Source of the DNA: an uncultured Pirellulales bacterium
GTDB taxonomy: Bacteria; Planctomycetota; Phycisphaerae; Sedimentisphaerales; Anaerobacaceae
Assembly (NCBI GenBank): GCA_964520535.1
Contig: CAZFOQ010000002.1
Coordinates: forward strand, 32,990-96,989
Length of the DNA: 64,000 nucleotides
Reading direction: 5' to 3'
The notes beneath the pieces were generated by a model that did no database searches, was not told the origin of the DNA, and worked only from the letters and a program-made list of their open reading frames with translations. Of this stretch, positions 1 to 64,000 are shown piece by piece. The translations under genes and the position numbers were made by a program. Positions within the stretch are counted from its first letter, which is position 1; each line of letters begins with the position of its first letter.

Positions 1-816
1 CCATCGAAAGCGTCGTTAATCTCCCCAATGAGATGTTCGAGTTTGGTGTTACTTGTAATGCTAAGATCCACCTGGGTTATGGCGTTGCCGTTATGGTCGG
101 TTCCGGTTATTTCGATAACTTCACCACCTTCAAGCGGGTCTTCCCCAAACTGGTCGAGATCTTCAATCTTTGTGTTCAGAGCGGCATTATCGCTGCCAAC
201 CGTAAATTCACTGTTTGCTTCCCAGACTTCTGTACTGCTTGCATTAATTGAGATTCGATAATCCGTACCGGCGTCATTACCATTGAGCACCAAATGATAG
301 GCATCGTTGTAGTACAATAAGCTTGCTGTGACACCCGGATTATTCGCATCATTATTGATCAAGCCGGCCAATTCCTCAAGTGTAGTGGTCGCTGTAGTTG
401 TTATTGTTGTTTCCTTATCGTTGTATGAGTAGATAAAAGTGCCGTCTCCTACGTAATCCTCGGCATATTCCAGGCCGGTTGTGTGAACCCAGCGTTCGGC
501 GTTAGCCAATTGGTTGATTACAAGCGTATGATTGCCTTCATAAGCATTGTAGGACGCTTCTGCAGTCAATATATCGGTGTCGCTGGAAGCGGTCGAAAAT
601 GCTCGAAGCTCATTAGCATCGGAAAGAGCCCGAATAGAAGTTTGTAGATTGCTCAACTTTGCTTCCAAAGTGCTCAGATCACTTTTCCTCTCATCCCACA
701 TCTCCTTGCGTTCTTCATACACATTGAGCGAACGCCGCTCGATAGCCATCATTTGAGCGATAAGCTCAGATGTATCAATACCTGTTAGAAGCCCTGGAAA
801 ACGTATAGTCGACATC
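1..816 (-). CDS. fliD: flagellar filament cap protein FliD (hook-associated protein 2), N-terminal about 272 codons; gene runs off the window start
   Basis: Manual minus-strand translation from the ATG at 816-814 gives MSTIRFPGLLTGIDTSELIAQMMAIERRSLNVYEERKEMW...LVINQLANAE. This matches the conserved FliD N-terminus (GLxSGIDTxxLIxQLMxxE ... QLA). It is absent from the ORF track because there is no in-window stop. The + strand ORFs 28-261 and 33-251 are antisense to it. Confidence 0.7.
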
Positions 817-966
817 TTTGTTTACCTTTATTTAATAAATACAAACCAACACACATCACCCTCGCTATATATTATCGTTCAAAAACACCTTCTTCTTAAG
901 GATTTATCATAGGCGAAAAACATTTCAAAGTTCTTTGAACCGGATACCATAATTTTATCTCATTGG

Positions 967-3945
967 CTAATATACTGTTTGTTGTATCATTTCGTCATAT
1001 CTTTGTTTGCCGGATTCACATTTTTGCAATAACTCCCGAATTTGCCGGTTATCCGGTTCGCTTTTCAGACAACCATTTAATTCGGTGCAGGCAAATTCAT
1101 TAGCTATTTCATTATAGACCGGCGGCGAGCTTACCTTAACATGCACCTGGCCAATTGCGAGGTAAGTTGCAGCAATCAGATATTTAGCACGCAATTGCCT
1201 TCTTTGAGGAGATATCTTTTCCCACGCAACATCCGGAAACAGTTCATTGTACGTGAATGTTTCTGCAAATCGCCTGAGGACTTCAAAGAGACATTTAGCC
1301 TTTTGTGTTGCGAAGTCCCCTGAAAGACAGTCGAATCCCATGTGCCGCAAGTACGGAGCACTTCTGAGGTGATGTATTTTCAGGCCATGTTTTACGAACC
1401 GCCGTATCATGTCGTAGCCTTCACCAAAAGACAGGCTTTCGTCATAAAAACCGATTTTGTCGAAAACGCTTTTTCTGATACAAGTTCTGAACGGCACTAT
1501 GGGAAAGCCACTGCGAAACAGGTCCCTTATGAGCGATTTTTCATCTGTGTACTCTGGACTTTCGATTACACGAATCGGCTTGCCGTCCCGGTCAATAAGA
1601 CAATCATCGCAATAAACAAGGTCGGTCTCGGGATGTTTTTCAAACTCATGAAGGTGACTGGAAATTAAGTCAGGCATCATCATATCGTCAGCATCAAGAA
1701 TGACTATAAAAGAACCCTCGGATTTTTTAACTGCTAAGTTTCGGGCACTCGCGGCACCCTCTTTTTCTTTGTAGAAATATTTTATCCTGTTATCTTTAAA
1801 TCCGGTTATTACATCTTTTGTATTGTCAGTGGAGCCGTCATCGACAATAATCAATTCAAAATTTCTATAGTTTTGACTCAGAACACTTTCAATAGCCTTT
1901 GCAATATGCCTTGAGGCATTATAGGGCGGCATAATAACGGAAACTAAAGGGCCCGGCCGGTCATGAGAGGAATTTTGATGGTTATGCTGAGATTTTATAA
2001 GAGATAAATATCGCTCGATACTATCGGCTTTCTTCGACTCGCCGGCAGTAAATAGTTTTTGTGCATATTGAGCAGCTTCCTTCTGAAAATCATGAGGCGT
2101 GAAACAAAATTTATTCACCATATTATCTGAAAATATTTTTAACGCCGCTCTAACTTCTTCAGGCAATAGGGAATTTTTTAGATTATCTATTGTGCCAGTC
2201 AAATGCGGCATTAAGGCTTGTTTCAAATCATCAGGACAATGTTGTGAAAGCCACTCACCCAAGCGCTCAAGCAAGGCTGTATTGAAATAACATTTGTACA
2301 TCATGGCATTTAAATTGAAAATAACCGCCAGTGTTTCCTTAATAGCTTTTGCGGCTCCCTGGGCGGTAGTCAGGTCAATTACGGGAAAACATTCGCCGAA
2401 TTCATGTGAATTCAGGAACTCTATACATGCCTGGGATGAATCATAACAACCGGCTCCCGGAAAGCTTCTCATACCTTGCTTTCTGTGCCAGCGGGTAACA
2501 CATGTTTTCTGGTCAATGAAAAGTGCCCTGTAACGAGCGTTTATCCTGAGCCACATATCAAAATCCTGGCCGTACCTGTATTTTTCATTGAAGCAACCGA
2601 CCTGGTCGAATACTTCCCGATGTATAGCAACACTAATTCCATTAGTATAGTTCCTCTCAAAATAGTGCAGAACCTGCAACTCTACCGGCGGGATAAATTC
2701 CCCTGGATCCGATTTTAATGCACATTTAACACTTCTTTCTTCATCGAAGAGGAAATAGTTTGTATGGAAAAAGCGTATATCCGGATTCTCTTTTATAGCC
2801 TGTAAATGCACCTCCAATTTTTCAGGTTCAAACATGTCATCGGAAGATAACCAGCAAATCCACTCACCACGGGCAGTTTTAATTCCCTCATTCAAAGCAG
2901 AAGCAACGCCACCATTTGTTTTGTGAATGATGCGAATCCGCGCATCTTTTTTTGCATAACCATTCATCACTTCTACAGTCTGGTCGGTCGAACCATCATT
3001 TACTACAATAGCTTCCCAATTATCATAAGTCTGACTTAAGATACTATCCAGGGCTACAGGCAGAAATTCCGCCTGGTTATAAGTTGGGACAATGACAGAA
3101 AATAACGGTTGACTATTCACAAATACCTGTTCGTTTATTTCTGAAGCTTGTGCAAGAAATTTCCCTGCGATAGAGACCTGTCCGGATCCAGGTATTGATC
3201 CCTTGATATTAGACATTTCAGCTCTTTTTACATTATGCAGGCTATCTTTTATTAAGAACTTCTTAGGAGTGGATAGGCGGGGCGTGTATTCTTTGCCTGA
3301 CACCAGGCGTTCGGTTTCCAACTTTTGTAATTTATCACGGTCAAAAACCAAATTGTTATCTTTATAATCGTGTTTTTCAAGAAGATAAACTACAGCGTTA
3401 TAACCGCAAATGGGAGTTTGATATAACACGTTGAAGTACTTCTTCAATTTTTCTTCCCATTCTTCAAAGGAAAAGATGCTGACATGTAGCGGCAACCCAT
3501 CCCAGACACTCTGATGATTAGCAATGGAAAAAATGAGGTACTTTTTACCACAGAAAGCCAATGAGCTCAAAGTTAAATCAATGTCGTCCGGAGGGATGTG
3601 TTCCAATACGTCAAGGCATACGACCACATCGAACAGTTCTTCAGAAAAGTGGCTTGGAATATCCTGAATACATATTTTTTTTATCCTATTATCATCCTTG
3701 TGAAATTTCTCGATGGCCACTTTGCTTGGTTCTATTCCATACACATCATATCCATTTTTAACGAGGCTATAAAATCCTCCTTTGCCCACACCTGCATCTA
3801 AAATTGTTTTGACTCCGTGAATAGACATAAGGTAATTTAAGGTGACAACAAACCGGGGATAATCTGCATTGACTTGTCCATATTCAGGATGATTCAGATA
3901 TACATGGTCGTACTTACTTATCTCTTTTTGACTTAAGTTGGTCAT
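967..3945 (-). CDS. tri-domain protein: class I SAM-dependent methyltransferase (N-terminus) followed by two glycosyltransferase family 2 domains
   Basis: 992 aa ORF. The N-terminus carries a SAM motif LDAGVGKGGF ... VVCLDVLEHI. There are two GT2 signatures: FSVIVPTYNQAEFL...VVNDGSTD and VSVIMPPYNASRHI...IIVDDGSTD. Confidence 0.8.
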   Translation of the reverse strand: MTNLSQKEISKYDHVYLNHPEYGQVNADYPRFVVTLNYLMSIHGVKTILDAGVGKGGFYSLVKNGYDVYGIEPSKVAIEKFHKDDNRIKKICIQDIPSHFSEELFDVVVCLDVLEHIPPDDIDLTLSSLAFCGKKYLIFSIANHQSVWDGLPLHVSIFSFEEWEEKLKKYFNVLYQTPICGYNAVVYLLEKHDYKDNNLVFDRDKLQKLETERLVSGKEYTPRLSTPKKFLIKDSLHNVKRAEMSNIKGSIPGSGQVSIAGKFLAQASEINEQVFVNSQPLFSVIVPTYNQAEFLPVALDSILSQTYDNWEAIVVNDGSTDQTVEVMNGYAKKDARIRIIHKTNGGVASALNEGIKTARGEWICWLSSDDMFEPEKLEVHLQAIKENPDIRFFHTNYFLFDEERSVKCALKSDPGEFIPPVELQVLHYFERNYTNGISVAIHREVFDQVGCFNEKYRYGQDFDMWLRINARYRALFIDQKTCVTRWHRKQGMRSFPGAGCYDSSQACIEFLNSHEFGECFPVIDLTTAQGAAKAIKETLAVIFNLNAMMYKCYFNTALLERLGEWLSQHCPDDLKQALMPHLTGTIDNLKNSLLPEEVRAALKIFSDNMVNKFCFTPHDFQKEAAQYAQKLFTAGESKKADSIERYLSLIKSQHNHQNSSHDRPGPLVSVIMPPYNASRHIAKAIESVLSQNYRNFELIIVDDGSTDNTKDVITGFKDNRIKYFYKEKEGAASARNLAVKKSEGSFIVILDADDMMMPDLISSHLHEFEKHPETDLVYCDDCLIDRDGKPIRVIESPEYTDEKSLIRDLFRSGFPIVPFRTCIRKSVFDKIGFYDESLSFGEGYDMIRRFVKHGLKIHHLRSAPYLRHMGFDCLSGDFATQKAKCLFEVLRRFAETFTYNELFPDVAWEKISPQRRQLRAKYLIAATYLAIGQVHVKVSSPPVYNEIANEFACTELNGCLKSEPDNRQIRELLQKCESGKQRYDEMIQQTVY

Positions 3946-3994
3946 TTTATTGTCTTTCTCAGTCTATCATTTAATTAAAACCATTCAGTATGGT

Positions 3995-5893
3995 TTAATT
4001 GGTCGATATATCTAAGACCCTGGAAACTTTTTCTATATTTTCAATAATCACCGGGTCAAGGGGCTGCAATTCAAGTGCATTTTTAAAGTGCCTGCGCGCA
4101 TCTTCATACTTACCCTGATAATAAGAAACCAGCCCAAGATTATTATGAGCAACGGTAAAGCCGGGATCAGACTCAACAGAGCATAAAAATGCTGCTCCGG
4201 CACTTTCCATATCCCCCATATTTAACAAATCTACTCCTTTGATATTGTGTTTTTGGGCGGATAGATATTTGAAATCTTCTATTTCATTACAGGCTGCAGC
4301 AAAGGGGATAACTTGATCGTTCAAAATCTTATCTGCAAAATAGCAATAAGTATTCTCAAACTCTTTATAATTATCTTCTGTTAGTAAGTTATTGTATTTC
4401 TGAGAAATCGCATCTCCGGCATACCAATGTATACCAATACAGTTCTCTGGAATATCAGTATGTTTGACACAAAAAACTTCTTCCATCCTGTCGAATGTCC
4501 ACGGATAGAGAAGCGCCATTTCATTATTATATGCCTTGATATGCGGATAATATCGTTCCATCATTTTCCAGAAATCTATCTGATACGGTCCAATCTCCTC
4601 AGGAGTATCAGATATTTTTTTTAACCACGCATAAATATTTTCCACACCAACCGTTTGATATTTTTTCACATTGAAGTTATCAAAGGCATTTCGGAATATA
4701 TCCCCATAAAACCTGTTATTTCCGGAAGAGCCGAGAAAACCAATAGAAAAATAATTATTCCTGTAGCATATTATCAGATCATAATTTTTAACCTTCTGAT
4801 AATACTCCTCCATCGGCCTGATGTATAATACATCCAGGTCAGAATAAAATCCGCCTTCTTCTGATAGCTTCTGCCATTTGAAGAAATTACTTTTATGAGA
4901 AGAGCAGAGTATACTCGACCAATCCGTTCCGTCTTTATCGTACAGATCCCATTGTTTTATGGTTATATTTAGTTTCTCTATTTCCTCAAAGTAGTCCTTT
5001 CCACCAAAATTAAAAAAATCCTGAGTTGGCGAATCATTCCACGGCTTGTACTCAATCTCATTAGGTTTGCATAAGTGTAACTCTATTTGCCAATCGGGAT
5101 TTAACTTTCTAAACGAGTATAATGTCATATATCTCAACCACGACATACTTTCGTTTGCCCAAAAGAAGCACATTTTCCTGGGTATCACTTTTGGGCTCGT
5201 CCTATATCTTTTCAATTCTTCTCTTATCCTGGGGACATCATCCAGTATCTTGGCCAGATTCTTTTTTGTTGTCGTGTTATCATGTTTTCTTTTTTTATAT
5301 AATGTTTGAGGTACACATCTGAATTCCATGTCGTGAACGGTCGCTTTGATCATCCAATAAAAATCCTCGCTATAATTTAAATGCTCCGGAAAAGGACCCG
5401 TAATATCGAAGGTTTTCATAGGTATCCAAATCCCGGTAAAGCCAATCGGGGAATCATGCCAGACTACCTTTTTGAACTCTTCCGGTGAATATCTTTTAGG
5501 TGACACTTGATTTACATATTTCCCGTGCTCATCTATAATAATCCAGTCCGAATAAAGTATGGCACCTGGATATTTTTTGGCCTCTTCGTTTTTTACCTCG
5601 AGTAGATTGGGTAACCATATGTCATCGCTCGGGCACCATGTCCATACATTGCCTCTGGTATTTCTTATGCTTTTATTAATAACAACTCCAACGTTGTGAG
5701 ATTTGGGAATCTGAAAAGGTCTTATACGTTCATCTTTTTTAGCATAACTTTGTATAACATCCCATGTATTGTCGGTAGAGCCATCGTCATATATCAAATA
5801 TTCGAAATCAGAATATGCCTGATTTAAAACACTTTCGATTGCCTCAGGCAGATGCTTACCCTGGTTATAACATGAAGTAAATACAGTAATCAT
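3995..5893 (-). CDS. glycosyltransferase family 2 domain, a second DXD-type sugar-transferase-like region (GGFYSDLDV), and C-terminal TPR repeats
   Basis: 632 aa ORF. N-terminus VFTSCYNQGKHL...LIYDDGSTD is GT2. The middle has a Gly_transf_sug-like GGxYxDxD motif. The C-terminus has TPR-like repeats (AFLCSVESDPGFTVAHNNLGLVSYYQGKYEDARRHFKNALELQP). RBS GAGAGA upstream. Confidence 0.75.
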   Translation of the reverse strand: MITVFTSCYNQGKHLPEAIESVLNQAYSDFEYLIYDDGSTDNTWDVIQSYAKKDERIRPFQIPKSHNVGVVINKSIRNTRGNVWTWCPSDDIWLPNLLEVKNEEAKKYPGAILYSDWIIIDEHGKYVNQVSPKRYSPEEFKKVVWHDSPIGFTGIWIPMKTFDITGPFPEHLNYSEDFYWMIKATVHDMEFRCVPQTLYKKRKHDNTTTKKNLAKILDDVPRIREELKRYRTSPKVIPRKMCFFWANESMSWLRYMTLYSFRKLNPDWQIELHLCKPNEIEYKPWNDSPTQDFFNFGGKDYFEEIEKLNITIKQWDLYDKDGTDWSSILCSSHKSNFFKWQKLSEEGGFYSDLDVLYIRPMEEYYQKVKNYDLIICYRNNYFSIGFLGSSGNNRFYGDIFRNAFDNFNVKKYQTVGVENIYAWLKKISDTPEEIGPYQIDFWKMMERYYPHIKAYNNEMALLYPWTFDRMEEVFCVKHTDIPENCIGIHWYAGDAISQKYNNLLTEDNYKEFENTYCYFADKILNDQVIPFAAACNEIEDFKYLSAQKHNIKGVDLLNMGDMESAGAAFLCSVESDPGFTVAHNNLGLVSYYQGKYEDARRHFKNALELQPLDPVIIENIEKVSRVLDISTN

Positions 5894-5979
5894 AGTCTCT
5901 CGCCTTCGATGCTGTAATTGGATAAACTAACATCAACATTAATAGCCCTTGCTGTGTAGTCTGGACTAACTGTGACGTA

Positions 5980-7062
5980 TCACAAATACAAATATCCCAT
6001 AAGAATTCTTACTACCAACTCACTAACGTCTTCCCTAAGATATTCCCGGGGAGCGTTCCAGTCCTTTTCCAGTGTCAGAACTGTCCCTACACACCGTATT
6101 ATGTTCTCAGTTTCAGTGCCGCTAAGTATATTGCTGCCGCATTCAATTGTCTCCGGACGTTCAGTTACATCGCGAATCGTAACTGTCGGAACTTTGAAAA
6201 TGGCACATTCTTCCTGAACAGTCCCGCTATCACTGATGACGCAGAGTGCGTTTCTCTCAAGAGCAATAAACTCGAAAAATCCAAATGGAGACATAAAGCG
6301 AATTTCTTTGTTGTCCGGCAGAATGCCGAACTCTGCCATCCTTTTTTTTGTACGCGGATGAGTACTTACAATGACAGGAACATCATATTCGGCCTGTAGT
6401 CTGTTCAATGCTTTGGCTACGCCGTTTAGCCGTCCTTCTATATCTACATTCTCCTCGCGGTGCATTGTCACAAGAAAATATTTTTGTGCTTTAAGATTTA
6501 ATTCTTCAAGAATCGAGCACCGTTGGATATGTTTATCATAATGCCGGATAACCTCGTATATCGGATTTCCAGTGACATATATTCTCTCACCTTCAATTCC
6601 CTCTCGCAGCAGATTAGCCCTGCTTCGCTCGGTATAAGGCAAAAGCACATCGCTCGAATGGTCGATAATCCGGCGATTAACTTCTTCCGGAACACGGTCG
6701 TCATAACAACGATTTCCCGCTTCCATGTGATAGACCGGGATCGCCATCCGCTTTGCCATAATTGCCGCCATACTGCTGTTTGTGTCACCTAAGACAAGAA
6801 ATTTATCCGGGTTTTCCCGGCGAAGAACTTTTTCTATTCCCGCCAATATAATGCTGACTTGTTCGCCGAATGTCCCCCTGGCATTAAGAAAACAATCCGG
6901 CTTTCTGACTCCAAGCTGCTGAAAAAAAATATCGTTAAGATTAAAATCGTAGTTCTGACAGGTATGCACCACGATTTGCTCGCAGAGCTTATCGAGCTTA
7001 GCAATAATCCGACTCAATCGAATTATCTCAGGCCGAGTGCCTAAAATGGTGAGTATCTTCAT
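5980..7062 (-). CDS. UDP-N-acetylglucosamine 2-epimerase (WecB/CapG/FnlC-like, non-hydrolysing family)
   Basis: 360 aa. N-terminus MKILTILGTRPEIIRL and the overall length are typical of UDP-GlcNAc 2-epimerases. Overlaps the upstream gene by 4 bp (translational coupling). Confidence 0.8.
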   Translation of the reverse strand: MKILTILGTRPEIIRLSRIIAKLDKLCEQIVVHTCQNYDFNLNDIFFQQLGVRKPDCFLNARGTFGEQVSIILAGIEKVLRRENPDKFLVLGDTNSSMAAIMAKRMAIPVYHMEAGNRCYDDRVPEEVNRRIIDHSSDVLLPYTERSRANLLREGIEGERIYVTGNPIYEVIRHYDKHIQRCSILEELNLKAQKYFLVTMHREENVDIEGRLNGVAKALNRLQAEYDVPVIVSTHPRTKKRMAEFGILPDNKEIRFMSPFGFFEFIALERNALCVISDSGTVQEECAIFKVPTVTIRDVTERPETIECGSNILSGTETENIIRCVGTVLTLEKDWNAPREYLREDVSELVVRILMGYLYL

Positions 7063-7991
7063 TCTCCAAGCTCCTCGAACCGATAATCAAAAGTAGCAAG
7101 CTCCTCCACCATCTCGCAAATAGTTGGTGGGCGATCATTGTACCCGGCATTTTCCCAAAGTTTTTCATTTAGATTTTGATTTTCTGTAGCCAGCCTCCTA
7201 TCGATAATACTCTGTGCATCTATCGCTGAGATCTTAATATCAGGACGTTGATAACATCTTGCAAAACAGTACAACAGGTCATGCTTTGTAATATCTCCAC
7301 CGGGAACTATATGCTGGATATGAGGCAAAGGGATATTATCTTTAATAATACCGTGACAGATTTTAGCAAAATGCAGCGTTGTCACGCCGTTCCAGGAATG
7401 ATTTTTGTAGCCGGAAACTTTCGCATTAGCCGGTTGCCGCCGAAACCATTCGAGTAACGAGACGTAACTTTTCGGTTCAGGACCAATAATCGAACAGCGA
7501 AGGTGACTAAAATTTGGAAGCCGGACCTCACCCAGGCTTTTTGTCTTGCCATATACATCAAGGGCATCGTGCTTATTGCTTTCGAGATAGCATCCTCTTA
7601 AACCTGAATACACACAATCAGTTGCAATTTGCAATATACGGGATTTCTCAAAACATCGAGCCAACCAATGCGGATAGCAGGAATTTCCCACTATTGCACG
7701 TTCTGCTTCCATTGGTTGATCGTCATGTATGTAAGGCTTGATGATGCCAATGGCGTTTATAATCCAATCAGGTTCGGCAAATTCCCGAAATTGCCGTACA
7801 GTCTGATTTTCGTCTTTAATTTCGAAAATCTGCCATTCGACATTACCTATACGGTTACGAGTCTTTTCAATAAGCTTCTGTGAGCGGACGGTGCCGGTTA
7901 CAGACAGACTTTTATCACGAGAAAGAACATCTGTCACCATAGAGCCAAGCATACCGCTTGCACCAAGAACAAGCACTGTCGTTTTGTTCAC
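7059..7991 (-). CDS. NAD(P)-dependent sugar-nucleotide reductase, RmlD (dTDP-4-dehydrorhamnose reductase)-like SDR
   Basis: 310 aa. N-terminal Rossmann motif VLVLGASGMLGS, with length and pattern of the RmlD substrate-binding family. Confidence 0.6.
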   Translation of the reverse strand: MNKTTVLVLGASGMLGSMVTDVLSRDKSLSVTGTVRSQKLIEKTRNRIGNVEWQIFEIKDENQTVRQFREFAEPDWIINAIGIIKPYIHDDQPMEAERAIVGNSCYPHWLARCFEKSRILQIATDCVYSGLRGCYLESNKHDALDVYGKTKSLGEVRLPNFSHLRCSIIGPEPKSYVSLLEWFRRQPANAKVSGYKNHSWNGVTTLHFAKICHGIIKDNIPLPHIQHIVPGGDITKHDLLYCFARCYQRPDIKISAIDAQSIIDRRLATENQNLNEKLWENAGYNDRPPTICEMVEELATFDYRFEELGE

Positions 7992-8012
7992 AAGAACTTT
8001 CCCTTGTATATT

Positions 8013-8456
8013 TTATCTCTCAACAACATTCCAGATGTCCCAATAACGGGCATCATAGCGAATATCGTCTTTGGCACTTTCTTCAAGTGTCGCATTTGAG
8101 AAGAACATCAATATCAGGTCGGAGGTGAGCGACATAAAGCCGTTGGCATATCCCGGAGGGATATAAAGCACCTGCGGTTTCTTTGAAGAAATCACATACC
8201 GCCCTACCTGCAAATTGATGGAAGGTTTTTCCCAGTTGTCAATTTTTACCGCACCGACAAGAGCGGCACCGGCCACTGGAATTACATATTTTGCTTCGCG
8301 CTTATGGGCGTGCCAGGCTCGTACAAATCCGGCTTTGTGATTTGATACAATATAAAAACGCTTAACAGACTCAAATTGAAATCCATTGACAAAAGCTATT
8401 TCGCCCCGGTCATCCACAGCTAATCCGCCGTCAAGAATGTAAGGTCCATCTTTCAT
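8013..8456 (-). CDS. small cupin-fold sugar-nucleotide epimerase/3,4-ketoisomerase (RmlC/FdtA-like)
   Basis: 147 aa. Cupin-like core FVRAWHAHKREAKYVIPVAG. Size and context (between an SDR dehydratase/epimerase and a reductase) fit FdtA/RmlC-type enzymes. Confidence 0.5.
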   Translation of the reverse strand: MKDGPYILDGGLAVDDRGEIAFVNGFQFESVKRFYIVSNHKAGFVRAWHAHKREAKYVIPVAGAALVGAVKIDNWEKPSINLQVGRYVISSKKPQVLYIPPGYANGFMSLTSDLILMFFSNATLEESAKDDIRYDARYWDIWNVVER

Positions 8457-9442
8457 CTGACGTGCTCCAACATTTCCCTTTTTAAAAGAGTCACCTTAAA
8501 TCGCTGCAGCTCCGGCACGCACTTTGTTAAAAAAGCCTGGTTGGTATACCGTGGATTCATAACATCTTTTAAACGTCTTGTTTCGATCAGCTCTTTGATC
8601 TCGATGATACCGTCATCGATAGAATATCGCGGCCTCCATCCCAATTCTGTACGTATCTTGTCGCTGCTGACGCGGTAATTTCTCACATCTCCAAATTCCA
8701 TATCGGTCTTGCTCACAACGGTATCCGGAAAATGGTTTCGCACCTGATATGCCAAATCCACAATGCGAACGTTTTGACGGTGTAAGTTGTATATGCCCGT
8801 GTATTCAGTATCGATATAGTCAACTATTGCCCCTGCCACATCCCGAACATGCAGAAGAGGCCGAAATTGTTCTCCTCCAAATACCGTCAATTCCCCATCC
8901 AGTGCAGCTCGAACAGTCATCACATTTACAACCAAATCAAGACGCAAACGTGCAAATAAATCACTGACGCCGAATAAGGTGCCAAGCCGAAATATCAGTG
9001 CATTTTTATCATTCAAATATTGTTCAGCATTTAATTTTGTTCCGGCATAAACTGAAAGAGGTCCGGTTGGAGATCCTTCAGAAAGTATGCCATTCTGCGC
9101 CCCATATACAGAGCACGTTGAAGTGAAAATTATCCGCCCATCATAATTTTCACAAAGCCATCTTACCGAATTTTGGTTTATTTCCATGCTTAGATTCGGA
9201 TTAATGGCACACGCTCCATCACCGACCAATGCCGCCAGCCAAATAACTGCATCGGCCCAGTCTAACTGTTCGCCGAGTCGGTCACTATTGCGGATATCTC
9301 CATAAACAAACTCAACCGGTTTACGATATGACTCTTCATAGATTAAGGAATCATAGACCCTTGTTCTGTGATTTGTTTCCCGTAATATATCCGTAATTGC
9401 TCCGCCGATGTAACCGGCTCCACCTACGACTAAGATGTTCAT
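8453..9442 (-). CDS. NAD-dependent nucleotide-sugar epimerase/dehydratase (extended SDR, GalE-like)
   Basis: 329 aa. N-terminus MNILVVGGAGYIGG (Rossmann), with an STCSVYG catalytic-Ser region and a YxxxK-type SDR layout. 4-bp overlap with the downstream cupin gene. Confidence 0.75.
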   Translation of the reverse strand: MNILVVGGAGYIGGAITDILRETNHRTRVYDSLIYEESYRKPVEFVYGDIRNSDRLGEQLDWADAVIWLAALVGDGACAINPNLSMEINQNSVRWLCENYDGRIIFTSTCSVYGAQNGILSEGSPTGPLSVYAGTKLNAEQYLNDKNALIFRLGTLFGVSDLFARLRLDLVVNVMTVRAALDGELTVFGGEQFRPLLHVRDVAGAIVDYIDTEYTGIYNLHRQNVRIVDLAYQVRNHFPDTVVSKTDMEFGDVRNYRVSSDKIRTELGWRPRYSIDDGIIEIKELIETRRLKDVMNPRYTNQAFLTKCVPELQRFKVTLLKREMLEHVR

Positions 9443-9529
9443 TTACCTAATCACTCCAAAATAATTAATATGATTCCAACTGATAGTTAGACTCAGAGTG
9501 AAAATATTTTTCTTATATATTTATTTCAG

Positions 9530-9868
9530 TCAAATATTATTGCGATATGTCACTATTGTTTTTTTGCCTTTGCGTATATGATTCAACTCTTTAGCAGTTT
9601 CGGCTTTTTGAGCTGTGATAGCCAGATGAAGATTATCGTATAGTTTTTTTATTCGCTCCCTTCGATTTATGAATTGAGCTAATTCAAGAATTCCTGCCTG
9701 TTTGATTTTTCCTACAAGAACATCTGCCTGCATGGACATATTTTCAATCCTTCTTCCCGCCGGATCACCTTGATGAATCTGCTCTATTTGTTTTTCCAAC
9801 AGATTCTCCAGTTCATCTAACAGATGCATCTGTTCTACCGGAATAAAATCTATACTTTCGGTGCTCAT
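9530..9868 (-). CDS. hypothetical all-helical 112 aa protein, possibly a flagellar export chaperone-like protein (FliT/FlgN-like); unassigned
   Basis: ORF in the operon with 4-bp overlap to the upstream TPR gene. Coiled-coil-like composition. No diagnostic motif recognised. Confidence 0.35.
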   Translation of the reverse strand: MSTESIDFIPVEQMHLLDELENLLEKQIEQIHQGDPAGRRIENMSMQADVLVGKIKQAGILELAQFINRRERIKKLYDNLHLAITAQKAETAKELNHIRKGKKTIVTYRNNI

Positions 9869-10503
9869 ACTGTTTGAACTCTTGCTTGTTTTGCCTGAGT
9901 CATCCTGTGTTCTACTTCTTCAAGCAGATAGGCTGCATCTCTGTGATCGCAGTCGAGTGTTAAGATATCCAGAAGTATATTTTTAGAATCCTCCAACTTG
10001 CCATCTTTCATATATAAAGCTGCCAAGGGGTACATCACGGATACGTCGCCCGGATGCATATTCAAATACAATTCCAAATAGTGCGTGACTTTTGCAAACG
10101 AACCCATCTGGCAGGATGTTTGAAACAAACCCAAAATACCTATGAGGTTGTCAGTATCCAATTCCAGGCATTTTAGAAACATCTCAAAGGCCCTTTTGTA
10201 ATCGCCTCTTTGTTGTGCGACTAAACCCAAACCGGCATAGGCCTTAGCCGACCTGTTGTCCAGTCGACAAGCAACCTTGAAGGCTGTCTCAGCATCATCA
10301 ATGAGATTCTTTTGCAGGGCCACTACACCAAGACCAACATAAGGCCCCGCTTCGTCAGGACATAAAACAGCCGCTTTTTCATAAAATTGCTGTGCCTGTA
10401 CCAAGTCACCGACAGAAGTGTGGCAGTCTCCCAGTTCCTGTAATACTTCATAATGCTGTGTTGAATCATGCTTTTGATCCGTATTATTCTGTGTCATGTC
10501 CAT
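9865..10503 (-). CDS. TPR repeat protein
   Basis: 212 aa with repeated TPR-like 34-mers (AGPYVGLGVVALQKNLIDDAETAFKVACRLD... AKAYAGLGLVAQQRGDYKRAFEMFLKCLELD). Confidence 0.65.
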   Translation of the reverse strand: MDMTQNNTDQKHDSTQHYEVLQELGDCHTSVGDLVQAQQFYEKAAVLCPDEAGPYVGLGVVALQKNLIDDAETAFKVACRLDNRSAKAYAGLGLVAQQRGDYKRAFEMFLKCLELDTDNLIGILGLFQTSCQMGSFAKVTHYLELYLNMHPGDVSVMYPLAALYMKDGKLEDSKNILLDILTLDCDHRDAAYLLEEVEHRMTQAKQARVQTV

Positions 10504-12062
10504 ATCAATTCATGTCCTTCGAGTGTATATGCTGCTGTTGTGAGTAATTCAATCGCCGAATTAAACTCCTTGTTTTCACGCTTGAGTTTCGCTTCCAATA
10601 AAAGAGTATCCACCGTTGGCCGCTGCTGATTAATCTCGTGGCATATTCTATCCGCTGTGCTGTGGTCTCCGGCTTCGAAAAAGGCCTTTGCCGCTAATTT
10701 TTTCATCCACAATATGTTTTGATGTTGGTCGGCAATATATTCATACATTTCTGCCGCCTGCAACCAGTCTCCCTCACTCTCAATCGATAGGGCCTGATGA
10801 TATAAATTATCGAACTGGAAAGGCAGCTCTTCATTACTCGGATGTCTAAGAGTAATGCCAGAGGCCTTTAAGGATTCCAAAACAGATAAATCGGGAAAGC
10901 TTTTCCGGGCAAATTGTAAATCTTCTCTTCTAACTACTGCTGCCCGGAGCTTATCTTTTGCTTGTTCCAATAAAAATCCCTGCCGGTCATTGGTACAATT
11001 TATCAGAGCGTAGAGCGGACTCTCTATCCACATATCCTTTATGGGTAAGCCACTTGGTACTATTGCTATATATTCGCCCTCGCATCTTTCGAGAGCTCTG
11101 TCCAATTGCAGTTTAATAGAAGAAATGTTAGTGACAGGCACAAAAACCAAATTAGGCATGTCGGTATTTAGCCTGTTGAAATCAGATTCTGATATTGGAA
11201 GATAAAGCTTATAGGGATAGAAGGTATGCTGCCAGATGGAACCGATTGTTTTTCCTGCACGTTTGTCTAATCTGTCCGTAACAAAAATGATAGACAAATC
11301 CCCAATCTTTGGCCAGGGTTTGGCCGGTCTTGAGGTCCTTATCGTCAAAACGTTTTTCAGGTATTCGTTCTTATCCTTGCGTCGCTGAACAGATATTCTG
11401 TCACATTCACCCATCGGATGGGAATATTCCCCGGTTACTTTATGAACATGGTAAAAATCGGAAAAGAAGACCGATCGACGTGTCAAATCCCAATCAATTA
11501 AAACATTGAGCCGCTCATTATAAGGACCTGTTTTTTCAATCAGGTCCCGGCGATGCATCAGACTGACGTGAAGAACATGGTTGAAATTCAGCATCAAAAA
11601 GCGATCAAAGCCACGACTAACCTCCACAACTTTACTGAGAACCTGTCGGCTGCCATCCGGAAAGACTTTGCAATATACCTTGTACAAATCACTATATGCG
11701 ACCTGACAGTGAGTCTCATTTTCCAAAGCGTCAACTAAAGTTTCGATGTGAAACGGATAGTAGAGATCATCATCGTCAAGGTAAGCAATATATTTACCTT
11801 CGGCTCGATTCAATGCTTCGTTCAGCGAATAAGCTTTGCCGCGATTTTCTTTTCTGTCGATATATTTAAGCCTGGCATCGTTAAACGAATCGATTATGCC
11901 ACTTACATCTTCTCCGCCATCATTGATTACGATAATCTGAAGGTTTCCGTAACTCTGGGATAGAACGCTGGCAAGGGCTTCATATAGATATTGGGGCCGG
12001 TTAAAAGTTGGAATAAGAACACTAACGACCGGCCCACTTTTTTTCTCGTAATTTTCTAACAT
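10494..12062 (-). CDS. glycosyltransferase family 2 (N-terminus) fused to C-terminal TPR repeats
   Basis: 522 aa. VVSVLIPTFNRPQYL...IIVINDGGED is a GT2 motif. The C-terminus has TPR-like repeats (AAKAFFEAGDHSTADRICHEINQ...). Confidence 0.75.
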   Translation of the reverse strand: MLENYEKKSGPVVSVLIPTFNRPQYLYEALASVLSQSYGNLQIIVINDGGEDVSGIIDSFNDARLKYIDRKENRGKAYSLNEALNRAEGKYIAYLDDDDLYYPFHIETLVDALENETHCQVAYSDLYKVYCKVFPDGSRQVLSKVVEVSRGFDRFLMLNFNHVLHVSLMHRRDLIEKTGPYNERLNVLIDWDLTRRSVFFSDFYHVHKVTGEYSHPMGECDRISVQRRKDKNEYLKNVLTIRTSRPAKPWPKIGDLSIIFVTDRLDKRAGKTIGSIWQHTFYPYKLYLPISESDFNRLNTDMPNLVFVPVTNISSIKLQLDRALERCEGEYIAIVPSGLPIKDMWIESPLYALINCTNDRQGFLLEQAKDKLRAAVVRREDLQFARKSFPDLSVLESLKASGITLRHPSNEELPFQFDNLYHQALSIESEGDWLQAAEMYEYIADQHQNILWMKKLAAKAFFEAGDHSTADRICHEINQQRPTVDTLLLEAKLKRENKEFNSAIELLTTAAYTLEGHELIWT

Positions 12063-12083
12063 TACAGGAGTATTTGATAATCC

Positions 12084-13604
12084 TTAATCTGCGGTTAATT
12101 CTACCTTTTCAGGTTCCCGGTTCTGTGAGTTGTTGCCTGGCATGGTCGACTTATGTTCCGAATCTATCTTATTTTCGAGTTGAATCAGAATATTATTGAC
12201 GTTGGTCAATTGTTTCATAAGTGGATAGTTTTCTTCGACAAACCTGCGATACTTTTGAGGTTCGTATGATGCCGAGAGAACATGCTCACAGAATTCTTCT
12301 GAGATGTTAAACAGAAAATCAGACGGGAAGATTTTATCCGCGCCAGGAAAGTTATGGATAACTGGTTTCAAGCCGCAGGCCATTGCTTCAAGCAGTCCCA
12401 TTCCCTGACTTTCTATGGTACTTGTCGAGACGATATAATGCTTGTCCTCAAGCCATGAGCAGACATCTTTCTGCCAGTTATCGAAGAACACCACATCCCG
12501 TAAATTAAGAGCATCAACCATATGTTTCATATATTGCTCAAGAGCCATGTCCTGAAATTGACCGGCGAAAAACAAACGATACTCGGGATCAAAATAGTGC
12601 AGTTTCTGCATACACTGCAAAACCATTGCAGGATTCTTGACTGCTCGGATATTACCCACAACGGCAATATTTTTGCCCTGTTGTCGTTCAGTAAATGTAA
12701 ATTTCTGCAGATCGACTCCATTTGGAATCGTGACAATTGAGGTTTGATGTTCGATATCCGGGACATGTCGAACAAGGACATCCCTGACAAAACTATTGCC
12801 CACTGTTATCAGTGTATCAATATTCTGCCAGTTGATTTGCTGTGTCCATGGACCATAGGCTTCATAGCGATGCAGTCTAACAATATTTTCACAGACCTTT
12901 GTCTGCCGGGAACCTATCACGGCCAGATCAGTACACCACTCAAACCAGGAGATATCGCTCCATTGCATGAGTTCATACAATTGTTCTTCTGTTTTTCCTT
13001 CAAAAAGACGTACCTCAAAGCGCTCTTGTACAAATTCATAGATATCTTTCAAAAAGGTCATCCCATCGCCACCACAAAAGAACGCCACCTTCGGTCTTTT
13101 CGAACGAATCACCTGAACCATTGGTGAGAGAATATTCTGTTCGGGGCATATTTCCAAGGAGCGAATAAGCATTTCAATGGCACCAGCTTTGTTCCCCTGA
13201 TTTAAAAATACATTGGCGGTTCTGTTTAATAAATCCACATTAAGTATATCCATCTTCTCCATATCATCAAAAAGCTGTACAGCTTCACATACCCTGCCAG
13301 TGGAAAGATATGCCTCCACTAAATTCCAAATTATTTCAGCGGAGTTGCTCTGCAGGCTTCGAGCTTTTATAAAATGTGTAATAGCCTCGTCAGAGCGGCC
13401 AAGGCAATGGAGAATTGCTCCCGTATCATTCAGCACCTGTGCATTTTCGCCGGTGCTGTGAAGATGCTCCTGCATACAGGCAAGTGCCTCCTGATAATCG
13501 CCGGCCTGGGCGAATTCCAAACCTCTCTCATAACCATTCATGTTTTCGAACGCACCATCTCGCTTTTGCCCACCCTGCGGATTCATATTTGTTTCGAGAG
13601 TCAT
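12084..13604 (-). CDS. N-terminal TPR repeats fused to a C-terminal GT-B (GT1/GT4 family) glycosyltransferase; O-GlcNAc-transferase-like architecture
   Basis: 506 aa. N-terminal TPRs (GDYQEALACMQEHL..., SDEAITHFIKARSLQSNSAEIIWNLVEAYLSTGR). C-terminal GT4 motif ESQGMGLLEAMACGLKPVIHNFPG. Confidence 0.75.
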   Translation of the reverse strand: MTLETNMNPQGGQKRDGAFENMNGYERGLEFAQAGDYQEALACMQEHLHSTGENAQVLNDTGAILHCLGRSDEAITHFIKARSLQSNSAEIIWNLVEAYLSTGRVCEAVQLFDDMEKMDILNVDLLNRTANVFLNQGNKAGAIEMLIRSLEICPEQNILSPMVQVIRSKRPKVAFFCGGDGMTFLKDIYEFVQERFEVRLFEGKTEEQLYELMQWSDISWFEWCTDLAVIGSRQTKVCENIVRLHRYEAYGPWTQQINWQNIDTLITVGNSFVRDVLVRHVPDIEHQTSIVTIPNGVDLQKFTFTERQQGKNIAVVGNIRAVKNPAMVLQCMQKLHYFDPEYRLFFAGQFQDMALEQYMKHMVDALNLRDVVFFDNWQKDVCSWLEDKHYIVSTSTIESQGMGLLEAMACGLKPVIHNFPGADKIFPSDFLFNISEEFCEHVLSASYEPQKYRRFVEENYPLMKQLTNVNNILIQLENKIDSEHKSTMPGNNSQNREPEKVELTAD

Positions 13605-13676
13605 CTGTATTACTCCTTTAATGGCTTGCTGGGCAGATTTTCATTATAGGAACAACCTTATTTTTCAATATGTATG

Positions 13677-13692
13677 TGCAAATTCCGTGCCG
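13677..13692 (-). promoter_or_regulatory. candidate sigma54 (RpoN) -24/-12 promoter upstream of the glycosylation-island operon
   Basis: The minus strand reads CGGCAC-GGAAT-TTGCA. This is the consensus TGGCAC-N5-TTGCW with one mismatch, about 60 nt upstream of the start of the 12084-13604 gene. A second GGCACGG lies immediately upstream. Confidence 0.4.
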
Positions 13693-13812
13693 TTTGTCCG
13701 TGCCAATGTATAATCGTGATTCAGTCATGTTTTCCGTCTGAAAGTGTATAAATATCAAACATTTATGTTGTATAATAACCATTTATTTATTGCCAGCCTT
13801 TGCTCTTAACAG

Positions 13813-14997
13813 CTACCCGATAAAATCCAGCAGCGACATAGACATCAGTTTTCCAGCTACCGATAACGACATTTGATATAAAACCTCACAACGAGAGAGC
13901 TCTATTGCTATCTGGGCTATATCAGCCTCCTGCAGGCGAGTCGTTTCATCCTCTGCATCGTATTTAAGGTTGTTTAGACTTTCCTTAAGGTTGTCAAGAA
14001 AACCGATTTTTGAACCAACAGAAACTTCAGCCTGAATGAGAAGCTCATATATCTCCTCAAGAGAGCTTAAAGAGACATCCTGCAACTCTTGCAACTGAGC
14101 TCCAGATAGACTTTGGTCATTTCTCAATATGTCCCGTATACTAATAAGTGTGTTGAATAAGTCATAAGTACCGGGTATACTAACCAGGTCTGTTCCAGCA
14201 CCGGTAATTTCCGTAGTGTCAATGTATAGAACTTCTCCAGTTGTAGAATTAGTTACTGCAAGGTTAGTGTCTGTACCATCGGTATTGAAAGTGCTCAGAC
14301 CACCATCGATAGAAAGAATGTAATTACCGGCAGAACCGGTTATTGTCAGCCAGGTATCACCACGAACACTGGATGTTCCCGTACCGGCTTTGGCACCCGT
14401 ATCGCCCAAAAAAATCGGAACACTACGGTCATCAGACCGAAAAATATCATCTCCTACCTGATAAGCTGATGACTCCAGGCCCGGGGCTACTTCTATATCA
14501 CGATTCTTATAGCTGCCCTGGTATGTTACATTCGTGATTTCTCCATTGGTACGTTCCACCAGATATGGCTCTGAAGTCGTATTGCCTCCTCCAAATAAGT
14601 ATTGTCCCATATGTTTAGTGTTTGCCAATGTGACTAATTGCTCTAATATTTCGTCGATTCCTTCGGCAGTCCTTTTTCTGTTATCTTCGTTATAGATGCC
14701 GCTGGTGACTTGAGTCAGGCGTACTTTAGTTTCTGAAACAGCAGAAATCATATCCCGGAAAATTGTGCTGGAAAACTCAAGCGTACTCACAAGCTCCGAT
14801 AGATTGTCTACATAATTTCCTAAAGAACTTTGATGCGAATTGAGTCCGAGAACCTTATATGCGGCGGAAGAATCATCGGAGACTCTATTGATCCTTGAAC
14901 CGGTTGATACCTGTTCCTGCAAACGAGCCATTGCATCAGTATGCAAATGCAAGGCAAGGCTGACATTATTATAAATATTGTTTAGTGTACCGCCCAT
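13813..14997 (-). CDS. flgL: flagellar hook-associated protein 3 FlgL
   Basis: 394 aa. Flagellin-like N-terminus (...LQEQVSTGSRINRVSDDSSAA...) and C-terminus (...ADIAQIAIELSRCEVLYQMSLSVAGKLMSMSLLDFIG). Sits immediately downstream of flgK. Confidence 0.8.
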   Translation of the reverse strand: MGGTLNNIYNNVSLALHLHTDAMARLQEQVSTGSRINRVSDDSSAAYKVLGLNSHQSSLGNYVDNLSELVSTLEFSSTIFRDMISAVSETKVRLTQVTSGIYNEDNRKRTAEGIDEILEQLVTLANTKHMGQYLFGGGNTTSEPYLVERTNGEITNVTYQGSYKNRDIEVAPGLESSAYQVGDDIFRSDDRSVPIFLGDTGAKAGTGTSSVRGDTWLTITGSAGNYILSIDGGLSTFNTDGTDTNLAVTNSTTGEVLYIDTTEITGAGTDLVSIPGTYDLFNTLISIRDILRNDQSLSGAQLQELQDVSLSSLEEIYELLIQAEVSVGSKIGFLDNLKESLNNLKYDAEDETTRLQEADIAQIAIELSRCEVLYQMSLSVAGKLMSMSLLDFIG

Positions 14998-15041
14998 TTC
15001 TTGTATTTTCCCTGCGCTTTATAGAAAACGTTTCATACATC

Positions 15042-17006
15042 TCATAACAGTTCCATAATAGTTGACAATGACGTTTGAACTGTGTTCAGATATTTTGCCA
15101 TAGCTTTGAACATTTGTTCGAAGACCAACATTTGAGCAGCTTCATCGTTGATGTCAACGCCGCTTATCTCGCTCTGTTGATTGGCAAGATTTTGGACTAT
15201 AGCTTCAATGTTATCCTGGTGTATCTGCCTGACGGAAAGATCCAGTCCGATGTCCGTAACAAGCCGACGATAAAATTCTCCTGGTGTCATAGAATCCAAA
15301 CCTGTTATGGCCTCGTCCCTCAAACCGACCAAACGCAAGGCATTGGTGTTGTCTGTCATATCTGCACCCAGGGCTGTTGCTATACGTCCCGGCGTATCAG
15401 ATATATCTGAACAAACTGCTATATCCGAAGCATTTTTGCCGGAAAAAAAAGTGTTGATTCCTACTGCCGCCAGCACTCCCGAGCTATCTGTATCGGCAAA
15501 AGCATCAACTTCAAAAGCATTACCATCTGCCAGATCACCAATACCGAGAGTTATTTTGATTCCGTTTCCGGCATCAAGAACATCACCCGCGGCATAACCG
15601 GAACCGACATTGAGCGTAGTCACTGTATTGGCGGCACCGTCAGTAACAGTAATTTGCAATGTACCATTTCCCACTGAGCCGGTCCCTGATACTGTAAAAG
15701 TGAAAGTCTGGTTTTCCGTGCCTGAATAAATACCAGATACCGATATAGCCGGCGGTGATGTCGCCCCGGTAAAGTCACTATTGGTTGGTAAAGGAAGAAC
15801 ACTGGGCAGGAAATCGAAATTATAGCCTGTATCAGCCTGGATACGAAGTTTCGAATCAGACACCGAAGCAGACAAACCTGTTATCGCTGTAATGGCGGTG
15901 GCTAAAGACGACAAGGAATCTGCCGAAGCATCGACCGGTACGGCGGTTCGTGTTACAGCCCCGGAACTGGTATTTATCACCCTTATATAGATATTACCGT
16001 CTGTCACGGGTGGATCAAAATCAGACAAATTCTCACTCACCAACGGCCAGCCGGACAGTTCCGAAAATGAACCCTCCGATCCTGCTCCCTGGACGTGGTA
16101 CTTATTTATCTGCTGGATTATAGCGCCTGCCAGAGTGTTCAGGTCGTTGTGAATATCCGAGATAATAGTGTTCTTTAACGACAATAATCCCCCGAGCCGT
16201 CCGCCCTGTATATCTGTGTAATAGTTACATTCGCCGGCCACGGTAATCCCCAGTCCGAGGTATTCTTCAAAACCAACTTCCAGTTCAACTGCAGAAGTAC
16301 CTGTTAAAACAGGTATGCCGGCAATACTCACATCGACAACACCATATTCTCGTGATTGGGTCTGGACACTAACCAGTTTTGAAAGCTCTGTTATACACTG
16401 GTCTCTTTGGTCCCGCAGATTATTGGCCTGGCCACCACCGATTTCCTGTCTTTCAATATTTGCATTGAGCTGAGCTATTGTGCCAACCAGAGCATTAATC
16501 CGTTGGATTGTGTCCTCAGCTTCTAATGTAATTTGATTTTCCAAGATTGCCAGAAATTCTTCTAACGATCTAAAACGACTGGCCATCGTCTCTGCGGCTG
16601 TCACCGCTTGATTTTGCCAAACAATCTGGGCCGGATGTGCGGAAAGGTCCTGCAATGCGTTAAAAAATCCGTCTATAGCTTCATTCAAACCACTCCCTGC
16701 CGAAAGCTCTCCAAATGCGGTTTCGACTGTCCGCAGCATTCCGACTTCCTGTGATATCTGACCCAATGAAGACTGCTGACGGAAAATCTCATTCTCCAAA
16801 AGCACGTCAATCATCCTGGTAACTCCGGCAACTTCTACACCCCCTCCCATAATCATTGCATCAACCTGCGATGAATAGGCAGGAAGCAGGTCGAGTCTCT
16901 GACGGTGGTAGCTATCAGTCGCTGCATTGGCAATATTATTGCCAATAATCTCAAAAGCACTCTGTGCTGCGTTAAGGCCACTAATTCCTATATCAAAACT
17001 ATCCAC
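15042..17006 (-). CDS. flgK: flagellar hook-associated protein 1 FlgK
   Basis: 654 aa. N-terminus MDSFDIGISGLNAAQSAFEIIGNNIANAATDSYHRQ. C-terminal rod/hook-family helix ...VFEQMFKAMAKYLNTVQTSLSTIMELL. Confidence 0.85.
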   Translation of the reverse strand: MDSFDIGISGLNAAQSAFEIIGNNIANAATDSYHRQRLDLLPAYSSQVDAMIMGGGVEVAGVTRMIDVLLENEIFRQQSSLGQISQEVGMLRTVETAFGELSAGSGLNEAIDGFFNALQDLSAHPAQIVWQNQAVTAAETMASRFRSLEEFLAILENQITLEAEDTIQRINALVGTIAQLNANIERQEIGGGQANNLRDQRDQCITELSKLVSVQTQSREYGVVDVSIAGIPVLTGTSAVELEVGFEEYLGLGITVAGECNYYTDIQGGRLGGLLSLKNTIISDIHNDLNTLAGAIIQQINKYHVQGAGSEGSFSELSGWPLVSENLSDFDPPVTDGNIYIRVINTSSGAVTRTAVPVDASADSLSSLATAITAITGLSASVSDSKLRIQADTGYNFDFLPSVLPLPTNSDFTGATSPPAISVSGIYSGTENQTFTFTVSGTGSVGNGTLQITVTDGAANTVTTLNVGSGYAAGDVLDAGNGIKITLGIGDLADGNAFEVDAFADTDSSGVLAAVGINTFFSGKNASDIAVCSDISDTPGRIATALGADMTDNTNALRLVGLRDEAITGLDSMTPGEFYRRLVTDIGLDLSVRQIHQDNIEAIVQNLANQQSEISGVDINDEAAQMLVFEQMFKAMAKYLNTVQTSLSTIMELL

Positions 17007-17039
17007 TTACGAACTCCGTTTTATGCCGGATGGTGTCTC

Positions 17040-17561
17040 TTAAAACTGCAAATTAACAAAAGCCATTTCACTCTGCTGTCTGGTTGTGCCATCGGCGCTG
17101 TAGTAAAGTGCCCCCGACTTACCAAGGTCGAAGATACTTTTTAGAAGCAAGCTGTTGAATCTAGCGCATTCGGATAAAAGTACTGCCGTGCTTGAATACT
17201 CTTTCTTAAGGTCTTCAATCAACACTCTTAACTTTGCTTTACTCTGGGTGATACGATCTTTTTTAGCTTCAGGGATAGACTTCTCAAGCTTCGATAAAGT
17301 CATGTTTTTTACGCTACAGCCAAAATATTTCGCTAACTCTGATCGTACTAACTGTCGGTTCGATTCATGTTTTCTAAAATTATCCGTCTCGGCCTGGATG
17401 TTTTCAAGCAATCTACCTAAAGCGGCATCGTCACGCTTGATAACCAAACTTCGCAGCTCATCCAGATTCGACAGGCTCTTTTGAATATGCTCTATGTCTT
17501 TTTCCAGACACACCAGCAGTTCATCAATTTTATCTTCTATTTCAATTGCAACCGTTTTCAT
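17040..17561 (-). CDS. flgN: flagellar export chaperone FlgN-like protein
   Basis: 173 aa helical protein directly upstream of flgK, the conserved flgN position. Contains the helical EDKIDELLVCLEKDIEHIQKSLSNLDEL region. Confidence 0.5.
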   Translation of the reverse strand: MKTVAIEIEDKIDELLVCLEKDIEHIQKSLSNLDELRSLVIKRDDAALGRLLENIQAETDNFRKHESNRQLVRSELAKYFGCSVKNMTLSKLEKSIPEAKKDRITQSKAKLRVLIEDLKKEYSSTAVLLSECARFNSLLLKSIFDLGKSGALYYSADGTTRQQSEMAFVNLQF

Positions 17562-17911
17562 AAATGCCTATCTATTGAATTTCCCGCCTGATTTACATGG
17601 TCGGTACTTGTTAAGGTTTGATATATATCCTTCCAGAGTCCGAAGCCGCCGTTATTCGCAATGTCACGGGCAAGGTATAACCAAAATATCCCCTGAACCT
17701 GCATGGAAGTGCCATCTTTTTCAAAGCCCCAGTTACCGATCGTATTTTTCATTTCGTCCAGCAATTTATTTATCAGGAGCGACTCGAAATCCTTTGCGAT
17801 TTGTTTTTTCTTTTCCTCCGATATTCCATCCAGATTCAATTTTTCGAGCTGCCCGATGGGCACCGGCGGTGAGACTTGTTCGTTCAATATCAACTTGGCG
17901 CTATCCATCAT
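17558..17911 (-). CDS. flgJ: rod-binding protein (stand-alone FlgJ N-terminal domain)
   Basis: 117 aa. AKDFESLLINKLLDEMKNT...GFGLWKDIY resembles the Rod_binding domain (FEAxFLxxMLKSMR ... GLGLAEM). Lies between flgI and flgN with 4-bp overlaps. Confidence 0.55.
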   Translation of the reverse strand: MMDSAKLILNEQVSPPVPIGQLEKLNLDGISEEKKKQIAKDFESLLINKLLDEMKNTIGNWGFEKDGTSMQVQGIFWLYLARDIANNGGFGLWKDIYQTLTSTDHVNQAGNSIDRHL

Positions 17912-17918
17912 ACTGTTC

Positions 17919-19067
17919 CTACATTATCACCAGCCTGGCCTGGAGGGCACCGGCCTGTTTTAGGGCATTAAATATAGCTATCATATCGCTCGGTGTTGCG
18001 CCAATCCCGTTGAGGCTCTTGGCTAATTCAGAAACCGTAACGGATCGGGACACAGGAATCAGGTACGCTTGCTGCTCTTCGATCCCGATTGTCGTCTCCG
18101 GAATTCTTTCGGTCGTACCGGAATTAGAGAAAGGAGCGATCGGCTGGGAGACACGCTCGGTCTCAGTGATTTTCACAACGAGGCTGCCCTGCGAAATCGC
18201 CACGGCAGATATGCCAACGTTCTCACCAACTACAATAGTACCGGTACGCTCGTTGATTACCACTACGGCAGGAACATCAACCTTGACTTCGAGCTTTGTA
18301 ATATCTGCGATAAAGCCAGCTATCTTTTCACCACTAATTTCGCCGGGAACTTTTACTTTGATGGTGCCGGCATCAGCTACTACAGTACTGTCCGGAAAAT
18401 CCTGGTTGATAACTTTACTAATTTGCTCCGCAGTTGAAAAATCGCTGTTTCTTAGATTCAGCGTGACAACTCGATCGCCAGCAATATTTTCAACAAATTT
18501 CGCAATCTCCTCCTTTTCAACAATAGCACCATTGGGGATTCGGCCCACCGTCTGGTGGTTCTTTGTAACCGATGCCTTATCGCCTGAAGCCGTCCAGCCG
18601 CCTATTGAAACACCACCTTCAGCCACTGCATAAACCTGGTCGTCAAGGCCTTTTAGAGGTGTTGGCAGGAGCTTACCGCCCTGGAGGCTTTTGGCTTCTC
18701 CCACAGCCGAAACATCAACATCAAATCGTGAACCCTCACGAGCGAAGGGTCCCAACTCTGCTGTTACCATCACCACAGCGATATTACCGCCGGACAAGTC
18801 AGAAGGATTGAGAACCAAACCCGAATCTCTCAATATATTCGTTAACATTTGCCGTGACAGCAGTGAAGTATCGCCGCTATTGGCCAGACCAACAACCAGA
18901 CCAATACCTCTGAGCGGATTGCCGCGAAGTCCCTGAATATCAACAATATCTTTTATGCGCTCGCACTTTCCAGTGTTAGCCATAAAGGTACACACGACAA
19001 GTGCACAAATCATCAGTACCATTAAGTGTTTTTGCTTTTTTGCTTGCTTTCTCTTTGCCGGTTTCAT
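17919..19067 (-). CDS. flgI: flagellar P-ring protein FlgI
   Basis: ERIKDIVDIQGLRGNPLRGIGLVVGLANSGDTS is the FlgI signature, preceded by a signal peptide. The track start at 19073 is a TTG; the ATG at 19067 (MKPAK...) is more likely. Confidence 0.85.
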   Translation of the reverse strand: MKPAKRKQAKKQKHLMVLMICALVVCTFMANTGKCERIKDIVDIQGLRGNPLRGIGLVVGLANSGDTSLLSRQMLTNILRDSGLVLNPSDLSGGNIAVVMVTAELGPFAREGSRFDVDVSAVGEAKSLQGGKLLPTPLKGLDDQVYAVAEGGVSIGGWTASGDKASVTKNHQTVGRIPNGAIVEKEEIAKFVENIAGDRVVTLNLRNSDFSTAEQISKVINQDFPDSTVVADAGTIKVKVPGEISGEKIAGFIADITKLEVKVDVPAVVVINERTGTIVVGENVGISAVAISQGSLVVKITETERVSQPIAPFSNSGTTERIPETTIGIEEQQAYLIPVSRSVTVSELAKSLNGIGATPSDMIAIFNALKQAGALQARLVIM

Positions 19068-19106
19068 AAGCAATTACTTTCAAAGAACTGCTGGCATATG
19101 TTGTCA

Positions 19107-19715
19107 TCAAAACGGCCAAATAATATCAAATATCGCTCCAAGCCAACCCGGCCTTGTGTAGGGATCGCTGACACCTCCATTTTTTGTTAAAAGGCGAAAG
19201 TCTGCAACCTGCCCACTTTGAACCGTATTATCGAATGCGACATCACTTGGCCTGACTATACCGCTTATTTCTATTGTTTGTACATCACCTGCGATGTTGC
19301 GCTGACGATTTCCCATGACAACCAGGTTACTATTTGGAAGGATATCCACCACAACTACAGTGATATTGTCAACAAACTTTCGCTCGTCTTTGTAATCGGC
19401 CTTGCTTGTTAATTCATTCCCCGAACTGGCAGCCATACCAAATTCACCGATGTCGGCAAAATTTCCTATTTCTCCATTAAATGCCGTTGACCTGTCGGTT
19501 TCTTTTTTAAGGTCTCTTTTTGCCTTGTTATCGACCGTGCTGTTCTCAGAAACTTTAATGGTCAGAATGTCACCGATTTGCCGGGCCACGTCGTCGGCAT
19601 ATAAAGCTTTCATATTCTTGCATCTCTTGGCCCAGATAGAATCCGCCCAAGAGCAATTCGTCAATAAAAGTACAAAAGACGTCAAGAAAATTACTGAGAT
19701 CATATTCCTGTTCAT
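19107..19715 (-). CDS. flgH: flagellar L-ring lipoprotein FlgH
   Basis: 202 aa. Lipoprotein signal (LLLTNCSWA) and FlgH motif SLYADDVARQIGDILTIKVSE. Confidence 0.8.
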   Translation of the reverse strand: MNRNMISVIFLTSFVLLLTNCSWADSIWAKRCKNMKALYADDVARQIGDILTIKVSENSTVDNKAKRDLKKETDRSTAFNGEIGNFADIGEFGMAASSGNELTSKADYKDERKFVDNITVVVVDILPNSNLVVMGNRQRNIAGDVQTIEISGIVRPSDVAFDNTVQSGQVADFRLLTKNGGVSDPYTRPGWLGAIFDIIWPF

Positions 19716-19726
19716 TGTTTCTCCTT

Positions 19727-20755
19727 CTATATGACAGGTTCCACGCTTCGATCTTCTTTGACTTGAGCTAAGATGATTCGTTGCGAGTCGACATTTCGGA
19801 CTTTTATATATTCACCGGCTTTACCATCCTGCATTGCCTTTCCGACAGCAGTAATCAAAAAGCCGGGCTTTTCAATCCGAATGACAACATTTTGATTTCG
19901 CTTAACAATAATGGGTGACTCGGCTGAACCAATCATGTAAGGCTGAAGCACAGTTTCAGCCGGTAGTTTACGCCTGGCAATCAGACCATACGGCGGCTCC
20001 CAGTTGACTGGCTCAGGATAGTTCGACGGTTTGTTTTCTATCTTGATATTTTCGCTGCTGATAAGCGTTCCTGCCGGGATATCAACCAATGCAACTGCCG
20101 TACGGTTGTTATATTGCAGAGTGAAAGTGACTTCGCGAGTTCCAACCTGCTCATCGCCTGAAAATACGGCAATTTTAACCATCGTCCGATTTCTTGCACT
20201 GCTTCGGACTAACTGAGGTGAAAATCTTGTATCTTTGCCCGGATCGGGAATAACTAAATCTTTGGGTTTGCGGACCGGGTTCCACTTAGAAACTGAATTG
20301 CCGGTAAGATTCTGTTTCAAAAAAGCTCCTGCCAGCTTTATAAAATCATCGCCACTGATAATTTTCTGCTGTCGTCTTACGGTGACTTTTTCAGCTCCTT
20401 TCAATGTCACTTGTGAAGCAGGAATTCCATCGCTGGCCAGTCTGCTAAGAACAATGTTCCGTTCGATAACAATTTCCTGGCCCGGCACTGAAAAACGGCC
20501 TAAAGTGATTTCATTTGCTTTGGCTTCGAGAGCTTTTGGGCCCCGGATTATGCCGATCCGACCCAGTTTTAAAGTGTTATCCTTGATCGTAACCTCTCTC
20601 GGCAGATAAACCTGCAGGCCGGAATCCTTTTTAATGCCATTGGTATGATCATCCGCCAGAGTCCGGCAAAAAAATGCACAAGAGATAAGTGCACAAGAAA
20701 GGAGCATCCTTGTGTACATACATTTCTGTGATATTATGCCGATTCTTTGACTCAT
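19727..20755 (-). CDS. flgA: flagellar P-ring assembly chaperone FlgA-like (C-terminal SAF/FlgA domain), unusually long
   Basis: 342 aa with a signal peptide. C-terminus GEYIKVRNVDSQRIILAQVKEDRSVEPVI is the FlgA/SAF-type signature. Conserved position between flgG and flgH. Confidence 0.55.
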   Translation of the reverse strand: MSQRIGIISQKCMYTRMLLSCALISCAFFCRTLADDHTNGIKKDSGLQVYLPREVTIKDNTLKLGRIGIIRGPKALEAKANEITLGRFSVPGQEIVIERNIVLSRLASDGIPASQVTLKGAEKVTVRRQQKIISGDDFIKLAGAFLKQNLTGNSVSKWNPVRKPKDLVIPDPGKDTRFSPQLVRSSARNRTMVKIAVFSGDEQVGTREVTFTLQYNNRTAVALVDIPAGTLISSENIKIENKPSNYPEPVNWEPPYGLIARRKLPAETVLQPYMIGSAESPIIVKRNQNVVIRIEKPGFLITAVGKAMQDGKAGEYIKVRNVDSQRIILAQVKEDRSVEPVI

Positions 20756-20764
20756 AATAATCCT

Positions 20765-21550
20765 TTATCTGACGATACCATTAGCTGTCCGAAGCATATC
20801 ATCGCCCGCCCTGATTGCACGCGAGTTGATTTCGTATGCTCGCTGGGCGGTTATAAGATTGACCAGCTCGGTCACCATTTGCACATTGGATTTCTCCAGA
20901 AACCCCGACTGGATAGTCCCGAAACCATTCTCACCCGGCGTTCCGGTTGTTGGTGTCCCGCTGGCTTCGGTCTCCGCGTATAGATTATCTCCTTCACTCG
21001 AAAGACCCGCCGGATTCGGAAATCGTGCCAATTGAATGTTGCCCGCAACTGACTGTGTCCCTGAGGAATCCGTAACATTGACGCCGCCATCTTTTTCAAT
21101 ACTTATAGAAGACGCGTCTATGGGTACACTAATGGTAGGTTCTATGGCGTAACCGTTAGTTGTAACCAGTTGACCGTTGGCGTTGATTTGTAATGCTCCG
21201 TCTCGCGTGTACTTGATATCACCATTCGGCATAACAACCTGGAGAAAACCCAAGCCTCCAATCGCAACATCGAAAGGATTACTTGTATTCTGAAGCTCAC
21301 CGGGACTAAAGACTTTAACATTAGACGCGGCGCGGACTCCACTGCCTATTTCCAGACCACTGGGCGAATTTATGCCGGAGGCTATTTCAGCGCCTTCTTC
21401 TTGCATCTCGACATAAACCAAATCCTGAAAGTTAATTTGACTTCGCTTGAAGCCTGTTGTGTTAATGTTGGCAAGGTTGTTAGCGATTATATCCACCATC
21501 ATCTGCTGGGCCGTCATACCTGTCGCTGCAGTGGAAAATGCTCTTAACAT
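20765..21550 (-). CDS. flgG: flagellar distal rod protein FlgG
   Basis: 261 aa. N-terminus MLRAFSTAATGMTAQQMMVDIIANNLANINTTGFKR. C-terminus ...AQRAYEINSRAIRAGDDMLRTANGIVR. Confidence 0.85.
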   Translation of the reverse strand: MLRAFSTAATGMTAQQMMVDIIANNLANINTTGFKRSQINFQDLVYVEMQEEGAEIASGINSPSGLEIGSGVRAASNVKVFSPGELQNTSNPFDVAIGGLGFLQVVMPNGDIKYTRDGALQINANGQLVTTNGYAIEPTISVPIDASSISIEKDGGVNVTDSSGTQSVAGNIQLARFPNPAGLSSEGDNLYAETEASGTPTTGTPGENGFGTIQSGFLEKSNVQMVTELVNLITAQRAYEINSRAIRAGDDMLRTANGIVR

Positions 21551-21612
21551 AATGTTATTCTCCTTTTATCTTAGTTCACAGTTGAACTGGAATAATCATT
21601 CAAATCAGTGTC

Positions 21613-22365
21613 TTATCCCATGGCGACACTCATAAGACTACTGGTAGTTTGACTCCCGGCACTAATGAAATCCATATTTGCTTCGTAAAGTCTGGAGACC
21701 ATGATCAAATCCACCAATTCATGTATAATTTCAACGTTAGAGGCCTCTTGGTAGCCTTGTTTTACGACAATATTTTCAGCCGCAACCGGTTCAATGTCCG
21801 GCTCTGTCATCTGGTAGCAATTCCCACCTGTTGGGGCAAGCTTGTTTTCATCATCACCGAAATCAACTAACCTGAACTGTCCAATAGCGGTCCCGCCGGC
21901 ACTTATACTTCCATCGCTGGATACACAAAGCTGCGAGAGTCCTACATTATTCGGAATCGTGATTGGTCCAGCCTGTCCCGCTACGACCCGGCCCTTAAAA
22001 TCCACGATTTGACCGTTCTGGTTTGTACTGAATACGCCGTTACGGGTGTAAAGAGCCCCTTCGGGAGTTTCTATAACGAAAAATCCTTTGCCACATAAGG
22101 CGAAATCCAACTTCCGAGACGTCTCAACTATGCTGCCCTGGGAGAAATCGAATGATGAATTCAAATCTACAGACCCGGGTGAATATGTCTGTGTCCCCGC
22201 CTCCTGAGCTTCGAGAACTTTTGAAAATGCATTACATCTACGCTTATATCCGACCGTACTTGCATTGGCCAGATTATGCGTAATGATTTCAAATTCCTTC
22301 GTTAATGCATCAAGACTTGTGCTAACCTGATCTGTAATCTCTGACATTTCAGACTCCTTAGACAA
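21613..22365 (-). CDS. flgF: flagellar proximal rod protein FlgF
   Basis: 250 aa. N-terminal rod motif ITHNLANASTVGYKR. C-terminal rod-family helix ...VSRLYEANMDFISAGSQTTSSLMSVAMG. Directly upstream of flgG. Confidence 0.75.
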   Translation of the reverse strand: MSKESEMSEITDQVSTSLDALTKEFEIITHNLANASTVGYKRRCNAFSKVLEAQEAGTQTYSPGSVDLNSSFDFSQGSIVETSRKLDFALCGKGFFVIETPEGALYTRNGVFSTNQNGQIVDFKGRVVAGQAGPITIPNNVGLSQLCVSSDGSISAGGTAIGQFRLVDFGDDENKLAPTGGNCYQMTEPDIEPVAAENIVVKQGYQEASNVEIIHELVDLIMVSRLYEANMDFISAGSQTTSSLMSVAMG

Positions 22366-23680
22366 CTACCGTCTCGGAAACAACTGCCCTTTTCTTCTTC
22401 TTGTTGTCTGCAGCAGCCGGGGCCAGTTGTGTTTCGAACCGGGCTTTGAGAGAAGCTGCATTAGTTGCTCGAACCAACTCGCTGAGATTTGTATCACTCA
22501 AGCCTATCAATTCAACCGCTATAGAAAAACCATTTTGAACAGCTTCGGTGTGCCTGACCACACCTATATTTTCCACAATTTTTGAAGGTCCCATTCTTCC
22601 ATTACCGTTGAAAACCGAATGTAAGGCGGTGGTATCGGCCTGTGAAATTAAATTATGAATCTTTCTTTCACTCAGCTTCAGTATCACTACCACTCTGTCG
22701 CCTATATTTACTTCCAAAGGAGCTACTACTCGCAGACCTGGACCTGCTAATTCAGTAACATCAGCCGGTACAAATTTCGGCGGCCCCCAGGTGTTACCGG
22801 ATGAACTGACTGAATCGACATCCGCTTTGAAGTTATCATTATCTGACAGTGTTTTCGCGAATGGAAATGCCGCAATATAGGCAGGTTCGTTTATGGGAAC
22901 ACGTAAAAACCGCCTGCGATTAACAAACCTCACATTATCGTTGTGATTTAAGATTAGAATATTACTATTGCAGCTAATTACAGATGTATCGAACTCCCAA
23001 ATTGAAGCTCCATAATAGTAACGAACGCACAATGATTCACCCTGCTTTATTTCAAGCGACTTCGACAATTCGACTATGAGCTCCATATCATCGTTCTCAA
23101 TAACAACGGACTCAACATTCGCAAAATCACCTGTTTCAAGACTTGTTATATAAAGTTTTCTGCTTATAGGGATTTGCCTGCTGCTCGGTCTATCAGTCGC
23201 TAACGTATCTATTGATGCAGAGCTTCGCTTACGAAAACCGAGCTTTTCACGTAGAACAGACAACTCAGCACTTAATTGTCTTCTTTTATCCCTTCCTTTG
23301 AGTGCAAGAGCAGCTCTGATTATTTTAGTAGCTCCACGGTCAAAAGCATCAGCCATCGTAAAAATCGACTCTGTTTGCCTGAGTTTTGCCTTGCTTGCAA
23401 TGTACATCAGAATATGACGTTCACGTGGGCTTAGACCCCTTTCGTCTGCATACTTAAAAAATAACCGACTGGCGGCTTCTCTTTCTTTCCTTGAGTGATA
23501 ATAGGTCATTACAATGAATAAAACAGTTAAAATAATCAATGCGGCTACACATGTTGTTATAAACCAATCCTCGCCCATGAAGCTGATGTTTAGCCCGCGG
23601 GCAGCCTGCCAACGCTGAACCGGGCTCAATGACAGGACAATAGAACATTGTCCTGTATTCATTAAAGATGTTGTTGCCAT
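22358..23680 (-). CDS. membrane-anchored protein with a putative YcgR-like PilZ (c-di-GMP binding) C-terminal region, embedded between flgE and flgF
   Basis: 440 aa. One N-terminal TM helix (FITTCVAALIILTVLFIVMTYY). Contains RRRFLRV (the PilZ RxxxR motif) followed about 70 aa later by DVTELAG (a DxSxxG-like motif). 8-bp overlap with flgF. Confidence 0.4.
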   Translation of the reverse strand: MATTSLMNTGQCSIVLSLSPVQRWQAARGLNISFMGEDWFITTCVAALIILTVLFIVMTYYHSRKEREAASRLFFKYADERGLSPRERHILMYIASKAKLRQTESIFTMADAFDRGATKIIRAALALKGRDKRRQLSAELSVLREKLGFRKRSSASIDTLATDRPSSRQIPISRKLYITSLETGDFANVESVVIENDDMELIVELSKSLEIKQGESLCVRYYYGASIWEFDTSVISCNSNILILNHNDNVRFVNRRRFLRVPINEPAYIAAFPFAKTLSDNDNFKADVDSVSSSGNTWGPPKFVPADVTELAGPGLRVVAPLEVNIGDRVVVILKLSERKIHNLISQADTTALHSVFNGNGRMGPSKIVENIGVVRHTEAVQNGFSIAVELIGLSDTNLSELVRATNAASLKARFETQLAPAAADNKKKKRAVVSETVVV

Positions 23681-23698
23681 ATTAGAATTCCAAAGTTA

Positions 23699-25360
23699 TT
23701 ATCTGATCAGGCTGGTCAATTCCCGGAGGATATCATTTGCGACTCTGATACTTCTTGCATTGGCTTGGAAGCCGTTTTGTGCTTGAATCATATTTACGAA
23801 CTCGGTTGCAACATCGGCATTGGATTTTTCCAATGACCCGCCGTGTATAGAGCCCGCCCCGCCGGTCATAGCTTGTGTGGCTATTGCTTCTCCTGAGTTA
23901 GCCGAGGGAATGAAGTACCCGTTACCAATATTTTCCAGACCTGTAGTATTCTGGAACAAAGATATCTGTAAGGTAGCAATGTTTTTCTTGATGCCGTTAG
24001 AGAACGCGCCAATGACTATACCTTCGTTATTAGCCGAGACCGTTGAAAGCCTCCCCGCTTCATAACCATCCTGCTCCCTTGCTACTGCTGTAGAATTACC
24101 GGCGAACTGCGTCAATCCATCCAGCCTCCCGGGCGTACCCAGGTTTATATCGATAGTCTGTGGACTGGAAATATCATGGGCAAAGGTAATTACGAATTCA
24201 GCGGAGTCCGGACCACTTAAACCGGCATAAGAACTATCACTGGCGTCAAAGGTAATATCTTCAATACGCCGGTTAGCCATCGTTATCTCACTTATATCTC
24301 CGGTTATCGAGGTCAGGACCATATCCCATGTATTGGGTGTATCCGATCGGACAAACGCACCAGAGAGAACGTGTTTACCTCCCTGAGAGTCATAAGCTGT
24401 GATATTGACACTTTTAACTTCTTCTCCACCAACGGTCGAAATCTCAAAATAAGCCGGCATTGTCAGTGAATTATTTTCATACGAAAGAGCCATATCCGTT
24501 TTGCTGTAACCGCTGGTATCATCAGTTATTCGAATTTGTCCATTAACTAAAGAGGCGGATGAACCATTAAGCACAGTGGTATTGAGATAGCTAATAAAGT
24601 CGCCAAGTGTTGTAGTTCCACCAACAACAGCAAAGGTCAATGGGCCAAAGGGTGTACTATCTTTGTCAAACCCCGTGACAGTGATGTTACCATCAGTCAA
24701 TGATCCATTGCATTGATCTAGATCACTGAATAATGTGGATTCGCTTGCGGTAATCCCGTTATTATAGGTATAAGCTACATTCGAACTAATCACTTGTGCT
24801 CTTGTTACAGAAAATGCTGCATCGGCACTGAGGTTACCGGAAACAACGATTTCTGATGTTTCTTTGGCTGGCATAGCAACATCATAAGGAACATGTATAT
24901 CGCTAACACCCGGAGTCTGAAAGCCGTCAATTTCACCTTCCGAGCCAATACGCTGGACATGAAAACCTGTTGAAGGATCGACCAGGTTCGAGTCCGCATC
25001 AACAGCAAACGAACCGGAACGTGAGTAAATATTCTGCTGGCCATCACTCAAAACGAAATAACCTTCTCCTTCTACCGCCATGTCCAGGGGATTGCCGGTA
25101 TTGATGATATTACCCTGTGTCATGTTGGGAGATATACCCGAGACGCCAACACCGCTGCCCATTTGCTGGGGATTTGTGCCACCGACACCCGAGGTTGGCT
25201 GTGATGCCTTTTTAATCGTTTCGCTCAGAAGCTCTGAAAATGTTATTCTACTGGCCTTAAAAGCAGTAGTATTGACGTTGGCAAGGTTGTTACCGGCTAT
25301 ATCAAGCATTTTTTGGTGGGCCTGCAATCCGGTAACTCCGGCTGATAATGCAAAACTCAT
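23699..25360 (-). CDS. flgE: flagellar hook protein FlgE
   Basis: 553 aa. N-terminus MSFALSAGVTGLQAHQKMLDIAGNNLANVNTTAFK. C-terminus ...SLEKSNADVATEFVNMIQAQNGFQANARSIRVANDILRELTSLIR. Confidence 0.85.
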   Translation of the reverse strand: MSFALSAGVTGLQAHQKMLDIAGNNLANVNTTAFKASRITFSELLSETIKKASQPTSGVGGTNPQQMGSGVGVSGISPNMTQGNIINTGNPLDMAVEGEGYFVLSDGQQNIYSRSGSFAVDADSNLVDPSTGFHVQRIGSEGEIDGFQTPGVSDIHVPYDVAMPAKETSEIVVSGNLSADAAFSVTRAQVISSNVAYTYNNGITASESTLFSDLDQCNGSLTDGNITVTGFDKDSTPFGPLTFAVVGGTTTLGDFISYLNTTVLNGSSASLVNGQIRITDDTSGYSKTDMALSYENNSLTMPAYFEISTVGGEEVKSVNITAYDSQGGKHVLSGAFVRSDTPNTWDMVLTSITGDISEITMANRRIEDITFDASDSSYAGLSGPDSAEFVITFAHDISSPQTIDINLGTPGRLDGLTQFAGNSTAVAREQDGYEAGRLSTVSANNEGIVIGAFSNGIKKNIATLQISLFQNTTGLENIGNGYFIPSANSGEAIATQAMTGGAGSIHGGSLEKSNADVATEFVNMIQAQNGFQANARSIRVANDILRELTSLIR

Positions 25361-25398
25361 TTTTGTTTCTCCTTATATAGAAACTCTTGTTTTTGAAT

Positions 25399-25782
25399 TT
25401 AGTTTTGGACTGATATGACTTCTTTTAAAGCGAGAGCATGGTCTTCTACGACTAAAACGATTTCGCCATCATAATCATTTATGACCTGCTCAACTATTCC
25501 ACTTGTAATGTCTGATGTACCTGTCTCTGTTTCTGCCAAGAATGATACCTCTTTACCTATCAATGAATTGGCATATGTTCGCTCAGCAGCGACAAGAGCC
25601 TGCGCAAAGCTCGAATTCATCGTTTCGAGTTGTGAAAGTTGTGAGAACTGAGCCAACTGGGATGCCATTTCGTTGTTGTCTAATGGTTCCAGCGGATTCT
25701 GGTTTTGTAGTTGCGTAACCAGAAGTTTCATATAATCCATCTGGATATTACTTGCGACGCTTGTTACCGATGATGCTTCCAT
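25399..25782 (-). CDS. flgD: flagellar hook-capping/assembly protein FlgD
   Basis: 127 aa. MDYMKLLVTQLQNQNPLEPLDNNEMASQLAQFSQLSQLE is the FlgD N-terminal signature. Sits immediately upstream of flgE. Confidence 0.7.
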   Translation of the reverse strand: MEASSVTSVASNIQMDYMKLLVTQLQNQNPLEPLDNNEMASQLAQFSQLSQLETMNSSFAQALVAAERTYANSLIGKEVSFLAETETGTSDITSGIVEQVINDYDGEIVLVVEDHALALKEVISVQN

Positions 25783-25842
25783 AATCTCTCAACCTTTTTT
25801 ATCAAAAAAACAGTTTATTCAATGAATATATTAAAAAAGGTT

Positions 25843-25858
25843 AGCAATTGCCGTGCCA
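25843..25858 (-). promoter_or_regulatory. sigma54 (RpoN) -24/-12 promoter for the flgD-flgL operon
   Basis: The minus strand reads TGGCACGGCAATTGCT, an exact match to the TGGCAC-N5-TTGCW consensus. The -12 element is about 60 nt upstream of the flgD ATG. Confidence 0.55.
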
Positions 25859-26157
25859 TATTGGTGTTATCCGCAAATTACTTATACACAACTTATTGTT
25901 ATTAATAATGTTATGGCAACTTCAAAAATACATAAACGAGGAAATAACACTTTTTAGACGACTTATATGTGCGGATAGATTTTCCTTCTCCTCAGAAAAT
26001 TCTGCCGGTTTTTATTTAAGAATCTTAAAGACATTTTCCATTTAATCTCTTGAAATCAGGGATGCGTTTTAGGTTATTGAAATCTAAAAACAACTTCTGG
26101 CTGAAAACGAAAGCAATAAAGTTGACTTGCTCTGAGAGCTTTATTAGACTACGTTTT

Positions 26158-27672
26158 ATGAAGCAAAAATTTGAAAACAATCCCTCTAATGCCAAATGTG
26201 ACGGTTATTGTGGTCTTACTATCAGAGACCATACTAACGATCGCATTGGGGAAAACTGTGGTCTTTTTGGCATTTTTGGCGACTCAGATGCAGTCAGGAA
26301 AACCTATTTCGGCTTACACAGCCTTCAGCATCGCGGCCAAGAGTCAGCCGGTATCGCCTCCAGCAACGGTGAATCACTCCAATGCTACACAGATATGGGT
26401 ACGGTGAGCAGAGTTTTTCGTATCGGAAGAGGTGTTTTTGAAAATTTATCTAATCCGATTGCGATCGGCCACGTCCGATATTCAACAACCGGTACAAGCA
26501 AAGTAATAAACAGTCAACCGCTTTTGGCAGAATTCTCCCGTGGACAGGTGGCGGTAGCACATAACGGCAATCTTATCAACGCACCATTGCTGCGAGACGA
26601 ATATGAGGCTTACGGTAGTATCTTTAAGTCCACAAGTGACACCGAAATAATTATACATTTGCTCGCCAAACCGACTCATGTCAGCAAACCCGACCCACTT
26701 GCACATGTATTAAACCATCTTCAGGGAGCATATAGCTTGCTTTTTCTGTTTGCCGACCGGATCGAAGCCGCTCGTGATCCTTATGGGATTAGGCCTTTGT
26801 GTATTGGCAAAATCCCTGATGGCGCCTATGTGGTCGCTAGTGAGACTTGCGCTTTCGATACAATAAATGCAGAGTTTATTCGAGAGGTCGAACCAGGCGA
26901 AATCGTTAAACTGGATAAAGACGGCCTGCACAGCAGATTTTTTGCTGCACAGGAAGCTATCAAGCCTACTCATTGTATCTTCGAGCATGTCTACTTTGCC
27001 AAACAGAACAGTACAATCTTTGGTGAAAATGTACACCAGTTCAGAAAAAAACTCGGCAGGCAAGTGGCCATTGAGCATCCCGCTGAGGCCGACGTTGTAA
27101 TCCCCGTCCCGGATTCAGGAACATCGGCTGCAATAGGTTATGCAGAGCAAAGTAACATACCTTTCGATATGGGACTGGTCAGAAGCCACTACATCGGCAG
27201 AACATTTATCTCACCGGAGCAGAGACAAAGGGAGCTGGAGGTCAAACTCAAGCTGGCGATTGTCAAGGAAGTTGTCAGCGGCAAACGCATCGTGATTGTC
27301 GATGATTCTATAGTTCGCGGCACCACTACCAGGGGCAAAATCAGGGCATTACGCCAGGCTGGGGCAAAGGAAATTCACATGCGGGTGAGCTGTCCGCCAA
27401 TCAGATTCCCCTGCTTTTACGGCGTCGATTTTCCCACAAAAGAAGAACTGCTGGCAAACAACCGCGATATCAAACAAATCAAGGAATTCCTCGAAGTTGA
27501 CAGCATCGGTTATATTTCGCTGGAAGGAATGCTCAGTTGTGCGGCTCTGCCTGCGGACCACTACTGCACCGCATGCTGGAACGGAAAATATAAAATTCCC
27601 GTAGATGTTACAGTCAACAAATTCTCTCTGGAACGTTACCAGTTGCATATGTTCGACAAACTCGATACTTAG
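26158..27672 (+). CDS. purF: amidophosphoribosyltransferase PurF (class II glutamine amidotransferase + PRTase), with an N-terminal propeptide-like extension
   Basis: Contains CGLFGIFG (Cys nucleophile), LQHRGQESAGIA, the PRTase motifs VIPVPDSG and VIVDDSIVRGTT, and C-terminal Cys residues (HYCTACWNG). The track ORF starts at 26050, but the first plausible ATG is 26158 (MKQKFEN...), still 34 aa before the Cys. Confidence 0.85.
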   Translation: MKQKFENNPSNAKCDGYCGLTIRDHTNDRIGENCGLFGIFGDSDAVRKTYFGLHSLQHRGQESAGIASSNGESLQCYTDMGTVSRVFRIGRGVFENLSNPIAIGHVRYSTTGTSKVINSQPLLAEFSRGQVAVAHNGNLINAPLLRDEYEAYGSIFKSTSDTEIIIHLLAKPTHVSKPDPLAHVLNHLQGAYSLLFLFADRIEAARDPYGIRPLCIGKIPDGAYVVASETCAFDTINAEFIREVEPGEIVKLDKDGLHSRFFAAQEAIKPTHCIFEHVYFAKQNSTIFGENVHQFRKKLGRQVAIEHPAEADVVIPVPDSGTSAAIGYAEQSNIPFDMGLVRSHYIGRTFISPEQRQRELEVKLKLAIVKEVVSGKRIVIVDDSIVRGTTTRGKIRALRQAGAKEIHMRVSCPPIRFPCFYGVDFPTKEELLANNRDIKQIKEFLEVDSIGYISLEGMLSCAALPADHYCTACWNGKYKIPVDVTVNKFSLERYQLHMFDKLDT

Positions 27673-27754
27673 TACTTTTCAGACATTAAAAACATCGTAA
27701 AACAGAAAGCTTAATATAAAAATACGTGAAGAACACCTTTCAGGCTTTGAATAG

Positions 27755-28822
27755 ATGAGCAAGTACCTCAGCTATGACCAATCGGGTGTGAGCATCGATG
27801 CCAACGACCAGATGGTTCAGCAAATCTGGTCCGCTGTAGCGGGGACTTTCGGACCTCGTGTGATAGAATCGAAAGGTGGCTTCGCGGGAATGTTTCGGTT
27901 GGACTATGATGAAAAACTCTTCAAAAGAAATTACAAGAATCCCGTCCTCGTGGCCTGCACAGATGGCGTCGGCAGTAAAGTCCAGTTAGCCACCAAAATA
28001 AAAAAGTACGATACAGTCGGTATCGATTTGGTGGCGATGAGCGTCAACGATATGCTTGTTGCCGGTGCTGAGCCGTTGTTTTTTCTCGATTACATCGCTG
28101 TCCATAAGCTGGAGCCTCAAACAATAGCCGAGCTTGTCAAAGGTGTCGCTGCCGGCTGCCGACAAGCCGACTGTGCATTGATCGGCGGAGAAACTGCCGA
28201 GATGCCGGATACCTATGCCAAGGACGACTTTGATATGGCCGGTTTCGCCGTCGGCGTTCTTGAGCGGGATAAAATCATCGCCGGTGAAACCGTCAGGAAT
28301 GGAGATGTGATCCTGGGTCTTGCCTCGAACGGCCTGCACAGCAACGGATATACGCTGGTTCGCAATATCTGCTTCAAGCAGGCCGGGCTTAAAATGACCG
28401 ATACTCCGGACCAGCTCGACGGCACCACTCTGGGTAATATGCTGCTGGAGCCGACACGAATTTATGTCAGGCCTGTGATAAAATTGCTCTCACAGTACAA
28501 AGTAAAACGTATTGTCCACGCAATGGCTCACATCACCGGCGGCGGTCTTGTCGGGAATATCCCACGAGTGCTGCCGAAAAACTGTGACGCTGTAATAAAA
28601 AAATCGAGCTGGCCCAGGCACAAGATATTTACATTTTTACAAAAAACCGGCCCAGTCACCGAAGAGGAAATGTACAGAGTCTTCAATATGGGGATAGGAT
28701 TTGTTATGATAGTTGCTGAGGACTTTGCAAATTCCATTGTGAAGAAGTTAAAAAGATACGGCGAACAGGTTTATAGAATAGGAAGAATCACAACAGGTAA
28801 CGGCAAAGTCGTGCTCAAATAA
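27755..28822 (+). CDS. purM: phosphoribosylformylglycinamidine cyclo-ligase (AIR synthetase) PurM
   Basis: 355 aa. PurM-family motifs: VACTDGVGSK, DLVAMSVNDMLVAGAEPLFFLDYIA, ITGGGL. Confidence 0.85.
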   Translation: MSKYLSYDQSGVSIDANDQMVQQIWSAVAGTFGPRVIESKGGFAGMFRLDYDEKLFKRNYKNPVLVACTDGVGSKVQLATKIKKYDTVGIDLVAMSVNDMLVAGAEPLFFLDYIAVHKLEPQTIAELVKGVAAGCRQADCALIGGETAEMPDTYAKDDFDMAGFAVGVLERDKIIAGETVRNGDVILGLASNGLHSNGYTLVRNICFKQAGLKMTDTPDQLDGTTLGNMLLEPTRIYVRPVIKLLSQYKVKRIVHAMAHITGGGLVGNIPRVLPKNCDAVIKKSSWPRHKIFTFLQKTGPVTEEEMYRVFNMGIGFVMIVAEDFANSIVKKLKRYGEQVYRIGRITTGNGKVVLK

Positions 28823-28906
28823 CTTATGCCCTGATGTTCGAATCAAGGAGGACGGCACTTATTTCAAGGATTGATAACAAACCTTAAAAAGATTTTCCAT
28901 TCGGAT

Positions 28907-28936
28907 TTGAATTCGCCAATGCAAATATGATACAAT
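28907..28936 (+). promoter_or_regulatory. candidate sigma70 promoter (TTGAAT-18-TACAAT) for the purF-like paralogue
   Basis: TTGAAT at 28907-28912, an 18-nt spacer, and TACAAT at 28931-28936, about 78 nt upstream of the ATG at 29015. RBS AGGAGG lies 7 nt before the ATG. Confidence 0.35.
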
Positions 28937-29014
28937 GTCGATATCCAGGAACTTGGCGGTGTCGCTGAGCATTTTAACAAGGAAGTCACAGGCAAAACAA
29001 ACAGGAGGTAAATC

Positions 29015-30502
29015 ATGAGCGGTATCTTTGGAGTGGTCTCAAAGGGAAATTGTGCGGAAACACTTTTTTACGGCACAGATTATCATTCGCATCTCGGCAC
29101 CGAATATGGGGGTATTGCAGTACTTGAGGAGGATTTTACCCGCCAAATACATAACTTAAACCAAAGCCAGTTCAAATCAAAATTCTATGACGACTATAAA
29201 CATATCAAAGGCAACAAAGGCATCGGTGTTATCAGCGACTATGACGAACAGCCGATTTATCTTAACTCCAGACATGGGCCATTCTGTATAGTGACCAGCG
29301 GATTTGTTGAAAACGCCGAAGAACTGGCCGGACAATTGCTGAGCCAGGGAATATCTTTTAGCGAAGTCAGCGGCAGAACGGTTAATACTCCCGAACTGAT
29401 TGCGAAAATAATCAATCAGGGAAATAACTTGACTAACGGCATCGAGAAGGTATTTGAGGCCATTGAGGGTTCATGCTCGTTGCTCTTACTGAACAAAGAT
29501 GGAATATATGCAGCCAGGGACAGACATGGATATACACCGCTTATTATTGGCAGGCGTTCGGACGCATGGGCGGTGACTGCCGAGACAAGTGCCTTTCCTA
29601 ATAACGCATTCGAGATCGTAAAGCATATTGAACCCGGGGAGATAGTACTGCTCAATGAGGCGGGGATGGTCCAGAGCAGACCGGGTGATGATAGTCAAAA
29701 TCAGATTTGCGCGTTTCTCTGGATTTATACCGGCTTTCCGGCCTCAAACTACGAAGGAATTAATGTTGAGATCGTCAGGGAAAAGTGCGGCCGGCATTTG
29801 GCAAAACACGATAAGGACATCGAAGTTGATTTGGTCTCAGGTGTCCCGGACTCCGGCTTAGCCCATGGATTAGGATATGCTATGGAATCAGGCAAGCCGT
29901 TCAGACGCCCCCTGGTCAAATACACGCAGGGTTACGGCAGAAGCTATACGCCTCCCTCACAAGATAGACGAGACCTGATTGCCAAGATGAAGCTTATCCC
30001 CATCAAGGAAGTGATCGAGGGCAACAGCATTGTCATCTGTGAGGACTCGATAGTTAGAGGAACTCAGCTTAAAAACTTCACAATCAAAAAACTGTGGGAC
30101 TGTGGGGCTAAGAAGATACATATCAGACCTGCCTGCCCACCTTTAATGTTTCCTTGTAGATTCAATCTTTCTACGCGATCGATTAAGGAGCTTGCGGCTC
30201 GCAAAGCTATTCGCAGCCTCGAGAAGAAAGATACTGAAAACGTCTCAGAATATATCGACCACAAATCTGAAAAGTACAAAAAAATGGTCGAATGGATCGC
30301 CAAAGACATCGATGTCACGACATTAAGATATCAAACCGTGGACGATATGGTTGAAGCGATCGGGCTGCCCAAAGAAAAACTTTGCCTCTACTGCTGGACC
30401 GGCAAATGCCCAAAAACAGTTTGCCCAAAATCCAAAACAAAGATCGTTGATGTCAAGAAACAAGCCGCAAAAAAACAGGTCCGGGTAAAAGTCGAACTCT
30501 AA
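29015..30502 (+). CDS. PurF-like paralogue: degenerate Ntn-amidotransferase-like N-domain (Cys1 replaced by Ser) with an intact type I PRTase domain and a Cys-rich, Lys-rich C-terminal tail
   Basis: The N-terminus MSGIFGVV replaces the MCGIxG of PurF, and the glutaminase RGQE motif is not conserved (HSHLGTEYGGIAV). The PRTase motifs are retained (VSGVPDSG, VICEDSIVRGTQ). The C-terminus has CLYCWTGKC and CPKTVC, then KKQAAKKQVRVKVEL. Confidence 0.7.
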   Translation: MSGIFGVVSKGNCAETLFYGTDYHSHLGTEYGGIAVLEEDFTRQIHNLNQSQFKSKFYDDYKHIKGNKGIGVISDYDEQPIYLNSRHGPFCIVTSGFVENAEELAGQLLSQGISFSEVSGRTVNTPELIAKIINQGNNLTNGIEKVFEAIEGSCSLLLLNKDGIYAARDRHGYTPLIIGRRSDAWAVTAETSAFPNNAFEIVKHIEPGEIVLLNEAGMVQSRPGDDSQNQICAFLWIYTGFPASNYEGINVEIVREKCGRHLAKHDKDIEVDLVSGVPDSGLAHGLGYAMESGKPFRRPLVKYTQGYGRSYTPPSQDRRDLIAKMKLIPIKEVIEGNSIVICEDSIVRGTQLKNFTIKKLWDCGAKKIHIRPACPPLMFPCRFNLSTRSIKELAARKAIRSLEKKDTENVSEYIDHKSEKYKKMVEWIAKDIDVTTLRYQTVDDMVEAIGLPKEKLCLYCWTGKCPKTVCPKSKTKIVDVKKQAAKKQVRVKVEL

Positions 30503-30519
30503 AACCAGGCCATCCATTT

Positions 30520-31566
30520 TTGTGCCGCTTTCAAATTATAAACGATATGCAGAAAACAAGGTATTCCATGTTCATTGCTGCAGCTCTGGTGTATGCCGGT
30601 TTTGCGGTTTATTTATATCAGCCCTATTTTCAAAACTTCGAAAGGTTCCAGCATCTTCTGGTTTTCAACCTGTTCCTTGCTTCATTGGGTTGTTATGTGC
30701 TCAGCCGACGTTGGATTTCAGGCTTTATCGAGTCGCTTTTGGCCGGTGCCCTTTATGGTTTCGGGCCTTTCACACTTTCTCTGGCTAAATATCACCCAAC
30801 AGTCGGCTTATTGGCAGCATCCGTACCCTGGCTGTTCTGCCCTGTTGCATTTGGTCTCAAAGACAGGTGGCGGTGGCTGAGTATGTTGTTAGCAACGCTG
30901 CCGTTCCTGGCCATCGTATTGTTCTTCCAGATAACCATCCACCTTCGTTTATTCGCAATTTCAACACAGGCCCGGCTGGAAATCACAGAATTATACAGCC
31001 TGTTGGCTCCGTTGGTTGCAGCTAAGCGGGGTACTACTTTGATAGGTTTTTACCACGTGCCCATGGCGGCACTAATTATGGGCTTCGCTATGTTGATTGC
31101 CGCCAGGCGGTTCGGTGTCATGGCAATTTTAGCTATCGGCATAATTCTGACTTTTTGTGATCCGATTAATTCCATTCTTGAGGTCAGCCCGATTATCTGG
31201 CTAACCATCAGCGTGTTATGCTGTTCGATCATTATTGGTGCCGGTTTGCAGGGACTTGTCTCAGCCGGTCACGCAGACCGCAAGTGGATACTCGCAACAG
31301 CAATCGTTATGGGCATTCTGGCTATCGTGACATTACTGTTGGCGACAAAATATTTTCAGACATTTTTAGGACTTGGCTCGGGATATGCCAGGCTTTTTAC
31401 CGAAGAGGCCAAAATGTATATACTCGGCACAGTTGCAGTTGCGATAATCTTTTTTCTCTCATGTGCAAAATTGCGATCGCACCGGCTGCGCGAGGCTATT
31501 CTTTTCGCCGCGATAGCATTGGATGTATTTCTCGGAGCGAGATACATCATCGATAAGATTTTCTAA
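30520..31566 (+). CDS. polytopic integral membrane protein of unknown function
   Basis: 348 aa with about 9 hydrophobic segments. No recognised motif. The start may lie at an internal Met (MQKTRYSMFIAAAL). Confidence 0.5.
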   Translation: MCRFQIINDMQKTRYSMFIAAALVYAGFAVYLYQPYFQNFERFQHLLVFNLFLASLGCYVLSRRWISGFIESLLAGALYGFGPFTLSLAKYHPTVGLLAASVPWLFCPVAFGLKDRWRWLSMLLATLPFLAIVLFFQITIHLRLFAISTQARLEITELYSLLAPLVAAKRGTTLIGFYHVPMAALIMGFAMLIAARRFGVMAILAIGIILTFCDPINSILEVSPIIWLTISVLCCSIIIGAGLQGLVSAGHADRKWILATAIVMGILAIVTLLLATKYFQTFLGLGSGYARLFTEEAKMYILGTVAVAIIFFLSCAKLRSHRLREAILFAAIALDVFLGARYIIDKIF

Positions 31567-31592
31567 ATAATAAGCCAGAGATAGATTTGTGC

Positions 31593-31877
31593 TTATGAAA
31601 ACTTTTCCCGCTCGATTTGACCAAGAATGAATCGTCTGTCGTTTCGCATAAAATTGATAATGGAATCGAATTGCTGGTCGATAAAGCGTGCTTCGTTGCA
31701 GACCACGGCAATCCCAATAACCGCACTTGTTTTACTATCCTGTTGGTCAACTTCGGCAATTGAAACATTGAATCTGCTCTTGAGCCTGCCGATCAGGCTT
31801 TTAATGATGCTCCTTTTGCCCTTGAGCGAGGTTACCCCCGGCAAAGAAAGATGGGCTGTCATGACACCGACAATCAT
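31593..31877 (-). CDS. DUF503 (YlxP-like) family small protein
   Basis: 94 aa. MIVGVMTAHLSLPGVTSLKGKRSIIKSLIGRLKSRFNVSIAEVDQQD matches the DUF503 pattern (M.iG...l.L.ip...SLKeKR.v...i..l..kFNvS.aE.d.qD). Confidence 0.55.
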   Translation of the reverse strand: MIVGVMTAHLSLPGVTSLKGKRSIIKSLIGRLKSRFNVSIAEVDQQDSKTSAVIGIAVVCNEARFIDQQFDSIINFMRNDRRFILGQIEREKFS

Positions 31878-31891
31878 ACTCGTTGCTCATC

Positions 31892-32810
31892 TTAAGCGTT
31901 CATATATTGTTCGCGGATTTTTTCCAATAGCTTTTTAGTGGCTATAATCCCGTCGTTTTCACTGAGCCGATCTCCTTCGTACTCGACATTGACATAGCTT
32001 TGATAGCCTGCATCAAGAACAATCTTCATCATACGATAAGTCGATCTTCGTCTCATCGCCGTTTTCATCAAAGTCATAGCTCTTGGCACTAACGCTCTTA
32101 GCGTAGGGCATCAGCGTCTCGACGGCCTCGTAGCGATCAATTTCCTCCGGAAAATTACCAAAGTCAGGCAATGTCCCGCAATTTGGAAGATTCACCTCTT
32201 TGATAACACAGGTAAGCCACTGTGGATCTGACGATAAGCCGCCATGATTCTCGACAATCACGTTGAGCTTATGCCCGGAGGCATACTCGCACAAACACCG
32301 AAGTCCGTCGGCGGCGAGTTTCTGCTGTTCCTCGTAAGTGCCTTGTGAAGCAGCGTTGACACGGATGGAGTGACAACCGAGATACTTGGCAGCTTCGACC
32401 CACTTATAATGGTTCTCGACAGTCTGTGTGCGTCGTTTTGTGTCCGGGTCGCCGAGATCACCCTCTTCGTCGCACATAATCAGCAGGCTCTTGACGCCGT
32501 GATCGGCCGCCCTTTTTTTCATCTGGGCCAGATACTCAGTGTCTTTAGCCTTGTCCATGAAGAACTTGTTGACGTACTCAATAGCATCGATGCCAAAGCT
32601 TCGCGCTTCTTTAGCAAAATCGAGATTGTCCAGCTTCGGTTCCTGTCGGCCGAAAAGCCTTCGGTTCAGAGACCACTGCGCCAAAGAAATCTTAAACGGC
32701 ATTTTTTTGCCTCCCAACATCGCATCAAAACTGGTACAACCTGCCAGACAAAGCCCCACGGTTGTACCGGCACTGAGTGTAAGAAATCTCCTTCGGTTCA
32801 TATTCTCCAT
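31892..32810 (-). pseudogene. xylose-isomerase-like TIM-barrel sugar phosphate isomerase/epimerase with a TAT signal, interrupted by an apparent frameshift near 32013-32089
   Basis: The 265 aa ORF (32013-32810) starts [15 protein letters not shown] (twin-arginine) and carries AP-endonuclease-2/xylose-isomerase-like TIM motifs. It ends at ...[23 protein letters not shown]. The overlapping 65 aa ORF (31892-32089), in another frame, continues with the family's conserved C-terminus [27 protein letters not shown]. Confidence 0.5.
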
Positions 32811-32830
32811 CCTAAATTCTCCTACTTACT

Positions 32831-33730
32831 CTAAACAGAGTTAAATCTGTTATTTCCATCTTGTCCGGGGACGTCAATATTGCTTAGCTTGACTAATCTG
32901 ACTTTGATACCCCAGGGTGCTACGTCCTTTTCAAGAATATACTGAATATTATGTGCTATTTTTTCGCGAGAGGCACGAAGTGTCTGGGCCGGCTCCTTGC
33001 AACACTCGTTCCTCAAAATGGCACGAACTACATTCTCAATTGCTATTTCGTAATTGTCCACCTCAAAAAGAGCTTTTCCCGGATCGTCTATTCTGTAACA
33101 GATCATAACGTCAAGTTTACACCTAACTCCATCGCTCGTGATAACCATTTCTCTTTCGTAGGGAATCGTTGTCTCCTTACATTGGATCAAAGGCTTATTT
33201 TTGTATGCACGCTGGTAAATACCCCAAAGGCTCCATATACAACCAAGTCCGGGCTTACAAGACTTTCGGTATTTTCCGAACGTTGTTACAACGAGGGCAT
33301 TTCCCTGTGGTACGGCATAAAATTTACAGAATCCCAGTGTCATAAATCCAAGAATCTTACAAACAAAGGGCCGTTCCACTTCTAATCGTCCCAAATCACC
33401 CTCTTTTGGCATACTCGAATCTCTATTCGGCACTATGTCAATTCTCGGCAGCTCACTTCTCGTTGTTTTAGCCGCCTTTTTTTCCCTGCGCTTGCGACTT
33501 ATCGAAGACACAAGATAAGCCAAACCGCCGGCCAGAAAACCGGTACCACCACAGATATATACAGGCAAAGGCTGACTTCTGAATGCAATCCATGCCTTAC
33601 TGAATGAGTTCACTTTCTCCAGGGTTGCTCTGTCAAAAGCTATTTTCTCTTCGTCGATTCGACCAAAAACCAGTAACCCTAAAACAAGAGCCAAAATTCC
33701 CAGTAAACAAGCAAATATTAGTGTTTTCAT
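32831..33730 (-). CDS. SPFH/band-7 (stomatin/prohibitin-like) domain membrane protein
   Basis: 299 aa. N-terminal TM helix. SPFH core: AVPQGNALVVTTFGKYRKSCKPGL...EREMVITSDGVRCKLDVMICYRIDDPGKALFEVDNYEIAIENVVRAILRN. Confidence 0.7.
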   Translation of the reverse strand: MKTLIFACLLGILALVLGLLVFGRIDEEKIAFDRATLEKVNSFSKAWIAFRSQPLPVYICGGTGFLAGGLAYLVSSISRKRREKKAAKTTRSELPRIDIVPNRDSSMPKEGDLGRLEVERPFVCKILGFMTLGFCKFYAVPQGNALVVTTFGKYRKSCKPGLGCIWSLWGIYQRAYKNKPLIQCKETTIPYEREMVITSDGVRCKLDVMICYRIDDPGKALFEVDNYEIAIENVVRAILRNECCKEPAQTLRASREKIAHNIQYILEKDVAPWGIKVRLVKLSNIDVPGQDGNNRFNSV

Positions 33731-34119
33731 TATTTTAATCCATAATTATTTTGTAAATAGTATGCCACGATTCCCTATCGCCGCTTAACATTGTTCCAAG
33801 AGTGATGTGCCCTGCCGGACTAAATCCCCCAGCGGTGCCAACACTAAACATAAGAAATATCCTTTGGTTCATGAAAAGCTTCACTATAACAATCTATTCT
33901 CGTCGGCTTCAAATAACCAGACCAATCATAAACGGTCAGGGCATTTCAGTCAATCCAATTATCGCCGTTATCTCGATAGATGGAACATGTTTTGAATATT
34001 TTTATTGTCATGATGGTTAAGTCAAAGTATCATCATTACTCAATGCAGAGGTACATGATGACAATATTCCTGTTGATTGTTAGTGCAAGGTTAACTTTAG
34101 AAAATCGAGGTGACAGAGT

Positions 34120-34770
34120 TTGAATTTAATACAATGTACTCAATGCGGTCAGGAAATTGACGGTGCGGCAAACTATTGTCTCAACTGCGGTGCTGAAATT
34201 GTAAACTATCCACAGCCGGCGGGTTTCTGGATCAGAGTCTGTGCCCACATTATCGATGGTGTGATATTTATTCCCCTGGTCATATTTTCCTTTTTAAACT
34301 TCTTTTTTATCAAGAACATGATACTTTTAATTTTTCTCTCGGTGCCGGGACTGATATACAAGCCTTTTATGGAATCGTTTTACGGTGCTACGCTGGGTAA
34401 GATGGTTTGTGGAATTAAGGTCATCGATGGCAACGGCCTAAGGCTCACTTTGGAAACGGCATATCTTCGATTCCTTCCCTTTCTCCTCTCATCTTTGATA
34501 AGCATCATAAGCAGTATAATATTATATTCGACACCGGAATTTGAATCCGTAAAAACATTAGAAGAAATTGGGCAACTACAACAAATCGGCCCAATGGATA
34601 TAGTCGGATATCTCGCGAGCTTCTTTTTAATGGCAGATTGTATCGTTGCTGCTTTCACTTATAGAAAGCAGGCCCTACATGACATGATGGCCGGCTCCTA
34701 CTGCGTTTATAAAGAGCCGCAGGAACAACAAGAACAGCAGCAGTCACTTTCCGATACAGGAGCTTTTTAA
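34120..34770 (+). CDS. RDD-family membrane protein with an N-terminal zinc-ribbon
   Basis: 216 aa with a TTG start and RBS GAGGTG. CTQCGQEIDGAANYCLNCGAEI is a zinc ribbon. Three TM segments with the RDD-type layout (...YRKQALHDMMAGSYCV). Confidence 0.6.
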   Translation: MNLIQCTQCGQEIDGAANYCLNCGAEIVNYPQPAGFWIRVCAHIIDGVIFIPLVIFSFLNFFFIKNMILLIFLSVPGLIYKPFMESFYGATLGKMVCGIKVIDGNGLRLTLETAYLRFLPFLLSSLISIISSIILYSTPEFESVKTLEEIGQLQQIGPMDIVGYLASFFLMADCIVAAFTYRKQALHDMMAGSYCVYKEPQEQQEQQQSLSDTGAF

Positions 34771-34904
34771 TATTACTTCTGGAAGACCGAATTCAACTTG
34801 CAAATTTTTCACTGGACAGTATAACCGAAACAATTAATCGATTCCTGTGTATCAAGCATATATTTAGCAAAAAATTTGAAAAAAGATTTTGCCGGGAGGC
34901 GATA

Positions 34905-35312
34905 ATGTTCACAGCAGAAGAAATTATGACCAAAGACGTCATTAGTGTCACGAGGGAAACGCCGGTTCGAGAAGCGATGGAGCTGATGCTCAAACACAGA
35001 ATTTCAGGCCTGCCGGTCGTTGACGATAATATGAATCTTGTCGGTGTTATTTCGGAAAAAGATGTCGTCAGCCTGCTGTATGACATTGAGACTCTCGAAA
35101 CACAAAAGGTCCGCAATTTCATGACCGAGCGGGCGATGCATTTCGATATCGATGACAGCCTGGTTGATATTTGTGACTTTTTCGCCAAGAACCTGTTCCG
35201 GCGGGTGCCCATCACATCCGACGGCAAGCTGGTCGGCATTATCAGCGTCCCTGACATCATCAACTATACGCTCAAGCTCAGCCGGGAAAAAGCAAAGACT
35301 CCAAGTGAGTAA
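34905..35312 (+). CDS. CBS-domain pair protein
   Basis: 135 aa. Two CBS motifs: IMTKDVISVTRETPVREAMELMLKHRISGLPVVDD and NFMTERAMHFDIDDSLVDICDFFAKNLFRRVPITSDGKLVGIISVPDII. RBS GGGAGG. Confidence 0.75.
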   Translation: MFTAEEIMTKDVISVTRETPVREAMELMLKHRISGLPVVDDNMNLVGVISEKDVVSLLYDIETLETQKVRNFMTERAMHFDIDDSLVDICDFFAKNLFRRVPITSDGKLVGIISVPDIINYTLKLSREKAKTPSE

Positions 35313-35519
35313 AAGAAATCTGCTCATCATTCACATTTCGGCACTTTCAAGCCCAGTGACAACAGAAATATGATGTGTGGAAACAGCGGTTATTATAGAA
35401 GGAAAATTCCAATTAATCAAAAGCCACCGAGTGCCGCTTTAAAAAATATATACCTACCGGCATCTGCTCAATTTACTAAGCGGTGACATAACTACTTGAT
35501 ATTTTAAATCATTGTTTTT

Positions 35520-37499
35520 TTAGTTTTGACTCAGGCTCAATTCGTTCGGGAGTTCCTCATCTTCAGAGACTTCGTCAATGAAATCGACACGGGCGTAGCT
35601 TATGCCATCATACCAGGTGCGGGCAACGTTCCCGATGAGGGTATTCTCTGTGCCGATCTGAACCGCTTCATCATCCACGAACACCTCAAAAGTATGGTCA
35701 TCCGAGACCTGGATGCGGCCAAGATAGGCTTGATAGAGGAATAAATTGCTGCGACGTCTGCCGGTCAGGACAAGCGTACTATCATGGTCACCATCCACCA
35801 CCTGTTGACAAGCCATCTGGCGGTATATTTGCATTCCGCCCTCGGATAATCCCGCTTTAATCCTCCAGTCATAGGTCGGATTCGCCCAAAAGTTTACCCA
35901 CACATCATAGGTCCCCGTTTCAGACACCATCACCTGTGTCTTGAGGGTAGGTGCATCTTCTCCATCAATCTCGGCAGATGTCAGAACGGTGCTGCCGTTA
36001 CCATACGCCGTTCGCTCATGCCATTTATTATCCGCCGCTCCACTGATAACATCCGGCCCGGTGGTAATAAGCGGTGAACCGGTTGAGAGCATGGTGTTTG
36101 TGAGATCGGCATCAACGTAGCTTTTTGTATTGATGATTTCTGAATTCCGCTCGATAATGCCGACCACAGCGGCATCAAAGTTCTGGGCAGCGTTGTAGGT
36201 TCCCCGCAACCATAGCAAAACAGTGTTGTCTTCGTCCCAGGCCGGAACGATCGGGCGAAGGTTGTCACGGGTGGATTCTTGCGTGATGGGTGTCCATGTC
36301 CATGTCGCTCCCTGGTCATCGGTGAGGCCTTTAAAGATTTCATGGACGCCCAGGTCCGTATCATCGCAAGGATCAAAGGGCGTCGAGATGTAGATTGTAT
36401 TCGGGTCGTTGGGGTGCAATGCTGCCAAACCGGTATAGTCCTGTTCGCTGTCATACAATTTCGATCCCGCTTTACCCAAATACGTTGATGTCCAATTCGA
36501 ACCGTCAAAGCGGGCGTAAAAGAAGCGATGATCATATTCAGAATTGTTGGCCCTCGCTTTGAATATCGTGGTAATGGTGCCGTCCTGATACGTTTGAAGG
36601 TCAATGGTCCAACAACGTGTCATTGTTGTATCCTGAACAACTGCATCGGCCGCAAAAACCAGCGTAAAATCAACCGGTTTTGGGGCGAGCTTGTCAGAGA
36701 TGTCACTATCCATCAGGATGCCGTCCGAATCGAAGCTCTGGCCGTTCTTGATATAGCCGTGATAAATGCTCGTATTATAATCACGGGGATGATGCTCCGT
36801 CGCGACAAAATCAATGCGATCAATACCATTGTCGGAATATTTGAAATATCCGTTAACATAACCGATGCTTTCGTCGGGCTCCGTCAAGAGGCCGCCATAG
36901 GACCATGTCTCGCCAAGGTCGGTGGAGACCATCAGATTCGGGCTGCGGGCATAGCATCGGACGATGTTATAAACCTTATTTTCGACCGAGAGATAGAAGA
37001 GATTGGAATAGGTGGTTGAAAAATCAGTGCCACCGGGGATGTTGTTCCAATCGAACAGCCGTTCCTCAGTCCAATCGTTGCCATCATAGATGCGATAGCG
37101 ACTGGCATAGTCGTAGTGCTGGGCGTATATCGCCAGGTACTTCCCGTCCGGCCGAATCAGAAACGCAGGCGCATTGTGATCATCGCAGCCAGCCTTCATG
37201 AACGTAAATCTTTGCGATAATCCGGTCTTAACATCAAAGATTACCACTTCAATGTTACCGTTTCGAGATGAGCCGCCCACACCGGCACTGCTTGCGTCGG
37301 AACCAATAATCAACTTGCCGCCCGCCACATCAACGACGGCCCGTTCGTCCTGATACCAGGACCAGGCGCCGTTGTCATTGAACTGAATTAAATTGCCGCT
37401 GACCAGGTCATGCGCTCCCTGGCTGGAGACGACCATCTCTAATAAAACGATGGTGACTGTTATATACAAAAATTTACTACCGAATATTTTCGGTATCAT
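35520..37499 (-). CDS. secreted BNR-repeat (sialidase/glycoside-hydrolase-like beta-propeller) protein
   Basis: The signal peptide is MIPKIFGSKFLYITVTIVLLEMVVSSQG, taking the Met start at 37499 (the track start is 37541). BNR motifs (SxDxGxTW) include STDLGETWSY and TDDQGATWTW. Confidence 0.6.
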   Translation of the reverse strand: MIPKIFGSKFLYITVTIVLLEMVVSSQGAHDLVSGNLIQFNDNGAWSWYQDERAVVDVAGGKLIIGSDASSAGVGGSSRNGNIEVVIFDVKTGLSQRFTFMKAGCDDHNAPAFLIRPDGKYLAIYAQHYDYASRYRIYDGNDWTEERLFDWNNIPGGTDFSTTYSNLFYLSVENKVYNIVRCYARSPNLMVSTDLGETWSYGGLLTEPDESIGYVNGYFKYSDNGIDRIDFVATEHHPRDYNTSIYHGYIKNGQSFDSDGILMDSDISDKLAPKPVDFTLVFAADAVVQDTTMTRCWTIDLQTYQDGTITTIFKARANNSEYDHRFFYARFDGSNWTSTYLGKAGSKLYDSEQDYTGLAALHPNDPNTIYISTPFDPCDDTDLGVHEIFKGLTDDQGATWTWTPITQESTRDNLRPIVPAWDEDNTVLLWLRGTYNAAQNFDAAVVGIIERNSEIINTKSYVDADLTNTMLSTGSPLITTGPDVISGAADNKWHERTAYGNGSTVLTSAEIDGEDAPTLKTQVMVSETGTYDVWVNFWANPTYDWRIKAGLSEGGMQIYRQMACQQVVDGDHDSTLVLTGRRRSNLFLYQAYLGRIQVSDDHTFEVFVDDEAVQIGTENTLIGNVARTWYDGISYARVDFIDEVSEDEELPNELSLSQN

Positions 37500-37757
37500 G
37501 GTAAACCCTTCCTGAGCCATCATAACTTTGAAAAAATGCAACAGTTATTGAAGCTGTGATTTTCCATCTGACTTTTTTCGGCTACGCTGCATTGCCCCAT
37601 CAATAATATCCTACCAAGTTTGCCCTGATAATTCAAGTGATTTTACTGCTTTTCGAAGTATTCCGTGAGACAGGAAAATGGCCAATGTCGTGTCGAAGGA
37701 GAGGAAAAGCGAGGAAAAACAACAAAAGCAAACAAATCACTATAATAGCGATTGCTT

Positions 37758-38195
37758 TTACTCGAACCGCAGGAGGTTCAGGCCGGAGTTTTCATCGAGT
37801 TTTCTACCGGCGGACAATCCTTCAATTTCGATGATTGTCACTTCGAGAATCAGGAACGTTTTTGCCCGGCCCCGTGGACAGCCCACAACCACTTCATCAT
37901 TTTTGCCGATGGCAGTATGGATATGCAGCTTTGGTCCTTCGTTGTCACAGTAAATCGTTCCTACGCCGAGCACTTCACCAGGACCGGCAAATTCTTTCAA
38001 GTTGCCGATGATTTTTGGTTTTTCCTGCTTCGGCCCGACAATGACATCTGCTTTCCTGAATCCGCCGGTAATCAAAACCGCTGCCGTTTGAATATTTTCC
38101 GTCCGTGCAATTTTATGTATGGATTCGTAAAGGTCTTCACCTTCGAATAATCTCGCCGCGACTATTCTGCCTGTTTTACCGATCGCGTATTCCAT
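37758..38195 (-). CDS. DUF296/PPC-domain protein (predicted DNA-binding PD1-like)
   Basis: 145 aa. The pattern ...RLFEGEDLYESIHKIARTENIQTAAVLITGGFRKADV...GPKLHIHTAIG is typical of PPC/DUF296. Confidence 0.45.
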   Translation of the reverse strand: MEYAIGKTGRIVAARLFEGEDLYESIHKIARTENIQTAAVLITGGFRKADVIVGPKQEKPKIIGNLKEFAGPGEVLGVGTIYCDNEGPKLHIHTAIGKNDEVVVGCPRGRAKTFLILEVTIIEIEGLSAGRKLDENSGLNLLRFE

Positions 38196-38260
38196 TTTGC
38201 AATCCTGTGGAAAAGTTGCTATTGAAAACCCACTGATACACCGGCTCAGCTTTGTTGCAA

Positions 38261-39109
38261 TTATTTCGAGACTTCTTTTCTATATAACAGAAACCGATAG
38301 GTTTTGAATTTTTTGAAATCCTCTGCTGTCCTGCCGCCGCTGAAATATTTTTTATATGTTTTATCCAGCTCCTTTTGGTATTTCCAGCTCACAAGCTTGA
38401 CCGATTTCGGAAACCTTTGGGCAAGAAATTCTCCAATCGAATCAATCGCCGGTTTAGCGACCCGATTCATTGCATCATCGAGCAAACGAATATTCGGCGC
38501 CGTTTGCTCTGTTATGTCAAGATCCTCTAAGCTTGCAAAGGGATATTTTTCCATAAGAGCGAAAAACTTCTTCAACTCATGCCCACCCTTTTGCTGCTGC
38601 CTGCCCTCAACATCCTTCCTAAAAAAGTCACAGATAAACAAGTATCCTCCGTCATTTAATAATTTCGCGGTATTAAATAATGCCTTCTCTAATTTGATAT
38701 ATTGAAAACTTTCAAGAAACATGACCATGTCGTATCGCTTTTGAGTATCAAAATCTTCATACTTGCATTCAAAAATTTCGCATTTCTGTCCAATTAATTC
38801 ACGTGCCTGTTGTGCAAGAAAATCGTTAGGCGAAACACAATCCACCTTATACCCCAATGAAAACAGTCTATGGGCAACTCTTCCCGATCCGCAGCCCACA
38901 TCGAGAATAGTTTTTACACCTTTCGGGATGTGCGAAAGAATGAATTTGACATATTCCTCCTGTGCAAAACGCAAATTTGTGATATCCTCTTCCAGCTCCC
39001 CCGTCCAGTAGCCGTAATGCAGATGTTCCAATTTAAGAAAATATTCACCAAAAATCCATCCGATCTTCAAACCCATTTCTCGAGAATTGCCCCTTTTCCT
39101 TTTTTTCAT
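38261..39109 (-). CDS. class I SAM-dependent methyltransferase
   Basis: 282 aa. Motif I is ILDVGCGSGRVAHRLFSLGYKVDCVSPN, with a post-I acidic residue and motif II DMVMFLESFQYI. Confidence 0.7.
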   Translation of the reverse strand: MKKRKRGNSREMGLKIGWIFGEYFLKLEHLHYGYWTGELEEDITNLRFAQEEYVKFILSHIPKGVKTILDVGCGSGRVAHRLFSLGYKVDCVSPNDFLAQQARELIGQKCEIFECKYEDFDTQKRYDMVMFLESFQYIKLEKALFNTAKLLNDGGYLFICDFFRKDVEGRQQQKGGHELKKFFALMEKYPFASLEDLDITEQTAPNIRLLDDAMNRVAKPAIDSIGEFLAQRFPKSVKLVSWKYQKELDKTYKKYFSGGRTAEDFKKFKTYRFLLYRKEVSK

Positions 39110-39618
39110 TCCGTTTACCTTTACTCGTTAACTATTTCTATTTAGCATAACTTCCTTTATTTGCTCAAGATAACATATTTTTATTTACTAATAAACTTGT
39201 TGTTTAAAGTTTTTTTACAACAATATCAATCCAAAATGATCAGGTAACAGCACATATCAGGAGCATTTCTTTTCTTATATATGCTCTTAAGAAAGTAAAA
39301 AAATCACCTTTTCGTCAGAGCGAATCTAAAAAAAAGTTTACATTTCGGAACAGACTTGGTAGGTTCACAAAGCAAGGGCGATGAAATTTTTTTGAAGCAC
39401 TGATGGGGGGGTGGATTGTATATGGGAGGAGGCAAATGGTGAAGAGGATATCTACATATCCAACAGCGATTTATTTAATGTTCATCTATGCGGGAACTCT
39501 CATCTCCAGTGATACAGGGATCGGCTGTGTCAATCGGTTGCGGAAATGAAAAAGACTATAAAGCTCAAAGGTGTGAGCTTTATATGGGCTGCGCGCATGA
39601 TGCTAACAGCTCTTTTTG

Positions 39619-39666
39619 CAGCCCCTGCCTTATAGTTGGCTCCTTAGGGCGGGGGCTGTTTTATTG
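39619..39666 (+). terminator. putative intrinsic terminator hairpin on the + strand (stem 11 bp with one G-U pair, 18-nt loop, then TTTTATTG)
   Basis: CAGCCCCTGCC...GGCGGGGGCTG followed by TTTTATT. It overlaps the end of an unannotated 29-codon + strand ORF (39547-39636, MKKTIKLKGVSFIWAARMMLTALFAAPAL) in a 600-bp otherwise ORF-free spacer. Confidence 0.3.
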
Positions 39667-39706
39667 AAATACCTGATTTCTCTATTCGATAACAATTGAA
39701 GTCTGA

Positions 39707-40636
39707 TTACAGTTGAGCTTCCAGAGCGGCCAGTGTCGCAGCCAGTTCGGCCGAGTAATCATCCTGTACAATTCCAATCGCTTCAGTCAAACAATGCTTC
39801 ATGAGTCCGGCCGGTACGGTGAGAGATAATCCATATTCCTCTTCCAGGATAATCTCTGCCAGTCGTGCTCCTTCTTCGGCCATTAAATCAAGGGCATCAG
39901 CCCGTGACAATACGCCACCATAAAGCATCATATACTGTCTGAACTGCTCTTCCGCCTCGAAGATAACGAAGGCGGCTTCTTCGAATGTCATTGATGGTTG
40001 TTGGGCAAAGTCCCATACATAAGCTCTGAACAACAATAGCGGGACTAATGGACTACGCGAGCCGGCGGCCATGAACATCCGTATCCCCACATAAGGGTCC
40101 TCATTCTCACTGACCAAATAATCGATTGCACTTTCGACAGCACTATCGGCAATCACCGGAGCGATTTGCCATGCAAATGATTCTGCATCAGCATCTGAAA
40201 AACCCTGGTTAATCAAAAATTGCTTGAGCGGGGGAACCAGGATCGGAAATAAAATATCCCTTTTCTCAATGACATAACCACCTCCCAGACCAATTGCCGA
40301 ACAAATATGTGCCGTATAGTCTGCTCCATAGTCTTCATTATGGCTTTCAAAGCCAAGAGCAAAGGCTTTCATTATCCGCAGATGGGCTTTATCAACGACC
40401 TTCATAAACTCATAATGGGTTTCGTTCCACAAGTAATCCTGATATGGATAACCAAAGAGCAAATTGAACATATCCGGCACAACCGCACCGTACATCTCGT
40501 GCAGATTTTTGATGCCATATTGGCTGCCCAGCTCATCAGCCAGATAGGTATGAGTCGCCGCTCCATAACCGAACGCCGATTGGGCTGTCATATATAGAAC
40601 CAAAATGATGATAATTGAACTCGTTATTGTTTTCAT
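39707..40636 (-). CDS. secreted hypothetical protein (signal peptide; weak resemblance to S1/P1-nuclease/zinc phospholipase C N-terminus)
   Basis: The best start is the ATG at 40636 with RBS AAGGAGGA, giving MKTITSSIIIILVLYMTAQSAFG|YGAATHTYLADELG. The track start at 40723 is over-extended. Confidence 0.5.
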   Translation of the reverse strand: MKTITSSIIIILVLYMTAQSAFGYGAATHTYLADELGSQYGIKNLHEMYGAVVPDMFNLLFGYPYQDYLWNETHYEFMKVVDKAHLRIMKAFALGFESHNEDYGADYTAHICSAIGLGGGYVIEKRDILFPILVPPLKQFLINQGFSDADAESFAWQIAPVIADSAVESAIDYLVSENEDPYVGIRMFMAAGSRSPLVPLLLFRAYVWDFAQQPSMTFEEAAFVIFEAEEQFRQYMMLYGGVLSRADALDLMAEEGARLAEIILEEEYGLSLTVPAGLMKHCLTEAIGIVQDDYSAELAATLAALEAQL

Positions 40637-40858
40637 TTCGATCCTCCTTATTGAATCAACACAATATCTCTTCGAACAATCTTGCCCAGCAACATAGCTG
40701 AGCCTGTCCGCCGTATCAGGCATATGAATCTGAATCTAAATCCTGGCCGCCACTATACTGCTACAGTCAATTCCCGCAGCAAGTCCACGAATCATCGAAC
40801 CGGCAGTCCGGATTCGAGGACTTTCAAAACATAGATGTATTCTCGTAAAAAACGTTCC

Positions 40859-42091
40859 TTATTGGAGAGCCCACATCGCCAGAGATTCCTGGTCTTTGAT
40901 AAATATGCGGTTGCCCGAGACGACCGGATGTGCATAGATCGGAGTCTCGGAGACGTCATATCGCGCGATTTCGCTGAACTGTTTCCCGTCGGGCTTATAG
41001 ACAATCAATTCGGAACTGCTGGGCAGAGCCAGAAGACATGAGCCGACATCAACAATGGAGCAGAAACCGCCGCGATCGAGCTGGGTTTCATCGGTCCATG
41101 CCGTCTCGCTGGTCTTTGCATTCAGGCAGTATAAATTGCCCTGGTTGGACATGCCAAAGAGCAGGCCGTCCTTGAGCACCGGAGTATTATATTGCGGATT
41201 GAGCTCAGCATTACTCCAAATCTCTTTAGCGACAAAGCCGTCTGCCTGCTTCTCGACCTTGACAGCCTTTGTGCCCCGGGCCGCTCCCGTAAAGATCACC
41301 GTTTGCCCATTGACTATCGGTGTGGCGGCGTTATACGCACGTCTTTGAGGTTCGAAGGAGATTTTCCATAACAGCTCACCATCGGCAGCATCCACACCTA
41401 CGACGTTTTTTTCGGTCATCTGAACGATCTGTTTCGTACCTTCGACCGTTATCAAAACAGGCGAGGAATACGCCGGGCCGTCTTCGGTCCATTTCCATTT
41501 CGAATCGCCGGTAGCCAAATCGAACGCGATGATTCCGCCGTTGCCCTCTCCTCCGAGGTGGACGATGGTCATTCCGTCAACAATAATCGGTGACGTTGAC
41601 GTATAGAAGCGTGGCCATACACCGGGATACTCGTCCTTACGCCAGAGCATTTTGCCGTTGGAGGCATCCAGACAGGAGACAATCCCGCTAACACCCAGTG
41701 TGACGACTTTTCCTTCCCCCACCGCGGGTGAGCTTCTGGGTCCCGGGTGACGGCTGGGCGCTCCGGTCACGGCCGGGGCCGCGTAGTGATCCTTCCACAG
41801 TTCATTTCCGTCGCCGGCCTCCAGGCACAAAACGACCTCCTCATCCCCCTGCCGCGTAAAGACATATAGTTTGTCACCAACGAGAGCGGGTGTTGCGTCA
41901 CCCTGGCCTACAGTGACTTTCCACTTCTGCGTCAACTCCGCAGGCCATTTCTCCGGCTCGGCGAACTTGCTGACCTTTCCATCCCGATTGGGTCCTCGCC
42001 ATTGCGGCCAATCCTGAGCGAAGATGCTTCTCGAGCAGATGAAAATCAAACAGCCTGTAACGACAACAATGAACTGATGTGTCTTTTTCAT
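40859..42091 (-). CDS. PQQ-like beta-propeller repeat protein with a signal peptide (BamB-like fold)
   Basis: Start ATG at 42091 with RBS GGGAGG, giving MKKTHQFIVVVTGCLIFICSRSIFA|QDWPQWRGPNRDG. Multiple PQQ/WD-like repeats (GDGNELWK, SNGKMLWRK, ADGELLWK, ...). Confidence 0.7.
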   Translation of the reverse strand: MKKTHQFIVVVTGCLIFICSRSIFAQDWPQWRGPNRDGKVSKFAEPEKWPAELTQKWKVTVGQGDATPALVGDKLYVFTRQGDEEVVLCLEAGDGNELWKDHYAAPAVTGAPSRHPGPRSSPAVGEGKVVTLGVSGIVSCLDASNGKMLWRKDEYPGVWPRFYTSTSPIIVDGMTIVHLGGEGNGGIIAFDLATGDSKWKWTEDGPAYSSPVLITVEGTKQIVQMTEKNVVGVDAADGELLWKISFEPQRRAYNAATPIVNGQTVIFTGAARGTKAVKVEKQADGFVAKEIWSNAELNPQYNTPVLKDGLLFGMSNQGNLYCLNAKTSETAWTDETQLDRGGFCSIVDVGSCLLALPSSSELIVYKPDGKQFSEIARYDVSETPIYAHPVVSGNRIFIKDQESLAMWALQ

Positions 42092-42293
42092 GATGGCCTC
42101 CCATTCAAATCCTACAGAGTTGTCCGCACCGAGCTGCACACATAACAACTGAATACCAATGCGAACATTCGAGAACAATCTAATCTACCCCCGGCGATAT
42201 GTCAATATCATTGATAACAGAAACTTCGTGAAAACTTATTGAAATCCTCTCGAAATTAACGAGTTTATGAGATAATTTCGCATGGCTGGTATT

Positions 42294-42326
42294 AAAAAAG
42301 GGCTGCAAACATTACATTTGCAACCC
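42294..42326 (-). terminator. rho-independent terminator downstream of the PEP-CTERM protein gene
   Basis: The minus strand reads GGGTTGCAAA-tgtaatg-TTTGCAGCCC followed by TTTTTT. It lies about 30 nt after the stop at 42358. Confidence 0.5.
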
Positions 42327-42357
42327 AAATGAAAAATATATTGAATCACAGAGCGGC

Positions 42358-43038
42358 TTAAATTGCCCTGCGTCTGCGCATCCAACCAACAAGTCCCACG
42401 CCGAGACTACCTAACAAAATCGCCCCTGGTGCAGGGATGGCGATGATACTGCCGGATGACAATTGATCTATTGGAGGAACGCCAGATGGCACACCTACCG
42501 AGGATAAAGCGGAAGGTGGCAGCCCTAATGCGTTGACATAATCCTGGATGACAAACTCCCAGACTTCGCCGGGCTGGAAGATACCATCGAAAATCAAACT
42601 CTCCCAGACCAACGGCGTGTTAAATAATCCGACACTGTCAATCTTGAAAGCCAATCCACCGTTAATCCAGCCGTCATCGTTGCTTAACGGAGCTGGTGTA
42701 CCTGCAGGTGCAATGTCAGCGACGTACCAGACCTCCGTCCAGGTGATACCGGTCGCATTTACAATACCCACAACCGGATTTGCAATGTTTGGATTGTCAG
42801 GATTCTGTACACATGGCACGTGCTGAACCTCCGGGATATAGTAGTAGGAATATATCTGCTCATTCTGTGGAAACGGAGCCGCTCCCGGGGGATTCACGCC
42901 CAGCTCATGAACCCATAGCGGAGTCCACAATGGATCCTGAGGACCATTAACGTATGTAACCTTTGTCAGAATCGCCTGCGCCGTGTTACTTAAGCACACC
43001 AGCAAAACAACAATCGAAATTACTGTTAATTTTTTCAT
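42358..43038 (-). CDS. secreted protein with a PEP-CTERM-like exosortase sorting signal
   Basis: 226 aa. N-terminal signal MKKLTVISIVVLLVCLSNTAQA. The C-terminus is ...IAIPAPGAILLGSLGVGLVGWMRRRRAI: a Pro-rich motif, a hydrophobic helix and then an Arg cluster. Confidence 0.55.
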   Translation of the reverse strand: MKKLTVISIVVLLVCLSNTAQAILTKVTYVNGPQDPLWTPLWVHELGVNPPGAAPFPQNEQIYSYYYIPEVQHVPCVQNPDNPNIANPVVGIVNATGITWTEVWYVADIAPAGTPAPLSNDDGWINGGLAFKIDSVGLFNTPLVWESLIFDGIFQPGEVWEFVIQDYVNALGLPPSALSSVGVPSGVPPIDQLSSGSIIAIPAPGAILLGSLGVGLVGWMRRRRAI

Positions 43039-43891
43039 TATCTCACCCTCTTCCTGTAAAAAAATTCCTCTTATTTTTTTCTCCCTGCCTATATCAAAAA
43101 GTATTGCTTTCGATGATTCTGCCTAAAGATGTTTTCTCTTAAAACATTTGCTTTTCAATTTGTGCGACCAGAAGCCGGGATATGCGAAAAAACTTCCAGA
43201 CCGCTCCTCCCTGAATTTATATAGATTAAAGATAATTCTACCTGAAATAGTGATCTAAGTCAAGATGATATTGCCTATTTTTACATTTTTTTAAAGACCA
43301 GAAGCTCACATTTTAACATTTATAAGGATAATAGCAGGCAAAAAGGTGCCTCAGCAGCCCGACACATGCGAAATACGGCAAAAAAAAGCCTATTTTTTGA
43401 GAAATCCGGCACAAAAGGAACGCGTGGAACAGGCAAATCCTTAATTGTTATTTTTTTGCACCCAAAACTTTAAATAATATTGAAAATGTCTGTCCTGCCG
43501 CCGGTTAATCGGGATCGGTATCAAGAGCAATTGCTTCTATCTCGCATATCCTCCTCCATGACCTAGTGTTTTTAAGAGGTGGTTTTGATTTATGTCACAA
43601 GCAGACGGGTTCGCGGGTTTGGGGGATTTCTAATGCATAGTAAAAGAAATCACATAACATTTGGATAGCATTTTATGTAGACAATCAAAGACATGAGTAC
43701 TTTCAGAAAAAATATGAAAAACGAATTGGCCCATAAAAAAAGCAGCAGACTAACTCAAAATCCAGCCGCTGAGCACCTTCTACTCTTGGTAGATGTACAT
43801 CTAAATTATCAGAGAAAAATGCTTCAATCTTTTTTTGTCATCCATTTCTAAAATATCATAGAGAACCAACTTATATTCGTAAATTTACACC

Positions 43892-43957
43892 TTCATTTGG
43901 GTAACGAGCCAGCGAGTTTGTAGGGATTGATCTTTGTGAGCATGTTTGAAGGCGGCG
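43892..43957. repeat. 66-bp imperfect direct repeat (copy 1); a displaced duplicate of the 3' end of the lipoprotein gene at 45924-46541
   Basis: TTCATTTGGGTAACGAGCCAGCGAGTTTGTAGGGATTGATCTTTGTGAGCATGTTTGAAGGCGGCG is about 86 % identical to 45931-45996. On the minus strand it encodes AFKHAHKDQSLQTRWLVTQMKV*, compared with the gene's real C-terminus AFKHAHKDQSPHTRQIVTQMKA*. Confidence 0.65.
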
Positions 43958-43972
43958 AAAATCGCTTTCTTT

Positions 43973-44401
43973 TTATATCCAGCCTTTTAGTTTAGCGAAA
44001 GCCATAGCATTTTTACAAAGCGTCTCCTCTTTTTCAGTGGTTATTTCTTTTTCATATTCGCTCAATACTTTCTGAGCTTTTAAAAAGGCATCTTCAGCTT
44101 CGCTTTGAGAAAATTCCCTATCAAGATGATAATCTGCATCCTCACGGACTTGCTGCAAGTCACGAAGATACTGAGCTGCCTTAACACACTCATTAACATT
44201 AGAGAACTGAAGACATTGAATTACAAATGCGTGTGCTTCTTTACTGGGCTGTTTTGTCTTTTCTAATCCCAGGTGTTTGAAATATTCCCTAAAATATAAA
44301 AGTGCAGCGTAATAAGAGCGCCCAGCAGAAGTACGTAAATGTGCTTGTTCAGTTTGTGTCTTTAATAATTTTGCGGTTTTTAGAAAATCGGCAGGATCCA
44401 T
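43973..44401 (-). CDS. hypothetical protein of the low-GC islet with HEPN-like features (helical; Rx4-6H-like REDADYH)
   Basis: 142 aa. The N-terminus AKLLKTQTEQAHLRTSAGRSYYAALLYFREYFKHLGL has a HEPN-like first-helix pattern. LRDLQQVREDADYH fits Rx4-6H. Third gene of a tightly packed three-gene operon. Confidence 0.45.
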   Translation of the reverse strand: MDPADFLKTAKLLKTQTEQAHLRTSAGRSYYAALLYFREYFKHLGLEKTKQPSKEAHAFVIQCLQFSNVNECVKAAQYLRDLQQVREDADYHLDREFSQSEAEDAFLKAQKVLSEYEKEITTEKEETLCKNAMAFAKLKGWI

Positions 44402-44410
44402 TCAAAAAAT

Positions 44411-44869
44411 TTACACCCGTTTGATATTTATCGTAAAATACTCACCCTGACTCGGAGAAATATTCTTGGCTATCCAGCAAACCATCTTGTCATACTCTTC
44501 AAACGCAATCTGTTGAGCAGATTTGACCTCTACTCTTATAACAACATGTTCAGTTTTTTCATTTTCATCATCCCTGAAGTAATCAAGCTCGGCCGATAAG
44601 CTTAATATATTTGAAAAGACTTTTCTGGCTTCTTTAAGACATTCTGTAAGAATAGAATTTAAATTATGTGAATCACAAAACTCTAAGCATTCCAAACTAA
44701 TCGAATCAACAATCGGAATCTCAGTCTCAACGATATTTATCGTATCTGTTTTTAAATCTGATTCTTTAATATAATCCTTTAACCTTCTAATATTATCACC
44801 AATAACTTGATAACAAGTATCAGACAAGACCGAACCCATAGCAATACTGGATGTTGTAACCACTTTCAT
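44411..44869 (-). CDS. hypothetical protein (152 aa), middle gene of the islet operon
   Basis: ORF with 4-bp overlap to the upstream gene and a 9-bp gap to the downstream gene. No recognisable motif. Low GC. Confidence 0.5.
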   Translation of the reverse strand: MKVVTTSSIAMGSVLSDTCYQVIGDNIRRLKDYIKESDLKTDTINIVETEIPIVDSISLECLEFCDSHNLNSILTECLKEARKVFSNILSLSAELDYFRDDENEKTEHVVIRVEVKSAQQIAFEEYDKMVCWIAKNISPSQGEYFTINIKRV

Positions 44870-45618
44870 TCTCCTCCGAAAGAAACGTTAAGAAAATCAT
44901 ACAATTCTTTATTATTATATTGCCTTCCCTTATGAAGAATACCGAGTATCTTATCTTCATTAAGGTCTTTACTCATATCCCGATTATTAAAATCCACAAT
45001 AACCTGTACGCCATAAGAACGAACTTGATCAATACCTGGAATATTAGGATCTCTCTCAATTTTTTGTGCTGGCTGTATTTGTATCTTTCTATTATAGTCA
45101 TCATCGGGACGATTAATATTCAAAATTATTTCTCCATTTGGAGGTATCTTCATCTTTGTAAAACGTGAGCATACTAATTTAGTACTTTCTGTCTGACCTG
45201 TGTTAAAAATATATTCGTTTACTAATCCAACTCGGCATATTATTTTACCAGCAAAACTTTCTCGAAATATCTTCAGACCATCAAGGCTAACGTCATCTAT
45301 ATCATTTATCTGAATTTCCTCTTGGAACATACTCAATGTTTGAGGAAAAATGAAAACAACACCTCGAGGTGTAATTGCCAAGGTTGCCAAATCCGCCTCA
45401 CCTTTTCCGGGAAAAATGAACTTTTTCCTTATTAGAAACTCGGTAGGAGATTGGACCAAACTTTCAAATAGATTCGGATACTTATCTACTAATTTTTGAC
45501 CGACATCAAACAATTTAACTCGGTCCAACTTGCACTCAATAACAGGACGTATATCTACACCTACTTTTATTGTGTGTTCATCGATTTTTGTTTTTGAAAA
45601 TTTGAAAGGATCCGCCAT
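44866..45618 (-). CDS. hypothetical protein (250 aa), first gene of the islet operon
   Basis: ORF preceded by about 300 bp of AT-rich promoter-like DNA. No recognisable motif. Confidence 0.5.
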   Translation of the reverse strand: MADPFKFSKTKIDEHTIKVGVDIRPVIECKLDRVKLFDVGQKLVDKYPNLFESLVQSPTEFLIRKKFIFPGKGEADLATLAITPRGVVFIFPQTLSMFQEEIQINDIDDVSLDGLKIFRESFAGKIICRVGLVNEYIFNTGQTESTKLVCSRFTKMKIPPNGEIILNINRPDDDYNRKIQIQPAQKIERDPNIPGIDQVRSYGVQVIVDFNNRDMSKDLNEDKILGILHKGRQYNNKELYDFLNVSFGGE

Positions 45619-45923
45619 ATTACAATTTGATACCTAAGAACAGATAATATTCATAAACCATATTCGGTTAATTTGAAGCCCTATCTTAAATTTTATTGTA
45701 CGATTTGTAAATAATAGAAATCTGCTCTTTATGAAAATTATACTATATAATCTTTTGTAAAGTCAAGATAATATTGGTTTCTGCACTATATTACTATCTA
45801 AAATCAATATCTTTGCCACTAATCATCATATTTAACGGAGATATTGACAGTCTTTGAAGCCGGACTCAAGGCTTCTATTCATCATTTTTTTACATTTTCA
45901 AGCAATAAATATCAAAAGTCCGG

Positions 45924-46541
45924 TTATGCTTTCATTTGGGTAACGATCTGGCGAGTGTGTGGGGATTGATCTTTGTGAGCATGTTTAAATGCAACGGCAT
46001 AAGATTCGTTCTGCTGTTTGAACAATTCATTGCCGGTAATAATCTCCTGCAGGGCTTTGGATTTTGTTCGGGCATCTCTCAAGCATCGAACCGCTTGTGT
46101 GCCATAGACTCCGCCGAACAGAGCACAGATTCCGATTCCCAACTCCAGAGCAGCATCGGCCACCTGCCAGCCGTCCGGACGAGCCGCTCCAGACTGCAAC
46201 GCTGTCTCGGCAAGCTGCCAGTTCGATTCGACAAGAATATCTTCGGCGGTTTCGGCCGGCGGGAATTGTTCAGGCAGACCGAAATAAGACACAAATGCCC
46301 TGCTCTGAGTCTTGCTGAGCCGGCTTAAGGCCTGAAGCTTTTCCGAAGAATTTTCCGCCCGAGCGGTCTCAGCGGTAATTGCCGCGGTTTGGTTGTGCAG
46401 CCAGGCATTTTGCTTTTGAGCCTCATCCGGAACAAAACGCAGACTCTCGCAGCCAGCCAACAACAGGCACAAAATCACACAGGCAAAAACTCCGATACGG
46501 CAGCAGGTTTTCACTCTTTTGGAATCGTGTAAATTTTTCAT
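45924..46541 (-). CDS. lipoprotein of unknown function; target gene of the islet insertion
   Basis: Best start is the ATG at 46541 with RBS GGAGAG, giving MKNLHDSKRVKTCCRIGVFACVILCLLLAGCES (lipobox LAGC). The track ORF extends upstream to 46760. Confidence 0.6.
   Translation of the reverse strand: MKNLHDSKRVKTCCRIGVFACVILCLLLAGCESLRFVPDEAQKQNAWLHNQTAAITAETARAENSSEKLQALSRLSKTQSRAFVSYFGLPEQFPPAETAEDILVESNWQLAETALQSGAARPDGWQVADAALELGIGICALFGGVYGTQAVRCLRDARTKSKALQEIITGNELFKQQNESYAVAFKHAHKDQSPHTRQIVTQMKA
45931..45996. repeat. 66-bp imperfect direct repeat (copy 2), forming the actual 3' end of the lipoprotein gene
   Basis: See copy 1 (43892-43957). Identity is about 57/66. Confidence 0.65.
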
Positions 46542-46562
46542 TGTTTCTCTCCTTGTTTGTAG

Positions 46563-46588
46563 TTGACTTGTATGTTTTGGGGTATAAT
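46563..46588 (+). promoter_or_regulatory. consensus-hexamer sigma70-like promoter (TTGACT ... TATAAT) with a short 14-nt spacer, upstream of the radical SAM gene
   Basis: TTGACT at 46563-46568 and TATAAT at 46583-46588. The spacer is suboptimal at 14 nt. Confidence 0.3.
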
Positions 46589-46637
46589 GTTGTCGAACAA
46601 GGTAAAAAGTATTCTGTGGCCGAAAGGACTCTTTCCT

Positions 46638-47729
46638 ATGGGCACAGCAAAAACATTCAGGCCGCGAACCATTATGCTCTCGCAAAAAGTGGCCGAGCTT
46701 CCGGAGGCTCAGCGAATTCTGGATTTGTTTCCATGTGCGGACGTCCGGGTGATTGAGCAACAGCGAAAGCCTTCACTGCCGGATATGTCACCATCTCAAT
46801 CGCTGCTTGCAAGCAAAAGAACTTTGATGATAGGCCGAACCACTTCTTTCGTAGGCCGCTTCGATGGTCAGCTCGGCGAAAATATCCGATGCTGTCCTTA
46901 CTATAAACTGGTTCCGATCTCGAACGGCTGCCCTTACTATTGTACGTATTGTTACCTGGCATATGTTTATCGCAAGCATGCTCCATTCATCAAAATAAAC
47001 ATCAACTACGATGCGATGTTCCGGCAGATCCGCAGGACTACGGACGGTGCCGACGGTAAGGTAAGCTTCAATATGGGAGAGATGCTGGACAGCCTCGCTC
47101 TCGATCACATCACAAATCTGACACCAAAGCTGATCCCGTTCTTTTCCAAATTCTCCAACGCCTATCTCATGCTGCTGACCAAAAGCAGCAATATCAACAA
47201 CCTGCTGCAAGTTGAGCCGAACGGGCAAATCGTCTTGTCCTGGAGTCTGAACAGCCTTCAGGCGATTCGCCAATATGAATTAGGTACTGCCGACCTTGAC
47301 GACCGTATCGAGGCAGCCAGACGTTGCCGGGAGCATGGCTATCGAATCCGATTTCGCATCGACCCGGGCATTCTCCATGACAACTGGCAAGCCGGCTATG
47401 CTGATTTAATCCGGAAGTCACTCACTGCCGTAAAGCCGGAAAATATCACGCTCGGAATGTTGAGATTGCTGCCCGGGCATTTCCAACTGGCCGAAGGCGC
47501 GTATGGCGATCGTGCACATCAGCTTTGCAATCGCAGCTTCGTCAAAGGTGCTTCTGACCGCAAGCTTCGTTATCCGCCAAAAGAACGGGCGGAATTCTAC
47601 AGCTTCCTGATCGATAAAATTCGCAGCTTCGATAAGGATGTCTCTATCAGCCTTTGCAGAGAAACGCCGGAGATTTGGGACATCTTCAAAAACCGCTGCG
47701 ATCCGGCCAAATGCAACTGCGTGATATAG
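46638..47729 (+). CDS. radical SAM protein of the spore-photoproduct-lyase-like (DNA repair photolyase) family
   Basis: NGCPYYCTYCYL (CxxxCxxC). The C-terminal half resembles SPL-family elements (RIRFRIDP, MLRLLPGH). The start at 46638 (MGTAKTF...) is chosen because the track start at 46563 lies inside the promoter hexamers; the start is uncertain. Confidence 0.65.
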   Translation: MGTAKTFRPRTIMLSQKVAELPEAQRILDLFPCADVRVIEQQRKPSLPDMSPSQSLLASKRTLMIGRTTSFVGRFDGQLGENIRCCPYYKLVPISNGCPYYCTYCYLAYVYRKHAPFIKININYDAMFRQIRRTTDGADGKVSFNMGEMLDSLALDHITNLTPKLIPFFSKFSNAYLMLLTKSSNINNLLQVEPNGQIVLSWSLNSLQAIRQYELGTADLDDRIEAARRCREHGYRIRFRIDPGILHDNWQAGYADLIRKSLTAVKPENITLGMLRLLPGHFQLAEGAYGDRAHQLCNRSFVKGASDRKLRYPPKERAEFYSFLIDKIRSFDKDVSISLCRETPEIWDIFKNRCDPAKCNCVI

Positions 47730-47742
47730 CAACCAATGATAA

Positions 47743-48048
47743 TTAAAAAGTCTCATCGGCAATGTCAGTTTCAGAGACGTGTTTTTCAATTGCACGCAGG
47801 CGGTATTCGTATGAGATGCTCTTTCCCCAGAGTAATTCGAGTTTCTGCTCAAAATCCTTTTGTCCGGCCAGCAGCATACTGACATCCCGCTGGAGCAGGT
47901 CGAGCTGCATCTGCAAATTAAACCAGCTTCCGACAATCAATGAAGCTAAAAGGAACAGTTGAACAATCACAGAGAGATTAATCTGCCGATTCAGCCGCCA
48001 TCGATTTGAATTTTCTCTTACCATTATTGACCTCATGTGCTCGAGCAA
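47743..48048 (-). CDS. small membrane/coiled-coil protein (101 aa), uncertain
   Basis: ORF in an otherwise empty 330-bp gap. It has one TM segment (LSVIVQLFLLASLIVGSWF) and then a coiled-coil. Confidence 0.3.
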   Translation of the reverse strand: MLEHMRSIMVRENSNRWRLNRQINLSVIVQLFLLASLIVGSWFNLQMQLDLLQRDVSMLLAGQKDFEQKLELLWGKSISYEYRLRAIEKHVSETDIADETF

Positions 48049-48061
48049 ATTGCATTCTCAT

Positions 48062-48433
48062 TTATGCCGGTGTATAGAAAACATTTTTGCCGCCTATGCG
48101 AAACATGACGACATATGTGTCCGCCGCCAGGGTCCCCTGCTGATCGAAAGGCTCGGCCAGATTAAATGCCTGAATTTGCTGGCCGATTTCGACCGGCTCT
48201 GTGCCGGCATCGCTGATCACAATAACGATGACATTATAGAGATTATAGGAGGAATTACTTTTAACCTTGACCGCCCAGGCAATTGTTCCGGCACCGGGTG
48301 AAGTCACCATCGTTGTATCATGCGTCCTTTGTGATGGCGCTCGGGAAAGCTGCTCCAGCACCTGCCGTGCGTTCGTGTTGGATGTTGGCTCGCTCATGAT
48401 TTTCTCATCCGGATAATTTTCAAATTCGTACAC
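48062..48433 (-). CDS. hypothetical protein (123 aa), last gene of the phage-like module
   Basis: ORF in the co-directional cluster, overlapping the upstream gene by about 40 bp. No recognisable motif. Confidence 0.45.
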   Translation of the reverse strand: MYEFENYPDEKIMSEPTSNTNARQVLEQLSRAPSQRTHDTTMVTSPGAGTIAWAVKVKSNSSYNLYNVIVIVISDAGTEPVEIGQQIQAFNLAEPFDQQGTLAADTYVVMFRIGGKNVFYTPA

Positions 48434-50226
48434 TGCTTTTGAAAATCCATGTGCACACGCTCGATTCGGCTCCGGCTGCGGTTGTCCCTGCGGCAGGAAA
48501 GCAGGTCCCTGCTCTCGGGAGAAGCGCTCACTCTATCACCGAGACGATAATCAAAGGACAAATACGGCGTTTGAATCTCCGCTGTCTCGATGATCTCCGG
48601 CGACGTTTCCGCCGCCTTGCGGACAAACTCATAGAGGGCCTCGGAATCATCCACTTCATTCGGGACACCGAGCATCGGATCCGTACTATTGGCGAAGATG
48701 CTCTGGCCGCAAACTTTGCAGTATTTGAATTGTTTCGGCAGAGTCAGGATATGCTCAACAACTGGAACCACAGAATGAACCGGACCATCGGCCACAATGG
48801 CACTTAATCTCTTATCGCTGATGACCGACGCCGTGATTCGGAACCTCAGGCCTCCCTTGAGCAATGCCTCCCAGAGTTTTGTGCCGAGCCGCTCGCCGCT
48901 GAGCCAGACGCCGCATTCATCAGTTAGGGTATTGAAGGCATCGAGATACTGCCACCAGGTCAGGCCGTTATCATACGAGACCTGGAGATAATAGCCCAAC
49001 GATCTGCCCTGACTGTCGGTGGTCAGTGCCGGCCAAAAACGTTTGCGGCAATGGATGTAGTTTTCGCTCTGAAAAATCTTTGAAAAATCTAATGCGTCAC
49101 CCCGATAGTAAGGAGGGCCGCTATAATCGCCCGCCTCGTTCAAAGTCCATTTGCGATAGACATCCCGAACCTGATAGAAATCCGGATTCGTGGACGGCGA
49201 GAAATAGTCATAGCCGTTACTTTCGAGACTGCTGTCCCAGGCCATCTTTAATTCGAAGGTCCCTTCGAAGATTTTGTAATCGCCCAAACCGATATACTTG
49301 TGTGTCACCGGCCAGAAATTCTTACTACTGCTCAAACCGGCAATATTTGTCTTAGAGAGACTAAGCTGCTCGCCTGCTTTCTGACAATCCAATTCGACGA
49401 TTCTTCCCGTATCGGATTTATAAAATACAATCGCCTGAGCCGGTCCGGTCGGATTCATCCGGGGAACAAACTTAAAATCAAGACCAATTCTCTCGCAGCA
49501 GCGATGAAGAGCCTCCAAAAGACTCAATCCGGTGACATCGAGATCACGCACAATCTGGTTATCCGTCAACGCCTGCAAGCGGTTAAATTCCGGCATGTAC
49601 AGACAACCTGTCGGCAGATATTCGCTTAGAAGATAATCCATCGCCTGGGCATACGTCCAGAGCCTGCCTTGTGACACTTTCGGGCAGAAAACCGTATATT
49701 TTTTGCCGTTCATCTGCACCGGCGATTCGCTCGCATTGGGATTGCTGTCGGGATTAAAGATGGTATCAAAACCTTCCAAAAACACATTTGTTCCATCGGC
49801 ATTTGCAATTCGCTGGCCGAAGACTGTCACCCGCTTGAGGTTCGCACTAAAATCTCTGGCGATAATCTCGACAGTTTCATCGTCAGCTTGCAGTTGAGTT
49901 TTAATACTCTCGATATGTCCTTCAAAGACAGGATAGCTAAAAACCGCCGCTCCGGGAGCTACACCATTGTATAGGGCCCGAATGCTGATGGATTTGCCCA
50001 TAGGAAAAAGTGTTTCAATATCTTCGATAGCATTGAAACTGCCGTTCTCATACGCAGCGGAATTATATTTTAACCTAGCTCGGCTAAATTCCGGCCAGCC
50101 GTCACGAACAATCTCGAGTGGCTCCAGAGCCGGGCACAATATACCATCAACAAAAATACAGACAGAAGCAGCCGGCAGTGCCAGTGATGTTTGCTCTGAT
50201 TGAAAAAAGTCGATTCGATTGGACAT
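48394..50226 (-). CDS. large hypothetical structural protein (610 aa), phage tail/baseplate-like
   Basis: Long ORF. No NTP-binding motif (no GxxxxGK[ST]), so it is not a terminase. Lies downstream of the LamG fibre-like gene. Confidence 0.5.
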   Translation of the reverse strand: MSNRIDFFQSEQTSLALPAASVCIFVDGILCPALEPLEIVRDGWPEFSRARLKYNSAAYENGSFNAIEDIETLFPMGKSISIRALYNGVAPGAAVFSYPVFEGHIESIKTQLQADDETVEIIARDFSANLKRVTVFGQRIANADGTNVFLEGFDTIFNPDSNPNASESPVQMNGKKYTVFCPKVSQGRLWTYAQAMDYLLSEYLPTGCLYMPEFNRLQALTDNQIVRDLDVTGLSLLEALHRCCERIGLDFKFVPRMNPTGPAQAIVFYKSDTGRIVELDCQKAGEQLSLSKTNIAGLSSSKNFWPVTHKYIGLGDYKIFEGTFELKMAWDSSLESNGYDYFSPSTNPDFYQVRDVYRKWTLNEAGDYSGPPYYRGDALDFSKIFQSENYIHCRKRFWPALTTDSQGRSLGYYLQVSYDNGLTWWQYLDAFNTLTDECGVWLSGERLGTKLWEALLKGGLRFRITASVISDKRLSAIVADGPVHSVVPVVEHILTLPKQFKYCKVCGQSIFANSTDPMLGVPNEVDDSEALYEFVRKAAETSPEIIETAEIQTPYLSFDYRLGDRVSASPESRDLLSCRRDNRSRSRIERVHMDFQKQCTNLKIIRMRKS

Positions 50227-50270
50227 ATTTCGCTTCTCGTACTTATCCCTGATTTCACCGGGCGACTATA

Positions 50271-51782
50271 TCAAATACTTTTGACCTTTATAATATCGAT
50301 TGGATTGGGATTTGCCGAATCGAGTTGAATCCTTAACTGTGACAAAGATTCGTTCTCGATCCCATCAGGACTTTCAGCTCGTACGGCAAAAAGATATTGA
50401 TCGGCTTCGAGTGCATGACTTTCATAGATGTAAAATTTTCGTCCCCGATATTCAATTGTAGCCAGCGGATTTTCGTAGTCGATTTGACCTGAGGCATTAT
50501 CGTAATAAATCCTGAAACAAACCGGCTGTGATTTCTGCTCGAGCTGGCAATAATACAAGATAATCCTTATCTTATTTCCTGCGACCCGCTCCACTGTTGA
50601 TACAAAAACTTTATTGGGATGCGGCCCCTCAAGACCGCCGTCTGATGTTATCGTGATTTTCACCGCAGCGGCTATAGTCCGCTCCTGACAGCCACAATTG
50701 TTGAATCGGCGAACGATATAAAAACAGGTCGAGTCAGCATCATGTGGGATATAGGTCGGCGGATTGATATCATCGGCATCCGGCTCGGAGACAACCAGGA
50801 TATTATCAAAGTCGATTTGTACCATCGAGGGGCCACGATAAAGTGTCGTACAGCCGTTAACACGAATCCAGAACCAACCCAGACTCAAAACCGTGCCCAA
50901 CTTAAAGGCATTGGCGGTCATTCCATTAAATAATGCATCGTAAATCCAAAACCTTTCTAACTCCGGCAATCTGCAAATTGATGTCAACTGACCCTTTACT
51001 GTAGATTGTGCACTGATTGCACCAGCGAGGTAAACTACAGTTACAGGGACATGCATTGAGACCGACGCAACATCATCGAACATTGCAAACGGTTCCCGAT
51101 AGAGCCAGGCAATTTCCCGGGCAGACAGGACACGATTATAAAGCATTACATGGTCGATAATACCCGACATATAAGCGCCGGGAGTTGAATCCGCAGTCGC
51201 CCCTATATGCGTTCGGTCCACAGGCGGAACGGCACAAGCAGTTGCATTTGTACCTTCATTTCCCCCATCAATATATGCTCTTCGATCACTGTTAGAAACA
51301 AATACAGCTACACACTGATGCCAAATACCGACTGAGAAAGCCTTCGTCGCAACAGCAGTGCCACCGCTCCAGTCGGTATCACGTATGAAAGCAGCAACCG
51401 GATTCCCGGACCACGTTCCCAGCATACCGAGAAGAATGTTACCCGCTTCTGCTCCTGAATAACCAATATCTAAAATCACATTGTCGGTATTTGTGTTATC
51501 ACTTTTAGCCCAACTGACAATTGAAATGGGAAGTTGAGTTAATATTGCAGAACTATATTGCAGATATTCACCGCTCCCACTATTAAACAATAAACCGCCT
51601 CCATATTTACTATTCGACCACTCCGGAGAACCGTTGCCGATATCGAAATTATTCTTCATTCCGCTCGAATCAAGAAATATACTGCCGGACCTTTCATTGA
51701 AAAGCCAGCAACCGACTAATCCCCGAGCAAGCGGATGGCTTCGGTTTATTTGTATTGCTCTTAGAGGTTTAAGAAGTGACAT
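50271..51782 (-). CDS. LamG/concanavalin-A-like lectin domain protein (phage tail-fibre/receptor-binding-like) with a C-terminal IYYDNASGQIDYENPL domain
   Basis: 503 aa. LamG_3-like segment LLFNSGSGEYLQYS...VSWAKSDN...GIWHQCVAVFVSNSDRRAYIDGG...MSGIIDHVMLYNRVLSAREIAWLY. The C-terminus shares the IY[YF]DNxxGxIDYENPL motif with the 53973-54749 protein. Confidence 0.6.
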   Translation of the reverse strand: MSLLKPLRAIQINRSHPLARGLVGCWLFNERSGSIFLDSSGMKNNFDIGNGSPEWSNSKYGGGLLFNSGSGEYLQYSSAILTQLPISIVSWAKSDNTNTDNVILDIGYSGAEAGNILLGMLGTWSGNPVAAFIRDTDWSGGTAVATKAFSVGIWHQCVAVFVSNSDRRAYIDGGNEGTNATACAVPPVDRTHIGATADSTPGAYMSGIIDHVMLYNRVLSAREIAWLYREPFAMFDDVASVSMHVPVTVVYLAGAISAQSTVKGQLTSICRLPELERFWIYDALFNGMTANAFKLGTVLSLGWFWIRVNGCTTLYRGPSMVQIDFDNILVVSEPDADDINPPTYIPHDADSTCFYIVRRFNNCGCQERTIAAAVKITITSDGGLEGPHPNKVFVSTVERVAGNKIRIILYYCQLEQKSQPVCFRIYYDNASGQIDYENPLATIEYRGRKFYIYESHALEADQYLFAVRAESPDGIENESLSQLRIQLDSANPNPIDIIKVKSI

Positions 51783-51809
51783 TTATTGTTTTTCCGTAAA
51801 CACAACTGT

Positions 51810-52202
51810 TTAAGCAGTGATATAATTCCATGCCTGAACATAAGCTCTGACATTGTGACTATCTGTTGAACCTGTCTGTTGCACGCCGATCCTGAAATGA
51901 GCCAGATCCCTGACGATAAAGCTCAACTGTTGTGGGTCCGTACTTTTATCTCCCTGCATCTCCCAGATAGGCGTGTCATCATAATTGGAGCCATCGAGGC
52001 AGCCATAGAGCTTGATCTTGACCTCATCCGTCGGGGATGCATCATAGTCAATTTCCACGACCAGATGTACTCCCTCATAGCCGTTTGTCTCCAAATCAAC
52101 ATCCGAAGAAAAGACTTCAGTCGTTCCGGATAAAGTTACCCAACCATCTCCGGTTCCGATGATCTGACTTTGAGAAGCCCAGTTCTTACTTATAGTTGCC
52201 AT
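51810..52202 (-). CDS. hypothetical protein (130 aa), phage-like module
   Basis: ORF in the cluster. Confidence 0.45.
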   Translation of the reverse strand: MATISKNWASQSQIIGTGDGWVTLSGTTEVFSSDVDLETNGYEGVHLVVEIDYDASPTDEVKIKLYGCLDGSNYDDTPIWEMQGDKSTDPQQLSFIVRDLAHFRIGVQQTGSTDSHNVRAYVQAWNYITA

Positions 52203-52347
52203 TACTCGCTCCTTATTTGTTTTTGTATCTTATTAATCCAGGCTCAGGACCAAATCACCTGCCGCAAATTTTACGATGTCTCCACTGCCGATGGATTTTG
52301 ACGGACTTAGTTCGCCGCAAGCCAGCATATTTCCACCTGCGACGGCA

Positions 52348-52623
52348 TCAAACAAAATAAGTCATTGTCCCCCAATTGCCGGTCGCCATTGGAAAGATTA
52401 TCTCATTGGCATTATCTAATGAACCGCTTAAAGCGGCATTCCAATCACCGGCGGAAGTTTGTACTCGTGCATATGCATTTCCGCTCGGCTCGGCCAGAGA
52501 CAAACCATCATCGGCCGGATCTCCTATGGATAATCCCACGTAAATCGTCGGAGGCGTTAATGTGGCTTTGCTAAAAAGATAGTCTATGATTCTATCTTCC
52601 CAATAATCTGAAAAACTTCCCAT
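52348..52623 (-). CDS. hypothetical protein (91 aa), phage-like module
   Basis: ORF in the cluster. Confidence 0.35.
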   Translation of the reverse strand: MGSFSDYWEDRIIDYLFSKATLTPPTIYVGLSIGDPADDGLSLAEPSGNAYARVQTSAGDWNAALSGSLDNANEIIFPMATGNWGTMTYFV

Positions 52624-52651
52624 GTCCCTATCCCCTCGTTATTGCCGTTAT

Positions 52652-53137
52652 TTATTCCGGCGTTTTTGTGATACTCGATTGACTTTCGGATGGAGTATGA
52701 GTCACCAGCACCGTTTGCCCATCATCATCGTAATACTGGATTTGTCCGCTTAATTTGTTCTGAACGGCCTTATTGGCAAGCAATTTCTCGGCGGTGATTT
52801 TTCCTGAGCCCGACCAGACAATCTCGCTACTTTCCACGAATGTATCGCCATCTGCGGGATTAGCGCCGGCCTGCAGGAATATCTGGATGGAATATCTCCC
52901 TGACGAAATATTGCTATCGAAGTCTCCTACATATCTGCACCCGTCCTTGTCCGTCAGGCTGATATCATAATCGTCGGCATCTCGGCTGTCCGTCCCCCAA
53001 TCTTCGAAAACCTGCCCCGCCACGTACCAAACTTGTCCTGCGGAGTTTCGGACAATGGAATAAAGGGTATTACCGGATACGTAATCTGCTTGTATTTCGT
53101 TCGGCATTTGAGAACTCCAGTGAAATTCCTCAATCAA
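52652..53137 (-). CDS. hypothetical protein (161 aa), phage-like module
   Basis: ORF in the cluster. Confidence 0.45.
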   Translation of the reverse strand: MIEEFHWSSQMPNEIQADYVSGNTLYSIVRNSAGQVWYVAGQVFEDWGTDSRDADDYDISLTDKDGCRYVGDFDSNISSGRYSIQIFLQAGANPADGDTFVESSEIVWSGSGKITAEKLLANKAVQNKLSGQIQYYDDDGQTVLVTHTPSESQSSITKTPE

Positions 53138-53165
53138 TTGAGGGGCTATATACTTTTAACTTATG

Positions 53166-53954
53166 TTATGTTTCCTCAGTCCAGGTCCCGTTCTTGGCGA
53201 TAGTCACCCAGTCACCATTAGCATCGGCTATCAGGCTCAGGCTTTCACCTATTGCATTCGCGGATTTATATTTGCCTGCCGTCTGGCCACTATCGTCCCG
53301 AATCGTCGCCGAGCCGGGATCGATGTGTAATTCCTGTGCCGCCTGCACGGCAAAATGAAAGATGGTTCCAGCCTGTGCCGAAGCCGGTAGCGTTAGTGTC
53401 ACTGTTGTAGTTGCCCCCAGGTTGGTGTGAACGCTGCCGGATTCGGACTCTGTGAGTGTGTCATCGGTGGTGTGCACCTCGATGGTCTTTGTCAGGCCGC
53501 CAGCACCATATGGCATCAAAACATTATGACCGGCCCGGCAATCAGTGATCGAATCGATATCACCGCCGGAGGTGGACACAATCGCCAAACGGATATGCGG
53601 CGTTACCGCCATATCGGGAAAATCATCGTATTCGTTAGTGACAAGACTACCGGCAGAATCCAGATAGATGTAAATATCCTGCTTATCATCCGCCAAAGTA
53701 TTGCCCGAAGAACCTCCGAAACTGATAAGCTCCGTCCCCAGCCAGAACTTTCCCGCCTTGACACCGATGTCCAGACCGCCTTCGTCATAGACTCTTAGGT
53801 CGTTTGACCGGCAAGTCGCCAGTAACAGCCGATATAACAGCTTTCTGAAATGCAGGTAATACGGCGCTGTCCCGGTCGGGATATATTCTACGCCGGTCTC
53901 GCTTTCGGCTTGCAGGTTCAGCAGTTCATTATCCGACGGATATGTTTCAGCCAT
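53166..53954 (-). CDS. hypothetical protein (262 aa), phage-like module
   Basis: ORF in the cluster. Confidence 0.5.
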   Translation of the reverse strand: MAETYPSDNELLNLQAESETGVEYIPTGTAPYYLHFRKLLYRLLLATCRSNDLRVYDEGGLDIGVKAGKFWLGTELISFGGSSGNTLADDKQDIYIYLDSAGSLVTNEYDDFPDMAVTPHIRLAIVSTSGGDIDSITDCRAGHNVLMPYGAGGLTKTIEVHTTDDTLTESESGSVHTNLGATTTVTLTLPASAQAGTIFHFAVQAAQELHIDPGSATIRDDSGQTAGKYKSANAIGESLSLIADANGDWVTIAKNGTWTEET

Positions 53955-53972
53955 AACGTCCTCCCTATGCTT

Positions 53973-54749
53973 CTATAGAATGTTCAAAACCAGTTCATTT
54001 GTCTGTTTGTCAAACGATGAAATCTCCAATCCCTCGGCCGGCCTTGCAGCAGGCGTCACTGTAATCGGCCCGGTTTCAGTCACGTTGCTGGAGTTGCCTT
54101 TTTCATCAACGACTATGACGGCAAACTTATAAACACCGGCATCCAGCGGCGGGCTGGTCCATTGGATCGTATCCGCATCGAGTCCGAACAGGCCATATCC
54201 GAAGCTTCCCTTGCCGAATCCAATCGCGGCGGCACCATCATAACCAAAGTCACTGATCCCGAACTGGCTCATTCCAAAGCCGGCCTTGTCCTGCCAGGCA
54301 GGCCAGAGACGAATGGGCGGATCTGTGAGTGGATTTTCGTAATCGATTTCGCCGGTGCAATTATCGAAGTATATTTGTGCCGTTGCTTCAGGTGGCAAAT
54401 CATGGCTTCTCAGCATAGATATTTTCACTCGTCCACTGTCACCATGTGAATCGTCAAGCTCGTCACTGAAATCGATGTCCGCATCCTGAGCCTGAACGGC
54501 AAAAACTTCAATCCTCACCGCACAAGTCAAAAAACTCGGTACCGGGACAATCATTTGCCTTTGCTCGGTATCGAGCGTTGTGCTGGCAAATTTTCCGTTT
54601 ACATAAATTTGATAAAACACCTCCTGTAAAACCGACCGCCATCGAACCAAAGCAACTCGCGGAGCTGGAACGGGACACCCATCCGCCCAGATACCGTCGG
54701 GCAATACAAAAGCTCGAACCGAACTGATGCCGTTACTAATAAGTGACAT
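53973..54749 (-). CDS. hypothetical structural protein (258 aa) sharing the IYFDNCTGEIDYENPL motif with the LamG protein
   Basis: ORF in the cluster. Motif IYFDNCTGEIDYENPLTDPP versus IYYDNASGQIDYENPLATIE. Gly/Phe-rich segment GFGKGSFGYGLFGLD. Confidence 0.5.
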   Translation of the reverse strand: MSLISNGISSVRAFVLPDGIWADGCPVPAPRVALVRWRSVLQEVFYQIYVNGKFASTTLDTEQRQMIVPVPSFLTCAVRIEVFAVQAQDADIDFSDELDDSHGDSGRVKISMLRSHDLPPEATAQIYFDNCTGEIDYENPLTDPPIRLWPAWQDKAGFGMSQFGISDFGYDGAAAIGFGKGSFGYGLFGLDADTIQWTSPPLDAGVYKFAVIVVDEKGNSSNVTETGPITVTPAARPAEGLEISSFDKQTNELVLNIL

Positions 54750-54760
54750 AATAGTGCTCT

Positions 54761-55129
54761 TTAGGTCAATTGTGTGTAAGTGATTTCATAGTCGACGACG
54801 ATGAAAGCCCCGTCCAGCCGCTCATCCGTCACCTGAAAAAAATCCATTCGAAGATGATCAAATTCTCTTCCATCCTCGGTGACAAGAGTATGCGTTTTCC
54901 CATCCATATAATTCGATATGGCACTGATTCTATCGTCTACTTTTACCCTGCTTTTGGCTCGCAAAGTTCCTGTTTGTTTGACTTTTCTGCCGCGTTGGCC
55001 AAGATCAATGGTCAATACGCCGTCCAGGCCCGGCACAGCTTTTTCTATCGAATCCCGGCGAAAACTCCCGGCCTCGAACACCAACTGCTGCTGGTCAAAT
55101 ACTGCTTGTCCGTCTATTGTTGTACTCAT
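54761..55129 (-). CDS. hypothetical protein (122 aa), phage-like module
   Basis: ORF in the cluster. Confidence 0.45.
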   Translation of the reverse strand: MSTTIDGQAVFDQQQLVFEAGSFRRDSIEKAVPGLDGVLTIDLGQRGRKVKQTGTLRAKSRVKVDDRISAISNYMDGKTHTLVTEDGREFDHLRMDFFQVTDERLDGAFIVVDYEITYTQLT

Positions 55130-55141
55130 TTGGTTTCGCCT

Positions 55142-55798
55142 TTAATCCCGCATTAATCTGCCGGATGCCCCGATCTGAGTGACATCAACCACGCCGTCGG
55201 TACCAAGGTCGAGACTGAGTCGCGTTCGTTCTTTTGCCCTTGTAAAGAGCCTCTGATAGTGCAGGGACTTTTTCCAGAAATTCTCATCATCAGCTTTACC
55301 TGCCAGCATGGCATACACGCACGAAAGTACGGCAAAAACTGATGCCTGCCTCAGCACACTCGTATCCAGAACATCTTCGATGTCATAATCGGACGACGGA
55401 TTTCCCGGACGGATACCGAAATATTCAGTTATTTGAAATCCAACCTCATTGGCCTGAGGCGCCAAGGTACTGACACGGTATGAGACATTTGTTGCCGCCG
55501 GTGGTGCGATGGCATTGGCTTGAGAATCCGACCTGATTATCGAAACACTCAGTTGCGTCGCCGAGTCCACTGAAACAATCTCGTAAGCTCCGTCCAGCGT
55601 CCCATCTTCTGACTGAAGATAGATCACGCCGCCCGCCGAGACCTGAGCAGAGATAAAATCTTCGCCGGATGCGGTGAAGGTTGTTCCGCTGAGAGCCCCC
55701 CCTGTCCCCTCAGTCAGGACTTGCCATGGAAGATGAAGCTGCCCGAAAAGCATTGGCTCATATATCAAAATATCCGCATCGTTCGAAAAGCTAACCAT
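55142..55798 (-). CDS. hypothetical protein (218 aa), phage-like module (head-tail connector or tail tubular candidate)
   Basis: ORF immediately downstream of the capsid-like gene. Confidence 0.45.
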   Translation of the reverse strand: MVSFSNDADILIYEPMLFGQLHLPWQVLTEGTGGALSGTTFTASGEDFISAQVSAGGVIYLQSEDGTLDGAYEIVSVDSATQLSVSIIRSDSQANAIAPPAATNVSYRVSTLAPQANEVGFQITEYFGIRPGNPSSDYDIEDVLDTSVLRQASVFAVLSCVYAMLAGKADDENFWKKSLHYQRLFTRAKERTRLSLDLGTDGVVDVTQIGASGRLMRD

Positions 55799-55826
55799 TT
55801 TTGTTTGTCCTTGTTATTTTCTTCTT

Positions 55827-55874
55827 GTTATTCTGAGCGGAACGCTCTTTACATTGTCATTCTGAGCGGAACGC
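55827..55874. repeat. two 19-bp direct repeats (GTYATTCTGAGCGGAACGC) in the spacer downstream of the capsid-like gene
   Basis: 55827-55845 gttattctgagcggaacgc and 55856-55874 gtcattctgagcggaacgc. They share the core TGTCATYCTGAGC with the tandem repeat at the window end. Confidence 0.5.
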
Positions 55875-55976
55875 AGTGGAGTCGAAGAATCTGGCCTGGT
55901 GGTTTAATATCATTCTCGAAATTAACTTTGCAATCATCGGCCAGATCCTTCGTTATCGCTCAGGATGACAAGCCCT

Positions 55977-57131
55977 TTAACTTGTGCTCAAGTCGCGAAT
56001 CAGGCCGTGGGCCGCTTCATTTTTCAGCTCGACGGTATATTCGCCGATTAGTTCACCGCACTCATAATCTCCACTGCTGGCCAGAGGTTTGAAATGGAAA
56101 CTCCGCCCGGCCAACGGCAGAACGTTGATGCGGGATGAATCCAGCAACAGCACCGCATCGGCTGGCAGCCATCGGGTCGTAATAATCCGGCACACACCGA
56201 AGTCACTCTCATAAATGCTGATCATATCGGTGAAAGTCGTATCGTTGGCGCCGAAGCTCCTGCTGTTGGCGGAAAAGGCGTTGATCTTTCGTTTCTGAAA
56301 ACCGCCGACCACAATCAGGTCCACATTACCACTGCTGTTGTTCCAGATTTGTCGAAGTACATAATTAATTTTGTCTTCATCAAGATCTGTGCCGGATGGA
56401 AAGCCGCTGTCACCGGTGTGGAAGACATTCATCGAGAAGTGCTGAATAATTCCCTTCATCGACCTTCGTACCGAGCCGCTGCCCTCGGGATTACTGGCCG
56501 GCTGGCCGCCGTTGATAACTGTATTTTCCAAATCGCGAATCATCTCTCGCAACCGTTCCTGCTTTTGAAAATCCAGCTCGTCGGCCAATCCCAACTGACT
56601 TGCCGCCATATCTGTGCCGCTAACCTCGACAGTCGCAGTAAATATCTGTGTGTAGTTGCCGCACCGGCTGCGGTTGGTGAACCGAGCACTGGGTTTGTCC
56701 GCCCCTTCGAGAGCCGCGTTTCCGAGAATATTGATGACCTGGTCATCGGCCAGGTCCTCGGCGGTTGTACCGGCATAGCCGCGGACAACCGTCAATGTAT
56801 TGCTGTTGATTGCCGTGACGAGCATTAATTCCTCACTACCAGCGATCTGAATCTGGTCGCCAATGCGAAATCGGCTTCCGTTATCGACAACAAAATCCGT
56901 GTCAGTGCTCGGATCAGTATACGTGCTGTCATTGACCGCGTCTTTGTTCGGCAGAAGTTCATCTTCGAGCCACTCGTGATGCGTGCTTCGGGCCTCCCGC
57001 ATCGGGTCACCCAGAGCATCCAGCAAAGGAGTCTCATAAGGCGTAATAAGCCCGATGATATCCGATACATCCTCAGCCAGCTCCGGCAGAGTCGTCCCTG
57101 CTGTATATGTCGCTTTTCCTGTAAATGCCAT
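55977..57131 (-). CDS. phage major-capsid-protein-like protein (384 aa)
   Basis: Its size, its position after a coiled-coil scaffold-like gene and a portal-like gene, and the 178-bp spacer with repeats downstream (typical of highly expressed capsid genes) support the call. No definitive motif. Confidence 0.4.
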   Translation of the reverse strand: MAFTGKATYTAGTTLPELAEDVSDIIGLITPYETPLLDALGDPMREARSTHHEWLEDELLPNKDAVNDSTYTDPSTDTDFVVDNGSRFRIGDQIQIAGSEELMLVTAINSNTLTVVRGYAGTTAEDLADDQVINILGNAALEGADKPSARFTNRSRCGNYTQIFTATVEVSGTDMAASQLGLADELDFQKQERLREMIRDLENTVINGGQPASNPEGSGSVRRSMKGIIQHFSMNVFHTGDSGFPSGTDLDEDKINYVLRQIWNNSSGNVDLIVVGGFQKRKINAFSANSRSFGANDTTFTDMISIYESDFGVCRIITTRWLPADAVLLLDSSRINVLPLAGRSFHFKPLASSGDYECGELIGEYTVELKNEAAHGLIRDLSTS

Positions 57132-57199
57132 TTTCTTTTCTCCTGTTTAAACCTCCCAGTAACACCGGGGGCTAATTATTACTTTTCATCGTTACTTTT

Positions 57200-57715
57200 T
57201 CATAAATAGTTTCTTCGCAGTTTCAGATACTCATGCAAATCTGTTCGATTTCCTGTTGTCGCCGCTTTTTTTGCCGCCCTTTCGAGGATGGTATGAACGT
57301 TAGTTGAACGCTCCTTAGCTCCGGCGGTCTTTGTCGCCGTCACGAGCTCATCGGTTGGACTGAATAGATATTGCTTTTCCTTCTTTAACTGCTCAATTAC
57401 AGCATCCGGATCCGCTTCTTTGTTACCCTGCAACCTGGCTTTGGCAAGCAGCACTGCCGATTCAATATCAACCGCTCCGGCAGAAATTAATTTATGCATC
57501 AACGTTTGCTCGGCTTGGATGTCACTCAATTGCTCAGAGAGTTTTACTGTATTCTCCTGTGCCTGGGCCAATTGCTCGGTCAGGGATTCAACTTTTTTCT
57601 CGGCACTCTGTGCTCTTTTACGATAGCGGATCGATTCGGCCACCGGGACCAACTTCACGCTGTCGGCTTCTGATGTTTCGACGATGTCGTCTGACAAAAC
57701 TTCCTGTGTCTCCAT
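57200..57715 (-). CDS. phage scaffolding-like protein (171 aa, acidic coiled-coil)
   Basis: Highly charged helical sequence (ESLTEQLAQAQENTVKLSEQLSDIQAEQTLM...) between the portal-like and capsid-like genes. Confidence 0.4.
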   Translation of the reverse strand: METQEVLSDDIVETSEADSVKLVPVAESIRYRKRAQSAEKKVESLTEQLAQAQENTVKLSEQLSDIQAEQTLMHKLISAGAVDIESAVLLAKARLQGNKEADPDAVIEQLKKEKQYLFSPTDELVTATKTAGAKERSTNVHTILERAAKKAATTGNRTDLHEYLKLRRNYL

Positions 57716-57760
57716 TAGACTGTTACCTCCAGAGCCTCAATCAATCAGGGGCTCAATATC

Positions 57761-59293
57761 TCATTGTTCGTATCCTAATTCTCTGAGCACCTGCTCAGTT
57801 GACACTCCTAAATCTTTTTTCATCTGTGCTTCTTTGAGCTTTTCGGCCATGTTCTCCGGCAGCGGGCTGGGAAATATAATATCGACCTCTCTGTCCGTGG
57901 TGCCGGTCTTATATATGTCGGCGGTATCGAGCATTCTTAAAACCATCCGGCAAATTTGTTTTACCCCCTCGCTGTAAGTAAATCTCTTACGTTCGTTCTT
58001 TGAGAGCATCCCCATCAAGGTCAGTCTCAAGGCCACCGCACTTGTCAAATTGCCGAGCTTGTTCTTCAAAACCCCCGCCACCAATGGTGTCACCGAGCTG
58101 ACCTTGTCCATCGCCTCTCTGATTTCTGCTATGTGCAAAGCTTCGCTGGGAGTCGCTGCGTCTCCGCCGAACTCCTCGATAGAAGCCTCCGGATTATCGG
58201 TGTACCACATTCGACCGGGCGAAACAGGTTTGTCCTCAAAGCCCTCGATTCCTTTGCCCAGATACATTTTAAACGACTGGAACGTGATTCTGCTGGCCCT
58301 GTCGCTTAATCGTGTATTGAGTTCGTCCTGCAACGGGATTAACGGCTCAACGTTACTGTGACCCTCATAGAAATAGGGCTGTGCGATGTTCTGAATATGC
58401 ACGACCGGCAGAAATTCCCATGGCAAGATGCCCTCGGCCACAAGCTCCTTGTCTTCATATCTTTGCCAGGCATTTGCCGAAGTGATTTCGGTTACGGCGA
58501 CAATCTGCCGACTGTCACCGCTGCGCCGGCCGCCGGATAAAATCCGTGAAAGAAACGAGCTTTTTCTGGCGAGGGCATTTTTCTTCTGATAGAAATGCTG
58601 CACATAATACCGGATCTCTTTGTAATCGTTTTCATCCAGAACCGGCAGTGCTCTTGGCGCTTCAATCAGTTCCAGTCCGATTGTTTGTACCAGTCGTTGT
58701 GCTTCTTCGAGAGATCCCGTTGTCCGGGAATCCTGTGAGTGGTTTTGGAAGGAGGAGGAAGTGACTCGTTCGATGATCTCATCGCCAGGCCTGACGAAGC
58801 AATCGACGAAACCGTAAACACTTCCGAGCACTGCCATATCCTGGAGAAATCCGATAGCACCATTAGCCGAAAAGAGTGCCTTTATAATCGACTCAATTTC
58901 TGCACGTTTCAGGTCGTCCGGTGATTTGGAAGTAAAACTAATGGATTTGCCGAACAAAAAATCCACGGCGGCATTAATCCGCCATGCAATATCATTTTCG
59001 ATCACAACTTCTTTTCTCTGTATATCTCTCAATACCCTTGTACCGGGTAAACCAGAACGGCCGGAGTGGACGTAACCGGTTATTCTTGCCGGCAGGCCAA
59101 ATTCCTGTGCCTGTATGGATCTCTTTGATGATTCTGCCAGCCTGCTGTCAGAAATTTCGATCTTTGGATTTGCATAATAATTCCAAAGCAGCTCAAAGTG
59201 AGCTTGAATATCGACCCAGCGTGTATCGATGAGCCAGTCAATGTAATCTGCCTCAAGCCCGGTGTCCTGGAATATGTCAGTTTCAAATGCCAT
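57761..59293 (-). CDS. phage portal-like protein (510 aa)
   Basis: First gene of the module. Its size and position upstream of the scaffold and capsid genes fit a portal. It has no Walker A, so it is not a terminase. Confidence 0.4.
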   Translation of the reverse strand: MAFETDIFQDTGLEADYIDWLIDTRWVDIQAHFELLWNYYANPKIEISDSRLAESSKRSIQAQEFGLPARITGYVHSGRSGLPGTRVLRDIQRKEVVIENDIAWRINAAVDFLFGKSISFTSKSPDDLKRAEIESIIKALFSANGAIGFLQDMAVLGSVYGFVDCFVRPGDEIIERVTSSSFQNHSQDSRTTGSLEEAQRLVQTIGLELIEAPRALPVLDENDYKEIRYYVQHFYQKKNALARKSSFLSRILSGGRRSGDSRQIVAVTEITSANAWQRYEDKELVAEGILPWEFLPVVHIQNIAQPYFYEGHSNVEPLIPLQDELNTRLSDRASRITFQSFKMYLGKGIEGFEDKPVSPGRMWYTDNPEASIEEFGGDAATPSEALHIAEIREAMDKVSSVTPLVAGVLKNKLGNLTSAVALRLTLMGMLSKNERKRFTYSEGVKQICRMVLRMLDTADIYKTGTTDREVDIIFPSPLPENMAEKLKEAQMKKDLGVSTEQVLRELGYEQ

Positions 59294-59366
59294 CCTTAAT
59301 TCTCGCTCTTAATTTTTCAATTGTCGAACATCAACGGGCACAAATGCGCGCCCCCATAATTGGAGC

Positions 59367-59506
59367 TATATGCGCATATGTAGCGAAAAAAATGCCTTTT
59401 TTCGAAGTGGCCAATGAGCTAACTCTCTGTGGGAGCAGGAATAAAAAAATATTTCAATTTTTTTATTTTTGTCCGTAGGTATCTGCGCATTTGTTGCGAA
59501 AATCAG
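59367..59506. promoter_or_regulatory. pair of 23-bp imperfect direct repeats (TATNTGCGCATWTGTWGCGAAAA) upstream of the portal-like gene; candidate operator sites
   Basis: 59367-59394 tatatgcgcatatgtagcgaaaaaaatg and 59480-59506 tatctgcgcatttgttgcgaaaatcag, about 113 bp apart in the 330-bp AT-rich region 5' of the module. Confidence 0.3.
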
Positions 59507-59625
59507 ACAATATTTCCGACCAGAGGAGCGTTTTAGCAAATAAGATTGCTTCATCGGCGATGACCTTTTATCGTTTGTAAACAAGGTGAAATTTTTATAT
59601 AACCAGTTGTATAGAGTAGTATCCC

Positions 59626-59958
59626 ATGGACAATGAATTTAGAAAGGAGCAGATCGATATGAAAAAACCGAAAAGAACAGGCAGAATTCTCTTAGGATTG
59701 TTTTTACTTTTTGCTTTGGTTATTATTGGATTATTGTCTGCACCGATTTACGGCATCCAGACGACCAGAAGACCTTGGCTGACGCAGTTCGAGAATGGCC
59801 CTGTAACAGTCAGTTTTATAACAGCCCCTCCCGAAAAGGAAAAGATTATCGATGCTCGTCTTATATCCGTTGAGACATGCGGCCTCGTGCTCAGATTACC
59901 GAAAGATAGAGATAAGTTTTATCCCTATGCCAACATCATCTCGATAGACCCTAAGTGA
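59626..59958 (+). CDS. small membrane-anchored hypothetical protein (110 aa)
   Basis: ORF with one TM helix (ILLGLFLLFALVIIGLLSAPIYG). Confidence 0.35.
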   Translation: MDNEFRKEQIDMKKPKRTGRILLGLFLLFALVIIGLLSAPIYGIQTTRRPWLTQFENGPVTVSFITAPPEKEKIIDARLISVETCGLVLRLPKDRDKFYPYANIISIDPK

Positions 59959-59993
59959 AAAGAGATTTTTGAGTTGTTCAGACAGAATTACTG

Positions 59994-60956
59994 TTATTCC
60001 ATGTCTTCTTTCTGAAGGAGCTGGATAATATCCGCCTTTGTCGGCATCGATTCGATTGAGCCGAACTTCGTGCACGCCAATGCTCCTGCCGCCGATGCGA
60101 ACTTGACCGCTCCTCTAACATCGTCCTCGACAGCACAGTATGCTGCCAAAGCTCCTGTAAATGCATCCCCTCTGCCGGTCTGATCGACCAACTCAACTTC
60201 GAAAGCTGGAATCTGGTCGGCACCGTCTCTGTCAACAACCATACACCCGCGTTTGCCCATCGTTATTACTGCGTATTTAACGCCGCGAGCAACCAGGTCG
60301 GAACCGATAAGCTTTGCCTGGCGGAATCCTACCGCAGAATGATCGGTAATATCGGCAGCCTCGTCAAGATTCGGAATAATAATATCAACGGAAAAATACT
60401 CAATAGGAAGGTCGCTGCTTTCCTGACCCTTTTGTTCTATTGGCCTTGCGGGATTGAGAATAACCTTGGTTCCATGTACTTTTGCACATCGAACGGCAGC
60501 TACGATTGCATCCTGTGGCAGACCGCCATGAATTAAACACACATCCGCTTCGGATATAATCTGTTCGGCAGATTCTATATCGCGGATTCCCAAAGCAATG
60601 TTCGCTCCGGCATAATAGCAATCTGCATTTTCTCCCTCGGCATTGACCAGCGTTACAACCATGCCTGTATTTTTAGTTTCAGCCGTATGAACATTATCTG
60701 TATTGACTTTGTATTCTGCCAAACTCGTCTTTGCCATTTGCCCGAATGGGTCGCCGCCAATTTTGCTTACCAAATGAACTTCGCATCCACATAATGCAGC
60801 TTCGACCGCTTGATTTGGCCCGGGACCGATAGCCGCATATGATAGAGAATTGCCGATAACGCTCTGACCTGGTGTTGGGATTTGGCTGCAACGTATCGCC
60901 ATATCCACGTATGTGCCGCCGATTACAACGACCTTCGGAATCCTTCCCGAGACCAT
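59994..60956 (-). CDS. PfkB-family carbohydrate kinase (ribokinase-like)
   Basis: 320 aa. VVVIGGTYVDM (N-terminal GG motif) and C-terminal DTTGAGD-like motif VDQTGRGDAFTGALAA. Confidence 0.8.
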   Translation of the reverse strand: MVSGRIPKVVVIGGTYVDMAIRCSQIPTPGQSVIGNSLSYAAIGPGPNQAVEAALCGCEVHLVSKIGGDPFGQMAKTSLAEYKVNTDNVHTAETKNTGMVVTLVNAEGENADCYYAGANIALGIRDIESAEQIISEADVCLIHGGLPQDAIVAAVRCAKVHGTKVILNPARPIEQKGQESSDLPIEYFSVDIIIPNLDEAADITDHSAVGFRQAKLIGSDLVARGVKYAVITMGKRGCMVVDRDGADQIPAFEVELVDQTGRGDAFTGALAAYCAVEDDVRGAVKFASAAGALACTKFGSIESMPTKADIIQLLQKEDME

Positions 60957-61370
60957 ATTCTCAGCCCTTTTTTTATATGTCCTTTAACTTTTTTTTCGAT
61001 CCAGCAGCTTCTAAGAAAAAGCCCCTTCCAATGCTTGCTCAGGGAAAAAGATACTTTTCAACAGCTCATTATAGCCATTAATCCAGCTTTTTCAATATTT
61101 CTTTTGAATAATATGGTCTTAAAGTTCTAACAAAAGTAAAAATCTTTCAAACAAAATATCTTTACAACTAAAAAATATCCTCTATCTCTGCCTGCCAATT
61201 TTGCCCCCTTATAGCGGCAAAAATTGCATTTTTGATACTTTGTTATTTCAAAAACTACATAAAATAACAGATTTTTTGTAAAAAATTATAAAAAACACTT
61301 GACAGAGTTTACAAAAAAGCAAATACTATGTCAATGTTTGGTATATACACAATTAACTTATTGATATATA

Positions 61371-61787
61371 ATGAAAAGACTAAACAGCAATATACCACAA
61401 GAAAGACTCCAATCAAAGAATCATCATCGCGAAGATATAGATTTATTACGTTGCAGGATAAGCCTGCTTGATGGAAAAGATAAGCTATTGATGTCAATGT
61501 ACTTAGACAATGGCAACAGCTTTCGACAAATATCCAAGCTACTCGGAGTCTGTCAGCCGACAATAAGTCGCAGAATTCACAGATTAACAAACCATCTAAC
61601 AGGGCAGCCCTTCCAGATATACCGGCGATACAGGAAAAAATTTAATGAAGGGCAGAAAGACTTTGCACGGGACTACTTCCTAATGGGCCTGTCGATGCGG
61701 CAAATCGCCGCGAAACGCCGGTGCAGCTATTATCGAGTCCGAAATATTTTGGAAGAAATACAAAAAATTATAAATATTAATAAATAA
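61371..61787 (+). CDS. small regulator with two sigma70-region-4/LuxR-like HTH motifs
   Basis: 138 aa. FRQISKLLGVCQPTISRRIHRL and LSMRQIAAKRRCSYYRVRNIL resemble sigma-70 r4 HTHs. It follows a 300-bp AT-rich promoter-like region. Confidence 0.5.
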   Translation: MKRLNSNIPQERLQSKNHHREDIDLLRCRISLLDGKDKLLMSMYLDNGNSFRQISKLLGVCQPTISRRIHRLTNHLTGQPFQIYRRYRKKFNEGQKDFARDYFLMGLSMRQIAAKRRCSYYRVRNILEEIQKIININK

Positions 61788-61848
61788 TCACATCTTTTTT
61801 AGCCCCCATTTTAATGGGGCAATGGAACGAACAGATTTAAGGTAAATC

Positions 61849-62538
61849 ATGGCGACATACAGCATTTCAAAAAGCTTTACCTGGCAGGGAACAATAACAG
61901 ACAAAGTCGCATCTGTCTGCAGGATGTTCGGTCTCACTGCCGCGAGACTCAAAGAACAACGCCGATGTCATAGCTGCCAATTGGAAATCAACTCCGGCGA
62001 TATAGTTTATATCACAGGACCATCGGGCGCAGGCAAAAGCGTGCTTATGGGCGAGCTGGAAAAAGCCGTCCAGGCAGCGGACAGTGTGAACCTCACAAAT
62101 ATAGAACTTCCCAGTGACAAAACCGTCATCGATTGTATCGATGCAGGTCTTCTGGCCGGCCTGCGACTTCTCAGCACAGCCGGGCTGAATGATTGTTTTT
62201 GTATCCTGAATCAGCCGAGCAATCTCAGCGAAGGGGAAAAATACCGATTCCGCCTGGCGATGGCAATGGCGGCGAAGAAAAAATTTGTCTTTGCGGATGA
62301 ATTCTGCTCCGAGCTGGACCGGATTACTGCTGCATCTGTTTCGCACCAGCTCCGCAAATTCGCCGATAAAACAGGCACCACATTTATTCTGGCCTCAAGT
62401 CACGAAGATACCCTGCTCGATCTGGCACCGGATGTCCTGGTCAGCAAAGATTTAAGCGGCTCGACAAGGGTTGTCTATAAGGAAAGAGCCCGCAGTGCAA
62501 GTTCGCAAAATGAGAACCCGGCTTTAGGGAGAAGATGA
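61849..62538 (+). CDS. minimal stand-alone ABC-type ATPase (Walker A GPSGAGKS, signature-like LSEGEKYRF, Walker B VFADEF, H-loop SSHED)
   Basis: 229 aa. The order and spacing of the motifs match an ABC nucleotide-binding domain. No transmembrane or partner domain. Confidence 0.65.
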   Translation: MATYSISKSFTWQGTITDKVASVCRMFGLTAARLKEQRRCHSCQLEINSGDIVYITGPSGAGKSVLMGELEKAVQAADSVNLTNIELPSDKTVIDCIDAGLLAGLRLLSTAGLNDCFCILNQPSNLSEGEKYRFRLAMAMAAKKKFVFADEFCSELDRITAASVSHQLRKFADKTGTTFILASSHEDTLLDLAPDVLVSKDLSGSTRVVYKERARSASSQNENPALGRR

Positions 62539-63272
62539 TGCAACGCTGCACCTTATGCAGAAAAGTTCAGATTGTCCCCGGCACTTACGCTGATTATAAA
62601 CAGCTCGCTCAATATCATTATCGTGACAACGGCCCGGGACAATTCACATCGATTTATGCCCTCAGGCCAGCTCCAAATTCCGGCCGGCATCAGCAGACCG
62701 TAGGGGTAATCGTCTATTCGACGCCGAATCCCGGGCTGGAGCTACGCAACATTGCGACGAAGAATTTCTTCATCGGCTTCGATCAAAGCACGCAACTGGC
62801 ACTTCTGAACAAGAACATCCGCAGGATCAGCAGGGTCATTATCGAGCCACGATTCCGCCGCCTTGGTCTGGCTGCCCGGCTGGTCCGCGAGACGATGCCG
62901 ATGATGAATTTCCCGATCATCGAGGCAGTTGCGGTGATGGGTGTTGTCAATCCATTTTTTGAAAAAGCGGGAATGAAGGCCTACACAGCACCGGAAAAGG
63001 ATCGTAACATCCGGCTGACAGAGGCCCTCAGTGCCGTCGGGATAGAAAACAACCTGCTCATCGATCCTGAGACAGTGCAGCAGAAAATCGATCATCTCGC
63101 CGGTGAGAAGGCTGAATTTATCGAGCTTGAAATGAGGCGCTTTCTGCAAAGCTACGGCGATCGCCGTTACGGACGTCACTCACTGAAGCGGACAAGATTC
63201 GTCCTGAATAAGCTCACGATAAGGCCCGTTTATTACATATGGTTTAATCCAAATTTAGGGCATAGGATTTAG
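62535..63272 (+). CDS. hypothetical protein with a possible GNAT-like acetyltransferase core (RVIIEPRFRRLGLAARLV)
   Basis: 245 aa. Start overlaps the ATPase stop (ATGA). Motif-A-like segment; the assignment is weak. Confidence 0.4.
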   Translation: MMQRCTLCRKVQIVPGTYADYKQLAQYHYRDNGPGQFTSIYALRPAPNSGRHQQTVGVIVYSTPNPGLELRNIATKNFFIGFDQSTQLALLNKNIRRISRVIIEPRFRRLGLAARLVRETMPMMNFPIIEAVAVMGVVNPFFEKAGMKAYTAPEKDRNIRLTEALSAVGIENNLLIDPETVQQKIDHLAGEKAEFIELEMRRFLQSYGDRRYGRHSLKRTRFVLNKLTIRPVYYIWFNPNLGHRI

Positions 63273-63293
63273 GACATAGGGTACAGATATATA

Positions 63294-64000
63294 ATGGCAA
63301 ATCAAATACAAACAATTGAAATCGACAGGCTCATCGCTCATCCCGATAATCCGAACCGGATGAGTAAAGACAGATTCGCCAAGCTGGTTCGAAACATTGA
63401 GCGGACCGGCCGATATGAACCAATCGTCGTGAGGCCAAAAGGGTTTGCATTTGAGATAATCAACGGCCATCATCGTGTGAAGGCACTCCAACAGCTCGGA
63501 CACAAAACCGCCGATGTTGTTGTCTGGGAAGTGGACGACCACGAGGCCGACATTCTGCTGGCTACGCTGAATCGGCTTGCCGGCTCGGACGTGCTTGAGA
63601 AGAAACTGGCATTACTCAAGCGGCTCAACGAACAAACAAAGGCACGCGAGCTGGCCAGACTTCTGCCGCATAACGCAAAACAGATCGAACGCCTGACCAA
63701 TTTGAAATTGCCCACTGCCCCGGCGGAAATAGATGCAAACTGCTTTGCGATTCCGCTGATGTTTTTTGTCAACAACGAGCAGCACAAAATCATCCGGCAT
63801 GCTTTGTCACTTGTTCAAAGCACTCGAAAAGAAACTACCAAAGCTAAAAGAAACGCAGCAGCCCTGACACGCATCGCCAGGAGCTATATCGATATGAATA
63901 AAAACCTCAGATTAAGTTATTCCTGTCATCCTGAGCTTAATTCACCCTGTCATCCTGAGCTTAATTCACCCTGTCATCCTGAGCTTAATTCACCCTGTCA
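63294..64000 (+). CDS. ParB/Srx-type nuclease-domain protein, 5' portion (runs off window end), with C-terminal in-frame tandem CHPELNSP repeats
   Basis: Manual translation from the ATG at 63294 gives MANQIQTIEIDRLIAHPDNPNRMS...IVVRPKGFAFEIINGHHRVKALQQLG, the ParB N-terminal domain. It is not in the ORF track because there is no stop in the window. Confidence 0.65.
   Translation, partial: MANQIQTIEIDRLIAHPDNPNRMSKDRFAKLVRNIERTGRYEPIVVRPKGFAFEIINGHHRVKALQQLGHKTADVVVWEVDDHEADILLATLNRLAGSDVLEKKLALLKRLNEQTKARELARLLPHNAKQIERLTNLKLPTAPAEIDANCFAIPLMFFVNNEQHKIIRHALSLVQSTRKETTKAKRNAAALTRIARSYIDMNKNLRLSYSCHPELNSPCHPELNSPCHPELNSPC
63922..64000. repeat. 24-bp tandem repeat (CCTGTCATCCTGAGCTTAATTCAC) x at least 3.3, truncated by the window end; in frame within the ParB-like CDS
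   Basis: Perfect copies start at 63922, 63946 and 63970, with a partial copy from 63994. The repeat encodes the repeated octapeptide CHPELNSP. Confidence 0.85.

Follow-up and report, generated by a model that had tools for sequence, protein, structure and literature searches.

A cysteine-less PurF homologue beside canonical purF-purM in Sedimentisphaerales: candidate ammonia-dependent PRPP amidotransferase from a widespread family

PurF catalyses the committed and tightly regulated step of purine synthesis, a step which also feeds thiamine synthesis, and the textbook enzyme needs an N-terminal cysteine. In the window, the 64,000-nucleotide stretch of planctomycetal DNA analysed here, a canonical purF and purM are followed by a second PurF-like gene (29015–30502, + strand) whose product begins MSGIFG, with serine where PurF has its catalytic Cys1. 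Since a full canonical PurF adjoins, this Cys1-less gene is not needed to complete the pathway here. What, then, could such a protein do?

The Cys1-less gene is an intact ORF of 495 aa. It is preceded by a Shine-Dalgarno sequence GGAGG (29004–29008, + strand), kept in 18 relatives, and by an in-frame TAA (29009–29011) two codons 5′ of the start, which excludes an upstream Cys or a propeptide. Its second codon, AGC (29018–29020, + strand), aligns with the Cys1 nucleophile of PurF. The canonical glutamine-dependent purF (26159–27672, + strand; longest ORF 26050–27672) carries CGLFG, HRGQE, GHVRY, HNGN and SDTE, and its Cys1 codon (26257–26259) is preceded by a propeptide. Between the two genes lies purM, encoding AIR synthetase (27755–28822, + strand; Pfam AIRS and AIRS_C). 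On the 3′ side of the Cys1-less gene is an ORF for a polytopic membrane protein (30520–31566, + strand), which has no Pfam match even when E values as high as 5 are allowed, shows synteny across 17 Sedimentisphaerales loci and is probably co-transcribed with the Cys1-less gene. These four genes form a same-strand cluster flanked by an opposite-strand flgD at one end and a DUF503 gene at the other.

The initial annotation had taken a TTGAAT-18-TACAAT promoter as an argument that the gene is expressed separately from purF-purM. The element is indeed present, with a TG extension, at 28907–28936 (+ strand) in the 192-nt spacer between purM and the Cys1-less gene. However, separate expression is not supported as a general property: beyond the four closest relatives (L001–L004) the element is not conserved, and the + strand from purF to the membrane ORF (25300–31000) yielded no terminator-like site. 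Promoter-like matches in the region were fewer than in its shuffles (4 compared to 9.6 ± 3.4), and the corresponding spacer varies from 18 to 222 nt among relatives. The conservative reading is that the gene is co-transcribed with purF-purM and that the nearest subclade may in addition have an internal promoter. A riboswitch in the purM spacer or 5′ of purF was considered and rejected, as Rfam searches of 25300–31000 returned only a sub-threshold S15 leader inside a coding region, a match taken as chance.

At the level of the whole protein, the relation to PurF is clear but distant. Against the purF equivalog model TIGR01134 the Cys1-less protein scored 205.2 bits, below the curated cutoff of 350 bits, compared to 490.8 bits for the neighbouring PurF, with which it shares 29% identity. 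The best solved structure was 1ao0 (E = 4e-56, residues 3–396 and 424–469). In a Foldseek comparison with 1ao0 the AF2 model (mean pLDDT 78.7) gave TM-scores of 0.77/0.83, both domains being superposed. The two-domain fold, Ntn plus type I PRTase with PPi, PRPP and flexible loops, is thus present. Hundreds of close relatives of the protein occur in Sedimentisphaerales and other Planctomycetota MAGs, and 80 genomic loci were recovered, many of them from Omnitrophota, with identities from 91% down to 65%. The gene is a real, functional PurF relative under strong conservation. In itself it is nothing unusual within its widespread family, whose members databases list as amidophosphoribosyltransferase.

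A trivial explanation would be a sequencing error at codon 2, a single base separating AGC from TGC, or a purF copy decaying into a pseudogene. The comparative data refute it and leave it a negligible probability. The MSG start was found in all 79 loci with an intact 5′ end and in 116/116 motif-bearing database relatives, and the Ser codon varies synonymously between AGC and AGT. The frame is intact behind a strong Shine-Dalgarno sequence, and dN/dS against near relatives was about 0.03–0.06, low in both domains, these values being rough with synonymous sites near saturation. Mean pairwise identities of the N- and C-domains were 0.364 and 0.407 in the clade to which the protein belongs (the DYHSH clade, described below), compared to 0.36 and 0.417 in canonical PurF; the glutaminase domain, though dead, is therefore no less constrained here than where it is active. 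As judged by these sequence comparisons, both domains of the family are under strong purifying selection.

We then considered what is left of the glutamine site. The loss of Cys1 proposed from the sequence was confirmed, since Ser occupies its place in alignments with both the window's PurF and B. subtilis PurF; the N-terminal Cys nucleophile by which PurF (EC 2.4.2.14) is recognized is absent. The loss of the RGQE motif was equally borne out, HRGQE becoming HLGTE with Leu27 in place of Arg26, and the alignment showed that the remaining glutamine-site residues have gone too. The Arg73/Tyr74 segment is deleted (GVISD), Asn101-Gly102 is replaced by Ser-Gly and Asp127 by Thr, so that the equivalent of Gly102 is the only residue kept.

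Is the serine a replacement nucleophile? Ser and Thr serve as nucleophiles in other Ntn hydrolases, and members of the Sedimentisphaerales/Omnitrophota subclade all have Ser here, which would be in line with an enzyme still working as a glutamine amidotransferase. Over 66 motif-bearing representative clusters, however, the Cys1 position was held by Gly in 35, Ser in 21, Thr in 5 and Ala in 1, and never by Cys. The distribution of the Ser variant, once examined, thus goes against Ser as a meaningful substitute: Gly is commoner, and the conserved nucleophilic first residue of Ser/Thr-type Ntn hydrolases was not found. Because Gly, Ser, Thr or Ala occupy the position across clusters, Ser2 is, from the alignments, just one choice among small residues that with few exceptions permit removal of the initiator Met, and not a conserved nucleophile. 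Arg26, Arg73/Tyr74, Asn101 and Asp127, moreover, are all missing from the pocket that such a nucleophile would serve. In E. coli PurF, according to Mei and Zalkin 1989 as cited in PMC3261824, the Cys1-to-Ser mutant had no detectable glutamine-dependent activity; there, both the Ser and the Ala mutants lost glutamine-dependent activity and kept the NH3-dependent one. We therefore regard a Ser1 nucleophile as very improbable.

The lost pocket has not simply decayed. In place of the L-Q-H-R-G-Q-E glutamine-site motif, the protein carries D22-Y-H-S-H-L-G-T-E30 (29078–29104, + strand), a family signature of which residues 22–29 are invariant in alignment A1. Within the DYHSH clade, D22, Y23 and H26 are conserved in at least 90% of sequences, and H24, S25, S74 and D77 in at least 70%. 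The former glutamine pocket has thus exchanged its basic residues Arg26 and Arg73 for D22, Y23, H24, H26, D75 and D77. Such an acidic and histidine-rich pocket would be well matched to a cation like NH4+ and appears compatible with an ammonium-binding site.

The same residues could instead point to a new active site in a remodelled N-domain, using another nitrogen donor or hydrolysing glutamine by a non-Ntn route through Asp/Tyr/His/Ser, and feeding PRA synthesis. The conserved positions fall precisely at the former glutamine pocket, the N-domain is constrained as much as in canonical PurF, and the pur-operon context (see below) fits a PRA-forming enzyme. On the other hand, no conserved accessory gene for donor supply was seen in the pur operons examined, and the conservation could instead mean that these residues are structurally coupled to the PRTase site or bind ammonium. 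To our knowledge, there is no precedent for an Ntn amidotransferase fold working without its N-terminal nucleophile. On balance we judge this reading, the chief alternative to ammonia dependence, rather unlikely.

The PRTase half presents a different picture, and the retention of PRPP-binding motifs noted at the outset was upheld. The pyrophosphate-binding loop VSGVPDSG (residues 274–281; 29834–29857, + strand) is kept in the DYHSH family as in canonical PurF. The flexible loop, K302-Y-T...R309-S...Q316..R319...K326 (29918–29992, + strand), has K302, Y303, T304, R309, S310, P313, Q316, R319 and K326 invariant in alignment A1, and residues 304–324 show the low pLDDT expected of a mobile loop. 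The PRPP (ribose-5-phosphate) binding loop CEDSIVRGTQ (residues 342–351; 30038–30067, + strand) differs from the canonical one by its final residue, Gln for Thr, which is a family signature: D/E-D-S-x-x-R-G-T was present in at least 56/67 family sequences and Gln in 60/67.

Four cysteines complete the PurF-like features. C232 (29708–29710), C381 (30155–30157), C457 (30383–30385) and C460 (30392–30394) span 29708–30394 (+ strand) as predicted [4Fe-4S] ligands. In the alignment with B. subtilis PurF they fall on C236, C382, C437 and C440; in alignment A1 they do not vary, and 61–66 of 67 family sequences conserve them. By the B. subtilis alignment all four Cys ligands of the Bacillus-type subclass are in place, and a [4Fe-4S] cluster of the kind found in Bacillus-type PurF is probable for the protein. 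The Cys- and Lys-rich tail described in the initial annotation must be revised accordingly. C457 and C460 of its CLYCWTG are ordinary PurF Fe-S ligands; what is extra compared to canonical PurF is C466, C471 and the Lys-rich residues 469–495, which vary or are missing in relatives and have pLDDT values under 50. This Lys-rich tail (30419–30499, + strand), variable in sequence and length, has a pLDDT of 31–38 in the AF2 model and is probably disordered. Before the last Cys pair, an insertion of about 25 residues (30203–30277, + strand), a gap in canonical PurF, is predicted to be helical in the AF2 model (394–403, 411–414 and 419–432).

To place the protein, its family was delimited by an exhaustive search of representative proteins. 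Members share an N-terminus M-[G/S/T/A]-G-[ILF]-[FC]-G, the motif G-T-D-Y-H-S-H-L-G-T, VRGTQ and the helical insertion; the window protein has the N-terminus, G-T-D-Y-H-S-H-L-G, VRGTQ and the Fe-S cysteines that delimit the clade. In a neighbour-joining tree without support values, the DYHSH clade formed one group apart from Cys1-type PurFs, and other Cys-less groups, in Patescibacteria, branched elsewhere.

The genomic contexts of the family were compared next, the presence of a nearby canonical purF being judged within flanks of 6–8 kb. In the window and 20 Sedimentisphaerales loci the order is purF-purM-X, where X is the DYHSH member, and in Omnitrophota L074 and L075 it is purL-purF-X-purM-purD; in all of these a canonical purF is nearby. 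No canonical purF was found nearby in Omnitrophota L066 (purL-X-purM-purD-purE), in gut Oscillospirales, with relatives named Dysosmobacter, Lawsonibacter and Ruminococcaceae (purE-purC-X-purM-purN-purO-purH-purD-purL), in Muribaculaceae (purL-X) or in L090 (X-purN-purD). Prevotella and other Bacteroidales carry the family in dispersed contexts, as do some archaeal contigs, and many of the members from Omnitrophota and archaea are encoded away from pur clusters. When the neighbourhoods of the 80 loci were clustered, no partner gene recurred across lineages; the clustering returned only pur genes, the lineage-specific membrane ORF and DUF503, with carB and a DUF1846-like ORF in some Omnitrophota. 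From gene order, the purine operons of many anaerobes appear to have the DYHSH family in the position of PurF.

These contexts bear on a regulatory function. PurF is an allosteric oligomer, and a non-catalytic pseudoenzyme could form a hetero-oligomer with canonical PurF, or act as a nucleotide sensor regulating the first purine step, like HisZ with HisG. It would fit this role that the gene adjoins a complete canonical purF here, in the 20 further Sedimentisphaerales loci and in the two Omnitrophota loci. Nevertheless, conservation extends to the PRTase catalytic loop, PPi loop, PRPP loop and Fe-S ligands alike, and several pur operons have a family member as their sole purF-like gene, canonical purF being absent within 6–8 kb. 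We hold such a pseudoenzyme to be improbable. More generally, the regulatory or new-function role envisaged for the gene becomes less likely with family members being the sole purF-like gene within otherwise complete pur operons.

Taken together, the comparative evidence favours another option that had been offered at the start, that of an ammonia-dependent PRTase. Since the PRTase site is conserved, the family occupies the purF slot in operons and selection is strong, the DYHSH protein would most simply be a PRA-making enzyme. With no nucleophile and no glutamine-binding residues, and given that the E. coli Cys1 mutants keep only the NH3 reaction, free ammonia would be the most likely nitrogen source. 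We thus propose, with moderate confidence, that gene 29015–30502 encodes a glutaminase-dead, ammonia-dependent PRPP amidotransferase coexisting with the canonical glutamine-dependent PurF. The PRTase half would still bind PRPP and, most likely, combine it with free ammonia or ammonium to give 5-phosphoribosylamine. What was once the glutamine domain would be retained for its structural contribution to the active site and channel, and may also act as an ammonium entry or binding site. The Sedimentisphaerales host would then have two routes to the first purine intermediate, one glutamine-dependent and one ammonia-dependent. PRA synthesis, ammonia as nitrogen source and a division of labour with PurF are what we infer from the sequence comparisons. 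Some observations fit this proposal poorly. It is not obvious why an enzyme that uses only free NH3 should keep D-Y-H-S-H invariant in a dead pocket, and the motif hints at a further ligand or chemistry. The canonical PurF next door, which makes the gene dispensable for the pathway here, and the many Omnitrophota and archaeal members away from pur clusters also count against it.

A broader proposal can be put forward only tentatively. The DYHSH protein may be the main first-purine-step enzyme, and in many anaerobes the only one, working without glutamine hydrolysis. Its Asp/His-rich pocket (D22-Y-H-S-H26, D75 and D77), together with the small N-terminal residue, might form a site for ammonium capture and deprotonation, or for another donor, feeding the PurF channel. 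The anaerobes concerned are dominant gut Oscillospirales and Bacteroidales, and sediment Planctomycetota and Omnitrophota. If true, the Ntn amidotransferase scaffold would have acquired a new way of catalysing the step.

The interest lies in the family rather than in the single gene, as abundant anaerobes of gut and sediment may have a Cys-less protein as the PurF of their operons. If so, the automatic annotation 'amidophosphoribosyltransferase' would hide a switch of nitrogen donor. Metabolic models would be affected in their ATP and glutamine cost and in ammonia dependence, as would the predicted sensitivity to glutamine analogues and the view of how 'dead' amidotransferase domains are reused. 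The window offers a convenient test case, with both forms of PurF side by side in one cluster. Literature searches on Cys-less bacterial PurF, PurF paralogues, ammonia-dependent PurF and Bacteroides purF genetics returned only a 2011 note on archaeal PurF′; no biochemical study of a DYHSH member was found in this literature, and the Fibro-purF riboswitch paper contained nothing on Cys-less enzymes.

Among known systems, B. subtilis PurF (1ao0, 1gph; [4Fe-4S] class) is the closest structural reference. It shares with the window protein the two-domain fold, the four Cys ligands and the PPi, PRPP and flexible loops, and both genes lie in a pur cluster next to purM. In contrast to B. subtilis PurF, the window protein lacks Cys1, Arg26, Arg73/Tyr74, Asn101, Asp127 and the propeptide, and adds D-Y-H-S-H-L-G-T, VRGTQ for VRGTT, the helical insertion and the Lys-rich tail.

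Archaeal PurF′ offers a likeness by description. According to the 2011 note (Brown et al. 2011, Biol Direct 6:63, PMC3261824), these proteins are without the N-terminal Cys, with Ala or Val in Crenarchaeota and Ser in Mlab_0150. Their genes lie near purF and other pur genes, and ammonia dependence is put forward there as a proposal only (PMC3261824). The window protein is likewise a Cys-less PurF homologue encoded near purF and pur genes; the DYHSH family, in contrast to PurF′, is mainly bacterial, archaeal contigs included. The E. coli PurF Cys1 mutants (Cys-to-Ser, -Ala and -Phe) provide the functional model, in which glutamine use is lost and NH3-dependent PRA synthesis is left. They are, however, laboratory-made and their glutamine pocket is otherwise intact, whereas in the DYHSH family the whole pocket has been rebuilt and is conserved in its new form.

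Finally, AsnA and AsnB, like the NH3- and Gln-dependent forms of NadE, are two routes that can be found in one organism and lead to the same product from different nitrogen donors. By nitrogen donor, the window's PurF pair may be analogous to these. In those systems the ammonia form has an unrelated fold or is without a glutaminase domain, whereas in the DYHSH family the dead domain is kept under strong selection.

The Cys-less PurF homologue of the window and its neighbours were compared, over window positions 26050-30502, with two Omnitrophota loci (L074 and L075) in which a family member lies between purF and purM. The Cys-less protein shares 69-70% identity with its counterparts, whereas identity is only 52% for canonical PurF and 40-41% for PurM. 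Since its identity exceeds that of PurF and PurM at the same loci, the comparison suggests either that the Cys-less gene was transferred horizontally between phyla or that it has evolved unusually slowly. Distinct Cys-less PurF-like clades, with an N-terminus reading MAG and a FYQQHLGEE motif, occur in Patescibacteria (P0217, P0239, P0238, P0181 and related proteins). The existence of these separate clades suggests that the nucleophile was lost more than once among PurF homologues.

Other genomic settings were also observed. In about ten Omnitrophota loci, carB (carbamoyl-phosphate synthase large subunit) lies 5′ of the Cys-less gene, as does, in an overlapping set, a 514-aa DUF1846-like ORF; in loci of this context (L035, L045, L048, L051, L054, L055, L059, L070, L078 and L079), these genes and not pur genes precede it. 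On two archaeal contigs, the gene of the DYHSH family, the Cys-less clade that includes the window protein, is flanked by PolD large subunit and TctA genes (L089, 8001-9386; L094, 4882-6297), with no pur genes nearby on either contig. An Oscillospirales pur operon (L081, 11074-12895) carries a PurO-type IMP cyclohydrolase (PF07826) together with an AICARFT-only purH, a pairing usually described as archaeal.

Immediately 3′ of the Cys-less gene in the window lies a polytopic membrane ORF of 348 aa (30520-31566, + strand), which returned no matches in a Pfam search at E values up to 5 and whose synteny is kept in 17 Sedimentisphaerales loci. On the other side, a long gene block (967-25782, − strand) reaches right up to the pur cluster. 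The block encodes glycosyltransferases of families 2 and 1 together with TPR and methyltransferase domains and adjoins flgK, flgE and flgD; it is possibly a glycosylation island for flagellin or the flagellum. A gene for a phage portal protein of the SPP1 type (57761-59293, − strand; PF05133, E = 4.9e-13) indicates a prophage, or the remains of one, close to the window's 3′ end.

Finally, the 5′ segment of the canonical purF gene, from the start of the longest ORF through the Cys1 codon, spans 26050-26259 (+ strand). Cys1 is residue 70 of the longest ORF, or residue 34 when counted from the ATG at 26159, positions which imply either a long propeptide or an unrecognised start. Such a propeptide would be about three times as long as the 11-residue one of B. 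subtilis PurF.

Follow-up and report, generated by a model that had tools for sequence, protein, structure and literature searches.

The islet described here consists of three minus-strand genes lying between two direct copies of a repeat, in the DNA of an uncultured planctomycete; the window is the whole 64-kb stretch that was analysed. The locus, all of it read on the minus strand, is composed as follows.

43039..43407, minus strand: conserved upstream region of a PEP-CTERM gene, the right-hand border of the hotspot
43408..43884, minus strand: displaced native downstream sequence of the lipoprotein gene, by homology to related loci
43885..43953, minus strand: distal repeat copy, the ancestral 3' end of the lipoprotein gene, now displaced and without function
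43973..44401, minus strand: gene C, 142 aa, HEPN-T (PF05168-type) domain protein, predicted toxin
44411..44869, minus strand: gene B, 152 aa, antitoxin-like
44866..45618, minus strand: gene A, 250 aa, novel family, constant first gene of the cassette family
45737..45766, minus strand: promoter-like site TTGACT-18-TATAAT, 11/12 matches, a consensus match only
45774..45923, minus strand: AT-rich spacer, from the lipoprotein stop to where homology between cassettes begins
45924..45992, minus strand: proximal repeat copy, the functional last 22 codons and stop of the lipoprotein gene
45924..46541, minus strand: lipoprotein gene, 205 aa, lipobox LLAGC, the insertion target

Genes A and B overlap by 4 nt and a gap of 9 nt separates B from C, the ORF coordinates thus confirming the coupled genes of 250, 152 and 142 aa of an earlier, sequence-only reading. 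A repeat search gave a direct repeat of 69 nt (43885-43953 and 45924-45992), the copies being 86 % identical and 2039 nt apart; that reading had found the same repeat at the same identity, but its coordinates (43892-43957 and 45931-45996) lie some 4-7 nt away, as the stop codon belongs to the true repeat; it is at this codon, on the minus strand, that the similarity of the copies ends. The repeat contains a 25-nt identical core which occurs only twice in the 64-kb window, a match that none of 100 shuffles gave, and a widespread family of intergenic repeats, the alternative raised earlier, was rejected on that count. The copy in frame with the lipoprotein gene encodes AFKHAHKDQSPHTRQIVTQMKA and a stop, the displaced copy AFKHAHKDQSLQTRWLVTQMKV and a stop, which are the alternative C-termini already translated in the sequence-only reading. 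The peptide of the proximal copy agrees with the C-terminal consensus of the lipoprotein family, ...SPxTRQIVxQMKA; the distal copy has TRW where the family conserves TRQ/TRR, and terminates in ...QMKV, as does the gene of the closest relative, L183.

Between the repeats the GC content is 0.336, where the neighbours have about 0.50; the GC3 of genes A, B and C is 0.26-0.30 and that of neighbouring genes 0.51-0.60. The low-GC islet reported previously is therefore real between the repeats, but low GC runs on for some 850 nt beyond the distal copy, through non-coding DNA (43039-43884, GC 0.36) which is native intergenic sequence outside the insert. On the other side, the intergenic region 45619-45923 has a GC of 0.27; the spacer that it contains showed no similarity to any related locus compared, and homology between the window and the L047 cassette begins at 45773. 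The promoter-like site lies at the left edge of this homology block, 120 nt upstream of gene A. After gene C, the sole consensus match to an intrinsic terminator is on the plus strand and hence irrelevant. No tRNA was found as a target, and the 850-nt non-coding stretch gave no Rfam match. As had been noted, the islet holds no integrase, none of its three ORFs being recombinase-like; none was found either among 10 mid-sized ORFs of the 1-34 kb portion and the tested ORFs flanking the islet, in a window with 86 ORFs in total.

The lipoprotein gene most likely starts at the ATG at 46541, giving 205 aa, rather than at the TTG of a 278-aa ORF. A conserved head-tail cluster of phage origin ends with this gene; the lipoprotein family has 1839 database matches at about 70 % identity, and the synteny of the gene is kept in at least 124 species-level genomes. 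The cluster looks domesticated and not like a mobile prophage, and it is conserved in more than 100 species. In two related species (L008-L011 and L184/L185) the site is empty between the same flanking genes, and an alignment places 43039..43407 in the intergenic DNA of L008 and L184, which belong to these empty-site loci. The stretch 43408..43884 is homologous to the DNA directly 3' of the lipoprotein stop in L100/L101 and L014/L015, and it also matches L034, approximately 780 nt downstream of its lipoprotein gene. Comparison with related loci showed that the distal copy adjoins this native downstream flank without a break, and that displaced copy and flank together correspond to the end that the gene natively has in relatives. 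Copy and flank are, in fact, the ancestral end of the lipoprotein gene, and the islet is an insertion. The proposal that it had entered the 3' end of the lipoprotein gene is thus borne out by the empty orthologous loci, and the three genes are not conserved core neighbours of that gene. Carriers of the cassette and genomes with an empty site are equally close to the window. The closest relative, with a lipoprotein 82 % identical, is uninformative on cargo, its contig stopping 220 nt past the gene; within the source population, all nine contigs with the lipoprotein gene are 100 % identical to the window, and no empty-site variant occurs among them. The organism occurs in the samples SRR3091719, SRR3095939, SRR3091743 and SRR3085416 and in JGI 3300008516, 3300028837 and 3300005782.

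A second, downstream copy of the gene end was also found in L047, L043, L014/15, L114 and L123 and, more weakly, in L055, L066, L094, L102 and L125. The cargo between the two copies is either the same cassette or unrelated to it (a DUF3800 gene with a gene for a 163-aa protein, or an Asp protease gene). Since the same architecture with the same or unrelated cargo recurs in other genomes, the lipoprotein 3' end is a recurrent insertion hotspot in Sedimentisphaerales, closing the conserved phage-derived head-tail cluster. A perfect 55-nt repeat in L016 was set aside as a probable assembly artefact, as it adjoins a run of N and encloses ordinary, host-like cargo.

With regard to the way in which the cassette got in, all HEPN-type cassettes have one junction, the distal copy beginning 17-28 nt after the HEPN stop, and in six HEPN-type cassettes (those of the window, L047, L043, L123, L102 and L055) the repeat has its left boundary at one and the same codon (about F185). 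This shared boundary, together with the homologous spacer after the HEPN stop, suggests that the junction was inherited with the cassette and not remade each time. The distal copies are 60-71 % identical to each other, no closer than they are to resident genes, and that of the window is closest to its own gene (87 %), both comparisons resting on 63 nt only. We infer that, most likely, a circular cassette with its own copy of the gene end was inserted through a single crossover of Campbell type, the enzymes acting in trans. Entering 66-69 nt ahead of the stop, the incoming DNA would have interrupted the lipoprotein gene and given it a replacement end, the old end being left behind as the distal repeat. 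As a separate observation, which runs against this model, the spacer at 45774-45923, predicted to be cassette-borne, is not conserved between carriers.

The sequence-only reading had likened the repeats to attL and attR. If they were true attachment sites, recombined by a site-specific integrase encoded elsewhere, the islet would be an integrase-less element mobilised in trans. The insertion, the duplication of the gene end and the empty site on which this rests have all held, and the layout is a classical one, with the 3' end duplicated, the gene restored and the 25-nt identical block inside the repeat; the common left boundary and the several unrelated cargos at one site would be explained as well. 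Nevertheless, the shared boundary comes with its homologous spacer and so seems inherited rather than recreated, in the PemK-type cassette of L114 the duplication differs and is longer, extending over 136 nt or more, members of the cassette family elsewhere in genomes are not flanked by repeats, no integrase was found in the roughly 20 hotspot loci examined and no identical core is common to different species. On this balance, site-specific integration is an unlikely origin of the repeats.

The islet belongs to a wider family of cassettes that begin with gene A. Among the 80 A loci fetched, a number which includes incomplete contigs and repeat samples of the same population, gene A is followed by a B-domain protein and a HEPN protein in about 14 and by another middle protein and PemK in about 40, the remainder including loci with a middle protein and ParE or a second MazF type. 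The toxins of the sister cassettes score above the Pfam cut-offs (PemK 61.5 bits, ParE 46 bits, HEPN 25.9 bits). Near-identical A proteins are found with different toxins, those of L123 (HEPN type) and L125 (PemK type) being 89 % identical. Gene A is, therefore, the constant component of undescribed three-gene modules in which the toxin-antitoxin part is interchangeable. The divergence of A is only loosely coupled to that of the lipoprotein (r = 0.54); in L118 and L142, for instance, the lipoproteins are 88 % identical and the A proteins only 60 %.

These relationships bear on the possibility that the cassette is old and vertically inherited, a single ancestral insertion having been lost repeatedly by recombination between the repeats, with no current mobility. 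The window and L047 cassettes are 78 % identical in nucleotide sequence, barely above the 74 % of the lipoprotein gene; the single junction of the HEPN-type cassettes points in the same direction, and direct repeats offer an easy route to precise loss. Against this, the GC3 of 0.26-0.30 has not been ameliorated in a host with 0.5-0.6, and a neutral 69-nt remnant would hardly have stayed 80-87 % identical when the lipoprotein genes are 70-80 % identical, unless refreshed by recombination. Moreover, the discordance of A and lipoprotein in L118/L142 and the swapping of toxin modules between near-identical A lineages do not fit vertical descent, which is accordingly judged quite improbable.

The last gene of the islet, gene C, had been read as a HEPN protein with an Rx4-6H-like motif, REDADYH. 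The domain assignment finds support: the match to the Pfam HEPN profile (E = 3.8e-4) covers profile positions 11-115 of 117 at 21.0 bits, with a cut-off of 22, the match to phrog_5176 reaches E = 1.2e-14, several orthologues are annotated as PF05168/UPF0332 and that of L123, with 25.9 bits, exceeds the Pfam cut-off. Against the PDB, the sequence search gave nothing and the profile search only 9xbd/9xbc, a 'HEPN domain-containing protein', at E = 0.12. The motif did not survive, as its histidine varies, position H92 being H, R, N, K, S, C or D among 29 orthologues. R86, D90 and Y91 are conserved and H21 and H57 nearly invariant, so that the conserved motif is R-x3-D-Y and not the canonical Rx4-6H. 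A HEPN-T subtype has been described in which 'D replaces conserved H', with a conserved H elsewhere, and which is predicted to be active (PMC3710099). Judged by its sequence, gene C belongs, within the PF05168 HEPN-T family, to this variant with D in place of H. Since the Rx4-6H histidine is not conserved, RNase activity is plausible for the protein but not canonical.

The same observations could be taken to mean that gene C is a non-catalytic HEPN protein and that the three genes form a regulatory or RNA-binding module and no toxin system, the missing canonical histidine, a Pfam score under the cut-off and the lack of an MNT partner recognisable by sequence all being compatible with this. The conserved residues R86, D90, Y91, H21 and H57, however, fit the subtype predicted to be active, and the sister cassettes hold bona fide PemK/MazF or ParE toxins in the HEPN position, which marks that position as a toxin slot. 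A non-catalytic role is, consequently, very unlikely, and gene C is further considered here as a predicted toxin.

Gene B is predicted to consist of a disordered N-terminal module (residues 1-50, AF2 pLDDT about 58) and a folded, novel C-terminal domain (residues 55-152, pLDDT above 90), the latter being present in 82 cluster representatives. An MNT identity was rejected by sequence, as neither a match to NTP_transf_2 nor a conserved G[GS] or DxD signature was obtained. The middle proteins of PemK-type cassettes have a homologous N-terminal module: it is 49 % identical over 53 aa between HEPN-type and PemK-type middle proteins, and gene B of the window matches the middle protein of L113 at E = 8e-6. 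The middle protein of L123 is a fusion of the B domain with an entire middle protein of PemK type (85 % over 87 aa). The layout is that of type II toxin-antitoxin systems, with an antitoxin-like gene upstream of, and tightly linked to, a gene of a toxin superfamily.

The family of gene A comprises about 100 clusters, found only in this clade. The protein has no match in Pfam, NCBIfam, PHROG or PADLOC-DB, and nothing significant was obtained against the PDB by sequence, profile or Foldseek; the earlier statement that genes A and B are without recognisable domains agrees with these searches, and profile searches assigned no housekeeping function to the islet. The best structural matches of the predicted structure of A were guanidino kinases, McsB, glutamate-cysteine ligase and glutamine synthetase; the likeness would be to the catalytic domains of the guanidino kinases and of glutamine synthetase, and not to SecB. 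The conserved residues on its strands include K18, D22, R24, K65, R129, D209 and N211. A relationship to A', the alternative first gene of L043/L074, which lies at 7588-8253 in L074, was rejected (hhalign probability 0.3). Gene A was absent from the phage, plasmid and IMG/VR collections searched, and hence a direct link to phage defence is lacking. It is highly improbable that A is a new recombinase, with B and C as a plain two-gene addiction module by which a minimal mobile element is stabilised: A is indeed the sole constant gene of a cassette which contains no other recombinase gene and which occurs at several unrelated chromosomal sites and is exchanged between hosts, but it shows no similarity to tyrosine, serine, DDE or HUH recombinases, A-cassettes outside the lipoprotein site have no flanking repeats, A-less cargo (DUF3800, Asp protease, a 176-aa first gene at L060 10645-11184) also occupies the hotspot, some of it with the same repeat, and why the antitoxin N-terminal module tracks A and not the toxin would be left unexplained.

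The best reading of the islet is a three-component toxin-antitoxin or abortive-infection module with a new third component. It is somewhat favoured that a horizontally acquired cassette of toxin-antitoxin type sits in the hotspot, with C as toxin, B as antitoxin and A as accessory protein, toxicity and neutralisation being deduced from family membership. Gene C would be a HEPN-T toxin, acting as an RNase through its variant R-x3-D-Y site and an alternative histidine, and would be held inactive by the C-terminal domain of B, which is specific to HEPN-type cassettes. The disordered N-terminal module of B, common to the antitoxins of MazF-type sister cassettes, would be the part on which A acts, thereby controlling how long the antitoxin persists. 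Phage infection, loss of the cassette or some other trigger would then free C and lead to growth arrest, as abortive infection or addiction. The sequence-only reading had pointed to a defence module, and a check against PADLOC-DB 2.0 did not recognise a described system at the islet: genes A and B and the lipoprotein gene had no matches, and gene C had only weak ones (HEPN_IX, E = 1.9e-4; cyclase, E = 3e-3).

A more speculative, and rather unlikely, extension is that A may be an ATP-dependent protein-modifying enzyme and that the cassette may spread free of any integrase by means of a homing arm made of the gene end. Gene A, with a glutamine-synthetase / guanidino-kinase fold like that of McsB and PafA, which tag proteins for degradation, would attach a covalent mark to the disordered N-terminal module of the antitoxin and thereby determine when HEPN, MazF or ParE is released; the conserved gene-end copy would direct the cassette to the last gene of a domesticated phage cluster that is gene-transfer-agent-like. 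If this were true, such marking of the antitoxin would represent a principle of control new to toxin-antitoxin and abortive-infection systems.

Toxin-antitoxin systems with a third protein that gates, or senses, toxin release are emerging as phage-defence devices, and few families of third components are known, SecB-like chaperones among them. Gene A would add a further, unannotated family, for which there is a confident predicted structure and about 80 natural variants for comparison. In addition, the combinatorial pattern, in which one accessory protein and a shared antitoxin module go with three toxin superfamilies, is testable by co-expression. For a phylum that has received little study, the locus also provides a clearly delimited insertion hotspot, which closes an apparent domesticated phage particle cluster.

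Among known systems, the proposed module can be compared with TAC, in which a SecB-like chaperone is combined with HigBA, MqsRA or HicAB carrying a ChAD extension (PMC5105189; bioRxiv 10.1101/2024.02.24.581848). Both have three genes and one accessory family combined with several unrelated toxin-antitoxin pairs, and here, too, an antitoxin extension is common to different toxin-antitoxin types, namely the N-terminal module shared by HEPN and PemK cassettes. This extra disordered segment goes with the accessory protein and not with the toxin, its dependence on A being a prediction in the present case. However, gene A is not SecB-like in sequence or predicted fold, so that a chaperone role is an analogy only; the shared segment is N-terminal, whereas ChAD is C-terminal; A is the first gene of the operon; and the toxins are HEPN, MazF and ParE. 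With regard to the type VII HEPN-MNT system (HepT/MntA; PMC7641770, PMC11586414), the islet differs in that B carries no MNT signature, in having a third gene and in the R-x3-D-Y motif of C in place of Rx4-6H. Integrative islands at 3' gene ends resemble it in the duplication of the last 22 codons, the intact gene, the empty site and the foreign composition. Nevertheless, the insert is only 2 kb long and has no integrase or excisionase, its junction seems to be inherited with the cassette and a sister cassette shows another duplication length. Finally, defence hotspots free of mobility genes lie between conserved genes in P2/P4 prophages and at core-genome sites of E. coli. The lipoprotein hotspot is similar to these in its fixed position by phage-derived genes and in its varied, small cargo enriched in toxin-like genes; it differs from them in that the flanking gene is cut and its end duplicated, and in that the cluster concerned, present in more than 100 species, seems to be a domesticated one and not a mobile prophage.

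The repeat search of the window returned two 69-nt copies on the minus strand, 86 % identical and 2039 nt apart, so that the repeat described in an earlier sequence-only reading is real. Within the window its 25-nt identical core occurs at these two places only (matched in 0 of 100 shuffles), and the similarity stops at the minus-strand stop codon. The proximal copy is the in-frame end of a lipoprotein gene and the distal one a second copy of that end. Three minus-strand ORFs, A (250 aa), B (152 aa) and C (142 aa), lie between them, with a 4-nt overlap of A and B and a 9-nt gap between B and C. The GC content between the copies is 0.336, and GC3 is 0.26-0.30 in A, B and C versus 0.51-0.60 in the neighbouring genes; the low GC reaching on to 43039 is native intergenic DNA. 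In addition, the PEP-CTERM gene and gene A each have a promoter-like site upstream, and a 17-nt match (94 %) of 43257-43273 with 45760-45776 takes in the TTGACT -35 box of both; it may be a common promoter element or a coincidence.

Features of the islet and its surroundings (window positions)
42358-43038, PEP-CTERM gene, downstream border of the insertion hotspot
43885-43953, minus strand, distal repeat copy (69 nt, second copy)
45924-45992, minus strand, proximal repeat copy, in-frame end of the lipoprotein gene
45924-46541, minus strand, lipoprotein gene (205 aa, lipobox LLAGC), most likely extent
45924-59293, minus strand, head-tail gene cluster, from the portal gene through to the lipoprotein gene
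57761-59293, minus strand, portal gene of the cluster
After the portal gene in the listed order, minus strand, scaffold-like gene of the cluster
55977-57131, minus strand, SU10-type major capsid gene of the cluster
Listed between the capsid gene and the Laminin_G tail protein, minus strand, Gp80-like gene of the cluster
Within the cluster, minus strand, Laminin_G tail protein
Listed before the lipoprotein gene, minus strand, cluster proteins of 610, 123 and about 93 aa

Empty sites were found in L008-L011, whose lipoprotein is 71 % identical, and in L184/L185 (73 %); L-numbers denote related metagenomic or genomic loci compared with the window. None of these loci has A, B or C at this place, and 383-596 nt lead from the lipoprotein stop to the orthologue of the window's PEP-CTERM gene. 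Window segment 43407-43039 aligns with their intergenic region. The native flank adjoining the distal copy (43884-43408) has its homologue right behind the lipoprotein stop in L100/L101 and L014/L015; L034 also has a match, about 780 nt beyond its lipoprotein gene. A sign of decay in the distal peptide is its TRW, at a place that is TRQ, TRR or similar in all 120 listed homologues; its ending, QMKV before the stop, is that of the closest relative, L183, and both copies bear the lineage signature FKHAHKDQS. Among 82 gene ends, the nearest to the distal copy is that of its own gene (87 %, versus at most 79 % for the others). Taken together, the empty sites, the flank and the features of the distal copy show a native order of lipoprotein gene, flank and PEP-CTERM gene, into which about 2.0 kb was inserted 66-69 nt before the lipoprotein stop, supplying a replacement end. 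The earlier proposal of a foreign, HEPN-containing module in the gene end is thus borne out, with relatives that retain the empty site. The region upstream of the PEP-CTERM gene (43039-43407) is present three times in L012 (3624-3963, 5444-5607 and 6525-6862), each time upstream of a PEP-CTERM paralogue, so that the downstream border of the hotspot is itself a small, expanding gene array.

The names on homologues and related loci, together with host genes that serve flagella, sugar metabolism and purine synthesis, identify the window as part of the chromosome of an uncultured planctomycete (Planctomycetota) of the Phycisphaerae/Sedimentisphaerales. The lipoprotein gene is preceded on its own strand by a phage-type structural cluster, bordered by host genes, among them an ordinary PfkB kinase gene, with no terminase or integrase adjoining it. 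Its synteny is kept in every related locus read for gene content, at ~65-78 % protein identity, and the same host genes follow it there (methyltransferase, PCC, Band_7 and others). The lipoprotein family has 1839 database matches at about 70 % identity and its gene is present in at least 124 species-level genomes of Sedimentisphaerales/Phycisphaerae, and IMG/VR, where the cluster is almost missing, gave one weak match only. The lipoprotein gene is thus the final member of a domesticated-looking head-tail cluster, a candidate gene-transfer-agent-like element. A spore-photoproduct-lyase-like radical SAM gene (46563-47729, plus strand) separates the lipoprotein gene from the 93-aa gene, running opposite to both, and makes a second variable point within the conserved cluster: it is present in the window, L012, L043, L047, L066, L100 and L183 and absent from L008, L014 and L184. 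Read from sequence only, a single hydrophobic helix precedes a coiled-coil-like region in the 93-101-aa protein (47743-48048, minus strand), and the lipoprotein (45924-46541, minus strand) has, besides its lipobox, a hydrophobic stretch near residue 140; the two could be a lysis-type pair (spanin-/holin-like) of the phage-derived cluster.

A profile search with A retrieved 80 metagenomic loci, which include incomplete contigs and repeat samples of one population, so that counts are approximate. They were scanned with profiles of the lipoprotein, A, the B domain, C, PemK and the PemK-type middle protein (the second-gene product); individual loci were read and a Pfam check was made. Cassettes are named by the toxin gene in the third slot.

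Cassette types among the A loci
A, B-domain protein, HEPN: about 14 loci
A, 82-108-aa middle protein, PemK/MazF: about 40 loci
A, 126-142-aa middle protein, second PemK type
A, about 80-aa middle protein, third MazF type
A, 101-aa middle protein, ParE

The lipoprotein gene stands directly upstream of A in about 20 of the 80 loci, HEPN and PemK types alike; the remainder are at unrelated chromosomal sites, and those checked had no flanking repeats. At one site unrelated to the lipoprotein gene, in L096, an A-PemK cassette is closely followed by a small THIVI_2564-family gene that has a 66-nt direct repeat on either side (88 %; 9440-9505 and 10153-10218). The middle proteins are modular: those of L107 (HEPN type) and L113 (PemK type) share 49 % identity over their first 53 residues, window B matches the L113 protein over the first 48 (E = 8e-6), and in the 200-aa middle protein of L123 a B domain comes after a PemK-type middle protein that is present in full (85 % to L124 over 87 aa). 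L123 and L125, which differ in their toxin modules, have A proteins with 89 % identity. Other first genes also occur, coding for a 176-aa protein in L060 and L076 and for a 221-226-aa protein in L043 and L074, the latter unrelated to A by hhalign.

Recurrence at the hotspot, the 3' end of the lipoprotein gene, was surveyed by matching the DNA downstream of each such gene against the gene's own final 75-90 nt. Second gene-end copies were found in L047 (69 nt, 80 %), L043 (66-75 nt, about 81-85 %), L014/15 (50 nt, 76 %), L114 (at least 69 nt) and L123 (66 nt), and weaker ones in L055, L066, L094, L102 and L125.

Cargo at the hotspot
L047, L055, L102, L123: A-B-HEPN cassette between the copies, as in the window
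L043: divergent cassette version with a different first gene
L114: A, small protein, PemK
L014/L015, 5361-6983: DUF3800 and a 163-aa protein, opposite strand
L094, 10594-11910: retropepsin-like aspartic protease
L066, 10570-13176: three unknown genes (258, 195 and 290 aa)
L060, 10645-11933, and L076, 8301-9619: 176-aa unknown first gene, 123-aa middle protein, PemK, at the same hotspot

Behind the cargo of L014/L015, L094 and L066 stands a lipoprotein gene end in decayed copy, and in the listed loci with cargo between the copies, cargo GC is lower than that of the flanks. In other carriers (L103, L105, L111, L113 and others) the distal copy is no longer detectable, and in L100/L101 the cassette is placed after the native flank, without a repeat. 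Among the 55 species-level loci whose downstream sequence reaches 2.5 kb or more, six have toxin-type cargo recognised by profiles. In L125 (4041-5989) a second gene-end copy (5643-5692) lies between the lipoprotein gene and A, the order being about 1.6 kb of other DNA and then the A cassette, which suggests a tandem pair of insertions. The perfect 55-nt gene-end copy of L016 (5060-5246), followed by a run of N and with ordinary host-like cargo of normal GC, was set aside as a probable assembly artefact.

In six loci (the window, L047, L043, L123, L102 and L055) one codon, about F185, marks the start of the distal copy, and the 17-28 nt separating it from the HEPN stop are partly homologous among them, so that the HEPN-type junction looks inherited with the cassette. 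The gene-end duplication of L114 (PemK type) is different and longer, at least 136 nt (480-615 and 2305-2440), and represents an independent event; between its copies, identity is nearly complete over the initial ~75 nt and about 75 % over the final ~60 nt, a mosaic suggestive of recent gene conversion or crossover. In pairwise comparison, the identity of A is only loosely correlated with that of the lipoprotein (r = 0.54): L118 and L142 have lipoproteins 88 % identical and A proteins only 60 % identical. By the 610-aa protein, empty-site genomes are as near to the window as carriers (L008 78 % and L012 77 %, versus 74 % for the carrier L047). Between the window and L047 the cassette DNA is 78 % identical and the lipoprotein gene 74 %, with A at 85 %, C at 84 %, B at only 53 % and flanking proteins at 69-77 %. 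These data fit best with a cassette that would bear a copy of the gene end and would enter by a single crossover between this end and the resident gene, which would explain the inherited junction, the likeness of each distal copy to the resident gene beside it, the mosaic identities and easy cassette loss. The weak point of the single-crossover model is spacer 45774-45923, not conserved between carriers though predicted to be cassette-borne. Possibly, a trans-acting site-specific recombinase made the insertion. The gene-end duplication and the empty site agree with the att reading first proposed; nevertheless, the inherited junction and the other length of the L114 duplication leave attL/attR status unproven.

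The constant first protein, A, matched no family in Pfam, NCBIfam, PADLOC or PHROGs and was absent from phage, plasmid and IMG/VR collections. Its homologues form about 100 clusters (34-100 % identity), most without a source name, the named ones being mostly Planctomycetota or Sedimentisphaerales. The AF2 structure (pLDDT 91, pTM 0.87) predicts two β-α-β(n)-α repeats, with many invariant charged residues at alternate strand positions (K18, D22, R24, K65, E74, R129, D209, N211), an arrangement that would be in keeping with a surface for binding or catalysis. Two segments, NRPDDDYNR and VDFNNRD, are reminiscent of the phosphagen kinase motifs NEEDHLR and DISNxxRLG. A may act on the antitoxin as an enzyme of guanidino-kinase/glutamine-synthetase fold; its other candidate roles are those of chaperone and sensor.

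Protein C matches Pfam HEPN (PF05168) over nearly the entire profile (E = 3.8e-4; 21 bits, cut-off 22), phrog_5176 (E = 1.2e-14) and PADLOC HEPN_IX (E = 1.9e-4), and its orthologues form 68 clusters, all about 142 aa, several annotated as PF05168 or UPF0332. Among 29 orthologues R23, T24, S25, R28, S29, Y31, R38, E39, D90 and Y91 are invariant and H21, H57 and R86 nearly so; the His of REDADYH is variable, and the Rx4-6H motif first proposed there fails as stated. The best PDB profile match, 9xbd/9xbc ('HEPN domain-containing protein'), is not significant (E = 0.12); these entries bear an R-x3-D-Y motif as in C, with F for Y in one. Overall, the sequence-only reading holds for the foreign islet inserted into a gene end, and not for this motif.

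From family membership, gene order and comparative genomics, we infer the functions stated for the cassette. Since a toxin slot (HEPN, MazF, ParE) is tightly coupled to an upstream antitoxin-like gene, the cassette would be defined as a toxin-antitoxin-type module, and the constancy of A, with an antitoxin segment that tracks A and not the toxin, suggests a three-component organisation. Its chief interest lies in a new A-centred three-gene family with interchangeable toxins, and in a recurrent hotspot. The closest known parallel in three-component organisation is provided by the toxin-antitoxin-chaperone systems, in which a SecB-like chaperone recognises the ChAD extension on HigA, MqsA or HicB antitoxins (PMC5105189), and which phage proteins can trigger via the chaperone (bioRxiv 10.1101/2024.02.24.581848). 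A is not SecB-like, and therefore the link is one of organisational analogy, not of membership.

What the first reader, a model, noticed from the sequence alone, without database searches (positions are those of the whole stretch)
48062..59293. Phage-like structural module without terminase, integrase or lysis genes
Thirteen minus-strand ORFs sit in the order portal-like (510 aa), acidic coiled-coil scaffold-like (171 aa), capsid-like (384 aa), several 90-260 aa proteins, a LamG lectin-domain fibre-like protein (503 aa), and a 610-aa protein. This matches podovirus-style structural gene order. Nothing in the window has a terminase Walker-A/nuclease layout, a tape measure, or an integrase, and the flanks are cellular genes (a PfkB kinase and a radical SAM protein). 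Two proteins share an unusual IY[YF]DNxxGxIDYENPL motif. Possibilities are a defective prophage remnant, a satellite or GTA-like element, or a domesticated phage-derived particle.
Basis: partly seen in the sequence, partly recalled or inferred. Interest (0 to 1): 0.55.

Follow-up and report, generated by a model that had tools for sequence, protein, structure and literature searches.

The report
Domesticated phage particle genes in Phycisphaerae
This is the head-and-tail gene operon of an ancient tailed-phage-derived particle system kept almost unchanged in the chromosomes of hundreds of sediment Planctomycete (Phycisphaerae) species, which makes it a strong candidate for a new, undescribed gene-transfer-agent-like element and not an ordinary or dying prophage.

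Summary
Window 48062-59293 (- strand) encodes an SPP1-type portal, a scaffold, an SU10-family HK97-fold capsid protein and about ten tail or fibre proteins. No terminase, tape measure or integrase was found in the window.

- **Conservation.** The same operon, in the same order, occurs in at least 80 of 272 hit species-level genomes (the 80 fetched), nearly all labelled Planctomycetota (Phycisphaerae/Sedimentisphaerales). Capsid identity is 82-93%, while the closest cultured phage reaches 32%.
- **Selection.** Synonymous sites are saturated (pS about 0.7), but pN is only 0.075 for the capsid and 0.136 for the portal. Every gene shows dN/dS of 0.05-0.25.
- **Co-divergence.** The operon diverges together with neighbouring host-type genes (Mantel r = 0.82). 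In some lineages housekeeping genes (aspS, dxs, dinG) lie inside the region or directly flank it.
- **Terminase.** "No terminase" is an edge effect. The family has an equally conserved large terminase 2-12 kb from the portal. It ends the divergent HTH, ABC-ATPase, GNAT-like, ParB operon that starts at window 61371. In this contig it most likely lies just past the assembly end.
- **Tail type.** The 610-aa protein has a tail-hub fold, so the tail is not clearly podovirus-like.

Best reading: a vertically inherited, domesticated particle system resembling a gene transfer agent. Particle production and DNA transfer are untested.

The parts
57761..59293 (-). Portal protein (510 aa), first gene of the head-tail operon
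   Evidence: PF05133 SPP1_portal 4.9e-13; phrog_64 5e-21. 61 full-length orthologues, pN 0.136 against pS 0.66.
57200..57715 (-). Scaffolding protein candidate (171 aa, acidic, helical)
   Evidence: PF06810 Phage_scaffold 1.4e-5, below the Pfam cut-off. It lies between portal and capsid. 79 orthologues.
55977..57131 (-). Major capsid protein, SU10 family (HK97 fold), with an insertion of about 87 aa relative to the Pfam model
   Evidence: PF17236 4.3e-87; phrog_1328 4.7e-77; PDB capsid chains 9ny2, 9in6 and 7z45. 82 orthologues at 68-93% identity, pN 0.075, dN/dS about 0.05.
55142..55798 (-). Conserved 218-aa protein. By position it is a head-completion or neck (adaptor) candidate; function is inferred only.
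   Evidence: No Pfam, PHROG or PDB match. 75 orthologues, dN/dS 0.11. The single-sequence AF2 model was unusable.
54761..55129 (-). Conserved 122-aa virion-module protein, function unknown
   Evidence: 70 orthologues in conserved order, dN/dS 0.15. No family or PDB match.
53973..54749 (-). Conserved 258-aa protein carrying the IYFDNxxGxIDYENPL motif and a Gly/Phe-rich segment
   Evidence: The motif is shared with the 503-aa protein. 67 orthologues, dN/dS 0.14.
53166..53954 (-). Fibre or spike-type protein (262 aa) made of an N-terminal anchor module and a C-terminal module
   Evidence: In 1,457 relatives the two halves (1-145 and 150-261) occur separately, on proteins of 250-780 aa. Among 38 of these relatives scanned with Pfam (39 members including the window protein), 7 carry DUF2793 and up to 5 a beta-helix-type domain. 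Apart from the capsid and the accessory l_130, it is the most conserved protein of the operon (79% median identity).
52652..53137 (-). 161-aa protein at the start of the variable (receptor-binding) segment
   Evidence: 39 full orthologues. In other genomes it neighbours inserted genes for a polysaccharide deacetylase (449 aa) or a beta-helix protein (493 aa).
52233..52623 (-). Gp80-like (podophage GP4 fibre I) gene, frameshifted here into 91 + 40 aa. It is an accessory gene, absent from one subclade.
   Evidence: PF23140 5.6e-22. The orthologues shown (14 of 36) are intact, 131-141 aa, apart from L017. The frame change after ...TMTYF is seen in three-frame translation. The JGI gene calls also split it.
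51810..52202 (-). 130-aa accessory protein that co-occurs with the Gp80-like gene
   Evidence: 33 orthologues at 83% median identity, present or absent together with gene m.
50271..51782 (-). 503-aa protein: a lineage-specific N-terminal LamG lectin domain fused to a conserved 229-aa core (residues 275-503) that stands alone in other lineages
   Evidence: PF13385 1.7e-15. Short (about 230-aa) orthologues align only to residues 275-503. It lies directly upstream of the hub.
48394..50226 (-). Tail hub protein (610 aa); the N-terminal ~250 residues have the gp27 / Mu gp44 / Tal fold
   Evidence: AF2 with a 39-sequence alignment gives pLDDT 70-90 for residues 20-270; the C-terminal half is unreliable. 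Foldseek against the PDB finds the HFTV1 tail, AlgoCIS, Mu gp44 and VgrG at E 1e-6 to 1e-3. Foldseek against BFVD finds Mu gpP, P2 gpD and tail proteins.
48062..48433 (-). 123-aa conserved protein overlapping the end of the hub gene
   Evidence: 41 full orthologues, dN/dS 0.17.
47743..48048 (-). 101-aa protein with an N-terminal transmembrane helix and a coiled coil. An envelope or release role is speculative.
   Evidence: 50 orthologues; the hydrophobic segment and heptad region are conserved.
46587..47729 (+). SPL-type radical SAM enzyme on the opposite strand, lodged between the last two element genes in many but not all lineages
   Evidence: PF20903 1.7e-32. Present in about 25 loci and absent between h and f in others.
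45924..46541 (-). 205-aa lipoprotein with a C-terminal hydrophobic helix, conserved last gene of the block
   Evidence: The L(A/T)GC lipobox Cys is conserved in at least 70% of 31 aligned sequences. It follows h or SPL in 35 loci.
59994..60956 (-). PfkB-family sugar kinase, co-directional with and upstream of the portal; a conserved companion
   Evidence: PF00294 3.3e-51. Present in 41 loci. In collinear genomes it lies between TerL and the portal. It co-diverges with the portal, Mantel r 0.82.
61371..61787 (+). 138-aa protein with two HTH motifs (sigma-70 region-4-like), first gene of the divergent packaging operon; regulator candidate
   Evidence: HTH_23 8.9e-8, Sigma70_r4 (below cut-off), phrog_1740. 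Its distances correlate with those of the portal (Pearson r 0.92).
61849..62538 (+). ABC-type ATPase (229 aa)
   Evidence: PF00005 3e-11; phrog_293 4e-29. In phages nickie and an SSU5-like Klebsiella phage its homologue lies in a ParB, ABC, GNAT-like cassette directly upstream of the TerS-position DNA-binding gene, TerL and portal.
62535..63272 (+). 245-aa GNAT-like partner of the ABC ATPase
   Evidence: phrog_886 7e-15; Acetyltransf_10 weak. tblastn hits phage genes annotated 'ABC-type ATPase fused to a predicted acyltransferase domain'.
63294..64000 (+). ParB_N-domain protein (282 aa; runs off the window end)
   Evidence: PF02195 ParB_N on the source contig; ParB PHROGs at 1e-16 to 1e-18. 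In other genomes it is followed by a TerS-like 143-176-aa gene and TerL.

Best explanation
The window holds most of a chromosomally fixed, vertically inherited particle-forming system derived from an ancient tailed phage. It is a gene-transfer-agent-like ('viriform') candidate shared by Phycisphaerae/Sedimentisphaerales Planctomycetes.

**Shown.**
- One operon (59293 to 45924, - strand) encodes portal, scaffold, SU10-type capsid, about four conserved neck or tail proteins, a variable receptor-binding segment, a tail hub, and two envelope-type proteins.
- A second, divergent operon starts at 61371: HTH regulator, ABC ATPase, GNAT-like protein, ParB-like protein.
- In related genomes that second operon continues to a TerS-like protein and a large terminase.
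- All these genes have been kept intact, under strong purifying selection, since lineages diverged far enough to saturate synonymous sites.
- Host genes, including aspartyl-tRNA synthetase in some lineages, have become interleaved with them.

**Inferred.**
- On some host signal, possibly acting through the HTH protein, a procapsid is built on the portal.
- The terminase fills it with DNA.
- A short hub-tipped tail with lineage-specific lectin, beta-helix or deacetylase fibres is attached.
- Released particles bind the surface glycans of related cells.
- No integrase, excision or replication module was found within about 10 kb of the capsid or TerL genes, and the genes are dispersed among host genes. 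The DNA packaged is therefore most likely host chromosomal DNA, either random headfuls or headfuls starting from a nearby pac site. That would make the system work like a GTA.

In this particular contig the terminase is not seen. It is predicted to lie just past the contig end.
For: **Family assignments of the core genes.**

**Breadth.**
- 272 GTDB species representatives encode a capsid relative.
- The best 80 are 82-93% identical, and all but two are labelled Planctomycetota. They include complete 2.7-6.2 Mb chromosomes and contigs of up to 631 kb.
- Roughly 1,000 or more 90%-identity clusters of the clade-restricted hub protein exist in public data.
- Only 2 IMG/VR contigs match.
- The best cultured-phage capsid is 32% identical.

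**Synteny.** The same gene order is found in about 80 loci.

**Selection.**
- pS is 0.66-0.80 (saturated), against pN of 0.075 for the capsid, 0.136 for the portal and 0.141 for TerL.
- These values are comparable to or lower than PfkB (0.132).
- All 82 TerL and 82 capsid copies are intact.

**Co-divergence.**
- Portal against PfkB: Mantel r = 0.82, p = 0.001.
- TerL identity (71-76%) tracks AspRS identity (76-84%) pair by pair.
- Gene-content and context variants cluster on the element tree.

**Endogenisation.**
- dxs and dinG, or AspRS, HisK and PEP-CTERM genes, lie directly upstream of the portal in some lineages.
- Some genomes show TerL, then 1-6 genes, then AspRS and HisK; in L072 the portal follows HisK after three more genes.
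- Sulfatase, oxidoreductase or rluA genes lie between the TerS-like gene and TerL.

**Terminase.**
- L085:466-2013 has Walker A and B motifs and Terminase_6C.
- More than 120 clusters are 69-90% identical.
- 527 metagenome loci were confirmed.
- It lies 4-7 kb from the portal in L099, L103, L131 and L144.

**No integrase or tRNA** in the window.

**Composition.** Module GC3 is 0.52, within about 1 sd of host genes (0.45 +/- 0.07).

**Definition.** These properties match the sequence-testable GTA criteria listed in PMC9662315. That paper also describes the BhGTA TerL as lying outside the structural cluster and being 81-100% conserved.
Against: - No experiment exists. Particle production, packaged DNA and transfer are all unknown.
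- The terminase of this very genome was not found. Both available contigs end about 6.7 kb past the window, after two paralogous beta-helix genes.
- The TerS-like gene is also absent from the contig. A DUF1376 gene and an HNH/AP2 gene sit in its place.
- Capsid size is unknown. SU10-family capsids can hold 40 kb or more, so the criterion 'the head is too small to carry the element' is untested. Preferential packaging of the element's own neighbourhood is not excluded.
- No endolysin or holin was recognised.
- No tail tube or tape measure was recognised, so tail architecture is unresolved.
- Vertical inheritance was tested against neighbouring genes only, not against a genome-wide species tree.
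- dN/dS at saturated dS is only semi-quantitative.
- One accessory gene (gp80-like) is frameshifted in this genome.
- Taxon labels of the MAGs ('Pirellulales', 'Aegiribacteria') are as deposited and may be wrong.
Confidence: 0.62

Rival explanations
1. A domesticated particle with a function other than gene transfer. Examples are a PBSX-like killer particle used in competition between strains, a device that delivers protein or DNA cargo, or a fixed 'lateral transduction' platform that preferentially exports the neighbouring chromosomal region.
For: The conservation evidence fits equally well. It shows that a particle is selected for, not what the particle does. The fast-evolving, modular receptor-binding segment is what an antagonistic or targeting device would show. 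That segment includes the LamG fusion, beta-helix and deacetylase inserts, and the o_262 modules. A conserved TerS-like gene next to ParB could define a fixed pac site.
Against: A conserved intact TerL argues that DNA is packaged. That is unnecessary for a pure killer or protein-delivery particle, although PBSX does package DNA. No toxin or lysis cassette was recognised in the conserved set.
Confidence: 0.25
2. An ordinary temperate prophage, intact or recently inactivated, whose terminase, integrase, lysis and replication genes lie just outside the window.
For: A terminase does lie outside the window in related genomes. ParB, DUF1376 (primosome-like) and HNH genes lie to the right of the window. 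One IMG/VR provirus call (L005) covers a related locus.
Against: - The same locus occurs in at least 80 (272 hit) different species, with saturated synonymous divergence and host-like protein divergence.
- Essential and housekeeping genes are interleaved with the element.
- No integrase or tRNA was found in the window, and none among the flanking ORFs scanned or carrying precomputed Pfam calls.
- There is no close relative among 50,697 phage records.
- L005 carries radical SAM genes upstream of its portal.
Confidence: 0.04
3. A decaying, functionless prophage remnant retained by chance or by linkage.
For: In this contig no terminase or TerS-like gene was seen. The gp80-like gene is frameshifted. 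Host genes have been inserted within the region.
Against: Neutral decay cannot keep about 15 genes intact and at dN/dS of 0.05-0.25 across lineages with pS of about 0.7. All 82 capsid copies and 82 TerL copies are without stop codons. The capsid (87% median identity) appears more conserved than the few AspRS pairs compared (76-84%).
Confidence: 0.04
4. A phage satellite (PICI or capsid-forming PICI type) that hijacks a helper phage.
For: The structural module lacks its own replication and lysis functions, and a capsid is present without an obvious tail tube.
Against: Satellites are small, integrase-bearing, patchily distributed mobile islands. Here no integrase was found and the locus is fixed and syntenic across species, has its own TerL, hub and fibres, and co-diverges with host genes.
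Confidence: 0.02

Closest known systems
RcGTA-like gene transfer agents of Alphaproteobacteria (Rhodogtaviriformidae)
   Same: - A chromosomal, vertically inherited phage-derived head-tail cluster under purifying selection across an order- or class-level host clade.
- A gp27/Tal-type tail hub.
- Variable fibre or spike genes.
- Genes spread over more than one transcription unit and mixed with host genes.
- A regulator candidate with sigma-region-4-like HTH motifs. From my own knowledge this recalls GafA; it is an analogy only.
   Different: - Different host phylum.
- The capsid is SU10-family and built with a scaffold, not HK97 gp5-type with a prohead protease.
- TerL is a Terminase_6C type with a Cys-rich insertion, and it is separated from the portal by host genes.
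- The packaging operon carries an ABC-ATPase, GNAT-like and ParB cassette that RcGTA lacks.
- No tube or tape measure gene was recognised.
- Function is entirely untested.
BhGTA / VSH-1 of Brachyspira (Brachygtaviriformidae)
   Same: The TerL lies outside the structural cluster, is highly conserved within the host clade and is far from any phage TerL. The structural proteins have few or no close phage homologues (PMC9662315).
   Different: No sequence relationship was tested or seen. BhGTA homologues in other Brachyspira species show no gene synteny, whereas here gene order is conserved. BhGTA has an identified endolysin and this element does not.
PBSX-type defective prophages of Bacillus
   Same: A conserved, non-propagating, phage-like particle locus with its own terminase that packages host DNA (my own knowledge of PBSX).
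   Different: PBSX is contiguous, is restricted to a species group, has a repressor, a lysis cassette and a contractile tail, and acts as a killer particle. None of these features was found here.
SU10-family (PF17236) capsid phages, e.g. Sporosarcina phage Lietuvens and Pseudomonas phage BroderSalsa
   Same: The capsid protein family and the gene order terminase, portal, scaffold, capsid, tail. The collinear genomes L131 and L144 keep this ancestral order.
   Different: Capsid identity is at most 32%. Those are autonomous viruses of 45-65 kb with contiguous genomes. Lietuvens has an integrase, sheath, tube and tape measure.
ParB, ABC-ATPase, GNAT-like cassette of phage nickie and SSU5-like phage-plasmids
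   Same: Homologous ABC ATPase, GNAT-like and ParB genes lie directly upstream of the TerS-position DNA-binding gene, TerL and portal.
   Different: Identity is 25-27%. In those phages the cassette is co-directional and contiguous with the terminase. Its function is unknown in either setting.

Membership tests
Gene transfer agents / viriforms (criteria as listed in PMC9662315) | Genes for a caudovirus-like particle (portal, capsid, tail, terminase) encoded by the host genome | tested here: met
   Portal, scaffold, capsid, hub and fibre genes are in the window. TerL is present in the family but was not seen for this genome.
Gene transfer agents / viriforms (criteria as listed in PMC9662315) | Fully endogenised, often across multiple loci, with no capacity for autonomous replication or excision | tested here: met
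   Host genes (aspS, hisK, dxs, dinG, rluA, sulfatase) lie between or next to element genes. No integrase or tRNA was found in the window or in the sampled flanks. Whole genomes were not scanned.
Gene transfer agents / viriforms (criteria as listed in PMC9662315) | Mostly vertical inheritance and co-diversification with the host; slow evolution relative to phage homologues | tested here: met
   Synteny in about 80 species. Mantel r of 0.76-0.89 against neighbouring genes. TerL tracks AspRS. pN of 0.075-0.14 at saturated pS. This was tested against linked genes only, not against a species tree.
Gene transfer agents / viriforms (criteria as listed in PMC9662315) | Particles carry mostly random host DNA | not testable with these tools
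   Needs sequencing of DNase-protected particle DNA.
Gene transfer agents / viriforms (criteria as listed in PMC9662315) | Head capacity smaller than the element, so it cannot package itself | not testable with these tools
   The capsid T-number cannot be read from sequence. The element region spans about 25-40 kb.
Gene transfer agents / viriforms (criteria as listed in PMC9662315) | Packaged DNA is delivered to other cells | not testable with these tools
   Needs a transfer assay.
Ordinary temperate prophage | A contiguous genome with integrase and att sites, lysogeny control, replication and lysis modules | tested here: not met
   None of these was found in the window or the sampled flanks. 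The region is interrupted by host genes.
Ordinary temperate prophage | Patchy, strain-level distribution with phage-like, fast sequence divergence | tested here: not met
   Present in 272 species representatives with 82-93% capsid identity in the best 80. The nearest cultured phage is 32% identical.
   For: the gp80 (GP4 fibre I) domain and the absence of a recognised tube, sheath or tape measure. Against: the 610-aa protein has the hub fold of long-tailed phages and contractile injection systems. No adaptor or nozzle was identified.
SU10_MCP capsid family (PF17236) | Match to the family profile above the curated threshold | tested here: met
   292.8 bits against a cut-off of 24.1.
Phage satellites (PICI / cf-PICI) | A small mobile island with integrase and replication genes, dependent on a helper phage | tested here: not met
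   No integrase was found. The locus is fixed and syntenic and has its own TerL, hub and fibres.

The most novel reading that the evidence does not exclude
This is an independently domesticated gene transfer agent, the first in Planctomycetota. It would have been fixed since an early ancestor of the Sedimentisphaerales-type Phycisphaerae and still be active in hundreds of anoxic-sediment species. It would be built from an SU10-type capsid, a hub-tipped tail with rapidly swapping glycan-binding fibres, and a packaging operon with an ABC-ATPase, GNAT-like and ParB cassette of unknown role.
Probability: 0.45. Interest if true: 0.8.

Novelty: new variant of a known kind. Interest (0 to 1): 0.72.

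Why it matters
Only a handful of independently domesticated GTAs are established: three with a known genetic basis (Rhodobacterales, Bartonella, Brachyspira; PMC9662315), plus, from my own knowledge, Desulfovibrio and Methanococcus.

- **A new lineage.** A further GTA-like family in Planctomycetota would be a fresh case of phage domestication. Its capsid family and genome layout differ from those of the known GTAs.
- **Ecology.** It would point to capsid-mediated gene exchange in abundant, mostly uncultured anaerobic sediment bacteria.
- **A testable cassette.** It offers a natural experiment on the phage ParB, ABC-ATPase and GNAT-like cassette that sits next to terminases and has no known function.
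- **Annotation practice.** Virus-prediction pipelines can label such loci as proviruses, as happened for L005. Window-limited reading can wrongly call them 'terminase-less'.

Tried and rejected
- **Terminase inside the window.** Pfam on 60 window ORFs, phmmer with four phage TerLs, and tblastn with the family TerL all found nothing.
- **Extending the source contig.** Both JGI contigs that carry the locus (78.9 and 103.6 kb) stop at the same point. TerL contexts from the same sample series (L096, L097) belong to another organism.
- **ABC ATPase plus 245-aa protein as a split terminase.** Rejected. It is a true ABC ATPase plus a GNAT-like partner with phage homologues that sit beside real terminases.
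- **Defence-system reading of the right-hand operon and the AT-rich island.** PADLOC gave only weak hits and no defence system was recognised.
- **L004, the only divergent 'viral' capsid relative, as a source of phage context.** It has a lone capsid gene beside DnaB and a methylase, with no portal or TerL.
- **Rfam.** Only sub-threshold chance hits.
- **A shared upstream regulatory motif for the portal, TerL and HTH operons.** None was found by alignment or k-mer counts. The consensus promoter and terminator scan was uninformative.
- **PDB sequence searches** for the portal and the 610-, 262- (profile), 218-, 122-, 258-, 161- and 503-aa proteins gave nothing significant apart from an S-layer/LamG hit.
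- **AF2 single-sequence for r_218** was unusable, pLDDT 37.
- **The C-terminal half of the hub model** is unreliable.
- **Literature.** No paper in the library links GTAs or this module to Phycisphaerae or Sedimentisphaerales.

Full report
**1. What is in the window.**

The window is part of JGI metagenome contig Ga0111033_1046475 (78,923 bp). Window position equals L001 position + 52,534, and the contig ends at window-equivalent 70,708.

- The 510-aa protein is an SPP1-type portal (PF05133 4.9e-13; phrog_64 5e-21).
- The 171-aa protein is a weak match to phage scaffolds (PF06810 1.4e-5).
- The 384-aa protein is an SU10-family major capsid protein (PF17236 4.3e-87). It also matches solved capsid chains.
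- The 91-aa ORF carries the Gp80 'fibre I' domain of podophage GP4.
- The 503-aa protein has a LamG domain.
- The motif shared by the 258-aa and 503-aa proteins is real.

Sixty window ORFs were scanned with Pfam.
- To the left lie glycosyltransferases, sugar-nucleotide enzymes, a flagellar cluster, purine-synthesis genes and PQQ/PEP-CTERM proteins.
- No terminase, integrase or tape measure was found, and there is no tRNA.

**2. The operon is not a one-off.**

A scan of one genome per species (GTDB) with the capsid protein found relatives in 272 species.
- The best 80 are 82-93% identical.
- All but two are deposited as Planctomycetota: Phycisphaerae, Sedimentisphaerales, Phycisphaerales and 'Pirellulales'.
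- They include four complete chromosomes and contigs of up to 631 kb.
- IMG/VR holds only two hits, and the best cultured-phage capsid is 32% identical.

Mapping the window's proteins onto these loci shows one gene order throughout:
- portal, scaffold, capsid, 218, 122, 258, 262;
- a variable segment;
- the 229-aa core of the LamG protein, the 610-aa protein, 123, 101;
- sometimes SPL on the other strand;
- a lipoprotein.

- The 101-aa protein has a conserved N-terminal membrane helix plus a coiled coil.
- The last gene has a conserved lipobox.

**3. Selection and inheritance.**

Between loci, synonymous differences are saturated (pS 0.66-0.80). Non-synonymous differences stay low:

| Gene | pN |
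|---|---|
| Capsid | 0.075 |
| 262-aa protein | 0.127 |
| Portal | 0.136 |
| Hub | 0.197 |
| PfkB kinase (for comparison) | 0.132 |

- dN/dS on unsaturated pairs is 0.05-0.25 for every gene.
- Almost all copies that are not cut by a contig end are full length.
- Pairwise protein distances of the portal correlate with those of PfkB (Mantel r 0.82, p 0.001). Hub distances correlate with those of SPL (r 0.85).
- Variants in gene content (gp80 and 130-aa genes present or absent; LamG fused or not) and in genomic context group together on the element's own tree.
- GC3 of the module (0.52) is within about one standard deviation of the window's host genes (0.45 +/- 0.07).

This is the pattern of an old, vertically transmitted, functional gene set. 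It is not the pattern of a recent prophage or a decaying one.

**4. The flanks.**

- In most genomes PfkB lies just upstream of the portal, as in the window.
- In one subclade the genes upstream of the portal are dxs and dinG. In one locus (L072) they are AspRS, a histidine kinase and PEP-CTERM proteins.
- No terminase lies directly upstream of the portal in any locus.

**5. The right-hand operon and the terminase.**

Beyond PfkB, on the + strand, the window encodes:
- a two-HTH protein (61371);
- an ABC-type ATPase (61849);
- a GNAT-like 245-aa protein (62535);
- the start of a ParB_N protein (63294).

The contig then continues with DUF1376, an HNH/AP2 endonuclease and two secreted beta-helix proteins, and ends.

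The ABC and GNAT-like pair has homologues in Pseudomonas phage nickie and in SSU5-like phage-plasmids. There a ParB, ABC, GNAT-like cassette lies immediately upstream of the DNA-binding protein, large terminase, portal and capsid genes.

The terminase was found as follows.
- phmmer with four phage TerLs against all ORFs of all fetched loci found one hit: a 515-aa protein in L085, on the same strand as the HTH...ParB genes.
- It has Walker A and B motifs and a Terminase_6C nuclease domain. It is preceded by a 158-aa HTH protein, a TerS candidate.
- This TerL defines a family as conserved as the portal: more than 120 clusters at 69-90% identity, many invariant residues, 82 intact copies, pN 0.141 and pS 0.69.

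A metagenome scan with the TerL alignment returned 80 of 527 confirmed loci. Their maps give three layouts.
- **Canonical layout.** [portal operon, PfkB] lies divergent from HTH, ABC, GNAT-like, ParB and the TerS-like gene. Then come 0-7 kb of unrelated genes (sulfatase, a 1,100-aa oxidoreductase, rluA, secreted LamG or beta-helix proteins), then TerL.
- **Collinear layout (L131, L144).** Everything is collinear in the classical phage order, with PfkB between TerL and the portal.
- **AspRS layout.** In several loci TerL is followed by 1-6 genes, AspRS and a histidine kinase. In L072 the same AspRS and kinase lie upstream of three genes and the portal.

TerL identity between genomes (71-76%) follows AspRS identity (76-84%) pair by pair.

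In nine TerL loci a beta-helix protein of the kind that ends the window's contig lies directly upstream of TerL. The terminase of this genome is therefore most likely just beyond the assembly break. This is an inference; the gene itself was not recovered.

**6. What the tail looks like.**

- An AlphaFold model of the 610-aa protein (39-sequence alignment) is confident only for residues ~20-270.
- That part matches tail and baseplate hubs: the Haloferax HFTV1 tail, Mu gp44, AlgoCIS, phi812, VgrG, and in BFVD Mu gpP, P2 gpD and Tal proteins. E-values run from 1e-6 to 1e-3 at probability 1.0.
- The conserved core of the 503-aa protein (residues 275-503) lies directly upstream of the hub. The LamG domain is a lineage-specific fusion.
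- The 262-aa protein consists of two modules that recombine widely. Its N-terminal module heads proteins of 250-780 aa, and among 38 relatives scanned 7 carry DUF2793 and up to 5 a beta-helix-type domain. This is the signature of a fibre or spike anchor.
- Between it and the hub, different lineages carry a polysaccharide-deacetylase protein or a beta-helix protein.
- No tube, sheath, tape measure, adaptor or nozzle was recognised.

The particle thus has a hub-tipped tail with diversifying glycan-binding fibres. 'Podovirus-like' is not established.

**7. Interpretation.**

The sequence-testable GTA criteria (PMC9662315) are met:
- caudovirus-type particle genes in the host genome;
- full endogenisation, with genes spread among host genes;
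- vertical inheritance and slow evolution.

The precedent of Brachyspira BhGTA, whose conserved TerL lies outside the structural cluster, is close.

The experimental criteria cannot be addressed here. These are random host DNA in the particles, a head too small for the element, and delivery to recipient cells. Capsid capacity is a genuine unknown.

I therefore commit to 'domesticated, vertically inherited, particle-forming element that works like a GTA', at moderate confidence. The main rival is a domesticated particle with another use: killing, targeted delivery, or site-directed export of neighbouring DNA. Ordinary prophage, neutral remnant and satellite are each contradicted by tested features.

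**8. Novelty.**

Searches of the paper library found nothing linking GTAs or this gene set to Phycisphaerae or Sedimentisphaerales. Database names are 'hypothetical protein', 'DUF5309 family protein' or 'SU10 major capsid protein'.

The element belongs to a known kind (GTA / viriform / domesticated prophage). It is a new lineage with a different capsid family, a different layout and an unexplained ABC-ATPase, GNAT-like and ParB packaging-side cassette.

**9. Limits.**

- All related genomes are MAGs or metagenome contigs.
- Taxon labels are as deposited.
- Vertical inheritance was tested only against linked genes.
- dN/dS is approximate at saturation.
- The terminase of the window's own genome, any lysis genes and the tail core remain unseen.

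Noticed in passing
window 43973-45618 (- strand): An AT-rich three-gene island (GC3 0.25-0.30 against 0.45 for host genes): a HEPN-domain protein, a 152-aa protein and a 250-aa protein. The 250-aa protein has 28-35% identical homologues lying a few hundred bases to about 5 kb downstream of the conserved terminase, directly after it in some, in 26 metagenome loci.
   Followed up: partly
window 52233-52623 (- strand): The Gp80-like fibre gene is frameshifted in this genome (91 aa + 40 aa). The orthologues shown are single ORFs of about 131-141 aa (one other, L017, also looks disrupted). The JGI gene calls for two contigs from different samples also split it.
   Followed up: yes
L001 11388-11498 (window-equivalent 63922-64032, at and past the window end): A perfect 24-nt tandem repeat (4.6 copies) inside the ParB-like gene, coding CHPELNSP repeated.
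   Followed up: no
L085:466-2013 and alignment A1: The conserved large terminase has a cluster of invariant cysteines (C264, C269, C272, C278, C294) between the ATPase and nuclease domains. This is possibly a zinc-binding insertion.
   Followed up: no
L004 (IMGVR_UViG_3300027852_000006) 5970-7124: A lone capsid homologue (68% identity) in a 62-kb 'viral' contig. It lies beside DnaB, a C5 cytosine methylase, DUF4326 and a SocA/Panacea antitoxin-like gene, with no portal or scaffold nearby.
   Followed up: partly
L001 13073-17914 (right of the window): Two paralogous secreted beta-helix proteins (785 and 818 aa) with almost identical N-terminal regions. Both available contigs end about 260 nt after the second one, which suggests a repeat-caused assembly break.
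   Followed up: partly
protein list (P0249, P0315, P0321): The MAG 'Phycisphaerae bacterium SM1_79' carries three different homologues (66-70% identity to the query) of the 610-aa hub protein. It is either a mixed bin or a genome with several copies of the element.
   Followed up: no
window 55977-57131, residues ~76-160 of the capsid protein: The capsid protein is about 87 aa longer than the region of the Pfam SU10_MCP model it aligns to. The extra stretch gives weak hits to 'tail fibre' and 'virion structural protein' PHROGs, so it is possibly an inserted surface domain.
   Followed up: no
window 59626-59958 (+ strand): A 110-aa ORF for a small membrane protein lies between PfkB and the portal on the opposite strand. 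It was found in only one other locus, L006.
   Followed up: no
window 13813-25360: A flagellar gene cluster (FlgK, flagellin-like protein, FlgI, FlgA, FlgE/F/G, rod proteins) next to a large glycosyltransferase and sugar-nucleotide gene block.
   Followed up: no
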